Positions 1-64,000 of a stretch of 64,000 nucleotides of DNA are shown one piece after another. Location: the NCBI GenBank assembly GCA_951406725.2, contig OX597817.1, forward strand, positions 151,466,001 through 151,530,000, read 5' to 3'. Each line of letters starts with the position of its first letter. The first letter of the stretch is position 1. A model generated the notes under the pieces. It had not been told where the DNA came from. It did no database searches and saw only the letters and a program-made list of their open reading frames with translations. Position numbers and translations under genes: made by a program. Origin of the DNA: Octopus vulgaris (Eukaryota).

Positions 1-590
1 ACCAAGCCCTACGTTGAACCCACCATCACCATCAATGGGCAGCGACTGAACGCAGTGGACAAGTTCACCTATCTTGGCAACACACTCTCTAGAAATGTTG
101 CCGTCGATGACGAAATCAACGCCAGACTCACCAAGGCAAGCGCTGCCTTAGGTAGGCTACGCAAGACTGTCTGGGACAGGAGGAGGATTACCATCATGAC
201 AAAGATTGCTCTTTGGCGAGCTGCAAAAGGGAAAGCGCTCACAAGGTGGCCAGAAGAAGGGCTTTAAGGACACACTGAAAGCCTTACTGAAAGCTTTCAA
301 CATCGACCATGACACTTGAGAGCAGTCTGCTCTAGACATAGAAGGGTGGAGATCAGCTTTCTACAAGAGTGCCAACATATGCAAGACCAATAGGATCTCT
401 GCAGCAGAAGACCGCAGACAAGCCAGGAAGAACAGAGCTAATAACCCTGTAGCAGGCGCTACCATTCCCTGTCCACACTGTCAAAGACTCTTTCGGGCGC
501 AGATTGGCCTCACTAGCCATCTGCGGACTCACAAAACAAGCCCACCCCACTCCAGGATGACTAGATGGTCTTCGTCGCATCGACGGACAA
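1..590 (+). mobile_element. RTE-clade LINE, 3' fragment, internally deleted and decayed
   Basis: Translations VDKFTYLGNTLSRNVAVDDEINARLTKASAALGRL, GKRSQGGQKKGFKDTLK and a C-terminal C2H2-like CPHCQRLFRAQIGLTSHLRTH are typical of RTE ORF ends. Ends before a (TA)n tract. Confidence 0.85.
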
Positions 591-920
591 ACTACACATA
601 CTTATATATATATAGATGTATATACATATGTATATATATATACATATAAACACACACACGCACACATATATGTGTGTGTGTTTACCTTCGAAACGCGGAG
701 TGGATGAAACAGGGACAACTGAAGAAGGGTAATATTCCTTGTGCTGTATGTCTTCTACTCTGTTTTTTCGTTGTTTGGAAAAAGTTCGTTTCTATGTTTT
801 TGTTTTTATGTTTTCATGTTTTCATTTCTCATTGTATTCAACGTTTTTCGAGGTCCTGTACCCATATATATTATTGATATACATATATATGTGTATATAT
901 ATATATATATACACACACAT

Positions 921-996
<76 letters not shown>

Positions 997-1569
997 GTAT
1001 TTTGGCGCTTCTTTACCAAGTTATTTTGGCGCCTCTTCCTCTCACCCTCTTTAATTCTTTCTTTCTCTCTCTCTTGGTCATTGCTTCTGTTCTCGGCCCT
1101 CCTTAATCCCCCCTCTCGCTGTCTCTCTTTCTCTCTCACCTTCTTGCAATCTGCTGCTACTAAGCCATTCCATTGGTGATAGCCGCCTGTACAACACGTG
1201 TCTTCTCTACCGAAAAGGTAACCGCTTCCCACGCTTGCTGATCAATTGTTTTGTCCCATTTTGTCTCAAAGTCGTATCATTCCTGTTTTTATTCGTTACT
1301 GTTTCCAATTTTATCTTCGTCTCTTGTTTTCCTATTCGTCTCTGTTGTCACATTCTTTCCTTCTACCAAGCAAATCTAATGCCCATAGCTTAGCTTTTCC
1401 TTGGGGCTGGCCGTTTTGGAGCAAATCTCAGAATTAAACAGCCGAAATTTGCCATGATGAATCGGTTTCTGACTGAAGAATGAAGGCTCTGAATGACTGT
1501 CTGTTTTCCGTGTTCGTCAATTCGTGAATTTCACGTTCTTTATATATAAAGTTTTATATTATGTATATA

Positions 1570-1678
<109 letters not shown>

Positions 1679-1777
1679 GACAAAATACAGTAAATCGCTT
1701 TCTTACGCGTTCGAATACATTTGAACTGGTAACAGTTTATATGTGTACACATCATTGCTTAATACTTCTAATCTGTG

Positions 1778-1815
<38 letters not shown>

Positions 1816-1824
1816 CACGCACAC

Positions 1825-1965
1825 GCCCTAACGAACTTTTTCAAGTTCCATCTGAAAAGGAAGGTGGGGCTAGAGAGTATGTGTCTGTCAGAGTGCGTGT
1901 TCAAAAAAGGATGGAAGCGCGTTGCGCGGATGCTGGGTGTGAAAGACCTCGCATGAACATGTCAT
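1825..1965 (+). mobile_element. Tx1/L1-clade ORF2 C-terminal fragment
   Basis: LTNFFKFHLKRKVGLE...W..VARM matches LINFFKFHLKRKMRLE...WVNCARL at the end of the Tx1 element at 51826-52062. Confidence 0.7.
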
Positions 1966-2720
1966 GATCACTTGCTAAAAGGTTTCACACACACGCAATC
2001 GTAACTGTCACGGAAAGCTCCTCTAGTCGATCTGGCTATCATACCACATTGTAATGCAATATGGAGGAGTACAGTATCGTGTTCTATGCAGCTGAAATCC
2101 AGGCGATCAAATCGATGAAAATATTTCATGAGGAGCATATAAACCATAAAACGTCATTACGTGTGAGAGGTGAATATATTTATTTAACCACGTGACTTCC
2201 TTAGTATTACAGCAGTTTCACAGACTTCATCACGTAATAATTTCAGTGTATAATAAATCATTGTATATGTCTACACTAATATTGATGCTCCACATTGCAT
2301 TATACAATTGTATATTTACAAATTATTGAAGATAAAGAAGGCTGGCTCTTCATATATATATATAACATTCGGATAATAAGAATTATATAAATTATTATTA
2401 CCAGTGGCCTAGCACAAAAAAGGATTAGTCAATAGACTATATATTATTCACATAGAAATATCGTTGCACATTAAATCATATCAAGAGGCTTCCAAATAGG
2501 AATGCCTTGTGCTAGAGAGAGTGGTAGAAAAGTCAAACCACTAATTAGGGATAAATTCTCGAAAGGAATGAAAATAAAAAACTTTTACCATCTTATTTAG
2601 TTCCTAGACCATGGTTTCTAACTAATTCCAGTAAAAAAAAAATTTACTGAGGCTAGTTTTCATCAGTAGGAAGCACAAGGCTTTCCTATTTGGAAGCCTC
2701 TTGATGTGTTTTAATGTACA

Positions 2721-2787
<67 letters not shown>

Positions 2788-3182
2788 CATACATACGAAT
2801 ATTGGCTAATCGGAGTCGTGTTCATTCATTATTTCTTTCTTTGGCTACGTAAAAAAGTGTGTTACTGTCTGGGAGAATCTTACGATAGTAGAAAAGGAAT
2901 TTTTAACTCCTATTTCTAAATTCGGTATGTGGTAAAGCAATTAGCTGACCCCTAATTATAATTATGTTTATAATTATAGAATATTTGTATAATTTTACCT
3001 ATAAATGTTATTTTAACGTACCGATCTACTTGCAAAAATTATTAATTAATTGATTATACATGCATACAAACGTACATACATACATACATGCAAGTGTTGT
3101 TATAGATATAGATATATACACACACATACATATATATATGTGTGTATATATACACATACATACATTACTGTATAGATACACG

Positions 3183-3248
<66 letters not shown>

Positions 3249-3249
<1 letters not shown>

Positions 3250-3894
3250 GGGGTGGTGCAAAAGCTTGAGCCCATAAGCAATTTGTCATATAACAATTTA
3301 CGGTTTACAATAAGTGTTCAAACTGATTTCCACCTTCTTCTAAACACTTTCTTACTCAGGATCTTTGTACATTTTTAAGCATAGAGTTATTCAATAGGTT
3401 TCAATTTCTTGAGTCATGTTATCTTCTATAGACTTGTAATACTTTTGGTCTGTTAGCATCAACCACTAATTTTAGATGTCTCCATAAAAAAAAACCTAAA
3501 GGACTGAAATCCGGAGATCTTTGTAGCCATTCAACCGGTCCCTGACATCCACTCCATTATCTTGGAAATGTATTGTCCAAAAAACTGGGCACATCTTTCG
3601 TATAATGTGGCGGAGCCCCATCCTGTTGAAACCACACATCTCTTCGAATTGCTAGTGGTACGTCATCTAAGCAAAGCATTAGGACTGTTTTTAATAAATG
3701 AAGGTATGACTCACTTATTAACGTGTTTGGGAAGTAATAAGGACCAATTATCGTACTTTCCTATATAGCCACCTGCACCATAATCCTTGGACAGTATTGG
3801 GCGTGATATGATTATTAAATGAGCAAAATCATGTCAAAGGCAAGAAATAATTTTTTGTAATTTCTCTATGGGTTCAAACTTTTGCACCACCCTG
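3249..3894 (-). mobile_element. Internally deleted Tc1/mariner-superfamily element with TIRs
   Basis: ~28 bp TIRs cggggtggtgcaaaagcttgagcccata / tatgggttcaaacttttgcaccaccctg flanked by TA. Minus-strand remnants WFQQDGAPPHY and EWLQRSPDFSPLGFFLW. Confidence 0.85.
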
Positions 3895-3906
3895 TAACTA
3901 TATATA

Positions 3907-4200
3907 TGTGGAGGCACATGTCCTAGTGGTTAGAGCAGCGCATACGCGGTCGAGGGATCGCGGGTTCGAATCTCAGACTGGGCGATGTGTGTGTTTATGA
4001 GCAAAACACCTAAGCTCCACGCGGCTCCGGCAGAAGGTAATGGCGAACTTCTGCTGACTCTTTCACCACAACTTTCTCTCACTCTTTCCTCCTGCATCTT
4101 GCAGCTCACCTGCGACGGACCGGCGTCCCGTCCAAGTGGGGAACCTATACGCCAAGGAAACCGGCTCTTATGAGCCAGGCATGGTTCGAGAAGGAAGAAA
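3907..4200 (+). mobile_element. tRNA-derived SINE with 15 bp TSD
   Basis: A-box/B-box head (tagtggttag...ggttcgaatc). Flanking direct repeat ctgtaactatatata at 3892 and 4201. Confidence 0.85.
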
Positions 4201-4292
4201 CTGTAACTATATATAAAAGAAAACTTACTGGCCACTGATACGATTTTTGGGGAAAAATTTTATACTCATATTAGAAGTATCTCATTTACTCA

Positions 4293-4675
4293 TTTACTTG
4301 TTTCAGTCATTTGACACTGGCCATGCTGGAGCACCGCCTTTAGTCGAGCAAATCGACCCCAGGACTTATTCTTCGTAAGCCTAGTACTTATTCTATCGGT
4401 CGCTTTTACCAAACCGCTAAGTTACGGGGACGTAAACACACCAGCATCGGTTGTCAAACGATGTTGGGGGGATAAACACAACACACAAACATACACATAT
4501 ATATATATATACATATATACGACGGGCTTCTTTCAGTTTCCGTTTACCAAATCCACTCACAAGGCTTTGGTCGGCCCGAGGCTATAGTAGAAGACACTTG
4601 CCTAAGGTGCCACGCAGTGGGACTGAACCAGGAACCATGTGGTTGGTAAGCAAGCTACTTACCACACAGCCACTC
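4293..4675 (-). mobile_element. tRNA-derived SINE, family A (uninterrupted copy of the family targeted at 32.7-44.1 kb)
   Basis: Minus-strand head gtggctgtgtggtaagtagcttgcttaccaaccacatggttcctggttcagtccc. Colinear with 32315-32724 joined to 44103-44140. Confidence 0.85.
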
Positions 4676-4676
4676 A

Positions 4677-4721
<45 letters not shown>

Positions 4722-4758
4722 AGAGAGAGATAGAGAGATAATATAAAATAATACATAC

Positions 4759-4836
<78 letters not shown>

Positions 4837-4839
4837 ACA

Positions 4840-5975
4840 TATTACATGTACATCTATATATATACATCTATACATAAAATACAAAATACAAAGTTATATC
4901 TTGATATCGCTAGTGATAACAATACTCAAAATATATAACAGACTGGAATTGTTAGCTCGTCTCTTGTAATTTCGATCAATTGTATCTTGTCCTCCCTCTT
5001 GCATAGAAGTGTGGCTACAATCTAGCCTACCTCTACTTCTAGGCGGGGGGGAGCATCTAAAAATTTTTTTCCGGGACGTCCTACATCCCAGACATAAAGC
5101 TAAAAATAAAATATTTCCACTTTGCAATTTCGTGTCGAGTACTCCCTTGCACGCTCCGTTAACTCGAACCTTGCTTCTATTGTGGCGAATTTACCGCCTC
5201 TGATTAGATACCTTTCATAGTCGCACCAAGACACATTTCGAAGGTGCTTTCCTCCATGTGTTCAAATCTTTTTTCTCTATATTGTATACTTTATAGGCAA
5301 TAATCTTTTCTTTAATTTAATTTTTTATTACCCATCTGGACTATTCCATTTCTGCACGCTAATTTTATTTTTAATTTATTCCCATTCATGTGAAACCACT
5401 TATTCAAGTTCAAGTCATTGATGCAATTTTATACCAATTGCTATTTTTACTTTTGTTATGTTACGATTATTTTATACTTTAGTTTGGTTTTAATTATAAC
5501 TTACTACATATAATTCAATTGTTATTATTATCTCTAATTTTTATTGTTAAAGTGAAAGTATCTGACATAAAATCGAGAAATGTTTTTGTTTCACTTTTAA
5601 CACGTAATACTGAAATAGTGGAGAAGATATGATATTGCTATGGGCTCGCTCTAGGCAAGAAGTTGAACATTTTTGTTGCCCATGAAACTACATGGACCCT
5701 AAGTAAGGCATGTGTAAAATTTGAATGAAATTGGTTGTGTAGTTCTCAAGTTTTAGGGAATCGTAGTGGAGAAGATATGATATTGCTGTGGGCTCGCCCT
5801 GGGCAAAAAGTTTAAAATGTTTTTTGCCGATGACACTCCCCAGACCCTAAGTAAGGCATGTGTACAATTTGAATGAAATTGGTTGTGTAGTTCTCAAGTT
5901 TTAGGGAAACACACAGACAGACAGACAGACACACAGACACACAGACACACATTCTCAGTTTTATATATATAAAGA
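4840..5975 (-). mobile_element. Non-autonomous Helitron-like element, deleted copy of 14884-16459
   Basis: Highly similar to 14960-15430 and 15985-16459. Minus-strand 5' TC terminus at 5975. Internal tandem duplication near 5615-5910. Confidence 0.7.
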
Positions 5976-6299
5976 TTATATTACAGGGTGCGGATTGACC
6001 ACACCAACGCGCTAGAAATAGACGCCAACTGGTTCTAAACCATCTCAATATTCCATTAGCACGGAATAAGCGGGCGGATGAAAAAAATAAACTAGATTTT
6101 ATGATTAATTGTAAATCGATTTCAAACTTAGCGTTATAAAACAGCTTCTTATTTTGCGTCCAATGAGCCAAAGTATATACATGCAGATATTTATATATAC
6201 CCATACGAAAAGCGTATTCGCACGACCATGTACAGAGGTTTAAGAAATTAAAATTTCAGTCAATTTCAGATTCGCGTTGACAGCTGCTGTTATTATTGC

Positions 6300-6345
<46 letters not shown>

Positions 6346-6475
6346 GCCGCTGCTGCTGGTGGTGCTGGTATTCATTTGGTTTGTTCGCTGAAATGGATTT
6401 TGTGTTTTTTTTGTCCCATTTTTGAAACGACGACGACGATGATCGCGATCATGATGTTGCTGACGATGTCGATGG

Positions 6476-6518
<43 letters not shown>

Positions 6519-7319
6519 GAAGAAGAAAAATAGAAAAAAGGAGGGGAGGAAGTGGTTGTTATAATGATGGTGTTGTGATGATGGTGACGATGTTCTTTTT
6601 CAACCCTAGGCCAGTCCTGACTGAGTAAGCCCATGATCAAAAACGTTTAAGCTGTATCCCAGCAAGCGCACTTTAAGATTTAATTACTGCTTACGTATAA
6701 GTTTCCAGTAGATGTTAATATATTTATTATGCTGATATCAATACTATTACGTTGTGCCAATATTATATATATATATAAATAGAACGGTGCATTGGCCAAC
6801 GGTTAAAGATTGTTTAGATATGGGTCTTTACGCTCTGAGTTCAAATCCCACTGAGATTGTCTTTCTCTTTCATCTCTCCGGGATCGGTAAGATATTGTGT
6901 CAGTAAAATGATTACTGGGGTCGATATAATCAACTCTTCCCTCAATGAAAATTTCTAGTGTTATGTAAGAAATCAATATCAGAAATCAATATTTGGTTGC
7001 AAATAACGGTACAAATTCTGGCTTTACTGAAGAAAGAGTGTATTTTTTTACTCCTATTTTGCAGCACCAAAATATAACAGGGGTGGGGAAAAGTAAATAT
7101 ACAGTTGCTTAATATGAGTGGAGTGTTTTTTTCATTTCTCTATTTCTTCTTTAGGATAAAATTTCTGTGATTCTATGTTCTTTTTAACCAATTCTTTCTA
7201 CAATAAAAGAAAGGAAGGATGTTCATGGCTGGAATGCTCAGCCAAGGCTACTTTACTTTGGATCTAGATAATTCAACAAGACTAAATCTAATCTGTTTCT
7301 CTAAAATATTATATGAAAG

Positions 7320-7558
7320 TATTAATAGTTATTGCCATGCTAACATGGCAGTCCAGATAAAGAGGACGAATGCTGCCGTTGATTAGCTCCAAGAGGTCAT
7401 CGCCTCTAGCTAGCTGACCTCCCCTGTTCGAAGGTTATAATGGACACAGGTTTGTGTGTCACATAGCAAGCTAGAGGTGATGGCCTCTTGGAGTTAATCA
7501 ACGGCAGCATTCGTTCTATTTATCTGGACTGCATGTTTGCTTGCGATAGCTATTAATA
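7320..7558. mobile_element. Palindromic MITE
   Basis: Long imperfect inverted arms (gcagtccagataaa...ctctagctagc / gcaagctagag...tttatctggactgc) around a ~50 bp spacer. Confidence 0.75.
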
Positions 7559-7983
7559 TCCAGTACCGCTGCCGTAGTCTGCCTTAGGGAAAATTAGAAA
7601 TAATGATATTTCTATTATATGAAAGGAAGGTGTTTAGAACCGGTATTTCAACACAAATACTTTCTGTCGATTATCTGTGGGGCAGCTTATTTCAATCACT
7701 TGCATTTATATTTTTAATAAGATCCGAAAGATTCGAATATGCTAATCACTGTTGTGTTTCGTCACAGGAGAATAACTTCTTCTTTACAACGACTGTGTGT
7801 ACATAACACATCCCAGTCATCAACGTAATGAATTCTAAGAAGACCGGCGTTTGGTCATCGTTGTGTCTCGTTAGCAAGCAGCACCCTCGTACCAATGAAC
7901 CTAGCAAGAGTTGGTGCGCTTGTTTATAATTTCAGCTTACAAATTGTTCACTAATCCGTGTTATCGAAGTATATCATTACGTA

Positions 7984-8869
7984 CGAGGTCTGATCAATAA
8001 ACCAAAGCTACAACACGTACCAATTTGGCAAAATAGTCCCCTTCGGAAACCGCACACTTAATCCAGCGCTGTTTCCATTGATGGAAGCAGTTCTGGAATT
8101 AGTTTTCTGGGATAATCAGCAGCTGCCATGTCGCATTCACTTTGATTTCCTCAACGTCCTGAAATCTTCCTTTCAAGTGGGATTTGGTTTGTGGAAAGAG
8201 AAAATAGTCGCAAGGAGCAAGATCTAGGGAATACGTGGCTGTCGGGCCTGGGGAACGCTGCACAAGGAGATTTTGTGCAACTGAAACCCGAGCGTCTTTT
8301 TGGTCAGCTGAAAGCATAAACTTCGCAGACAAGCATCTCATACCCAAATCTTCAGTGATAATGGACTGAACTGAACTGTAACTAATTTGCATATCCTCTG
8401 ATAACTCTAGGATGGTGATTCGACGATTTCCCCTCACAGCTGTATGCACATCTGTGGTGTTTTTCTCAGTTCCTCTGGTTGCGGGTCTCCCAGAACGTTT
8501 GTCACTATCGATTTCTTGGGGCCATCTTGGAAACGTCTGAGCCACTCGTACACTTGCGTGCAGCTCAAACACTCCTCTCCATGCACTTTCTGAAACTTTG
8601 CGTAGGCCTCTGAGCAGGTATCACCAAGCTTTTGGCAAAATTTGATGCAAATTCTCTGCTCAACTTCCTCTGTCATGGTCAATGCAACAATCACACGCTA
8701 CACATGTTCCTTCCAAGCACTGCTGTAAACAGAAGAAGTGAACTAGAACGTTAAAACTTAGTGCGCATGCACAGCAGAGTTCAAGATCAATCTGTACCAA
8801 GTGGCTTTACTCTGCGTGCTTTAGCTTCGTTACTACGGCAACAGTCCGGATACTTATTGATCAGACTAT
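7984..8869 (-). mobile_element. mariner transposon, internally deleted and frameshifted
   Basis: TIR-like ends cgaggtctgatcaataa / ttattgatcagac. HTH region EQRICIKFCQKLG...VYEWLRRFQDG, RSGRP, and YSLDLAPCDYFLFP motif. Confidence 0.9.
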
Positions 8870-9298
8870 GCATTTATGTTGTTATTCTTTAGATAAACAT
8901 TTCTACGGTGTTTCTTTGTTCTTGTTTCTTGTTTTTTTTTTTCTTTTTTTTTTTTCTCTATGATGATACCAAAAGCTATAATAACTTGAGCGGTTTGGTC
9001 TTTTAGGTCATAATAGACACACGGGTGGTGACTCAGCGGAGGATTTGATTATCATCTCAAAACAATTTTCCGCTACTTTGTTTTCGTGCTCTCCTTTATG
9101 GCTTGCATACTTGAAATTGTTGCCTTGGTGATCAGGTGTGACACTGAATTAATGACAGAATTCCCACCGCTTACAAAAACAGCTGCTATTGAATTTCCAG
9201 TGTCCTTGAATTTAATCAAGCGTTCAGCATTTGTATTGCGAAATCAGTATAGTATATTGTTGCATGTATACTCATTACAGCATATTTATGTATTTAAT

Positions 9299-9612
9299 GA
9301 AGGCGCGTGGCTTAGTGGTTAGGGCATTCGGCGCACGATCGTAAGGTCGTGAGTTCAATTCCCGGCGACGCGTTGTGTCCTTGAGCAAAACACTTTATCT
9401 CACGTTGCCCCAGTCCACTCCACTCACCTGGCAAAAGTGAGTAGTACCTGTATTTCAAAGAGCCAGCCTTTGTGTTAAGCTGAATCTCCCTGAGAACCTA
9501 CGTTAAGGGTAGACGTGTCTGTGAAGTGCTCAGCCACGTGCACGTTAATTTCACGAGCAGTCTGTTCCGTTGATCGTATCATCTGGGACCCTCGTCGTCG
9601 TGACCGACGGCA
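9299..9612 (+). mobile_element. tRNA-derived SINE
   Basis: Head ggcgcgtggcttagtggttagg...gagttcaattccc, then gtgtccttgagcaaaacac core. 3' part shared with 63560-63745. Confidence 0.8.
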
Positions 9613-9685
9613 TGTTCCTATATATGTATTTGATTAAGAGATATTTGTTTTCATACTCATATAGATGACGCTTTTTTTATATACC

Positions 9686-9913
9686 TATTTCTTTACTACC
9701 CACAAGAGGCTAATAACAGGGGACAAACAAGGACAGGCAAACGGATTAAGTCGAATACATCGACCCCAGTGCATAAATAGTACTTAATTTATCGATCCCG
9801 AAAGGATGAAAGGCAAAGTCGACCTCGGCGGAATTTGAACTCAGAACGTAACGGCAGACAAAATACGGCTACGCATTTCGCCCGGCGTGCTAACGTTTCT
9901 GCAAGCTCGCCGT
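9686..9913 (-). mobile_element. SINE family B (Nin/Deu-domain-like core)
   Basis: Reverse complement of 28486-28718, with core ccgaggtcgactttgcctttcatcctttcgg. Confidence 0.85.
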
Positions 9914-12900
9914 CCTAATGCTTTGTTTTTTTATATATAACTTATATCAGAGAAGCACATCAAACAAACCGTTAAAATAGGTATCAGAAGCAGCAATACG
10001 TGATATAGACATATTTTAGACGTGTATCGATAGCGTGGATTGGTAAGAACACCTAAATTTCATGAAGTTCTAAATTGAAACCGTAAGCTGACATGATTTA
10101 TTGATGCATTATAAAATTGGTGGGTTTTTTACTAGCTTGTAGTCCTGAGTTTCAGAGAGATACTTGGAGAAACTTATGGAAAACCATTCCATTGTACGTT
10201 TGTTTTGGGCCACTACATAAAAGCTTGGAGACCCAATAAAGTCACAAAAACGAGTCGGAATAAGATACAACAACGAATATTAAGAGAACAATTTTAACTA
10301 AAACACTTTTATGATATTTATTCAAAGATTCGTTGGAAAGTACTGAATGCTCTCGTTTCTGTGATTGAACAGATTCATTAGTCTTTCAATATCATCGACC
10401 AAAATGGATTTTAAAATTTTATTTTCTGTTTACATCATAACTAAATCGATAGGGTTTTCGATCAATCTCTATAAATTCCGGTTAGAAATTGTTCTGATTA
10501 TTCTCGGTTCCGATTATTCTATTGGACGCTTAGAGATTTTCTTATCATTAAACAGCTGTTTTGACACAGGTATTATAGAAAATCGCGAAGTGAAGCATAT
10601 CCTCAAGCTACACGAACAGGATCAGCAAAATCTAATGTTCCATACTCTATTATGTCTGCAAGCGATAACTGAATATGCACGTTCAAAGAACTCTTATAGA
10701 GATAAATAATAAGCATGCAACAGTTGGCAAGTAATTAAGGTTTGATGATTGTCCAAGAGGAATTTATTACGCTGACATTTTGTCACCTAATTTTATTAAC
10801 TGCTTTCTTTCAAAGAAAGCAAAGTCGATTCTGAGAGCCTACTCGTATTTCTAGAAAAGTTATACGTACAGAGAAAAGTATGAGTATATGGAAATGAAGA
10901 AATTTATATTGGTATTTGAGTCATTAGAGGTTGCTCGTCACAGATTCAAGTTCCACCGTATCTGATATTGTCGTTATTTTGTGCATGATTGTTAAAATAA
11001 TTACCTGCATTATATTAAGGTAAGCTTATTAAGTTTCATTTGATTATTCAAAACTGGCATAAAACAATTTCTTCTATAGATAAGTGAATTTGAATTGGCT
11101 GAGAAGTTTCAACAAGTTTCTTCATTTACAGAGTAATTTTGATATTAGATAAGCAGAAAATGCCTAAATATTAAAAAAATATTGAATACTAGATAAATTA
11201 AAGCGATTAATTCAGACACAATGAAACTAATATGTATGTAAATTATTTCCGTACCCAGAGCTCTTAAACATCCATCTTTCAACGAATTATCGGCTACATC
11301 AGTGTTTATAACCAAAAATAAAGACATCCGTACCGATATTTCTACACTTTTTCTTATTCCAATTCTTATCTTCAGGTTTCTCCCAAATATCTCTTCCGAT
11401 TGCTAAATCACAAAATCACATAAAAACAATGATACTGATACGATCAATATTTCCTTGGCTAATAATAATAGATTACTTTTCATCATTATAGCTGCTTGTT
11501 TTCTTATATTCATCGTTAAAGAATTAATTCTGCTACAACTTGGTCAATCATAATTATCTTTTTTGCTGTGAGAAATTGATTTACACATAGAGGCTGTAAA
11601 TTTCTAATGATTAAACGATAAGTATCGTGTCTTAAAGTTTCAGCTTCATTTCTAATAATCTCTAGCTGGTCGTTAACAAACGAAAACTAACAGAATAAAC
11701 ATTATTTTTATAAGACTACCGCCCATGATCTTAGTTTTAAACGCTGTCTTTGAGAAACGCTTTAACTGAAAACAAGATAACTGCATCCAATTTCATAATA
11801 AGATTAAATGGGATCTTCAGGCCTGTAATGTATTTAGATTTCCTATTTTAAGACCATCTTAGATTCTTCGGATTTTCTAAGTTAATATCATTTTACAATG
11901 TAAGACAAGTTTAAATTTTCGTATTATAAGTTTTCGTTAGTAAAGTTTCTTGGCACAGTTCTTGATGAAAATGAAGTAAATTGTATTCATACACTTTCAT
12001 CGAACAAAAATAAATAGTCTGTGGAGACCAAAGTAAATATTATAAAAGCAATTAGCTTTGCGTATTAAAGTTTCTGACACTGCGCTGCCCTATAGAAGTA
12101 ACTAATACTTTTGTACTGTGCGATGAAGATTCAAGGAATATTTTCTTTTACTGCAATGTCATTCGTGTCCAGAAGAATAGAGACATTTATCTTGGGTTAA
12201 AGAATCGGCTTTGAAAGACAGAAATGAAAGTTTTATGGAGCAAACAGTAATCTCCACAGGTGTCAAGTTAACGATGTAGTTTTGATTCTTAATTGAAACC
12301 ACTTTCCGACATTGAAGCGATTGATGCAATTGAGAAAGCTATATGAAACGTAACATTTCGTTTTCGTGCTTCTTCTTATGGATATATAAAACATTTGTGT
12401 TCTAGACAAGTGGAACTTTTGATGATTAAATATAATAAGTTTGGAAATTTTCAGTTTTTTTTTATGGGCCAATCACAGGAGGATGGTAGTGACCATAGTC
12501 TATTTAGCACCACTTAGTTTGGTGATATCGATATAGTTGGTATTCAGTTTGAACAAATAGAGGTCGATATCGGGAGGGGAAAACCGCAAACTGGGAAGAA
12601 ATGTAGATTTGCGGAGAAAGGTTAGTGGGATGGATTACTTCAGGTGTCTGAGAGGTGAAACACAGTAGGGTGATGAGTAAAAATATAATAGATTGGGATC
12701 GGAAGTACTTGAGTGGCGGGTGTGTGCAAAGAGTTGATAGTTTAGAGTCAAGGAGGCCGTCGTAGTATTAGTAGAAGGGGCAAAGAGAAACAACAAATCT
12801 TCTACAGCCCGGAGTTTGTATCGTGTTGACGAGTGAATCGTTTTCAATCAGTTGGACGGGCTTCTTTTGAATAAAGTTTGAGATTTTGATGTGTTTAGCA

Positions 12901-13049
12901 GCAAACAGCCCCATATACATGTGTAGTTCTTCAATGTGGGTCTTCAACTTGGTGAGATATTAATTATTGGCTAATTCTGAAAGTTTCCTGATTCTGAGCA
13001 TGATCTTAGTCTTTGTGATGTACAAAGTGCATTCCAGAAGTTTACAGAC

Positions 13050-13740
13050 TTTTTCAGGAGAGATGTTTATTAATTTCAAAGAAGTGCAAAACTTAAATCT
13101 TCTTCAAAGTAGGATCCTTTGACTTCAATGCTCTTGTTATAATGTTCCAGCAACTTCATTAGGCTCCATGAGAGTCCTTCGAAGTGAAAGTGCCCTGGAT
13201 CCTTGTGACAGCCTCGGTCATTTTCTCTACGTCTTTAAAACAACTACCCATGAGTTTCTCTTTCTGTTTAAGGAGCAACTAAAAGTCACAGACAGCAAGG
13301 ATTTTAGGGAAGGTGAGGGTCAGTTTTGATGCCCACCTCTGTGAAGTATTTGGTTACCAGGACAGAATTGTGAATTGGTACAATTGTTATGGCCTTTTTT
13401 CAACGAAGTATCTGCTGAAATCCTTCAAAACCTCCAATGGGAGCTCTTTGTTGACTGTCTTGCCAAAGGGAACCCAGTGGATGCATATGATGTCGTTCCT
13501 GTCGAAAAGGGGGATCATAATGAGCTTCCCGAGGGAATTGCCTTGCCTGAGCTCTTGTAGCAGCGAAAGGTAGATGTTCAGCTCAAACAAGTTAATCCAT
13601 AAGCAGTTTGCAGCATTCAAAAGTCTCTGTAGCGTTTATACCGAGTTTAACACAAAGCCTTATTGCATAACGAGTTTCCAAATTATTTTCACGTCCCTTC
13701 AGCTTTCAGCAAACTAGTCTGCTGTGACAGTATTTAGTAG
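13050..13740 (-). mobile_element. Decayed mariner transposase remnant
   Basis: GKLIMIPLFD...HWVPFGKTVNKE...EVLKDFSRYFVEKRP resembles the mariner catalytic domain. Many stops. Confidence 0.7.
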
Positions 13741-13888
13741 AATGTGTTCAAAGTGCTATTACAGCCGTCGTCTTCAATCTGGAATAACAAAAGTTGGCAG
13801 GTCAGCTTATCAGATATATATTAATGAGATACTAATATTACAATTATCTCAAGACAGTGAGCCGGAAGAATCGTTAGCATGATATATA

Positions 13889-14308
13889 CGTCACTAAAGT
13901 GACTGAAGGCGCTAGTCAACGCTAGTATTGCTGAATGACTGACAAGGGAGACAAGCTCCCTACAGCATCCGGGCATAGCCAGATCATCAGGGATTTCACA
14001 TTTTTAATAATGCTCGTGAGTGGCTCTCACCCGGTGCCTTGAGTTAAACTCGGCGTGTGATTTCTACGGTAGTCTTATAGAGTGACAAGGCGAACTGAGT
14101 TTAACTCTAGGCGCCGATTGAGAGCCACTGATGATCATTAATAAAAATGCGAAATCACTTGTGATCAGGCTGTGCCCGGATGCAATAAGGGAGCTTGCGT
14201 CCCTTGTCGGTCATTAAGATAAGTACTACCTTGTCGCTATGAGTTGTTTTTAACTCCTTTTTCTAGCAAAACTGGTGCTGACTAGCGCCCTTAATCCCTT
14301 TAGTGACG
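13889..14308. mobile_element. Palindromic MITE flanked by TA repeats
   Basis: Termini cgtcactaaag...ctttagtgacg with long internal imperfect inverted arms. Confidence 0.75.
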
Positions 14309-14429
14309 TATATATATATATATATTGGATTCTCCACTGATAGAAATTGGAAAAACGGTCTTTGACTGCCATTTCTAATTCCTTCGGTATGAGGTGAAAC
14401 AGCCTGCTGCTAGTCATCTTATTTTTCTT

Positions 14430-14496
<67 letters not shown>

Positions 14497-14500
<4 letters not shown>

Positions 14501-14865
14501 TAAAGGGATTAAGGGCGCTAGTCAGCACCAGTTTTGCTAGAAAAAGGAGTTAAAAACAACTCATAGCGACAAGGTAGTACTTATCTTAATGACCGACAAG
14601 GGACGCAAGCTCCCTTATTGCATCCGGGCACAGCCTGATCACAAGTGATTTCGCATTTTTATTAATGATCATCAGTGGCTCTCAATCGGCGCCTAGAGTT
14701 AAACTCAGCTCGCCTTGTCACTCTATAAGACTACCGTAGAAATCACACGCCGAGTTTAACTCAAGGCACCGGGTGAGAGCCACTCACGAGCATTATTAAA
14801 ATAATGCTCGTATATATATATATATATATATATACGTCACTAAAGGGATTAAGGGCGCTAGTCAC
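14497..14865. repeat. Near-perfect inverted duplicate of 14004-14307, plus a third short terminal copy at 14835
   Basis: 14497-14800 is the reverse complement of 14004-14307 with about one mismatch seen. Confidence 0.85.
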
Positions 14866-14883
14866 CGTATTTATATATATATA

Positions 14884-16459
14884 CTAGCATTATGACCCGT
14901 CGTTGTCGGGTCATAGTGCTAGTGCATGTATATATGTGCATATATATGTGTACATATTACATGTACATCTATATATTTATACATCTACACATAAAATACA
15001 AAATACAAAGTTATATCTTGATATCGCTAGTGATAACGATACTCAAAATATATAAGACTGGAATTGCAGGCCCGTCTCTTGCAATTTCGATCAATTGTAT
15101 CTTGTCCTCCCTCTTGTATAGAAGTGTGGCTACAATCCAGCCTACCTCTACTTCTGGGGTGGGGGGGCATTTAAAATTTTTATCCGGGACGTCCTACGTC
15201 AATGATATAAAGGTAAAAATAAAATATTTCCACTTTGCAAGGTTCCAGTCGAGTACTCCTTTGTACGCTCCGTTGACTCGAACTTTGCTTCTATTGTGGC
15301 GAATTTACCGCCTCTGGTTAGATATCTTTCATAGTCGCACCAAGACACTTTTCGATGGTGCTTTCCTCCAGGTGTTCAAATCTTTTTTTTCTCTACGTTG
15401 TATACTTTATAGACAATAGTCTTTTCTTTAATTTAATTTTTTATTTCGTTTTGTGGTGTTATCCTAGATTCACCGTCTTTGTCGGTGATCAATCCGTATT
15501 TCTTCCATTTTAATTTCAATGAGTTCGAGCCCGCCGACGGCTGCAGCGAAATTCATTTTTGGACTTTCTTCTATCGAAGGCATTCTAACAAAAATGCTTC
15601 CGTGTAAACGGTGAAAATATTGTCAATTTCCCCAAACTGGGACACAATTCAATTTTTAAACAATAACCAAAGCTCCTTCTCCCAAAGAGGGCGGGTTACA
15701 GTTTACAATTATTTAACAAATGAAACACAACAATGTTTCCTGTACGAGGAACCAACAAACGTGATAACAATAGTTAAACAGTAATAATAATAACAACAAA
15801 CCTTACGATGAATCAGAAAGCAGTAAGCAGTTGAAGCTTTAGTCCTTTATGTATACGAAATAACCAACAGCAGTACTCTGTAGAAGCGGCTGTTCGAGAA
15901 AACAGATATTACATACAGCCAAACCTCATATAGATACTTAATGCTAGCTAATTAGCAGATAATCTAATGTAAAAGCACAGCTCCATCTGGACTATTCCAT
16001 TTCTGCACGCTAATTTTATTTTTAATTTATTCCCATTCATGTGAAACCACTTATTCAAGTTCAAGTCATTGATACAATTTTATACCATTTGCTATTTTTA
16101 CATTTGTTATGTTACGATTATATTATACTTTAGCTTGCTTTTAATTATTACTTACTACATATAATTCAATTGTTATTATTATCTCTAATTTTTATTGTTA
16201 AAGTGAAAGTATCTGACATAAAATCGAGAAATGTTTTTGTTTCACTTTTAACACGTAATACTGAAATAGTGGAGAAGATATGACATTGCTATGGGCACGC
16301 CCTAGGCAAGAAATTGAGCATTTGTTTGTCCATGAAACTACATGGACCCTAAGTAAGGCATGTGTAAAATTTGAATGAAATTGGTTGTATAGTTCTCAAG
16401 TTTTAGGGAAACACATAAAGTCAGACAGACAGACACACATTCTCAGTTATATATATAGA
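14884..16459 (-). mobile_element. Non-autonomous Helitron-like element
   Basis: Minus strand starts A|TC at 16459 and ends CTAG|T at 14884, with subterminal hairpin atgacccg-tcgttgt-cgggtcat. Confidence 0.75.
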
Positions 16460-16857
16460 TATATATATATACACACACACACTCATATATAGGTGTATCT
16501 CTATGTATTGTCACACCTGTACACACGTGTACATATATCACACATGCATACATACATATATACATACATGTGTGAAAAAAGCGGTGGTTGCATGTGCTTA
16601 GGGCCTCATTGTTTTTTATTAAGCAGTATTGAAGAGTTGTGCTCTAATTTGAGAAGCGCCTTCTTCAGGCAAAGCTTGGCGGTTGAGCGTTGAGTGTTTC
16701 AGTCATCTTTTGTGTATGTATGTGTGTATGTGTGTGTGTGGTTGTCTGTCCGTACTACCGTACTACCGTACTACCTATGTACCTATTTTTCTTCTTATCT
16801 CTCTGTTTATCTACATATCTATCTATTTACCTATATATATATATATATGTATATATA

Positions 16858-16896
<39 letters not shown>

Positions 16897-16898
<2 letters not shown>

Positions 16899-17132
16899 CA
16901 CGTTGCTCCAGTTCACTCAGCTGTAGAAATGAGTTGCGACGTCACAGGTGCCAAGCTGTATCGACCTTTGTCTTTCCCTTGGATAACACTGGTGGCGTGG
17001 AGAGGGGAGGCCGGTATGCATGGGCGACTACTGGTCTTCCATAAAAAAACAACCTTGCCCAGACTTGTGCCTCAGAGGGTAACTCTCTAGGTGCAAACCC
17101 ATGGTCACTCATGACCGAAGGGGGTCTTTACC

Positions 17133-17135
<3 letters not shown>
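16897..17135 (+). mobile_element. 5'-truncated SINE
   Basis: Core tttcacgttgctccagttcactcagctg. Tail homologous to the reverse complements at 58905-59037 and 63936-64000. Confidence 0.7.
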
Positions 17136-17168
<33 letters not shown>

Positions 17169-17169
17169 A

Positions 17170-18324
17170 TGATGCCAAGGATTCAGCGGTACATATGTTT
17201 CGGGCCTTTATTAGACGGATTTATAACAATGCATAATGTGTGTCTATGGCCTTCAGCTGCGCACAATTACTACTTCAAAGACATGTATTACATCAAAAAT
17301 TCTACGTTGGGGATGCAAATCCTCTCAGTCGTGTACGACATAATGCGGTATCAGCACAAAAATGAAGCGTCCATCCCGTCTTTCTCTCAATGTAGAATGA
17401 GGAAGTTTGGATGTTGAGGTAATATAAATAAATGAATAAATAAATATATAAATACACACAGACGTGAAGGAACCTGGTAATAAGAGTAAATAGGGATAAA
17501 GATAGAGGGGCGAGAATTAAGGACGAAAGATAAAAAAATATAAATATAGAAATATAAAATATAAAGAAATATAAAAAAAGTATAAATGAATATAAAGATA
17601 TAAAAAAATATTAAAAAGTATCAAAAATATAAAAGAATATAAGGATAAGGGATATAAAGTGGTTACAAACTAACATGGTGGTCAGGAAGATGACATATTC
17701 TGGTTGTAGAAGCCTAAGCAGTGGGTGTCATAAATCAACTGGGACATCTGGGGACCCGGTATATTGCAGATTAGGGTGGTCTGGTTTGTGGTTAAACCGC
17801 TTATTTATTTCCTCGTAAATTGTCTAGTGGTCAACATGTACATACGTACACGTATGGATACATATACACATATACACGCGTACATATACGCACGCATACA
17901 CAACCACAAGCATACAAGCATACATACGTACTCTCGTGTAAAAATATACAGATACATACGGGAAAAGGCGCATGTAGTTGGGTACACGAACTGACGCGCA
18001 TACGTACGTATATACATACACGCACATGCGCGCATACAGGCACACTCGCACTTACACTCATTCACAAGACGAAGTGAATCTCTATGCATATGGACAAAAA
18101 TATGTATACACCCACACTCACGCCCACACCCGTACACATGGGGGAGTAGATCCCTATGTATATACACAAAAATATGCATATGCACAGACACAGGTATAAC
18201 AAGTAGATCCATTCTCGCACACAGGCAAGATACGGAATTATAGTGGGTACAAAAGGTAGACATGAAAGTAAGAAACCAGAGGGTAAGAAAGTATAACAGA
18301 ATATATACATATACATATATATAT

Positions 18325-18369
<45 letters not shown>

Positions 18370-19760
18370 CATATATATATACACATACATATACATATAC
18401 ACATACACACACACGCATATATATGTGTACATACATACACACACACATATATATACATACACGCATATATACATACACATGGACCCACACACTCACATCC
18501 ACACGCACACACATATCTGTGTGTCTATATATGCGTATACACATACATATACATACACAGACACACACACACATATATAGATATATATAAAATATATAAA
18601 AAATATTAAAAAATACAAAAAAATATAAAAAAGGCATAAACACACATACATATTCATACGCACACACATATATACATATACATACAGATACATAGATAAG
18701 CATATAAGGAAAAAGAACTGAAAATAGACATACAAAGAGATAAAAAGTAATAAAATAGGGGTAAAAATAGAAGTAAAAATAAGGATAAAATTAAAAATTA
18801 GAAATAAAATAAAATAAAACATAAAGGTAATCGAGTAAAGATTAACATGAAATGAAGGTAAAAATAAAAGGTGGTTGCAAAGGTAAAGTTACAGGTGTGT
18901 GTTAAAGGTGACCACCTAGGGGCGGGGAGGGGAACTGAGGCAGGGAAGAGGGGAAAATTACGGAGTAGTCATAAGTGAAAGGGTGGGAAGCGGGGTTCGG
19001 GGTGTGTGCGCTCAACATCAAAGCTAGAAATGGAAAAAGGTATAGGTATAGGGGAAAATATATATATTTAGGAAAAAGATAGATGTAGGAAAAGAAATAT
19101 ATAGGAAAAAAATATATGGGAGACAAAATATATATATAGGAATAATATATATATATATAGGAAAAAAATGGGATGTGCTGGAGCCGACAAGTTGTACTGG
19201 GATGGGAGGATATTGCTTGGGGGAGTTGGTATAATAGCCTAAGCTTTGTAGTATTTAAAAGTATTGGTTAGTTTGTGTATACAAGAGGGCTTGAATTCAG
19301 ATCTTTTATTAATTAGATTGTGTTTCTCCTTGAATTTCAAGATATTCAGGAGTTCCACACATCCTGTTCTATTATTTAAATAAGGTGCAGCTGATCCGAT
19401 GATGGACCACCTGAGTTTGAAACCTATGCTATTGTCTTTTAATTCCCAAATTTTTTTAGATAGGGAGGTGCTGCTAGCCTTGTGTCTATGCTTGAACGAG
19501 GACCGGTGGTTGTAGTATCTGGATTTCCAGGAGGTCGAGCAACCTATGTAGGTGAGTGTGTTAAACTGGGTACTCACCTCACATGAATAGATTACGTTTT
19601 TAGCCCGACATTCCCCACGTAACGGACATTCGGATGCACTTATGCAGTTGCAGGGCACTGCGTTTCCCGGTCGTGTGCTATTAGCCCCAGGCGGAGGTGT
19701 TGCATTAAGTGTAGGAGCACTGTTATCCTCCTGGTTGTTGATGGGTGTGGTGTTGCCTCT
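17170..19760 (-). mobile_element. Penelope-like element 3' portion with GIY-YIG endonuclease
   Basis: ORF 19239-19658 reads CNC..CPLRGECRAKNVIYSC..YIG..WKSRYYNHRSSF..LINKRSE..CIH, typical of PLE GIY-YIG domains. Microsatellite-rich downstream region; left boundary approximate. Confidence 0.75.
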
Positions 19761-20379
19761 GTTGTGTTGACGTCCGTCAGCTGTAAAACTCCCACTTATA
19801 AGCGAACTCCGTATTCAGCCCAAGCTAACGCTAATTCTAATTTAACTTCTAACAGAACTAAGCAACGTATAGAAAGAAGGCGAACCAATAGAATGGTACG
19901 CATTGAAAACCCCTCCGACGAGAGTAACACCAACCATATTAGGGGAAATAGAGGCGGAAACAGAGGTGTGACAGATGTAATGCAGAGGGTAATATGTAAA
20001 TGTAGTAGGCATGACAATTACATAGCTTAATGAAGCGTGAAACAAATGAGTGGGGGAGAAAGGAGAGATGTTTACAGTAGTTTCTGTTTGACCCAATGCC
20101 ATCGTTCCTCGTTCAGCCCCCAAACCGTCTGCAACAGGCTGTCACGATCACAAGTAGGAAACTGGATCCCTTTGGCTGGTCCTATTTATAAAAGTTTGCA
20201 GTCGATAGAAAGATGGACAAACCTTAGCTAAATATTCAGTTTAGATCCGGTTCATGTGAACTTAATTTTACTAAGCTGGTCATTAAAAACTCATCAATCA
20301 CTGTTTCAATTGACAGAACAAAGAAGTTTTTCTCGCCGCAAACTGATTTGACGGGCGAAAGTGCAACCAGTAATCCTAA

Positions 20380-21840
20380 GATGCGGATTCAAATTTCAGG
20401 CGATAGAACTGATATTCGTTCTTTATAACTGGTTTCATTACACATAATACCATCTAACTCCTTTCTAGCTCCCCTGTATACTCGAACCATATCTTTCTGG
20501 TCATATCCAGAGAATTGCATATGGAGCACGAATTCCTGTACATGTTTCTTTGTTTCATAGGGTTCGCATAAGGAGAACACGTTGTTCATTATCCTAAGTC
20601 AACTATCAGTATGTTGATTTTCATGTTGTGCGACAAACTTCTTGTGAACAACATATTTAGAAGCTATGGGTTACATGTAATAGGAGTGGAGGAGCTGCAC
20701 TCTGTTGTTCACAGTTTCTAATCAAAGTTCAGTATCAAGGATAGGGAGGCAATTGTTATGGTGTCTAGTGGTGTAATCTATGGTTACCTTGACATTTGGT
20801 GGATAGAGTTAGCTACATGCTGGATGCTCTCCATATGCTACTCTCAGTTTCTATATTGCAGTTTCCTAGTGTTTATCCTAACTAGAATATTAATGTCATC
20901 TACATACCTACAGTAAAGCAAAACAGTTGTGGATTGTTCAGCTAAGGATTGCTTAAGTTTACTGTCCCACCATGTCATGAAGAGGCCAACAACATCTCCA
21001 GCCACACCGACACCAATGCTTGCACCTTGAACTTGCATGTATAGTTTCCCGTTAAACTTTATTATGTGGTTCTTCAAACTGGTTCTTGTGCTAGCTCCTA
21101 TTGCATATACAATCATTCTTTTCACCTGACTGTTGTTCTCAGGATCCTGGGTGGGTATAGTCCAGCCACTCCAGCGCTCTGCGGTACTTTTATTCACTGC
21201 CGAGGTGATGGAGGGTGGTCTTCCCCTCTGTGACCTGGTGGGAGGGAATCTATTGAGGTTAGGATTGTCTAGGTAGTTACAGTCACGTCTTAGTTTAAGG
21301 AGGAGGCCCAGTTCCCTCGTATTGACTTCGCGGAACTCTACCTCCCGCTCAAAGATAATCTCAATGCATTTTTTTCACAGCAAAATGTATGTCTATAGAT
21401 GGGTAGAGTGAAACTACATCCATACTGCTCACTATACAACCTGTGAGATCGTTGGAGTGGTTGAAACTACTGCTTCTACTGAGGAGATCCTCTGTGCTCA
21501 CACAGACATCCAGGGATATTTCAATGAGTGATCGTAACACCTGTGAAAGAAAGTAGGATATCCTGTAATTGCTGGAGATATTCGCTCGGCAAACTGGCCA
21601 GATTCGGGGGCCCATAACAGCTTTTACGTAAGGTTTATGGTCCTTACGTAACCCGTATAGCGTAAGAACATCGTTGTTGAATGCTTGGAAATTTTGTGCA
21701 ATCTGTTTCTTGGGTTGGAATATGTTGTACCACATTACCATGTGTGCATTGAGAAGATTTTCCATTCTTTCCTCTTCCTGTGATGCAACTTCTCTCATGC
21801 TACTGACGTATTGTTGCATAGCCCGGACATAGTTCTGTGG
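20380..21840 (-). mobile_element. Penelope-like reverse transcriptase, pseudogenised
   Basis: Fragments LYGLRKDHK, SMDVVSLYPSID, QVQGASIGVGVAG and YCRYVDDI across several frames with stops. Confidence 0.85.
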
Positions 21841-21879
21841 GCTGTCTATTGAAATATATACATATATATATATATATTG

Positions 21880-22125
21880 AAAGGTCCTTCCCAAGCCAGA
21901 GGCTCATAAGGCCGGTTTCCCGGATTCTGTGGTGTATGTATTCCCCCTCCCTGGACAGGACACCTGTCTGTCACAGGATTACTCATTTTTTCCTCCTGAC
22001 TGGATTGGAGCAACATGAAATGAAGTGCTTAGCTCAAGTAAACAACATATCGCCTGATCCAGGGATCGAAACCAAAATCTTGCAATCATGAATACAACAC
22101 CCAAACCACTAATCACGCGCCTCCA
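21880..22125 (-). mobile_element. tRNA-derived SINE
   Basis: Reverse complement homologous to 24018-24265. Confidence 0.75.
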
Positions 22126-24017
22126 CACACACACACATTTAGATATACATATTCGTGTATGTTTTAAGCGTATCCTTGTACGTATTTATGTTTCATGGTG
22201 CTTACGCTATTGTAAACCGAGATACGCCCTTTAATGTGAAAAGTATATCTGAGCGTGTCAATATAAATATGCATGGTTAAGAAATGCGCAAGTCTGAACA
22301 GGATATTTGATCGATATGATAAACTAAAACCCGTGAAGATAATATCTCTACATTTCTTGCCAAGAGATGGAGAATAAAAAAAATGTTTAACAATTCACAA
22401 TATGTTGATGAGGTTATAAATATATAATTTCACAATCATTTCGAGAAACATTTCAATGACCCTCGTTTCATCGAGTAAGGATCACAACTGTTCAAACTCA
22501 GTAAATCTCTCAAGAGCCATCTCGAAGATTTAGGTTTTGAAGAATCTGTAATTTCTCATTAAGCTTGCTCTGAAACTCACTTAAAACTTGGCAACTCACA
22601 TTATAATGAAATTTCACCATCGAATATTCCTTTGCAGCATCTCACTGCTAAATTATAATTCATCTTTCATTATGTTTGTCATTTTGTTTTTCTTCCTTCC
22701 TTCTTTCTTTTTATTCTTTCTTCCCCCGTTTCTTTATCTATCTCCTCTCTCCATTTCTTGCTTAACTGCTTCTTTCTTTCTGTCTTTCTTTCTTCTCTCG
22801 CACATCTCTCGTTTTTCCTTCTCTCCCTCTCTATCTCCTCTCTCACTTTATTTTTTATTTTACTTTCTCTCTTTATCTATCTCCTCACTCACTTCTTGTT
22901 TTACTTCCTCATTCGATCTTTCTTTCTCTCCCCTATCTTGTTTCACTTCTCTCATTCTTTGCATAGCTTTCTCTCTCCTACCATTCTCTTTCTTCTTTCC
23001 CCTGCTTCACCACTAATGTTAGATCATTTATTGCAGTTTGTAATTTCATATTCTCCAGTTAAAGCAGTTAATAGCTTGAAAATCTCCGCCGTAAAATTTG
23101 AGCTGGTGTTTAATGACTAGATGTCGCTATATCTAAGTTGGATTTCACTTTTTCCTTCATATTCTTCTTGCATAAACCCAATCTCTATATTTAAGGGGAA
23201 AAAATCTGTTTCTATTTATTTGGAAAGTATTTAACATTTTTTTAAAGGCAAGCACGACTTCCTTCGCCTTTTTCTCTTTTTTATTTTGAGCATCTCATGT
23301 TATCCCACGCCCCACCCTACTTCTTCTTAATTCTAGAAATTGAGAAATGATTCATTTCAGTTTTAGAAAGGACATTTTTTTTTCGAATTTTCTGGAAATT
23401 CTGTTTTTAATTTTTTTTTTATTCTACGTAATGTAATGTCTAAATTGAGAGTTTTCTAAAAAAAATTTCTCATCAGACTAAGACAAGAAAATAAATTATA
23501 GAAATAAGAATTTTTTAAAAATTCTAAGTGAGAGAACAAATTTAAAATACTGAATATAAAAACAAGGAAAACCTAAGACCAAAATATTGATAAATTATAG
23601 CAAAATAAGAATTAAGTTTAAAAACTTAAAATGACATTCGGTGCTCTCTTTTTTCTTTAAGACAAAAATCACTTGACTTAAAGAGTAGTGTGTAGCTCAA
23701 GGCTACGATTTCGATTTTTTCTCCGTGCCTTTATATTTTCTTTTTCTGGCTGTGTATGTGTGTGTATTTGTACGTGTACATGTGTACGTATGTGTGTATG
23801 CAGTTGTGTATTTATGCGTGTTTATTTTGATAACGGAAATTACAAACCTAGCTTACTTTCAAAAACCATCAGGGTACCACACTGATAATTTCGAAACGTC
23901 AAAGAAACACGACTAGCCTTGTAAGTACCATCATCTGAATAAATACAACTCTGTACTCTACTCCTCTTTACATTAAATTAGACCTCTCCCAGTTTTTAAA
24001 TGGGTATCTACTTATGT

Positions 24018-24265
24018 GTGGAGGCGCGTGGCTTAGTGGTTAGGGTGTCAGCATCATGATCACAAGATTGTGGTTTCGATTCCTGGACCGGGCGACGCGT
24101 TGTGTTCTTGAGCAAAACACTTCATTTCACGTTACTTCAGTTCACTCAGCTGGCAAAAATGAGTAACACTGCGATGGACTGGCGTCCCGTTCAGCTGGGG
24201 AACACATACGCTATGGAAACCGGGAAACCGGGCCCATGAGACTGGCTAGCTTTAAAAGGGCGCAT
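24018..24265 (+). mobile_element. tRNA-derived SINE
   Basis: Head gtggaggcgcgtggcttagtggttagg...ggtttcgattcc and core gtgttcttgagcaaaacacttcatttcac. Confidence 0.8.
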
Positions 24266-26914
24266 TTATTAATTTTTTTTATCTACTTATGTAAATATAA
24301 GCGTGTGCGTGTGCGTGTGCGTGTGCGTGTGCGCGTGTGTAAGTATATATTGATATATAATCACTACAAACATAAGGGAACTTGCCTGCCGAATACTTCG
24401 CACAATGGACTGAAATATTACATGTTTACTTTTAAAGTATTGTTTCGAAATAATCGATGATCGTTCTATTATTTTCTAGATATGAGGCTGACCTTTGTGT
24501 TGACATTTATTTCAAATTGTCCATCACACGAATACAACAATTTCATAATAACTTCAGCCAAGATGAACGAATTAACGTTTCCTGAGAGTTTTAAATTCTA
24601 TCACAGAATATCGCCTAATGCTCTTTAATGCTATCTAATTCTCTGCAAAAAGAAAAACACCGAAAAAAAATCTATAAAAAAATATTGCTTAATCGTCTTA
24701 AAACATTGCTTTCGTTAATGCATGGCCATTAAACAACTGTTTTAAGCAGCAAATAATATTATTTCGTTGATATAACTACTTGAAATCCCCGTCGTTTAAC
24801 ACATTTTAGCTGACCTTATAACTGCACTTCAGTAATATTTACAACTTCGTATATCGTGGAAATGTTCTCACGGGACATAGCATTGTATTTGGCTATAATA
24901 AATCGTTTGTATCTAATAGTAAATTGATATGGAACTGCCACAATGAATATTGATATCGCTGGCCTCATCTACATACAGACACGATGACGAGTGTGGAGGT
25001 ATTGTATGAATGACATGATCCAGCAATGGCACTATACATAGAAAATATGGAAATATTCGATCTATCTCAGTAGTCAACAACATAACAAATGTGTCTCTTT
25101 TAAAGCTAATGAGGTAATGTTTACAGCGATTTATTGTGCTTTAACTATACAATATTCATACGCATAACCATTAATGCAATAAATGGATATCTAGGAAAAT
25201 ATACAAACGAATGTCTTGTATCCGACAGATTCAATTATTCAATGAAATATCGAAGTTCTATAAGGTATTCGTAAAATCTCCCACGAAGATTTACTCGTAA
25301 GACAGACGCGTTCACATTACTGGAAATGCACATTAACATAAGTATGATCTGAAAGGATTCGCGCTAATATAAGAATCTTATCACTTTGTAACTTTGACCG
25401 GCTTCTCATGTGTTACTATGAAACCATCGAAATTAAGACGTCATTGAATGTACACTGACAACACGTTATAAGATTAGCTTAGTGATAGAAAACTAAAACG
25501 GTGTACTATATATCAAGCAACGTAAATAGATAGCAAATTCTGTTTCTGTCAAATCTGTTGGTTATCTATTTATTATCAATGAATTTTATTTTAAGAGTGA
25601 TAAATAGCTAAGATTAATTGCTTTCGTGCATGTATATGGTTTATTAAGTTGAAATGAATGCTATATATAAGTAACAGTATATAGAATCTAACTTGTCACA
25701 ATTCTTGTTTTAGAAGCTTCTTAATTGTCGTCGCAAATTTCAACAATTTCCTACGCATAGATTAATCATTTGTACATAAAATAAGCAGGTTAGAATGAGG
25801 TTTATAATGCAGTGATTATAAACGCGAAGAAAAAAAAACATAAAAAAAGCTTATGATCTGTTTTTTTCTATTCATCAAGACAGCACGGGAAATTTAAACA
25901 GCCTGTTGACTTAGGTTCCAGATTGTCAGTGCATGTCACTGAAAAAGATATGTTCTCCGGTAGAATGGAATTTGAAAGAGAAACGGGTTGGGCTGTCGTC
26001 ATTCATGGAGAACAAAACAAAATAAGGCATAATTAGAATTTTATTTGGTGGTAAGTATGAATATTATGACCAAGTATTCGTTGATGATGAAGAATAATTT
26101 TAAGGTGTGAAGTTACTGCTTTATCATATAATCCCTGGAAATATTTAACGACGCAAAGCAGTTGTATAAAGTAGAAATTAGGTTTAGGAAATTGCGTCCC
26201 AAATCAGTAAGTTCTTTTGTAAAATACATTTCAGAAATATAAAATGGCGTATATTTGCTATTAGCTGTTTGTAGAGTGTCTCGACAAATTTTCACTATTC
26301 TAGGGTAACGACTACAATCAAAATTAGTTTATATTTTCGAAAATAACAAGACAAATCTTGATAAATTTTTCTTTCGTAGCCAGTCTGGGAGTGAAAGGAT
26401 TTGTAGGACTAGTTGTGATGTGAACACTTCTTTCTTGGTTCCTTTAATATAGGTCGATTTCAAGAGAGATACCTTCAGTACTGACCACGAAGGGATGAAA
26501 AGTAAAGTCAATCTAGGTGGGAGTTGAACTCAGAGCACATATAACTAAAAGAAATACGACGAGGCAGTCTCGGGATTCTGCCAATTCGCTGACTTATTTT
26601 GGAACTCAATAATACTTTGAAAGAAATGTACTGCCATTGTTGGAGACAGACCAATTCTAAAAGCATCCAATGTCGCCTACACAAACACAGTTATTTTATT
26701 TTTAAACAGTTCGATGTTTTTCGAAATATATATAAAAGAAATACGGATTAGTAAAGGAAAGAGAAAATGAATGAATGCGACATTAAGAAATGATTTTGTG
26801 GGAGGCGTTTGTCATGTGACTGAAGTGAAATATTTACAATCCGGAAGTTAAATCTCTAAATTATGGGTGCAATTTATTCACAAGTTAATGTTAAATTATG
26901 TTGAGTAATCCATT

Positions 26915-27124
26915 CTACTAAAGGCACAAGGCCCGTAATTTTGGAGGAAGGGATTAATCGATTACATCGACCCCAGTGTTTCACTGGTACTTAATTTATC
27001 GACCCCGAAAGGATGAAAAGCAAAGTCGACCCGAGTGGAATTTGAGCCCAGAACGTAAAGACGGGTGAAATGTCGCTAAGCATTTTGTTGTGGGTGCTAA
27101 CGATTTTGCCGACTCGCCGCCTTA
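26915..27124 (-). mobile_element. SINE family B variant
   Basis: Core atcgaccccgaaaggatgaaaagcaaagtcgac and head ctcgccgcctt. Confidence 0.75.
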
Positions 27125-28485
27125 AATTATGTTAAATAATGACAATAATATATAGTCCAGCCATTGTGGATATCATATAGTAGAAAGTAAATCATGGAAC
27201 CTAGTTTTGATAACTAAGCAACTATTTTAACATGAGAAAGACATGGACACCATAACATTCTCTCTATCAATCTTTCTCTCTCCCTCTTCCTCTTCTCTCT
27301 CTTTCTTCCCCCCTCTCTCTCTCTTTTGTTATAGATATTTATCTTGAATCTACGCAAGGAATTCATCATAACTTCAACAACGATGAACATCCTTGTTGGA
27401 CGCCATAAAAAGAGACACGCTCCCGTTGAGATATGTCCACGTATTGGTTCCGATATCCGGTTGGAGCTACATCTCTGCTAGTCAATCATTCATAGTTATT
27501 TGCAAGACACAGTCTCATTTCTTTAGCCTTATTTATTATAGATCTTTGTGTTTATGTTAAAAATAAGTAAAAGAATCATCATATTTGATTGGATCGTCTG
27601 CTTATTTCATATTTCATCTTTTGTTGTCGACAGCAGTAGTCAACCATTAATAGCCAACCAAATCAATCTTGATATTTTTGTATTTTAAATATATTTGTCA
27701 GCATGACTAAGCATTCTGTAACCAAGTTTAGATTTGAAAGTGAGTATTGAAGACTAGACTCGTAGATGGGTAAGATTACAGAGATCTAACAAGCTGTCGT
27801 CAAAATCAATTGGTGACCTTAAGCATACAGCTTAATAAAAAAGAAATGTGTCATATTTTCTCTGTGGCAAAAGAAGGTTCTCATTATAGAAAGAGACTTT
27901 CATGTCTCATAGTCAATACTTGAAATAAATATTTTGTTTGAGAGCGCCAAATCGTTCCTTTATGTTTCATGTTATTATTGTCATGTATAATAAACTATAA
28001 GTTATAGTCATGTATAAATTATCTCAATAGTTGTAAAGAGATCTCAATTTAATGGCGTAGCTTGATTAATGTCTAATGAACACTGTTTCTTGGCATTTTA
28101 TTTGCACATTATGAATTGTCTGATGAGAATGCACTAACCACTTCACTAAATATTACATTTCACATTTTAAAAATGCACTTCATTAAAAAAATAGTTTTTC
28201 TGCTAGCTCATAGAAAGAAATTGTTCCAAATTTTGATACAAGGACAGTAATTTTAGGAGGAGGGAGTCACTCGATTACATCGATCATCACCTTGCTCAGA
28301 TAGTACTTGTTTTATCGACCCCGATAAGATGAAAAGAGAAGTTGATCTCATCTGAATCTGAACTCAAAATGTAAGGAGTTGGAAGAAATGCCGTAAAGTA
28401 TTTTGTCTGACGCGTTAATGAGCCTGTCATTAGCGTTTCATTAGCTGTCGTTATTGACTGTGCTTAAGTATATTCTTCAGAAAAT

Positions 28486-28718
28486 AAGGCGGCGAGCTGG
28501 GAGAAACGTTAGCACGCCGGGCAAAATGCGTAGCCGTATTTCGTCTGTCGTTACGTTCCGAGTTCAAATTCCGCCGAGGTCGACTTTGCCTTTCATCCTT
28601 TCGGGGTCGATAAATTAAGTACTAGTTACGCACTGGCGTCGACGTAATCGACTTACTCGCTTTGTCTATCCTTGTTTGTCCCCTCTGTGTTTAGCCCCTT
28701 GTGGGTAGTAAAGAAATA
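28486..28718 (+). mobile_element. SINE family B, full length, with 17 bp TSD
   Basis: Runs aaggcggcgagctgg...gcccccttgtggg-type tail ending tagtaaagaaa. TSD tatattcttcagaaaat at 28469 and 28719. Confidence 0.9.
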
Positions 28719-29839
28719 TATATTCTTCAGAAAATTTAAATTCAGTGTTATAAAGAGTCAAGTTTTTAAGCACACAGTTGCATTTGAGCATTTTAACTGC
28801 ACAAGCACATCGGATCATTTTTAGCTGCATATGTTCATTTGCATAGTCTTCAGCGGTAGTCACATTGCACCATTGTTAAATGTGCATTTTTTAAAAAAAT
28901 CAATTTTAACTGCACATTTGCACTCAACTGATTTTAACTGTGTCACTGCATCGGATAATTTTAATGACTCCACTGTTTCGTAATTTATTTTATTGTCGTT
29001 TTATAAAAATTGTCTTGATAAACCTTGAATATATTGAAAGGGATTTCATTGACTTTTTTCTTTAGTTTCGCGCTATCTGTTTTAGTGATTCTACTTATAA
29101 TAATTAGTGTAGTTCAACCGCTCTTTTATTGAAACTCAAAAGAGGAGCCTTGTTATGATTTTGTGTAATCTCATTCTATACAGTGTCGAAACTATTAAAC
29201 TACTCTTCAGGTTGTCACAATCTTTAGATTGGCGCTTTGACGTAGCCACGAAAGCAGGGATGATGACCTATTCACATATGAGAACACTAATTTTAGCCAT
29301 GCTAACATTTCTCCTTTAATAATGGTGAACATTTTTATGGATTTCCACCATCCTTCAAAACCAAGGGCTCTGATCTCAAATTGAATCAAATATTTCTATG
29401 CGTGTGCGTGTGTTTGAATTCCATGCCTATGTGTGCATATGAGTCTGTGTATGTGTGTATGTGTGGCTTTGTGTGTTTCAGATTTGTCTTTTATTTTTAA
29501 TTAATGTTCTTCAAAATATTTCCCTCAAGTCACAATTTTTATAAAAATAGCAGACGTTTCAAATTTTCTTCATTTCAGAACAAAAAGTAAAAAAAAAAAA
29601 AACTTTGGTTCGAACAAAGCATTATATTTGGTTACAATTTGTTTTTATGTTAATCAATCAGCACATAATTTTACTCTGTAGGCCTTCAGGAGGGTATATA
29701 TATATATGTATAAGTAGGCAAATGGATATGTAACCAAACAGATAGATAAGTAGATAGATAGGTACATAGGTAATACGGACAGACAAGCACAAACACACAT
29801 ACATACACAACAGAAAACTGAAACACATGACCATATACA

Positions 29840-30202
29840 CACACGCACACTTCAGACACACACACACATACACACACACACAAGGACACATATGGAGACA
29901 CGCATCTATACATTACAGACGCACATACATAGTCACACAAACCCATTCATATAGAAACACTCCGACATGCACACACAAGGAAACAGAGGAACACACACAA
30001 ATACACACGCATACACGCGCATGAAAATGAACACACAAACACATGAATATGCGGAATATATACATGCATGCAAACGTACACACGCTTACATATATATATG
30101 CATACACACACACACGCATACATGCGTGCACACGCACATACTTACATACATGCAAACATACATACATTCATACATACATACATACATGCATGCATTCATG
30201 CA

Positions 30203-30233
<31 letters not shown>

Positions 30234-30270
30234 GTGTATACATGTGCACATTGACGTACACGCATGCGTA
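29840..30270. repeat. (CA)n/(TACA)n compound microsatellite, representative of many such tracts (e.g. 880-996, 1560-1670, 17830-18700, 59870-60260)
   Basis: Seen directly. These tracts generate the spurious YI/HT/CV ORFs in the track. Confidence 0.95.
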
Positions 30271-30344
30271 CAAATAAACAAACAAAAAGAACACAGCTCC
30301 GATAACGGACAGAGTATATTTTAGATTAAAAAAAGAACTTTGTT

Positions 30345-30774
<430 letters not shown>

Positions 30775-30914
30775 GGCAAATGTCTGTGTATGTGTATCCT
30801 TTATACAAATCCACAATTTTTCAGTTAGAAGGCTCGCACTTTCTATGGTCATTCAAAACCGTCCAAGGGTAGTCGTGCACATCTTTACATTTACGTTGCC
30901 GGGTCATAGTGCTA

Positions 30915-30957
<43 letters not shown>

Positions 30958-32314
30958 TACATAAGAAGATGATAGTTTTTCGAACGCTGAGTTGCCGCTG
31001 TACAAGCAGAAATACTGGGTAAAATTAACCTTTGGTGAAAATATTTGTCAACAACCAGCCATGGGACTCAAACCCATATCCCTCAAAGACTCCGGCTGAT
31101 TACTTTACCATATATATAATAAAGTAAATGGATTCATCGAATATTTAATTTAATTTTTCTACATTAAACTATGAACTTTATTCAAACAGCAATTGTCTGA
31201 ACGAATATGAAAGTAAATACTAAAATAACAACCTACAATACCTGGAAAATCGGACTGACGTTTCATGAACGATTTAGTACTAAAACTAAACGAAGTGAAC
31301 AACAACACGATTTTATTTCAGTAAAAACTCCAAAGTAGACACATGACATAGGAACACTAAATCTAGTAGTATGTCACATCATTTATATTACAGAATTAGT
31401 TGATGATAATGCACTTAACATTTTAAATGTCGCTGAGGTGAACATCAAAAAGTTTTTTTTCAATTCCAACTAAGATTTGTACTGAAAAAAAAATGCATAA
31501 AAAACCCTTAAATGAAACAGTATCGTGATATAAACAAAGACTGGACAGTTATCCTGTCAAATTTGGGCGAAAATAATAAAAAAAAAAGCTGGTTCCAAAA
31601 GTCGATTTATTGGTCTAAAATCATTTTATATCTTTTATTTTTGACAGCTTGAAGGATTATATTACAAGAATTAAACGCACAAAAGCAACAATAAAACGGC
31701 AACACTGAGGCATCTACTTACATTGGAATGTCATTCGAAGAATATAAATCTGCATTTATGGCAACATATAAGCATAGGCTGAAAGAACTAATGATATAAT
31801 CGATATAAGCTGGTCAGGATTCTGGATATCTTGAACAAAATGTTTTAGCTAATATAGAACTATGAAGTAAAGGGATTTTCAACCAATGTATAAGTACAAA
31901 TATCATTATCAGTTCTCTGGGTATATATCATACATACCAATATATGCTACAACACAGTAATCTGAATCACGTCTCTTTTTCAAATAATAACTTACGTCCT
32001 TCAAACGGAAGAGTTACATTAGATAATATAGTACATGACATACGCAATGCCAGTGAGAAACACGAAGAACATCGTGAAATCCTAGGTCTGCTCGTGCAAG
32101 GCTGACTTAGGGGTAAGGATAATTGAGATGTCAATTATACGAGGTGGTGCTGAAATGGGTTTGGGTAAAAGAAAACAGAAGGATCGTTTAATTATGATGC
32201 TATTCAGTATATCCCCCCTCTCAGCTCTACACACTTATTGCAGCGGTCCTTCAGTTTTTCTAAGCCCTATAAAAGCTCTCCCTCGTAGTTCATGGATTTT
32301 AAAAATTAAAATAT

Positions 32315-32536
32315 ACTCTCTTTACTCTCTTTTACTCTTTTACTTCTTTCAGTCATTTGACTGCGGCCATGCTGGAGCACCGCCTTTAATCGAGCAACTC
32401 GACCCCGGGACTTATACTTTTTGTAAGCCCAGTACTTATTCTATCGGTCTCTTTTTGCCGAACCGCTAAGTAACGGGGACATAAACACACCAGCATCGGT
32501 TGTCAAGCAATGCTAGGGGGACAAACACACACACGC

Positions 32537-32581
<45 letters not shown>

Positions 32582-32724
32582 TACGACGGGCTTCTTTCAG
32601 TTTCCGTCTACCAAATCCACTCACAAGGCTTTGGTCGGCCCGAGGCTATAGCAGAAAACACTTGCCCAAGGTGCCACGCAGTGGGACTGAACCCAGAACC
32701 ATGTGGTTGGTTAGCAAGCTACTT
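32315..32724 (-). mobile_element. SINE family A, 3' part including the B box, interrupted by the ORF1-only array
   Basis: Colinear with 4293-4650 up to ...agcaagctactt, where homology stops abruptly. Confidence 0.9.
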
Positions 32725-34921
32725 TATTTCAAAACATTTGCCATAAAGGCAGTACACAGATTAAGTTAGCTTTGCGGGCTGGACGAGGACATTAATGAAG
32801 TGAATGATAATGAAAGAAAGATGATAAGGATGGGAGAAGACAGAAAGCGCCCGCCGACTTTTGCTTCTCTAAAACATTGTTCTTTTTAAAAAGATAAACA
32901 CAAAACGAGGTATAAAACCTCTTACAATTTTCCCCAATTTTTGGGCTTAGCAGTCCATTATTAATACAAAACGAGGTATTAATCCTCTTTCAATTTTTCA
33001 ATTTTTGGACTTAAGTCCATTACTAATAATACATATCGTCCTCGAAATAGCTTGTGCCCGCGCCCTCCACCATCAACCACGCCTCCCTCAGAACGTAGTC
33101 AAGTTCCGAGTTCGCGTCGCCCGGGACCAAGTTATAATCTTCGTTGAGCTCCTTTAGCCCTAGCGTCACGTCGAACGCCACGGCCTCCACAGCTACCTGC
33201 GGAGGCCATTCGGGGTCCTGTGTGAAGGCTAAAGGTGCTCCCTTGTAGTGCTCTTCCATCACTTTTTCAATTTCTCCTCCTCTATAGAAGAGGACCAACA
33301 CATTTAGTTCTTTCGTTGGCGGCACAGTTTCCGCCAACGGTATTCCTTCTCTTGTCGGTGGTACAACCCCAACCGACGTAGTTCCGCGACATTCCGGTGC
33401 TACACTGACAGCCGGTAATGTCCCGTTTTTCTTCCTCTTTTTCTTTTTTTTTCCCTTTTCAACTGAGGGAGGGTGCGTCTCCTCCGTAGCTGGAAGATTC
33501 GCCTTCCTCTCCTCATCCCTATTATCCTTTGGTGAGCACCCATTGTTGCTCACCTTCCTCTTTCGGCCTCTGTTTGAGGAGTCCTCTGCTTTCTCGGCCG
33601 TTATCGTTCCCTCTTCTAGAGGGGTTTTACCTAACTGTTCCGGGATCCTATTTTGTTCCCGAGGACAGTTCTTCTTTATGTGGCCGGACTCCAAGCACCG
33701 ATGACACTTAGGGGGGCGACCCTCAAGCATCACCGGGTACCTGCACCCGGCCATTTTCAAAAAATCTGGAAGAACCAGATTGGCTGATTGGGTCCACAGA
33801 GTCAAAATTGCTTTCGACCCAACCCAAGCAGCCGCAGGAAGAACTTTTACATTGAGGAGCTTAGTTTCGCTGTCACCCAGACCCCGGCGGATAGTCTCCT
33901 CTATCCACTCGGGTTCTATGTCGGGTGGCAGTCCGCAGATCCAAGCTTTCATCAATTTCTTTTTTTTGTACGTGGGCAGGAATAAGATTTCCTTACCCTC
34001 CAAGGGTTTGCTAGCAAATATGCAAGCCTCTTCAGGGGTGTCAAATAGCAACCACACCGTTGCATATTTGACACCCCTGGAAATGAATTTAATTGTTGGC
34101 AAATACTCTTCCAACTCCTCCTCAATTGCCGTCTTTTCGAATAGGGCGATGGTGTTAAGTGCCTTGGAGTAGGTTCTCAACACCACCGTCCTATCTTCAC
34201 GGTCTTTTAACCACTTTTTGGGTGGTATGATTTCCCACTCCAAAATTTTGTTATTTTTCATTGCCATGTTTTTTTTAAAATATATTCAAATTAAACTCAA
34301 AAGCAGGAAGAAAAAAGTTCAAAAGTCTAAATAAAATTTGATAGATTTTTGAAAAAACAAAAAGGAGAAAGCACAACAGAAGGGAAGAAATTAACGGAAA
34401 GTCGCAATAAAGAAAAAAAACAAAAGGGGGGTTAAATGAAGTTCAAAAGAAAGTTAATAAACAGAAAAAACACAGCAAAAATATTCTGGCCTTGCGGTAC
34501 TCCCGGCCTGGGTTGAACCTGGAACGCCGCAACTGCAACACAACCTCCACAAAAATGGGTCCGAAAGGTAATCCAATAGTGGCTTATTTTTATAATTTTC
34601 TTGCGAAGTAGTAAAACACAAGCAAACAAGTTAATTTTTGCGGAGGGGCTACGCCTCCTCAAAAAGCACAATTCTCACTAAAGAGTGAGACCTTAGACAC
34701 GACAACAGGCAGAGAAATATATCTGAAGTAAAGTGAAGTCTATTACCCGCAAAAAAATATTAATGCTAGATAACGTTAACTGCTAAATAACATTAAGCAA
34801 GCAATAAACTTCACTATGCTTCTAAAAATACAGAACGTCTTACCTGTCACCGAGTCAAAAGTTCAACATTTCACGTTCAAACACGTGACATTTGCAGGAG
34901 CAAAAAACAACACGTCTGTCT
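32725..34921 (-). mobile_element. ORF1-only retroelement unit 1 (most divergent)
   Basis: Bounded by target repeats at ~32709-32724 and 34922-34936. One 5' monomer, ORF1, 3'UTR hairpin and tail. Confidence 0.8.
33023..34267 (-). CDS. Gag/ORF1-like protein, 414 aa, Tx1/L1 ORF1-like (RRM-like N-terminus, CCHC knuckle, basic tracts)
   Basis: Intact intronless ORF with CHRCLESGHIKKNC (C-x2-C-x4-H-x4-C) preceded by YPVMLEGRPPK, and KKKKKRKK. Confidence 0.85.
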   Translation of the reverse strand: MAMKNNKILEWEIIPPKKWLKDREDRTVVLRTYSKALNTIALFEKTAIEEELEEYLPTIKFISRGVKYATVWLLFDTPEEACIFASKPLEGKEILFLPTYKKKKLMKAWICGLPPDIEPEWIEETIRRGLGDSETKLLNVKVLPAAAWVGSKAILTLWTQSANLVLPDFLKMAGCRYPVMLEGRPPKCHRCLESGHIKKNCPREQNRIPEQLGKTPLEEGTITAEKAEDSSNRGRKRKVSNNGCSPKDNRDEERKANLPATEETHPPSVEKGKKKKKRKKNGTLPAVSVAPECRGTTSVGVVPPTREGIPLAETVPPTKELNVLVLFYRGGEIEKVMEEHYKGAPLAFTQDPEWPPQVAVEAVAFDVTLGLKELNEDYNLVPGDANSELDYVLREAWLMVEGAGTSYFEDDMYY

Positions 34922-34936
34922 GGTAAGAAGCTACTT

Positions 34937-36950
34937 TATTTTATATAATTTGCCACTAGGGCAGCACACAGAGTAGCTGCGGGCTGGACAAGGACATTAA
35001 TGGATGATGGTGGTGGTGGATGACGATGGTGATGGGAGAAGTCAGAAAGCGCCCGCCGACTTTTGCTTCTCTAAAACAATGTTCTTTTTTTTTTTCAATC
35101 ATTTACAAAATTTCAAAAATTACAAAAAATTCGAAAAATTTTCACAGAAATTTCAATTTACACTTTTTAAAAGTCTCTTCAGAGGCAATAAACCTCTGTC
35201 ACAATGTAACACAATTACAATTTTACGTTACCTGACCGATGAACTCTCTTGCTTTAATGACGCAATCGTTCATCGTCAGGCTTCCGCATACTGGTATGAC
35301 TTGCAAGAGATCCTCCGGGAAAGAATTCTCGATCCTGCACATATCATTTTCGAGTAGGACCTCCGCAGCCAGCTGCGAAGGCCACTCGGGATACTCTATG
35401 CAGGACCGAAGTCCCTCCCATTCGTTTCTCTTCCTCCTCTTACGTATTTCGTTTTCTATAGTGCCTCCTTTATGGAAGAGGACTACATAAAATTTGTCCG
35501 GCATTACAATCGCCGGAGGACACCTGGGAGGCGCCTTCTGTGTGTTACAGTCCGCTGGCGGCGTCCCGTTCCTCTTTTTCTTTTTACGCTGGGCCTCGGG
35601 AGGTTGAGGTTCCGGTGCTATACGCACCGGGTCCTCTTTTCTTCCGCAGCCTCCGGTTCCTTTTGTGGGTCGCCATTGCTTCCCACTCTTCTTTTTCTTT
35701 TGGCGGAGGGTTTTTCCCCCTCCTCGCTTTGTTTCTCTCCCTCCATTGGTGAGGCAGGGAGAGGCTCTAATATTAACTTCTCCAGGATCCTACTCTGGTT
35801 CCTGGAGCAGTTTTTCTTAATATGGCCGGTCTCCGAGCACAGGTGACACTTGGGGGCGCGTCCCTCTAGCATCACCGGATACTTGGAACCGGCCATCTTT
35901 AGGAAGTCCGGCAAAACCAGACTCTTGGCCGACTGGGTCCACAGAGTTAAAGTAGCCTTTCCTCCTTCCCAGTTAGCCGCAGGCTGCATTCTTACGTTCA
36001 GGATCTTGGCGCTACCACCACTCAGACCCCGGCGGATGGAATCTTCCACCCACTCGGGCTCAAAGCCGGGCGGCAGGCCGCAGACCCATAAACGTAGCAA
36101 TTTTTCCCCCTTATAGCTTGGGAGAAACAGAATCTCTTGGCCCTCAATGGGCTTACTTGCGAAATCGCAAGCTGCTTTAGGAGAGTCAAACAGCAACCAA
36201 ATCGTTGCGTATTTGGCTCCCCGTTGAATGTGTTTAACGGCTGGCATATAGTATGCCAGCTCGTTCATAATTGTGTCTTTCGGAAAGACCATTATGGTGT
36301 CGAGAGACTTCGAATATGTCCTCAGCACCACTGTCTTTTCCTCAAGTTCGTTCAAATATTTTTTGGGAGGTGTTAATTCCCACACTGTGAAATTCCTTGC
36401 CATAACTTAAGAAAAACAGTTCAAAATGTTACAAAATAAATTAGACACAGAAAGGAGAATGAAAAAAGCAACAGAAGGGAGGAAATAAAAATAAAAATGG
36501 CAGTTCAAAGAAAGTTTTTTTCAAATGAATGATAGGCAGAGAAAGAGAGTTCAAATTCAGACAAAGGAATTTTTTCACTTTTTCGGCCAAAAATTGTACT
36601 CCAGGCCAAGTATATGGTTGGTACAACACCTTGGTAAATGATCCTTGGTAAATCCGTAGATAACACAACGATAATTTCAAAAATAATTTTTGTAGACGGA
36701 CTACGCCGCCTCAAAAACACAATTTTCTTCACACCCGACAACAGGCAGAAAAATTATATCCGGAGCAAAATGGAGCCTTATTATCTGCTAAAAATATTTA
36801 ATGCTAAAATACATTAATGCAAGTAATAAAGCTTCACTTCGCTCGCAAAAATACAAAATTCCTACCTGCAGTCGAGTCGAAAGTTCAACAATTCACGTTG
36901 AAACAACGTGGCAACCGGAGCAGCAAAATAACACGTCTAACTCAGACGAA
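34937..36950 (-). mobile_element. ORF1-only retroelement unit 2
   Basis: Bounded by ggtaagaagctactt at 34922 and 36951. One 5' monomer. Confidence 0.8.
35223..36403 (-). pseudogene. ORF1-like gene with a single frameshift near 35638
   Basis: ORFs 35618-36403 and 35223-35627 join to a full homologue of unit 3. One base is missing in an A run relative to unit 3. Confidence 0.75.
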
Positions 36951-37253
36951 GGTAAGAAGCTACTTTATTTCATTTAATTTGCCACAAGGGCAGTACACAG
37001 ATAGTAGCTACGGGCTGGACATAGACATTAATGAATGATGGTGATGGAATGAAGATGGTGATGGGAGAAGACGAAAGCGCCCGCCGACCCCCGCTTCTCT
37101 AAAACAATGTTCTTTTTTCAATAATTTTACAAAATTTTCAAAATTTCACAAAAATACAAAAATTTCACAAAAATTCCAAATTTTACAAATCACAATTTCA
37201 AAAGTTTTTCCACACGCAAAAAACCTCCATCACAATATAACACAAATACAGGT

Positions 37254-38453
37254 TCACGTTACCCGACCGATGAACGCTCTTGCTTTATTGACGCAATCGT
37301 TCGCCGTCAGGCCCCCGCATACAGGTAAAATTTGATAGGAGTCCTCCGGGAAAGATTTCACGAACCTGCACCGATCGTCATGGAGTAGGACCTCCGCAGC
37401 CAGCTGCGAAGGCCACTCGGGATACTCCATGCAGGACCGAAGTCCCTCCCATTGGTTTCTCTTCCTCATTTTACCTATTTCATCTTCTATTGTTCCTCCT
37501 TTGTAGAAGAGGACTACATAATATTTCTCCGGCCACACAATCACAAACGGCGGAGGAGACATTGGAGACACCGTCTGCGTGTTACAATCCGCTGGCGGCG
37601 TTCCGTTCCTCTTCTTTCTTTTTTTCTTTTTACCGTGGGCCACGGGAGGTTGAGGTTCCGGTGTTGCACACGCCGGATCCACTCTGTCTCCCGTAGCTTC
37701 CTGGTCTTTTAGTGGGTCACCATTGTTCCCCACTTTTCGTTTTCTCTTTGAGGAAGTCTCCGCTTCCTCGTTCTGTTTCTCTCCCTCTATTGGTGGGGCA
37801 GGGAGAGGCTCCGATATCAACTTCTCCAGGATCCTACTTTGGTCCCTGGGGCATTTCTTCTTAATGTGGCCGGTCTCCGAACACAGGTGACACTTGGGGG
37901 CGCGTCCCTCTAGCATCACCGGATACTTGGACCCGGCCATCTTCAGGAAGTCCGGCAAAACCAGACTCTTGGCCGACTGGGTCCACAGAGTCAAAGTAGC
38001 CTTTCCTCCTTCCCAGTTAGCCGCAGGCTGCATTTTCACATTCAGGATCTTGGCACGACCACCGCTCAGACCCCGGCGGATGGAATCTTCCACCCACTCG
38101 GGCTCAAAGCCGGGCGGCAGGCCACAGACCCATAAACATAACAATTTTTCCCCCTTGTAACTGGGGAGAAACAGAATCTCATCGCCCTCAATGGGCTGGC
38201 TTGCAAATTTGCAAGCTGCTTCAGCGGAGTCAAATAGCAACCATACCGTTGCGTATTTGACTCCCCGTTGAATATGTTTAACGGCTGGCATATAGTCTGC
38301 CAGCTCGTTCACAATGGTGTCTCTCGGAAAAACCATTATGGTGTCGAGTGACTTTGAATATGTCCTCAACACCACGGTCTTTTCCTCGAGTTCGTGCAAA
38401 TATTTTTTGGGAGGTGTTAACTCCCACACAGTGAAATTCTTTGCCTGTGCCAT
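37254..38453 (-). CDS. Gag/ORF1-like CCHC protein, 399 aa
   Basis: Intact ORF with CHLCSETGHIKKKC, paralogous to units 1, 2, 4 and 5. Confidence 0.85.
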   Translation of the reverse strand: MAQAKNFTVWELTPPKKYLHELEEKTVVLRTYSKSLDTIMVFPRDTIVNELADYMPAVKHIQRGVKYATVWLLFDSAEAACKFASQPIEGDEILFLPSYKGEKLLCLWVCGLPPGFEPEWVEDSIRRGLSGGRAKILNVKMQPAANWEGGKATLTLWTQSAKSLVLPDFLKMAGSKYPVMLEGRAPKCHLCSETGHIKKKCPRDQSRILEKLISEPLPAPPIEGEKQNEEAETSSKRKRKVGNNGDPLKDQEATGDRVDPACATPEPQPPVAHGKKKKRKKRNGTPPADCNTQTVSPMSPPPFVIVWPEKYYVVLFYKGGTIEDEIGKMRKRNQWEGLRSCMEYPEWPSQLAAEVLLHDDRCRFVKSFPEDSYQILPVCGGLTANDCVNKARAFIGRVT

Positions 38454-38791
38454 AACGTAAAATACAACAGTTCAAAATGATAAACTAAAATTAGCCACAG
38501 AAAGGAGAATGAAAAAAAGCAACAGAAGGGAAGAAATAAAATTAAAAATGGCAGTTCAAAAAAGTTTTTACAAATAAATAATAGACAGAGAAAGAGAGTT
38601 CAATTCAGACAAAGGAATTCAGTTCTTTTTTTTTTTTCCACTTCTTCGGCCAAAAATTGTAATCCAGGCCAAATGCACTGTTGGTAAAACCCTTGGTAAA
38701 TAATCCTTGGTAATCCGTGGACAACACAACGACAATTTCAACAATAATTTTTTCAGACGGACTATGCCGCTTCAAAAATACAATTTCTTTT

Positions 38792-39370
38792 CACTCGACA
38801 CAGGCAGAAAAATTATATCTGGAGCAAAGTGGGGCCTTATTATTTGCTGAAAAATATTAAATGCTAAAAAACATTCATGCAAGTAATAAAACTTCACTAA
38901 ACTCGCAAAATCATAAAACGCCTACCCGTAGTCGATTCGAACGTTCAACAATTCACGTTGAAATAACGCGACATCAATACAATTTTCTTTCCACTCGACA
39001 CAGGCAGAAAAATTATATCCGGAGCAAAGTGGAGCCTTATTATCTGCTAAAAAATATTTAATGCTAAAAAACATTAATGCAAGTAATAAAACTTCACTAA
39101 ACTCGCTCAAAAAATACAAAATTCCTACCTTAGTCGATTCGAACGTTCAACATTTCACGTTGAAACAACGCGACATCAATACAATTTTCTTTCCACTCGA
39201 CACAGGCAGAAAAATTATATCTGGAGCAGAGTGGAGCCTTATTATCTGCTAAAAAATATTTAATGCTAAAAAACATTAATGCAAGTAATAAAACTTCACT
39301 TCGCTCACAAAAATACAAAATTCCTACCTTTAGTCGAGTCGAAAGTTCAACAATTCACGTTGAAACAACG
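38792..39370. repeat. Tandem ~200 bp 5' monomers (x3) of unit 3
   Basis: cactcgacacaggcagaaaaattatat recurs at 38792, 38992 and 39194. Confidence 0.9.
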
Positions 39371-39702
39371 TTCATCTGGAGCAGCAAAAAAACACGTCCG
39401 AACAGTTCAGTGGTAAGCGAGCTACTTTATTTCATTTAATTTGCCACAAGGGCAGTACACAGATAGTAGCTACGGGCTGGACATAGACATTAATGAATGA
39501 TGGTGATGAAGTGAAGATGTTGATGGGAGAAGACGAAAGCGCCCGCCGACCCCCGCTTCTCTAAGACAATGTTCAATGAATACATTTAGTAAAATGTTCA
39601 AAAATGTTCAGAATGTTCAAATTACATTTTTTTCAGAGGAGGTAATAAACCTCCTCTTCAACATGTTCAAAATGTTCAAAAAGTGTTTAACAATTCTCCC
39701 CG

Positions 39703-40896
39703 TCAGGTCCCCGAAGCAAATTGTCTTGCCGCCTGCAGACAACTCTGCGACGACAAGTCGAGGCCTGCAAAGAGAAAAGTAAAATCTTTCCTCTGAAAGG
39801 TCTCTGCGACCCTTGTCAAAATATCTTCCGTTACTACCTGCGCAGCTACCCGCGGAGGCCATAACGGACTCCTTGAGCCGACCGTGTCCTTGCGTTCTCG
39901 GTCACCCAAGTCATTTAAAAACTTTTCCACCTTCCCTCCCTTGTGGTAAAGGAGGAGAAATAACTCCTCTTCACAGGAAGGGACCTCACACTGATCCGTC
40001 AGTAGCACACTTCCCACCCGCGGTTCCGTCGGAGACACAGAAACGTCAGACGTCCGACCTCTCCTTTTTCTCCTCCTTCTTTTGGGGGAGACTGCTAACC
40101 CAGGGGACTCCGTCACTAGACACGGGGGAATGCTATCCCCCTCCGCCCCCTGAGCGTTCTTTGGTGGGCAACCGTTGTTGCTCGCCAGCCTCTTTCTTTT
40201 CGTGGAGGCAACATCCTCCGTCTCCCCCTCCAATGAGGGGACGGCGGGCACCTTTTCCTTTTCATGTTCCGGGGCGGCACCACGGCCCCCGGGACACTTC
40301 TTCTTAATATGTCCAGGCTCCGAGCACCGGTGACACTTGGGGGCGCGTCCCTCAAGCATCACCGGATACTTGGATCCGGCCATCTTCAGGAAGTCTGGCA
40401 AAACCAGACTCTTGGCCGACAGGGTCCACAGAGTCAAGGTAGCCTTTCCTCCTTCCCAGTTAGCCGCAGGCTGCATTTTCACATTCAGGATCTTAGCGCT
40501 ACCACCGCTCAGACCCCGGCGGATGGAATCTTCCACCCACTCGGGCTCAAAGCCGGGCGGCAGGCCACAGACCCATAAACGTAACAATTTTTCCCCCTTG
40601 TAACTGGGGAGAAACAGAATCTCATCGCCCTCAATGGGCTGGCTTGCAAATTTGCAAGCTGCTTCAGCGGAGTCAAATAGCAACCATACCGTTGCGTATT
40701 TGACTCCCCGTTGAATATGTTTAACGGCTGGCATATAGTCTGCCAGCTCGTTCACAATGGTGTCTCTCGGAAAAACCATTATGGTGTCGAGTGACTTTGA
40801 ATATGTCCTCAACACCACGGTCTTTTCCTCGAGTTCGTGCAAATATTTTTTGGGAGGTGTTAATTCCCACACAGTGAATTTCTTTGCCTGTGCCAT
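39703..40896 (-). CDS. Gag/ORF1-like CCHC protein, 397 aa, divergent C-terminal half
   Basis: Intact ORF. The N-terminal ~200 aa are nearly identical to unit 3; CHRCSEPGHIKKKC is followed by a divergent sequence. Confidence 0.85.
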   Translation of the reverse strand: MAQAKKFTVWELTPPKKYLHELEEKTVVLRTYSKSLDTIMVFPRDTIVNELADYMPAVKHIQRGVKYATVWLLFDSAEAACKFASQPIEGDEILFLPSYKGEKLLRLWVCGLPPGFEPEWVEDSIRRGLSGGSAKILNVKMQPAANWEGGKATLTLWTLSAKSLVLPDFLKMAGSKYPVMLEGRAPKCHRCSEPGHIKKKCPGGRGAAPEHEKEKVPAVPSLEGETEDVASTKRKRLASNNGCPPKNAQGAEGDSIPPCLVTESPGLAVSPKRRRRKRRGRTSDVSVSPTEPRVGSVLLTDQCEVPSCEEELFLLLYHKGGKVEKFLNDLGDRERKDTVGSRSPLWPPRVAAQVVTEDILTRVAETFQRKDFTFLFAGLDLSSQSCLQAARQFASGT

Positions 40897-41235
40897 AACG
40901 TAAAATACAACAGTTCAAAATGGTAAACTAAAATTAGACACAGAAAGGAGAATGAAAAAATGCAACAGAAGGGAAGAAATAAAATTGAAAATGGCAGTTC
41001 AAAAAAGTTTTTACAAATAAATAATAGACAGAGAAAGAGAGTTCAATTCAGACAAAGGAATTCAGTTCTTTTTTTTTTTTTCCACTTCTTCGGCCAAAAA
41101 TTGTAATCCAGGCCAAATGCACTGTTGGTAAAACCCTTGGTAAATAATCCTTGGTAATCCGTGGACAACACAACGACAATTTCAACAATAATTTTTTCAG
41201 ACGGACTATGCCGCTTCAAAAATACAGTTTCTTTT

Positions 41236-41600
41236 CACTCGACACAGGCAGAAAAATTATATCCGGAGCAAAGTGGAGCCTTATTATCTGCTAAAAATAT
41301 TAAATGCTAAAAAACATTCATGCAAGTAATAAAACTTCACTAAACTCGCAAAAATACAAAATTCCTACCTTTAGTCGATTCGAACGTTCAATATTTCACG
41401 TTGAAACAACGCGACATCAATACAATTTTCTTTCCACTCGACACAGGCAGAAAAATTATATCTGGAGCAAAGTGGAGCCTTATTATTTGCTAAAAAATAT
41501 TTAATGCTAAAAAACATTAATGCAAGTAATAAAACTTCACTTCGCTCACAAAAATACAAAATTCCTACCTTTAGTCGAGTCAACAATTCACGTTGAAACA
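41236..41600. repeat. Tandem ~200 bp 5' monomers (x2) of unit 4
   Basis: Monomer starts at 41236 and 41435. Confidence 0.9.
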
Positions 41601-41958
41601 CGTGGCATCTGGAGCAGCAAAAAAACACGTCCGAACACTTCAGTGGTAAGAAGCTACTTTATTTCATCTAATTTGCCACAAGGGCAGTACACAGATAGTA
41701 GCTACGGGCTGGACATAGACATTAATGGATGATGGTGGTGGTGAATGACGATGGTGATGGGAGAAGTCAGAAAGCGCCCGCCGACTTTTGCTTCTCTAAA
41801 ACAATGTTCTTTTTTTTTTTTTTTCAATCATTTACAAAATTTCAAAAATTACAAAAAATTCAAAAAATTTTCACAGAAATTTCAATTTACAATTTACACT
41901 TTTTAAAAGTCTCTTCAGAGGCAATAAACCTCTGTCACAATGTAACACAATTACAATT

Positions 41959-43144
41959 TTACGTTACCTGACCGATGAACTCTTTTGCTTTAATGACGCA
42001 ATCGTCCATCGACAGGCTTCCGCATACTGGTATGACTTGCAAGAGATCCTCCGGGAAAGAATTCTCGATCCTGCACATATCATCTTCGAGTAGGACCTCC
42101 GCAGCCAGCTGCGAAGGCCACTCGGGATACTCCATGCAGGACCGAAGTCCCTCCCATTCGTTTCTCTTCCTCCTTTTACTTATTTCATTTCTATTGTTCC
42201 TCCTTTGGAAGAGGACTACATAAAATTTGTCCGGCATTACAATCGCCGGAGGACACCTGGAGACGCCTCTGCGTGTTACAGTCAGCTGGCGGCGTCCGTT
42301 CCTCTTTTTCTTTTTCTTTTTACGCTGGGCCTCGGGAGGTTGAGGTTCCGGTGCTATACGCGCCGGGTCCTCTTTTCTTCCGCAGCCTCCGGTTCCTTTT
42401 AGTGGGTCGCCATTGCTTCCCCACTTTTTTTTCTTTTGGTTGGAGGGTTTCCCTTCCTCGTTCTTTGTTTCTCTCCCTCCATTGGTGAGGCAGGGAGAGG
42501 CTCTATATCAACTTCTCCAGGATCCTACTTCTGGTCCCTGGGGCATTTCTTCTTAATGTGGCCGGTCTCCGAACACAGGTGACACTTGGGGGCGCGTCCC
42601 TCTAGCATCACCGGATACTTGGATCCGGCCATCTTCAGAAGTCTGGCAAAACCAGACTCTTGGCCGACTGGGTCCACAGAGTCAAAGTAGCCTTTCCTCC
42701 TTCCCAGTTAGCCGCAGGCTGCATTTTCACATTCAGGATCTTGGCGCTACCACCGCTCAGACCCCGGCGGATGGAATCTTCCACCCACTCGGGCTCAAAG
42801 CCGGGCGGCAGGCCACAGACCCATAAACGTAACAATTTTTCCCCCTTGTAACTGGGGAGAAACAGAATCTCATCGCCCTCAATGGGCTGGCTTGCAAATT
42901 TGCAAGCTGCTTCAGCGGAGTCAAATAGCAACCATACCGTTGCGTATTTGACTCCCCGTTGAATATGTTTAACGGCTGGCATATAGTCTGCCAGCTCGTT
43001 CACAATGGTGTCTCTCGGAAAAACCATTATGGTGTCGAGTGACTTTGAATATGTCCTCAACACCACGGTCTTTTCCTCGAGTTCGTGCAAATATTTTTTG
43101 GGAGGTGTTAATTCCCACACAGTGAATTTCTTTGCCTGTGCCAT
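41959..43144 (-). pseudogene. ORF1-like gene with several 1 bp indels (real or sequencing error)
   Basis: ORFs 42635-43144 and 41959-42237 plus intervening homology. Several indels fall in short homopolymers. Confidence 0.75.
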
Positions 43145-43486
43145 AACGTAAAATACAACAGTTCAAAATGGTAAACTAAAATTAGACACAGAAAGGAGAA
43201 TGAAAAAATGCAACAGAAGGGAAGAAATAAAATTGAAAAATGGCAGTTCAAAAAAGTTTTTACAAATAAATAATAGACAGAGAAAGAGAGTTCAATTCAG
43301 ACAAAGGAATTCAGTTTTTTTTTTTTTTTTTTCCACTTCTTCGGCCAAAAATTGTAATCCAGGCCAAATGCACTGTTGGTAAAACCCTTGGTAAATAATC
43401 CTTGGTAATCCGTAGACAACACAACGACAATTTCAACAATAATTTTTTCAGACGGACTATGCCGCTTTAAAAGTACAATTTCTTTT

Positions 43487-44060
43487 CACTCGACACAGGC
43501 AGAAAAATTATATCTGGAGCAAAGTGGAGCCTTATTATTTGCTAAAAAATATTAAATGCTAAAAAAACATTCATGCAAGTAATAAAACTTCACTAAACTC
43601 GCAAAAACACAAAACGCCTACCCGAGTCGATTCGAACGTTCAACAATTCACGTTGAAACAACGCGACATCAATACAATTTTCTTTTCACTCGACACAGGC
43701 AGAAAAATTATATCTGGAGCAAAGTGGAGCCTATTATCTGCTAAAAAATATTTAATGCTAAAAAACATTAATGCAAGTAATAAAACTCCACTCCGCTCGC
43801 AAAAATACAAAATTCCTACCTTTAGTCGATTCGAACGTTCAACAATTCACGTTGAAACAACGCGACATCAATACAATTTTCTTTCCACTCGACACAGGCA
43901 GAAAAATCATATCTGGAGCAAAGTGGAGCCTTATTACTTGCTAAAAAATATTTAATGCTAAAAAACATAATGCAAGTAATAAAACTTCACTTCGCTCACA
44001 AAAATACAAAATTCCTACCTTTAGTCGAGTTGAAAGTTCAACAATTCACGTTGAAACACG
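43487..44060. repeat. Tandem ~200 bp 5' monomers (x3) of unit 5
   Basis: Monomer starts at 43487, 43687 and 43886. Confidence 0.9.
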
Positions 44061-44102
44061 TGGCATCTGGAGCAGCAAAAAAACACGTCTGAACACTTCA
44101 GT

Positions 44103-44140
44103 GGTAAGAAGCTACTTTCCACACAGCCACTCCTGCGCCT
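44103..44140 (-). mobile_element. SINE family A 5' head (A box), resuming after the array
   Basis: ggtaagaagctactttccacacagccactcctgcgcct matches 4635-4675 (ggtaagcaagctacttaccacacagccactc). Confidence 0.85.
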
Positions 44141-44143
44141 AGA

Positions 44144-44590
44144 CTAGCTAATTTGACCCGTGCTTCGCTCGAGTTTTAGTGGTGGTGTTGTTTTGTGCGT
44201 GTTGTCTCCTTTTCCCTTTCTTCTTTTGTTCGTCTTCTTTGCCTGGTTCTTTTTATTGCCTCTTCTTTACCCCACTTTCCAAAAATCGCCCAAATTTTTA
44301 CACCCACAATGAAAGATAACCGCCTCTAGCCCCTACAGCAACACGAAAAGCCACCATTATTCAAACAGCGCAACCTGTCTATCCCATAAAACTCAAATTT
44401 TCTCATATTCCTCACCATGGCAACCAAACGGTAGTCCCGAGCGACTTACAACCTTCCTTACACCATTTCCACCCCATTTTACCCTCCAGAGTAAACTTTG
44501 GTACCAATCTTTAAACCGTTCCCATCCCAAAATAAGACAAATAACCAAGAAATCAAACAACTTTTTCGCATTTCAGCTTTATAGATATTG
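44144..44590 (-). mobile_element. Non-autonomous Helitron-like element
   Basis: CTAG end with subterminal hairpin gacccg-tgcttcgc-tcgagt. Other end resembles the cagctttatagat termini of other copies. Confidence 0.55.
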
Positions 44591-45042
44591 ACATGGAAGG
44601 AAATAGGAAATGTATTAATTGCTAGACACTCAGATAAAAGCAGAGAGCTATAGTTCTTATAAATATCTGTAGTGGGAACATATGAGGTACAAATTGGCTT
44701 AATGATTCACACGCCAGTATTAGAATATTACTGTAATCCTAAACGTCGTTCAAAAATAGTTTCAGTTTATTATTACAGTGGGGGGCTTTACTATGTGAAC
44801 GCGCCTGACCTAGTAGTTAGGTTGTTGCACTCACGATCGCAAGTTCGTGGTTTCGATTCACGGACTGGGCGATGCATTGTGCTCTTGAGCGAAGCACTTC
44901 ATTTTACATTGCTGCTGTTCACCCAGCTATTAATGAGTAACCCCGAGATGTACTGCGACCGCTGTCAGGAGAATGTTGTGATCTCAACCAGCCCTATGAT
45001 TTGACAGTGTAATGTCCTGGGGGTTGTTCTTGTTCTTGCTGT

Positions 45043-45082
<40 letters not shown>

Positions 45083-45849
45083 AATGATGATTTTGCTATG
45101 ACAGACACAATGCCGCCTTTAAAAAAGAAGCGATATATTTTGCAAGCCCAGATACCCAACATCCTGGAAAAAGATGAGTTGGTCATGACTGGAACACCTT
45201 TGATTATATACGCTTGTTGATGATGCGACATTAAACTTAGTAACAAACTATATCTATAAGAAGAAAAAAACTACACATAAAAAGATTAATTTAACGAATA
45301 TTTGAATACAAATAACCGGAAAGAAACTAACAGCTCAAATAATTTTGTTCTCTGCAGCAAATACACATGTTATGTAATAATGCCAACTCTTTAAAAAATA
45401 CGAATGTATCATCCAATGGTTTTGGAAAATACGATTTAGAACAAGCTGACATATAATCCTAGACTTTTGCTTTGATCTTCCATGATATAATTTCGTTCAA
45501 ACCCCGATAAACTATTTATTGCTTATCTCTGTCACAAATGCAGAACATTGTAGGGATTCTTGAATTCTCTAAAACTGACGGAACATGCAGGTCACCATGA
45601 TCGAGATTTTACACAGCGCATGCGCGCACATATATACACGTAACACACGCTCTCTCACCCTCGTTCTCTCCCTCCCTCCCTCTCTCTCTCGTTCTCTCCC
45701 CCCTCCCTCTCTCTCTCTCGTTTCCCCCCTCCCTCTCTCTCTCTCGTTTCCCCCCCTCTCTCTCTCTCTGTGTGACACATACAGACCCACCCACGCCTAC
45801 ACCTACACACACACACACACACACACATGTGTCTTCAATAACTCCTTTG

Positions 45850-46058
45850 AATTTTAGCATAAGGTCGGCAATTTTGACGGAAGGGGCCAAGTTCATAACA
45901 TCAACCCTAGTCCTCGACTGGTACTCATTTCATCGACTCCGAAAGGATGACAAGTAAAGTCGACCTCGGCAGAATTTGAGCTTAGAATGTAAAGACCCAG
46001 AAGAAAAGCGGTTAAGCTTTTTATTTGATGCGCTTACGATTCTGCCAACTCGCCGCTT
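45850..46058 (-). mobile_element. SINE family B, degenerate
   Basis: Core catcgactccgaaaggatgacaagtaaagtcgacctcggc and head ctcgccgc. Confidence 0.7.
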
Positions 46059-46558
46059 TATATGTATTCAAAAGCTAAAAAAACTTGTTTGAGGGATACA
46101 GTCTGTGACAAAATTTGTATAAATTAACTATTCTGCTTTTAGTAGACGCAAACCAATACCATAATGGGATAGTCTTTACTCCAAGCAACAATTTTCGAAC
46201 CAGTTAAATAATGAAAATGACTACTTATTAGCAACATTAAATGATAAGATTTTACTGTCTGTATTTCAACGTAAATGCTGAATATAACTGACAGAAAATG
46301 TTAGTGCAATCGGGTGATTTGCTGCAATTTAAAGGTGAGTAAAGCTGTTGTATTCGATATATTTTGCTTTCCTCATTCGTCGTAATTCTAACTTCGAAAA
46401 GATGCTTCAACGTGTAAACTTTTAATCACGGAATCAGCTATAATTCTACTACAAACACGCGCGCGCACACACGCATAGACTTTCCATTATTCCATTTACG
46501 TGTATATATGTATGTGTGTGCGTGTGCGTGTATAAACTTATATGTATATATATATATA

Positions 46559-46589
<31 letters not shown>

Positions 46590-46638
46590 ATGTATGTATG
46601 TATGCGTGATGTGTGTATATGTGTGTGCGTATGTGTTT

Positions 46639-46677
<39 letters not shown>

Positions 46678-48174
46678 ATCTATTTGTCTGTATACATAGT
46701 TGATAGTAATCATCCAAGTCATCCGACGCATCAAGATTGATAATTATATAGCCGAGTGTGCACAAAGTATCTACTAACCATTATCATTAAATCGAGATAC
46801 CATTTCCACAATAACTTTATCCAAACTAAAATAATAGGTTGATATGCAATAGCAAGCCGCAAAGCATAATAAATCACACTGGATGAGGCCTTCAATAGTT
46901 TTTATATTCTGCAACGGATGTGGAAGGCAAAATTTATTTGTTACGAGAGCTTCGTTCACCTATAAATTTCTGCAGATCATCAACTAACTGCACTAACTTT
47001 TGTTTTTATCAGTTTTTCTCAGCAGTATTGCTTTAAAAAGAATATCTAAGAACCGATACAATGCAAACGGAAATATTCCCATATTAAGTTGCTAATGAAA
47101 AAAATCTTCATTGCTTAATTAGTTCGAAAACTGTTGCACTGAATAAAGATTAGAGAAAACTGCCTCAGTCTTATACATAATCAAAGGTTACTATTATGAC
47201 ACAATTGTAATCCGGAATTAAAGAAATCCAGTTTCTCGGCTTCAGAATATAGCTAATAAAATATGCTAATTATATTTATTCTTTAAAAAAGGATTTCATT
47301 ATTGTAAACTGATTTGAGGAGAAATAAATCTACTACAAACTGACATGGAGAAGAGCAAAAATTGCCTGTTTGCATAAAAAATATTAGTGGTTAAATGAAT
47401 TAAAGAGTTGTGTACTGAACGAAGTATACAAAAATCCTCAATTACTTAGAATTTTCGTCTTAATTGCAGATTGAAAACAAAACCTAGCAGTAATTATTGG
47501 CGACTTTTAAAGACCAGGGGAGATAATTTAAAGAATTTTAGAATCGATTTCGCGAAGCTTAAGGAAGAAATTTTGATTTTTGTAGATGAGAGGACAGCTT
47601 ATGGACAAATTCAAGTGTTACTAGACTTCAACAACATGGTAAAATCTATTGAAGACTGCATTGATTCGTTGAAAATAGAATTGATTAATGGGATTACTGC
47701 ATTGAATGTCTCAACTGAGTATAATTTTAGCAGGGAACTTCAATGGAGGACGTAATCAAACAAGAAATAAAGAACGTAACAGGAAAAGTTAGTTCAGAAA
47801 ATAGAGGCATTAAATAGTTTGATCATCCACAGAGCTGACACAAGAAGTCAGTCAAGTGGTTTCTGTAAATGTATAAGAAGAAACGTCAATCATAGATTCC
47901 ATTAAAATCCTAGAATTAACAGCAGAAAATGGCATAAGAAAAGGCGAATCGAAAATAACTACCGCATTAGGTAGTTTATTGTCTTAAGAAATGTTAGGGA
48001 ATAATATAAACAGAAAAAAAGAATTCTAACATCGAAAAGATGTTTCAACATCTCTGACCGTGAAGCAAGCTTTTAGTGGGAAAATTAGCAATACTGCTTC
48101 TGCATATACACACATGCATGCTTGCATGAATGAATATATGTGTGTGTGTGTGTGCGTATGTGTTTATATATATA

Positions 48175-48476
48175 CTAGCAGTATCGCCCGGCGTTGCTCG
48201 GGTTTGTAAGGGAAATAACTATATAAGCATTTTTAGAGAGTTACTTCCCTTATATAATGGCAAAAAATGCATTAAAAATGGGAAAAAATTATGGTAATTT
48301 TCTTTTTAAATCGTAGACTCATCTTAGACGCGCGCTAATACCCAGAAGGGCTCGATATGAATCACGACTATAAGATACCCGCTTTTGGTTAAACTGCACC
48401 GCAAAATGTGGGAGTAGTTAGGAATCTAAATCGTAGGAGACAGACACTCACACAACTTCACTTTTATATATAAAGA
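48175..48476 (-). mobile_element. Short non-autonomous Helitron
   Basis: A|TC...CTAG|T on the minus strand with subterminal hairpin cccg-gcgttgct-cggg. Confidence 0.8.
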
Positions 48477-48689
48477 TATATATATATATATATATATATA
48501 TAAATTAGAAAAAAAAACACCTTTTCTCAATTCAAAATGAACAAATAAATTACACCATCTAGAAAATTACATATAATAGAAATATTAAAATCAAAATAAC
48601 AATAATATACCGATGATTAAGTAAATTTCAAAATAATAATAATAGATGGTGTAATTTAGTTGTTCATTTTGAATTGATAAAAGGTGCTT

Positions 48690-48760
<71 letters not shown>

Positions 48761-49809
48761 ATTATATTATATTGTGTGAAATTTGATTTAGTATTTCTAA
48801 ATTGAATTTTTCCCTGTAAGTTAGGATAGTATTCCCTCAAATAATTATATATATTATAGATATAGGGTAAAAAATTATTAATTTAATAATTAACAAATTT
48901 TACCAAGTAGCTTCGGTATGGAAACAAACCATTATAGGTAAAAACTCATACGAAAAGTATTTTTTATAATTATATATATAATTAAAGGTTTAGCAAAAAG
49001 TTCCTACACCACATACCGAAAATTTAGAAATAGCAGTCAAAACCGCTAATTCTTTTAACTACAATATAACTCCACAGACGGCAATACTTGTAACTCACAT
49101 AAGCAAAAAGAAGAAAGAATAACGAAATCAACTATGTATGTATGTATACACTAGCTTGATAAGTGCCAAAACAGGAAACTTTCGGACCGTGGATCACTCT
49201 GCTGTATCTGTCAAATATTGATATATATATATATATATATATATATATGGGTACAGGACGTCATACAGGACGTCACCAACGGTTCGAACAATATGAAATA
49301 CGTAAACAACGAGATAAAATGGAGAACACAAGTAAAAACAGAGAAAGGAACCTTCATTAGTTGTCGGCTGTCTATCTGCTCCTCATCTCGAGCATGCAAC
49401 GACACTATGAATTTTCAAAGACAGTTGGTCCCATAAATTCTAAAATAAGATTTAGGATTTATGGAGAGTCAGAGTTGGGAACAAAAATATCACAGTGCAT
49501 ACATACAAGGACACCGAACGAAAACAAACATGGAGGGTCGTTAGACTAGAATTTCGTTTTTGTACTTGGTTTGCATAATTCTTTATGTGAATTCGTGTGT
49601 TGAAGTATATTTTATTGTGTCTGGCGAGAATCATTCTGTTTTAATGTCTTATTAATTCATTCTCTTATCAGTTCGATTTTCACTCATTTACTTATTTATT
49701 TTTTTCTAAAATTTTCGTTGCTTCTTTCAACCTCTTCAATTGAAAAAAACGCAATATTTATGGTATGACCCAATACACATACACACATTTACATATAGAT
49801 AGATTCAAC

Positions 49810-49970
49810 AAACTTCTTTCAGTTTTCATGTACCAACTCCATTCGCAAGATTTTAGTTAGCTTGGGACTACAGACGAAGACACTCGTCTAAAATGCCATG
49901 TAGCGGAACTGAACCCGGAACCATGTGGTTGGGAAGCAAACTTATCACCACATAGCCACGCCTGCACCTC
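49810..49970 (-). mobile_element. SINE family A head, diverged
   Basis: Homologous to 4525-4675. The target-equivalent motif is altered (gggaagcaaacttatc). Confidence 0.7.
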
Positions 49971-50121
49971 TTCACACAGCCATGTCCCAGCAGATCCGCG
50001 CGCAAATATGCTAATCGCTATTGTGTTCGTCACAGGAGAACCCTTCTCCTTTATGGCAGCTATGTGTTCATGACACACTAGATTCATTGGTACAAGAGAT
50101 TTGGGACACCAGTGTGTCTCT

Positions 50122-50354
50122 TATTTCTTTATTGCCCACAAGGGGCTAAACATAGAGGGGACAAACAAGGACAAACAAAGGGATTAAATCGATTACATCG
50201 ACCTCAGTGCGCAACTGGTACTTAATTTATTGACCCCGAAAGGATGATAGGCAAAATCGACCTCGGCGGAATTTGAACTCAGAACGTAACGGCAGACGAA
50301 ATACTGCCAAACATTTCGCCCGGCATGCTAACGTGTCTGCCAGCTCACCGCCTT
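50122..50354 (-). mobile_element. SINE family B, full length
   Basis: Reverse complement of 28486-28718. Confidence 0.9.
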
Positions 50355-50884
50355 GTCACACAGAAGTACTCAAACCAATGAATGCAAACAAAAGTCGATA
50401 GTCTCATTTATAAGTTCAGTAAGCAATCTGTTCGCTGAGCCGTGCTGATATCTATCAACCGATAATAAATCGTTATATGCTCAGCCAGTTGAAAGATTTT
50501 AAGTATTAAGTAATGTTATTGCATATACCTGTAAAACAAAATGCGGATGTTAAGGATTGATAAAGACTGGCCGGGCGCAAAACAAAATAAAGACGACGAT
50601 GATGACAACATCACCTCAACAATAACAAATTCAACCGTCATAACCGCCACCATTGAGAACCTCTTCGTGGTCCACTGACTTGTAAAATTAGCAACCAACC
50701 AACATTTATTAATATAATCCGAGGTATTCAGCCCCTAAAAAGACAGGATGGTCATAGTTGGAATGCCTTTAGTCATAGATTCGCATCGATCAGGGTGCAA
50801 AATAGCAACAATATAAGTAGCTCCTGCTATGCTGCTGCAACCACCACTGGTGCTGTTGCATCTGCTGCTGCTGTCACTGCTGCT

Positions 50885-51440
50885 GCTGTTGTTGTTGTTG
50901 TTGTTAAGCAACAAGACGGGTAAGGGTGATTTCACTGCGTCCGTTCTGTGGGTTGGGAAACGTCTGGCAGGTCGGGAGCGGAAGTCCACTTTTCCCAGAT
51001 CCGAAGGACAAGGAGAGGGTCACTGGCCAGAGCGTCTGAGGGGGGCGGCATTTGCGGTGGGCGATGGATCCGTGGACAGTCGTAGATGACATACTCCGCC
51101 GTCTCCTCTCCCACTCCGCACTTTCTGCAGGTTCTGTCTATGGTTCGGTCGATCTTGTAGAGCCAGTACTTGAGGTCCGGGTGATGACCACTTCTAAGTG
51201 TGCTGAGTGCTACCTGCTGCTGCCTGGTTAGAGACGAATCAGCGGTTCTGCTCACTTTATCTCCATGGATGCCGTAGATCCTCTTGACTCTTTCGTGTTT
51301 GAAGGGAGATGGTTTAAGTGTCCGGTGGATCGCTGCTTTCGCTGCATCGTAGTGGTGGTGGGCTGTTGTCTGGTCTCCTTCTACATTTTCTGCGACTTCG
51401 AAGGCCATCTCCCAGTGGTATCGGGCGTCAACGAAGAACC
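50885..51440 (-). mobile_element. I-group-like LINE 3' fragment (post-RNase H region, C-terminal zinc finger) with (CAA)n tail
   Basis: LTRQQQVALSTLRSGHHP..L....CRKCGVGEETAEYVIYDCP, followed on the minus strand by a short UTR and (CAA)n. Confidence 0.75.
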
Positions 51441-51555
51441 CTCAACCAATGCTGCTGCTGCTGTCGCCCCCACTCTTACTACCGTTGCTACTGCTGCTGT
51501 AATTGCTCCTGATGCGGCAGTAATTGCTGCTGCTGCTAATAATAATAATAATAAT

Positions 51556-54500
51556 TAATTCTTTTTTATTGGCCACAAGGGCTGACACGCATGATTACAT
51601 AAAGGGACAAAACAGGACGAAAGGTTACAAAGGGTTTTGTCCGTTTGTGAAAAATCCGAGTAAAAACTTTATAACAATTAAAAAATTAATAATGAAAAAC
51701 TCCCAAAAGGGGAAGGCGTTATGAAAGGTTCCTGGTGGAAAAAACCCTATAAAAGCCAACGGGAGCCTGGTCAAAAAAGGGGTGTAGAGAGTCCCTTTTT
51801 TCTCCTTTTATATTACCTTTTGAAATCACAGGCGAAACCTGAGAACTGGTCCATTTATACTGGCCAGTCTCGCACAATTCACCCACCTTTCATAAAACTT
51901 GCTATCGGACAGCACTTTCCTCTCTAACCTCATCTTCCTTTTCAAGTGAAACTTGAAAAAGTTGATGAGGCCTTGACCAATGAGGCCTTGACCAAAGTGT
52001 CTGACTTTAGCCCTTTCAAACGAGTCCATCATACAACTTCTTTCGCCACAGCCACTAGGCACAAGAAAACGGCCTCGCCCTCCTTGTTAAAGGAGGTCGG
52101 CGGGGCAATCTTCACTATGGATTCGGCCGATAGTCGGATCCGTCCTACACGTGACAGTAGCTGTTCGACATAAACCCATATTTCAGCAATACTCGGGCAC
52201 TGGACGAGTGCGTGCAGAACGGTTTCGTCGTCCTGGCAACACCTCGGGCAGGCCCGGCTGACGGCACTTCCGTGCCGGTAGAGTTTATCTCAAACAGGCA
52301 GAGCCCCTCGGTAGCACTGCCAGGCGAGCGACCTCTGGAAATTATCCATCGGCCCCGGCCCGAAAGTCCTTCCGAACAGACCGCTCAGTTCGTCATCTTC
52401 AACGCCTAGAGTTTCCCCGAGAACGTCGTCGCATTTCTCCTCCACTAACCCTCTATAGAACGCTAGAGTGGAGCTGTAACCGATCGCATTGCCCGCCTGG
52501 CGGAGGGCGGAGAGAGCTTGACGGCACTCGAGGTGCCAAGCGCCCTTTCTCGGTCTACGTTTGATCCAGGTCTGCAGCTCTGTCAAAGAGACGAGCTGCG
52601 GAAAATCGCGTCTGACAAAAGACGACCACACCTGTTCACCGTCTAGGAAGCGCTTGAGATGTCGCAGCCTGAGCGCATGTCTGCGCATCAGCAACCACGG
52701 CATTCCAAGGCCTCCGTTCAGCGGTCGTTGACAGCAGATGGATCGCCTGACCAGTGGCACCTGACCCTTCCACAAAAAGTCGAAGAGCAGGCGTACCAGC
52801 TTGGCCAACCAGCGGTCGGGACAAGGGACGACGGTCAAGCGGTAATAGATGACGGATGCGATGTACGCATTCGCCACCTCCGCTCGACCTTTCAGGGACA
52901 GCTTCCTCTCGGCCCATTTCTGGCTGAGACGTGCCACCCTGCTCGTCACCTCTTCCCAGTTTTTATCCACCTGGAGGTCCGGACCGAACCAGACCCCGAG
53001 CAGTTTAACGGGTCCGTCTGTCCAGCGCCCTACGACGCTGTTGGACGGCATGGGCTTGCCTCTCCAGGTGCCCAGTTGCAAGCCCACAGACTTTTCCGCG
53101 TTAATCTTTGCCCCTGTCACCGCTTCGTACTGGTTTAGTGTCTCGCCAATCAGGCCAATGTGCCTGTGACTCGACACCATCACGGTGACGTCGTCGGCAT
53201 AGGCAGACACGCTGTTTCCGTCTCCTAGATCGCGCGGGATACCCCTCAAAGCCTCCAACTTGCGCAGTAATGGCTCGAGAGTCAATATGTACAAGCGGGA
53301 GGAGAGAGGGCATCCTTGGCGGACCGAACGCGAGATGTAGAACGGTTCCGAAAGGTGACCGTTCACCCGTATCACCGAGCAGATGTTGCTGTATAAAGCA
53401 GCTATCCACCCGCGGAACACTGGACCGAAGCCGGCTGCCTTGAGGACAGCTGCCAGGTACCGATGGTCGACCCTATCGAAGGCTTTACTCTGATCCAAGT
53501 TGATCAAAGCCCCACCCGCGCCAACGTCGTTACCCACCCTCTCTATGATGTAGCGCATGAGATGGAGGTTGTCGTGTATCGACCTGGTCGGCACGGCGCA
53601 TGTCTGCGTCTTGCCGACCAGCTTGTCCACGACAAGCGCCAATCTCTTGGCTAGCACCTTGGCCAAAATCTTCAACTCTGCATTAAGCAGAGTGATGGGC
53701 CGGAAATTCCCTATAACGTCCCCATCGTTTGGGTCCTTCTTCAGCAAAGCCACCACCCTTCGACAGACAAAAGCAGGAATTTTCCCGTTTTGCTGCCAGT
53801 TGCAGTAGACGTTTGCCAACAGGCCCGCAAACGAGTCTGGCATTGAAACGTAAAGCTCGTAGGGCAGACCATCCAAACCTGGCGATCTACCTCTCGTGCA
53901 ACTCTTCATCGCTTCCTCCACTTCCCAGGCAGATATCGGTCCTTTGCAGCACTCTGCCTCGTTGTCCGAGAGTTGCGGTAGGCCGTCCAGGTACACACCG
54001 AAGTCTGCACCGTTGTCCGTTCCACCGCTCGTCCCAAACAGCTGAGCAAAGTGCCGCTGAAGCACCGTACACATCTGCTTCGGTTCGGTAACCTCGCGCC
54101 CGTTCTGGTCCACCAAAGACCGAATGGTTGCTTTGTTGCCTCGCTTCGCCTCCGCCACGCGGGCCCATCGAGCGGCTCTAGTCCCCTCCCCGCTTAGCGA
54201 ACGTGCCTTAGCTCTGACAACGCAGCCTTCGTGTTTGGCGTCGAAGTGTTGGTCGAGGGCCAACCTTGCCGCCAACACGTCGGTCGCGATGCCAGTGTCA
54301 AGAGCCTCGTCTAGTTTCTTAACTAAATCCCGCTCTCTCTTCATACGTTCAATAGCTAGTGTCTTAATATACCTAATCGACTCTACTCTAATTGCTCTCT
54401 TGAGGGCAAACCACCAGTTGTTGTTGATGATTGCCCCCGTGAGCGCCCGCTTAACTAGTAAACTAATCCGGTCTCTGTAGGCTTTGCACGCCGTTAACGA

Positions 54501-54965
54501 CGCGTTCAGCTTCCAGTAGCTGGGTCCCTGTCTATGTAGCCTATCTAAGTCGACCGTACAGATCCCTAATTTGTGGTCCGTATAGTCGACTATGTGGAAT
54601 TGTGGACACCCTACGCTGTCCTTATCCGCTGGCCTACAAAACACTCTATCTAAGTACGATCTAGACGACCCGATGCGATTGGCCCAAGTCCACATTGGCA
54701 CATTCGGGTTGTCTAGTCGAAACCTGTCGGACAGCTGAAAGCGGCCGAGTAGGTTGGCGAGGCTCTTGCGCCCTCCCCCTCTCATATCAGACGCTCCCCT
54801 GCCCACCCGATCAAAACGTTCGTCTACGACAGCGTTCCAATCCCCAACTAGCACTAGAGTGCGTGACGTTCCCAGGAAAACTTCCAGGCGTTTGAAATAA
54901 TCCGACTGCCCTGCTCCTGTCGGAGCGTAGGCAGCCAGCAGTCTGTAAGCACCGCCGTCACTACC
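51556..54965 (-). mobile_element. Tx1/L1-clade non-LTR retrotransposon, 5'-truncated within the endonuclease
   Basis: Partial APE domain (AYAP, VGDWN, SYLDRVF, TDH), RT, zinc finger CPRCCQDDETVLHALVQC, 3'UTR and a tail next to (TTA)n. Confidence 0.92.
51826..54965 (-). pseudogene. Tx1-like ORF2 (endonuclease-reverse transcriptase), N-truncated, with an in-frame stop at 52290
   Basis: 854 aa open segment with SPGLDGLP, NFRPITLLN, DQSKAFDRVDH, RQGCPLS and YADD. Homology continues past the TGA at 52290 to the stop at 51826. Confidence 0.9.
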
Positions 54966-55639
54966 GTGATATGGTTGCGTGGGTGTGAGTTAGGGTGTGG
55001 ACTTGAAATATTCGGTCTGTAAATGTCGGAAATATCAATGTACGAAATGCCATTGGTATTTTCGGAAATATCAATGTACCAAATGTCATTGTTTATAATC
55101 AACTTTAAAAGGATACGTCACCAGCCAAACGGTAATAACATTGCTGTTATTACTTCCTTGATAAAATATAATGGTAGAGGTCCAACCAGAGAGCCTCTAT
55201 GTTGTTGCTTGACATGTTAAAAACAACAACCAAATTACGTTGCTGTTGTTACTTTATTGATAAACTATAATGCCAATAATGTTGTCGCTGCTTAACATGT
55301 AAAGAAATAGCAACCAAATCGCCCGTATAAAATGTGAATTTTGAAAAAGTGTTTTTATTCTGTTGTCAAAACATTTAGGTCTGAGCTAGGGGTTTTTGAC
55401 ACGGAATCCGAAAATTACATCCATTTATTACCATCATGTCAAGATATTAAGATACTGGAACCATAGACCGTTGTTTTTCTTCAATAAAGAAGCTTATGAT
55501 GAACAAGTCATAACATACAAACATTAGAAATTGTTTTTCCTTTTTTGAAAACCAAAATGCTTTCTTGAAGTTCTACGGAAAATCTGGTAGAAATTTTAAA
55601 ATTTTTACAGACAAATTATATCATTGTTTATACCTAATT

Positions 55640-56560
55640 TTCCATGAATTTGTGTTTGAATGATTTTCTTGCGAACTGAACCTCAGGAATATCACGAGCC
55701 AAGTTCCAACAATAGTCCACTATCATATGCAAGTCCCATCTGCCTTTGTATCTTTGTTCCATTGATTTGATGTCGTGGTTGGAAACTTATGACATCGATG
55801 TTTTCAGGGAATTTATCAACGTGACTGCACCTTTATGATCAAATTTTCTCCCAACTTTTGAAAGTTCTCCAGCATTTTGTCAACTGTTTCGCTATTGTTG
55901 GCTGTTTTCTTGTCGACCAGAAAGTCATTTACAACTATTACAAATGAATTCCATGCTACTGTTTCAATGAAATTCATTGAAATTACAAAGTTCCTATCTG
56001 TCATCAATTTTCTGATTTGAGGCCTATCAAATAATCTGGCATTTATCTTGTCACTGCTCAAACCGGGAAAAGTGCTGCAGATATAGTAAAAGCGTGTTCT
56101 GTCTTTATCCAGAGATTTAACTGTTTCGTGATACCAATTTTGATATATATTTCTTTACTGCCCACAAGGGACTAAACATATAAGGGGATAAACAAGGACA
56201 GACAAAGGATTAAGTCGATTACATCGACCCCAGTGCGTAACTGGTACTTAATTTATCGACCCCGAAAGGATGAAAGGCAAAGTCGACCTCGGCGGAATTT
56301 GAACTCAGAACGTAACGACAGACGACATACCGCTAAGCATTTCGCCCGGCGTGCTAACGTTTCTGCCAGCTCGCCGCCGTACCAAGTTCGATATAGAGTG
56401 GAGGTTGGATGATTTTCTCCAGTTGAATGAAAGATTTTTCAACCACATTAAAAGGCCTTGGAACTAATGTTTTCTGTGGCCATTCTTTGATCAGGCACTA
56501 TTTTTCCTTAGCTCAGTTGTACCACATGCATAATTTAATTTCGTACACACTTTCATAGGT
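55640..56560 (-). mobile_element. Decayed DNA transposase remnant, probably Chapaev3-like, interrupted by a SINE
   Basis: KINARLFDRPQIRKLM..AWNSFVIVVNDFL..MLENFQKLG and downstream MEQRYKGRWDLHMIVDYCW. Superfamily assignment is from recall and tentative. Confidence 0.6.
56150..56378 (-). mobile_element. SINE family B with imperfect TSD
   Basis: Full-length copy flanked by taccaattttgatata and taccaagttcgatata. Confidence 0.9.
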
Positions 56561-57001
56561 AAAACAAAGCATTTTTTTCAGAAAAATGTGTGGTTTGGGT
56601 AGCTTGCATTCTAGATGTGATAAGAGATGGATTCCATTTTTCATTCAGTATATCAAAAAAACCCTTCAAATCAGGTAAAAACATCCTGACAACAAAATAA
56701 CTTTTGGGTTGAGTAATTAAAGAACGCATTAGACAACGTAAGTCTAGACATTGCTGAAAATGGCGTGTCGGTTACTGCGGGAATGGTTTTGACTATAGGC
56801 CTTCTCGATTAGAAAGAAAATAATCAACATCAGTTGACCCCGAAAGAATGAATGCTAAATTGACTTCGGTGGAATTTGAACTTAGAGCACAGAGTGGGTC
56901 GGAGCAATCCGACGCTCTAAAACCTCAGCTTATTTATCGCCTTATTCTAATTAATATCAAGGATTGTTTATTTACAAAATAATTGCGCCTTTAATATGTT
57001 A

Positions 57002-57230
57002 TCTTTTAAAATTGCTCCAGTCATTGGACTGTAGCCATGCTGGGCCATCGCTTTGAATGGTTTTAGTCGAACAAATGGATCCCAGTGCATATTTTAAAGT
57101 CTGGGATTTATTCTACCGGAGGTACTTTTTTGTCGTACCGATAAGTTACGGGGACGTAAGCAAACCAACAACGGTTGTCAGGTGGTGAGGAGGGGAACAA
57201 ACACCAACGTAAAGACACACGCACGCGCAC
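57002..57230 (-). mobile_element. SINE family A, 3' part
   Basis: cagtcattggactgtagccatgctgg...gttacggggacgtaagc homologous to 4300-4480. Confidence 0.7.
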
Positions 57231-57272
57231 ACACAAGCACATGCACACACACACACACAACACACGCACGCA

Positions 57273-57320
<48 letters not shown>

Positions 57321-57547
57321 GAGCGGCGCGCTGGCAGAAACGTTAGCGCGACGGGCGAAATGCTTAGCGGTATTTCGTCTGCCGTTACGTTCTGAGATCA
57401 AATTCCGCCGAGGTCGACTTTGCCTTTCATCCTTTCGGGGTCGATAAATAAAGTACCAGTTTCGCACTGGGGTCGATATAATCGACTTAATCCCTTTGTC
57501 TGTCCTTGTTTGTCCTCTCTATGTTTAGCCCCTTGTGGATAATAAAG

Positions 57548-57550
<3 letters not shown>
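57321..57550 (+). mobile_element. SINE family B, full length
   Basis: Matches 28486-28718. Tail gccccttgtggataataaagaaa followed by (TA)n. Confidence 0.9.
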
Positions 57551-57621
<71 letters not shown>

Positions 57622-57622
<1 letters not shown>

Positions 57623-58110
57623 TTCTACACTGAAATCTATGGGTTATTAACAGTAGTATTTTAAAAAAAATTGATTAATCTGAAATCTATCAATCAGGGG
57701 GTAACGGTTTCAATCCCACAACTGGGAACCTTGAGCAAATGTCTTCTACTTCAACTCTCAGGACGAACTATAGTTTGTGAGTGAATTTGGTTCATGGAAT
57801 TGATTAATCTGAAATCTATCAATCAGGGGGTAACGGTTTCAATCCCACAACTGGGAACCTTGAGCAAATGTCTTCTACTTCAACTCTCAGGACGAACTAT
57901 AGTTTGTGAGTGAATTTGGTTCATGGAATGTTTCCATGAACCAAATTCACTCACAAACTATAGTTCGTCCTGAGAGTTGAAGTAGAAGACATTTGCTCAA
58001 GGTTCCCAGTTGTGGGATTGAAACCGTTACCCCCTGATTGATAGATTTCAGATTAATCAATTTTTAAAAAAATACTACTGTTAATAACTCATAGATTTCA
58101 GTGTAGAATA
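57622..58110. repeat. 129 bp tandem duplication plus fold-back inverted duplication
   Basis: 57671-57799 is repeated at 57800-57928. 57933-58110 is the reverse complement of the left arm; the hairpin loop is ~3 nt. Confidence 0.9.
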
Positions 58111-58300
58111 AGTTATCTCAAGTGATATCAATAGCAACAGAATCAATAACAGTTTCTGTGAACGGCGACTTCGACCACTGCATTTAACATTAACTGTTTA
58201 AGCAATCAATAACCCTGAAAATTTTATTCATGTACTACAAGGCGTTGCCCATCAATTAATTGATAACATTTAACATATCCAAAGCATTGATCAAAGCAAA

Positions 58301-58336
<36 letters not shown>

Positions 58337-58402
58337 TGGAATTATATAAATATATACGTAACAAATCTTACTTGTAGATGCTTACATAGATGCTTATATA
58401 TC

Positions 58403-58705
58403 ATCGTGACCGACCAGGCTATCAGATGTTGCTACATATCGCTGGTCACAATGCGCTTCGTATTGTCTTAGCCTTCAAATGACGTCATCACGCTGGTTAA
58501 GCGAGGAGGCCAACAGAAGAAAGAGTGAGAGAAAGTTGTGGCGAAAAAGTACAGCAGGGATCGCCACCCGACACCTTGCCGGAGCCTGGTGGAGCTTTAG
58601 GTGTTTTCGCTCAATAAACACTCACAACGCCCAGTCTGGGAATCGAAATCGCGATCGTACAGCCGCGTGTCCGCTGACCTAACCACTGGAACATTGCACC
58701 TCCAC
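58403..58705 (-). mobile_element. tRNA-derived SINE
   Basis: Minus head gtggaggtgcaatgttccagtggttagg...gtttcgattccc-like B box, core gagcgaaaacacctaaagctcc shared with 3907-4200. Confidence 0.8.
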
Positions 58706-58849
58706 ATACACACACGCACACACGCAGACACACACACACACATATATATACATGCATACGCACACACACACAAATACATACACTTATATATTTATACATG
58801 ATACATATATAAGTGAATGTATATATATATATAAGTGTATATATATACG

Positions 58850-58908
<59 letters not shown>

Positions 58909-59039
58909 CCCCCTTCGGTCATGAATGACCATGGGATTGCACCTAGAAAGTTACCCTCCTAGACACAAGTCCGGGCAAAGTTGTTTATGGAAGACCAGCA
59001 GTCGCTCATGCATACCAGCCTCCCCTCTCCACGCCACAC

Positions 59040-59236
59040 ATGTGACCACGTGTGTATCGTTGACGATTTTCGTTCTCTGTCTTCCCTTGTTTGAACTTTT
59101 TCTATATTTCTGATGAAGAGCTCCGCTCGAAACGTGAAATCCTCTTCCTTTCTTTCCTTTCATGAGCGTCCAGTAACACAGTACTTGTACCACGTCCTCG
59201 CGTTGTTGATCTTTCTTGCTTCTTCTTGTTTGGATT

Positions 59237-59240
<4 letters not shown>
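59040..59240 (+). repeat. Dispersed repeat with minimal hammerhead-like motif (Penelope pLTR-like)
   Basis: ctgatgaagagctccgctcgaaacgt at 59110. Homologous inverted copy at ~61960-62160. Confidence 0.6.
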
Positions 59241-59314
<74 letters not shown>

Positions 59315-60095
59315 ATTAGAGATAAAACCACTATTAGGCAAATCAATGATAAACCTCGCCAAGTTAAATATTTAAACCACCTGATGAATGACTGTAACTC
59401 GAAAATTTAAAGAAATTACCAGCCATGAAACGATCGTAGTGTTATATTAATTATATTTTTTTAATAATTTTGTTATATATTTAAATAATATAAATTAAAT
59501 AATCTTATATATTGGCTTAAGTTTTTCATTGTATGATTTGCCTAATAGTGGTTTTATCTCTAATTTAATATAATATAATATTTTACTATAAAATTGGATT
59601 CAATCCTAAATCTGATTTTTCCCTGTAAGTTTGGATTTATTCCCTAATATTATATATATATATATATATATATGTGCTGTTTTATCTGAAGAGAGTCATT
59701 TTCTTTTTGTGCCTTATAATTTAACGCACTCACCGGTAAAATTTCCTCTTATTTTTATTTTCTTAAAATTTTCGTTGCGTCTTGCAACCTTTTCAATAGT
59801 CTTGACTCTTTCCGTTATTTACACTGCGTTCCTTTTTGTCTGTTTGTGCGCATGTGTGTGGGTCAGTGTATGTGTGTGTGTGTCTATGCATGCATGTATG
59901 TATGTATGTATGTATGTATGTATGTATGTATGTATGTATGTATGTATGTATGTGTGTGTGTATGTATGTATGTATGTATGTATGTATGTATGTATGTATG
60001 TATGTATGTAGGTAGGTAGGTAGGTAGGTAGGTAGGTATGCATGTATGTATGTAGGTAGGTATGCATGTATGTATGTATATATGTGTGTGTATGC

Positions 60096-60143
<48 letters not shown>

Positions 60144-60210
60144 GTATTATGTATGTATGTATGTATGTATATATGTAACGTTTTGGGGGATGGTGACGTC
60201 AACAATACGT

Positions 60211-60262
<52 letters not shown>

Positions 60263-61189
60263 TACTATATGTGTATTACATGCATGCTATTTAGAGTGGT
60301 CTCGTCTAACGATCTATAAAATGACATTACGTCAACAACAGAACAGTTGTAAATTAATTTAAGTTCAATGTTATTTATGAGACGAAAAACTGAGTACAAC
60401 TGAATAAAAGAATATAACGTCTAGCTTTTAGTTTTTGAATCACACCAAAAAAAAAGAAAAAACTTCAGCTAAACAGGATAGTGTTACTATCTACGCTATT
60501 TAAACGCTCCAATATAGGCCTCACACTAAAAATGTACATCTGGTTATAAACAGATCGATAAAGTTGTGACCTTGATCAAGATAAACCTGTTTCAAGAAAC
60601 TGGCTGGAATTGGTTAGGTTTTTACCTCAAAGAACTACCAACAAATAATATTCATAAACTGGATTTGATTTATTGATGAATCCAAATCAAATGGGGGACT
60701 AGAATCGATATCATGAAATATCTAGGAAATTTCTCTACAAATAATGCTTCGTATTAATGACGGATAGCTTTGTCATGTCATTTATGTTGGAAGCAAGCAA
60801 AAGATGCTTATCTATGGTGATAGATTTCAAAGTTAAAGGATTAAAGCTCAACAAGATTTGAAAATGCTCTCGCAAGGCATTATAGAAGACTATATTGGAA
60901 TAACATTCAGTTTATTATTCATTTGAAAGGAAACAAGGCAAATTTAATGGCTGTTCGATTAAACGGCAGGAATTGTAAAATAAATAAATAAAATGTAGTG
61001 GTGGAGAAGATGGAAATGTAACCGACTGAAGCCCTTTTTATTGCTGGGTAATAAAAAAATATACTAATATGTACATGCACTCACAGACATGTATGTATGT
61101 ATGTATGTATGTATGTATGTATGTATGTATGTATGTATGTATGTATGTATGTATGTATGTATGTATGTATGTATGTATGTATGTATACT

Positions 61190-61400
61190 TTTATCCTTTT
61201 ACTTGTTTGAGTCATTTGACTCTGGCCATGATAGAGCACGGCCTTAAAGGGTTTTAGCCGAAGAAATCAACCTCAGGACTTATTCTTTGTAAGCCTAATA
61301 CTTATTCTATCGGTTATATTTTGGCGAACCGGTAAGTTCCGGGGACATAAACACACCAGTATCGGTTGTCAAGCAATGGTGGGAGGGCAAACACACACAC
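61190..61400 (-). mobile_element. SINE family A, 3' part
   Basis: Homologous to 4293-4480. Confidence 0.75.
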
Positions 61401-61412
61401 ACACACACACAA

Positions 61413-61459
<47 letters not shown>

Positions 61460-61752
61460 TATAAATATATATATATATACATATAAGAGGGATGACCACT
61501 AAGTGGACATCCATATGCTAGAAGAAAATTTAGCAAACGCCAGAACGTATGTTCTTGAGAACATTCCTTTCTTAGTGGTAAGACCATAGGAAGCCTACTT
61601 CTAGCATATGGATGTCCACTTAGTGGTCATCCCTCTTATATGTATGTAATACAATTTTTCTGAATCTTTATATTTTTCTATATGGTAGACCACTGGTTTT
61701 AAATTGATATTAATCAAATTAATGTTCAATTTTTTCCCCTTATTATTTCTAA

Positions 61753-61806
<54 letters not shown>

Positions 61807-61867
61807 CGTCTGTGTTTTTCGTGTCGTCATCAAAATGTTTTGCGTTCTTGTCCCAGTTTGTATTTTT

Positions 61868-61959
<92 letters not shown>

Positions 61960-62160
61960 CAGTTAATCCAAACATGAAAGCACAAAAAAACACAGCAACG
62001 TGAGGACGTGGAACAAATATAGTATTATAGGACGCTCAGGAAAGAAGGAAAGAAGGAGGGTTTAACGTTTCGAGCGGAGCTCTTCGTCGGAAACATAAGA
62101 GAAGGAAAGATCCTGAGAAAGGAAGACAAAGGAAAAAAATCGCCAACGGTACACACGCGG
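61960..62160 (-). repeat. Second copy of the hammerhead-like repeat
   Basis: Minus strand reads gtttccgacgaagagctccgctcgaaacgttaaac. Confidence 0.6.
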
Positions 62161-62376
62161 TACACACACACACACTAGCAGTAATACCCGTCGTTGATCG
62201 GGTAATTACTTTTACTGTTTCTCAGGAACCACATTCAAAGTATTATTATATATATGAATAACTCCTCCTGCATTTTCATAAGAGAAAAATATATGTAATA
62301 ATTGAAGTAGAAAAAAGATCAATTTTATACATGAACTTACGCATGTATGCATGTATATATATGTATGCATGCATGC

Positions 62377-62443
<67 letters not shown>

Positions 62444-62447
<4 letters not shown>

Positions 62448-62750
62448 GTAGTATCAAAGATTCCGTACTAGCTATGTTTAATAAAAAAATAACTTATTTA
62501 CCTAAGTTTTAATATTATCCTCTTCGAAATAGTTACCTTGCACAGCAATCCATCAGTCCCAGCATTCCTATCACGTTTGGAATCCGGCCAGGAAGTTATT
62601 TTCCGTAAGCGAGTCGTGGACCTTCTGTGATTCGCTCTGGATTTCGACAATGGTGCTAAAACGGCGACCTTTGAGCCGCATTTTCTTGGGAAAGAGATGG
62701 AAGTCCGCAGGTGCTAAATCTGACGAATAAGGCGGGTGTGGAAGTGATCC
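62444..62750 (-). mobile_element. mariner transposase C-terminal fragment and end
   Basis: HPPYSSDLAPADFHLFPKKMRLKGRRFSTIVEIQ...QGNYFEED. Confidence 0.85.
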
Positions 62751-62772
62751 CCATATTTTTGCGGGAAACTCA

Positions 62773-62804
<32 letters not shown>

Positions 62805-62813
<9 letters not shown>

Positions 62814-63910
62814 TCAACTTGTGTGTCTGTGTGTGTGTCTATCTGTTTAACTTCCCGGCTCATCTCCTCCTAGCCAACAAATCGTAGAACCACCAAAAAT
62901 GGGTCACTTAAAGTTTAGGCGAATGAAAATTGGACTGCGCTATTTCTGTTCCGAAATTCATCTCGCAAGTGCAAAAATCGATAATGTGTTTGTTTAAGCC
63001 TTATCCCATGCATTGAATAGTGAACTTTACTCAGTCAGCTGTTTGACGTAAATTGCATGAAAAATATAAAAATCAAGATATAAAAACGAATCGCCGTAAA
63101 CATTGTAGAAATTCGGCAAAGAAATGAATTTTCGGGATGTAGCCTGGAGGGTTTTTTCGTATTAATCGTTTGGACTTTGTGAACACATACCAATTGTTTT
63201 CATAAAATTTTTAACGCTTTGAATTAAATGTGACCATTTTGCGTTGAGTCTGCAGTTTGAATCACTTTAACCTAATTTTAGCAAGCCGGATTTTTGATCA
63301 TCACGATACATCGCCAGCGACTCCCTGAAACTCTCCCCTGAAATCCTCGTTGAGAAACACTGATCTAAAAGAATAATTCAACAGTGCAATTATTTGATCA
63401 ACAAAAATTTATGAAACGCTTCTACGTACTTCCCAGACCGGGCATTGTGAGTGTTTATTGAGCGAAAACACCTAAAAGCTCCACGAGGCTCTGGCAGGGG
63501 ATGGTGGTGATCCCTGCTGTACTCTTTCACCACAACTCTCTCTCACTCTTACTTCCTGTTTCTGTTGTACCTGTATTTCAAAGGGACGGCCTTGTCATTC
63601 TCTGTGTCACGCTGAATATCCCCGAGAACTACGTTAAGGGTACACGTGTCTGTGGAGTGCTCAGCCACTTACACGTTAATTTCACGAGCAGGCTGTTCCG
63701 TTGATTCGGATCAACCGGAACTCTCATCGTCGTAACCGACGGAGTAAAGATAGATTGAGGAAATGGAACACATAAGCGAAAAAATAGAGGGCATTAAATG
63801 CTTGATTTTAAAACCAAAAATAATTGAATTTTGATTGAACTTCATCCAAGTTTAGCTTAATTCGCGCGTGCATAGAACGCACGAGCGCACGAGCCGGGCA
63901 ATACTGCTAG
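62805..63910 (+). mobile_element. Non-autonomous Helitron-like element with a nested SINE
   Basis: 3' end ccgggcaatactgCTAG|T. 5' region tataaaactcaacttgtgtgtctgt resembles the 5' ends of other copies. Confidence 0.55.
63430..63745 (+). mobile_element. 5'-truncated tRNA-derived SINE
   Basis: Core gagcgaaaacacctaaaagctcc and tail shared with 9440-9612. Confidence 0.8.
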
Positions 63911-64000
63911 TATATATATATATATATATAAACTGAGACCCCCTTTGGTCAAGACTGACCATGGGATTGCACCTAGAAAGTTACCTTCCCAGACACAAGT

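Follow-up and report, generated by a model that had tools for sequence, protein, structure and literature searches.

Serial insertion as the probable origin of a stack of ORF1-only retroelements in the head of an octopus SINE

A 64-kb stretch of Octopus vulgaris DNA (the window) contains five members of a dispersed family of ORF1-only elements stacked at a single site in the head of a SINE. They were probably (at a probability of about 0.8) added by serial insertions through target-primed reverse transcription, using the endonuclease and reverse transcriptase (RT) of L1/Tx1-type LINEs that insert at the same site and share a 3' hairpin with them. The kind of element is already known, being HAL1-like in its ORF1-only content and SINEU-3-like in its targeting. 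The system has three levels of parasites, namely the SINE as landing pad, a site-specific LINE and an ORF1-only passenger, with many young copies.

Structure of the array

Six copies of a junction motif delimit five units of 2197, 2014, 2446, 2217 and 2443 bp (units 1 to 5, Table 1), and a seventh copy, at 4645 within an intact SINE, is the only other one in the window. All five units and the SINE are co-oriented on the minus strand, and reading them on that strand places the target roughly 24 nt inside the SINE head. Left of 32724, the SINE body matches the intact copy in 347 of 381 aligned columns, and the head restarts right of the array. An earlier interpretation made from the letters of this stretch (the sequence-only reading) had described five head-to-tail units inside a SINE, as the six motif positions and the two SINE flanks bear out. 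It had also placed the same motif at each junction; the positions were found, but the copies differ among themselves and are thus not all plain duplications. The units have one to three copies of a ~200-bp monomer at their 5' ends and no poly(A) tail. A sixth unit parsed in the window proved to rest on a false junction and was left out of later counts.

Table 1. Features of the array and of the uninterrupted SINE, in window coordinates
Feature	Positions	Strand
SINE head, initial ~24 nt including an A-box-like motif, separated from the body by the array	44118..44141	-
Junction 6, head-side copy of the target motif	44103..44117	-
Unit 5, ORF1-only, mosaic of a 5' part resembling units 3/4 and a 3' part resembling unit 2	41660..44102	-
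Unit 5, three ~200-bp 5' monomers	43474..44058	-
Unit 5 ORF1, 169 aa open, frameshift after	42635..43144	-
Junction 5	41645..41659	-
Unit 4, ORF1-only, divergent C-terminal half of ORF1, two monomers	39428..41644	-
Unit 4 ORF1, intact, 397 aa, CCHC knuckle at residues 187-202	39703..40896	-
Junction 4, variant motif	39412..39427	-
Unit 3, ORF1-only element	36966..39411	-
Unit 3, three ~200-bp 5' monomers	38777..39370	-
Unit 3 ORF1, intact, 399 aa	37254..38453	-
Junction 3	36951..36965	-
Unit 2, ORF1-only element	34937..36950	-
Unit 2 ORF1, 261 aa open, frameshifted	35618..36403	-
Junction 2	34922..34936	-
Unit 1, ORF1-only, different subfamily, likely the earliest insertion	32725..34921	-
Unit 1 ORF1, intact, 414 aa	33023..34267	-
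Unit 1, 3'-terminal hairpin (4-bp stem, 5-nt loop), likely RT recognition signal	32739..32751	-
Body-side target copy, likely the original target	32709..32724	-
SINE body and short-repeat tail	32314..32708	-
Uninterrupted target SINE, reference empty site	4293..4675	-

A dispersed, site-specific family

Exact 3' ends of the family occur 654 times in the genome (0 in the reverse control), and 502 of the 654 are followed directly by the target motif. Among the first 30 copies in genome order, 29 lie at the SINE-head site, two of them in reverse orientation at what is a quasi-palindromic target, and the remaining copy occupies another site within the same SINE. These flanks agree with the dispersal to one SINE site that the sequence-only reading had expected. 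The copies are scattered, with target duplications and 5' truncations, over interstitial SINE sites on many contigs, and two ORF1-only lineages were recognised. The target SINE is ~400 bp long, has a very high copy number and a simple-repeat tail, and offers 54,990 perfect empty targets (exact 32-mers). The sequence-only reading had called it tRNA-derived; neither ARAGORN nor Rfam matched it to a tRNA, and the basis for that label is A/B-box-like motifs seen by eye.

ORF1 was present in all 114 full-size non-autonomous copies and ORF2 remnants in none, which bears out the claim that the units lack RT and endonuclease. The expected ~400-aa frame is intact in units 1, 3 and 4 but interrupted by frameshifts in units 2 and 5 (Table 1), which are either genuine or assembly errors. 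ORF1 evolves under constraint by purifying selection: eight copies compared in 28 pairs give dN/dS values of 0.13-0.28 across residues 1-205. The sole Pfam match of the three intact frames is a weak zinc knuckle, and a PDB sequence search together with Pfam searches of 116 relatives found nothing beyond that knuckle. Five internal deletions that were checked lacked GT-AG ends. The N-terminal part of ORF1 resembles RRM-like ZCCHC3 domains, as a lead only (score 0.91). One octopus annotation lists the frame as an uncharacterised gene of the host, so that annotation is affected by the family.

The selection on ORF1, and look-alike clusters that have ZCCHC3 RNA-binding domains, are what a host gene cluster domesticated in the manner of ZCCHC3 or L1TD1 would also display. 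That origin, or an assembly artefact, is extremely improbable given hundreds of scattered copies with target duplications, an ORF of at least 380 aa in just 34 of 114 copies, and arrays of distinct units at 32 of 75 parsed loci, loci that were partly picked as arrays. When short-read contigs from four runs are placed on 43875-45600, they end within the SINE head and within a repeat to its right, and no empty allele appears among them.

Helper LINEs

Two-ORF LINEs, the likely helpers, occupy the same SINE site: all 20 of their 3' ends that were sampled lie there. Their ORF2 encodes an N-terminal APE endonuclease, an RT and a C-terminal zinc-binding domain, with human L1 ORF2p as the best PDB match (E 7e-66), features that place them by sequence in the L1 group of non-LTR retrotransposons. 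A zinc-knuckle ORF1 is a criterion of the Tx1 clade. The helpers combine such an ORF1 with sequence-specific APE insertion, and on these traits we call them, provisionally, Tx1-type; a homologue search returned no match bearing a clade name. ORF1 of the ORF1-only elements is 25-29% identical to that of both helpers (E 1e-18 to 1e-26). The 3' hairpin is common to the ORF1-only units and the helpers, and in one helper family a T-A pair has become C-G with the pairing retained. The case for the hairpin is one of conservation; folding energy on its own gives no significant signal in units 1 and 3 (z 0.0 and -1.1). The shared site and 3' end suggest that these LINEs likely supply the enzymes in trans. 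An RT encoded in the window itself (52290-54785) was ruled out as the helper, as it lies outside the SINE site and is 67% identical to the helpers in DNA.

Growth of the array

Units 1, 2 and 3 are 98.9, 97.9 and 98.1% identical to copies on other contigs, whereas within the array unit 2 reaches at most 90.0% and unit 3 at most 92.2%. The 3' half of unit 4 has no match in the array and differs from copies elsewhere by 1-3 bases per 300. Haplotypes are mixed inside arrays and common across contigs, and unrelated families co-occur in arrays. For units 1-4 this largely refutes local amplification of one or two insertions, whether through unequal crossing-over or through tandem duplication, accompanied by gene conversion, which we regard as quite unlikely overall. 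It would account for the 96-100% identity among units 3-5 across the ORF1 5' half, the assembly of unit 5 from neighbour-like parts, and two adjacent pairs with 99.7-99.9% identity in a 7-unit array, where some local duplication may have occurred. Independent insertion had been argued from the divergence of unit 1. That outcome stands, but the divergence reflects subfamily rather than age: unit 1 belongs to a different subfamily and, with its 98.9% copy elsewhere, is not old.

The junctions indicate the direction of growth. Across arrays, the motif at the 5' end of an upstream unit is identical to the next junction in 28 cases and to the body-side junction in 3, with 14 matching neither and 12 uninformative; the 28 stem from 10 arrays and are not independent. 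Most likely, to judge from these motifs, arrays extend by re-insertion at the head-side duplicate, in line with the serial re-insertion at a duplicated target proposed earlier. Thirteen of the 28 matches involve the commonest variant, one that an element could itself carry. Of 127 5' junctions, 42 carry one of three motif variants that are found at 0 of 72 body-side junctions. The 5' motif is likely carried in part by the element. At locus L032 a private variant occupies all three junctions of a two-subfamily array. Private changes are less numerous in the upstream member of 14 out of 18 pairs (p 0.03, with unequal sampling of 38, 25 and 11 copies), and in one three-unit array these changes rise from 0.23 through 0.71 to 2.71% from head to body. 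In the window the upstream motif matches the next junction in just 2 of 4 cases. The window also shows no age gradient, which, with the sampling bias, makes the age polarity a weak signal.

Stacks could also have moved whole, as multi-unit read-through transcripts or as a composite of SINE and insert, and the order of subfamilies in arrays is indeed recurrent, with one subfamily upstream and the unit-1 type or the helper last. Such block mobilisation is nevertheless very unlikely, as one old haplotype was seen solo, before the unit-1 type and before the helper, and as body-side target variants are locus-specific, as in ordinary SINE copies.

Preference for occupied sites

At 18 of 22 loci, copies of one subfamily sit immediately upstream of another element, where about 1-2% would be expected, whereas the unit-1 type does so at none of 29; across subfamilies, landing at occupied sites spans 0/29 to 36/40. 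This bias (36 of 40 copies), runs of 6-7 units of near-identical age, an age correlation between neighbours (Spearman 0.71 over 18 pairs) and one unit that fuses an ORF1-only 5' part to a helper ORF2 part, as fits a template switch, could reflect a single integration episode in which the RT, having copied one RNA, goes on to others by jumping or re-priming, so that a stack is one insertion. We consider this improbable: pure end-to-end jumping predicts donor-derived middle junctions, yet the variants track the locus, as at L032, copies of one haplotype bear different variants in two arrays, and the graded private changes of the three-unit array do not suit one event. Immediate recutting of a finished junction may occur and is compatible with serial insertion, as part of the occupied-site step.

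Under serial insertion, we propose as the most likely basis of the preference that the promoter of the resident keeps the site open or that the helper enzyme is still engaged there. More tentatively, the ORF1-only lineage might be an ancient hyperparasite whose own selected ORF1 protein or RNA steers the helper machinery from empty targets to freshly occupied sites, building HeT-A-like stacks in SINEs; the passenger, as well as the endonuclease, would then determine the target. Subfamilies that seemingly share helper and target differ in occupied-site landing, and swaps between them make two questions testable, namely why ORF1 stays under selection in ORF1-only elements and which factor besides endonuclease sequence specificity selects the site.

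Proposed mechanism

From the family, its copy number and site, the lack of ORF2, the selection on ORF1, the same-site helpers and the common 3' end, we infer the following steps. Transcription would likely start at an internal promoter within the region of the 5' monomers. The encoded ORF1 protein would then likely coat the RNA, whose last 30-70 nt would recruit helper ORF2p. The endonuclease would nick the SINE antisense strand at CTT/ACC, where the terminal A residues of the RNA would prime on TT, and a second nick would follow up to ~16 nt downstream. The cDNA end, likely bearing a few target-like donor bases, would anneal at the second nick, making the head-side copy a hybrid of target and element. 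Recutting of that copy by the endonuclease would cause the array to grow towards the SINE head, with several subfamilies strongly favouring occupied sites.

Relation to known systems

The sequence-only reading had proposed a target-specific HAL1-like family, and ORF1-only content, site specificity and dispersal were all found; it did not include the helpers, the partly element-carried 5' motif, the occupied-site bias, the 5' monomers or the missing poly(A). Mammalian HAL1 derives from mammalian L1, with a knuckle-less ORF1 and a poly(A) tail. The octopus units have a CCHC knuckle and no poly(A), and the named relatives are solely from octopods. HAL1 is described as non-autonomous, encoding ORF1p only and having multiple origins (PMC5753468), and the octopus family is likewise ORF1-only and non-autonomous, with two lineages. 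It differs from HAL1 as described there in its octopod host, zinc-knuckle ORF1, strict site specificity, head-to-tail arrays, helper-shared 3' hairpin in place of poly(A), and an ORF1 only 25-29% identical to that of its present helpers.

In the crocodilian SINEU-3/Tx1-Mar pair, the account in PMC4494074 has passenger and Tx1 helper sharing a target inside another transposon, with a ~16-bp duplication and tandem copies flanking the duplication that are read as sequential insertions. SINEU-3 is a non-coding snRNA derivative with a Mariner target, whereas the octopus passenger encodes a selected protein and targets a SINE head. Tx1L, Keno, Kibi and Koshi are two-ORF APE LINEs, each specific for a repeated sequence like the helpers here (PMC4494074, PMC4640811), and the target-specific APE clades are given as Tx1 and R1 (PMC4640811). 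The Tx1 targets named in the relevant parts of these two accounts are DNA and LTR transposons, snRNA, 5S, satellites and microsatellites, with no SINE head among them (PMC4494074, PMC4640811); tRNA genes are described as targets of non-LTR elements in general (PMC5035012). For Octopus, the annotation paper lists 80 L1-Tx1 families and gives no details of them. With its short 3' signal, the octopus helper is a candidate site-specific integrase of the APE type.

Drosophila HeT-A is ORF1-only and forms mixed tandem arrays with an RT donor at telomeres, and its ORF1p has been proposed to direct the helper (PMC4700185). It differs in being added to chromosome ends without an endonuclease site, in its 3' promoter and in its clade, whereas the octopus copies are interstitial. 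R1, an APE-type LINE of Drosophila 28S rDNA, builds arrays in the same manner as proposed here, with new copies entering the duplicated target 5' of an element already in place, and some lineages carry target bases on the RNA (PMC2718515). R1 is autonomous and has a few hundred targets, many of them occupied, whereas the octopus elements stack, in a subfamily-dependent way, despite ~55,000 empty perfect targets.

Five ORF1-only elements at one SINE site

The sequence-only reading had placed five stacked elements at one SINE site, and the stack is real: six copies of the junction motif accompany five units of 2.0-2.4 kb each. The minus strand carries the SINE as well as every ORF, so the reading order is SINE head (24 nt), target, units 5, 4, 3, 2 and 1, target, and SINE body. 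The expected ORF of ~400 aa was recovered in units 1, 3 and 4 (414, 399, and 397 aa), whereas units 2 and 5 are frameshifted, in part perhaps through assembly errors. Each unit contains one to three copies of a ~200-bp 5' monomer, and its 3' terminus consists of a 4-bp hairpin plus an A-rich 14-mer, without poly(A); the 3' UTR spans 275-298 nt in the units where it was measured. Named relatives of the unit protein came solely from octopods.

Features of the window and two loci elsewhere in the same genome
Feature	Position	Strand	Observation
Units 1-5	32725-44102	-	
Junction motif, six copies	32709-44117		
Junction motif, seventh copy	4645		in intact SINE
Two short ORFs	21361-21819, 50932-51408	-	resemble fragments of other retroelements; no Pfam match
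Second SINE family	50122-50352, 56143-56377, 57323-57557		3' tail resembles helper 3' end and has a hairpin of that type; an L1/Tx1-type LINE probably mobilises it
5'-truncated LINE, other L1/Tx1-type family	51560-54960	-	831-aa ORF2 piece, 63% aa identity to helpers; similar 3' hairpin; ends at (ATT)n/(AGC)n stretch, outside SINE site
Inverted and direct duplications	57623-58108		130-180 bp, near-perfect (97.7-100%); possibly assembly artefact or foldback
Three helper 3' ends	G000:C9:2664557-2675458		5.4 kb spacing; probably autonomous elements in tandem
Fusion (L156)	G000:C4 near 127.35 Mb		5.9-kb unit

Dispersed copies and their target

When 200 aa of unit 3 were searched against the octopus genome, at least 150 scored matches came up on many contigs, and the target motif terminates all 30 fetched loci (three from the window). 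The 26-nt 3'-end pattern had 654 exact matches in this genome (control, 0), 502 of them directly followed by AAG(T/A)AGCT. Among the first 30 3' ends in genome order, 27 were forward and 2 reverse at the head site and 1 lay elsewhere in the same SINE; dispersed copies do share the site, as predicted. Being an imperfect palindrome, the target can be folded into an 8-bp hairpin, and this explains the reverse insertions. Older subfamilies sit at this position too, but in a variant of the SINE. The target SINE may correspond to one of the published octopus SINEs (PMC4824008, PMC4758252). At loci L112 and L074, two oppositely oriented element 3' ends lie near one SINE, one of them followed by a head with an inverted hairpin loop. 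The overall model of a target-specific ORF1-only family that re-inserts serially holds, now with genome-wide support and with its likely helpers identified.

Probable helper LINEs

Extending the loci revealed two-ORF elements of 5.4-5.7 kb inside the same arrays. In one such helper the 1140-aa ORF2 is open and includes APE endonuclease, RT, and zinc-binding domains; its closest PDB match is human L1 ORF2p. The helpers are putative members of Tx1. Exact 3' ends number 114 in one helper family and 23 in another, and all 20 sampled ends lie at the SINE site with the SINE body next, the sample leaving out four listed rows (two followed by the body, two by another element). Helpers and passengers (the ORF1-only elements) have only their last 30-70 nt in common, including a hairpin with one compensatory change.

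Passenger and helper ORF1 are 25-29% identical and far apart in a 13-row tree (nine rows without the matching knuckle left out), which makes the ORF1-only lineage an old one and not a fresh deletion. A second ORF1-only lineage, found at two loci (L084 and L160), is 1.5 kb long with a 408-aa ORF, uses the same target, and shows 36-40% identity to helpers. Among the copies examined, a part of all, no autonomous element carries a passenger-type ORF1 except the fusion at L156, which joins a unit-1-type ORF1-only 5' part to a helper ORF1 end and ORF2. It may have arisen by template switch or by deletion within an array, and would offer a route to ORF1 replacement.

ORF1 is present in all 114 parsed full-size non-autonomous units (at least 380 aa in 34), and none has an ORF2 remnant, in line with the proposed absence of ORF2 from the family. 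The dN/dS was 0.13-0.28 for residues 1-205 and 0.23-0.63 beyond (28 pairs, 8 copies); these values suggest that the ORF1 protein matters to the RNA encoding it.

Of 127 full-size units, 115, among them 12 of the 13 helpers, have a splice-donor-like G|GTA(A/G)G between +41 and +143, for the most part within +75 to +121 (background, 60/1052 windows), although their 5' ends are unrelated; in the window units it lies 90-105 nt inside the 5' end. The target motif likewise reads as a splice donor. No spliced copy was seen.

Formation of arrays

Units 1, 2, and 3 match copies on other contigs at 98.9, 97.9, and 98.1%, closer than their array neighbours, and the 3' half of unit 4 matches copies elsewhere only. 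Unit 5 is a mosaic to which local exchange could have contributed. Across 38 copies of one subfamily the haplotypes are mixed within arrays and found on several contigs, which speaks against simple duplication, and are independent of the downstream partner, which speaks against block mobilisation. The 5' motif of the upstream unit equalled the next junction 28 times (10 arrays; 13 of the 28 the common variant), the body-side junction 3 times, and neither 14 times, with 12 uninformative. The ratio of 28 to 3 indicates growth on the head side and, with the affinities of units 1-3, upholds the earlier proposal of serial insertion over simple tandem duplication. At one locus (L032), all three junctions have a private variant. 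Longer arrays comprise 8 (L081-L082), 9 (L084+L031), and 7 units (L157-L158).

Three 5'-motif variants account for 42/127 5' junctions versus 0/72 body-side junctions, and one accompanies a single 5'-end type in 6/9 copies. The 5' motif is not in all cases a plain duplicate of the target; the restriction of variants to 5' junctions and the tie to a 5'-end type suggest that a few bases resembling the target are brought along on the RNA.

The mechanism proposed here, insertion at the resident's 5'-end duplicate, is the one reported for R1 arrays (PMC2718515). Other sources describe the same ORF1-only plan in HAL1 (PMC5753468) and ORF1-only stacks in HeT-A (PMC4700185). In the case of SINEU-3 and Tx1-Mar (PMC4494074), the non-autonomous passenger and its helper have a transposon target in common, and tandem copies occur. 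Neither a site-specific ORF1-only family nor a LINE targeting a SINE head appeared in the literature searched (titles and abstract openings; Repbase, Dfam, and subscription papers outside its scope); the octopus system may already be described in those sources. A 2026 Octopus repeat annotation tallies L1-Tx1 families, the text covered making no mention of ORF1, HAL, or targets (PMC13282606).

Subfamily bias towards occupied sites

The chief interest of the finding is a subfamily-specific bias towards occupied sites. Given ~790 counted 3' ends and 54,990 exact empty targets (both lower bounds), 1-2% of insertions are expected in occupied sites. In a subfamily chosen solely by its 5' end, another element sits immediately downstream in 36/40 copies and at 18/22 loci (binomial p = 2e-27 at 2%, and 6e-12 even at 15%). 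In non-random samples, the SINE body comes next in 29/29 copies of the unit-1 type and another element in 17/39 of the type of units 2-5; another element follows 4/30 unselected 3' ends.

We tentatively favour, at about 45%, a resident's promoter that keeps the site open. Immediate recutting by a still-engaged helper enzyme is a less probable cause; steering by the passenger ORF1p or RNA, compatible with either, seems slightly less probable again as the source of the bias, and only such a difference between passenger types would explain why subfamilies differ in occupied-site landing. Element age is correlated between neighbours (Spearman 0.71, 18 pairs).
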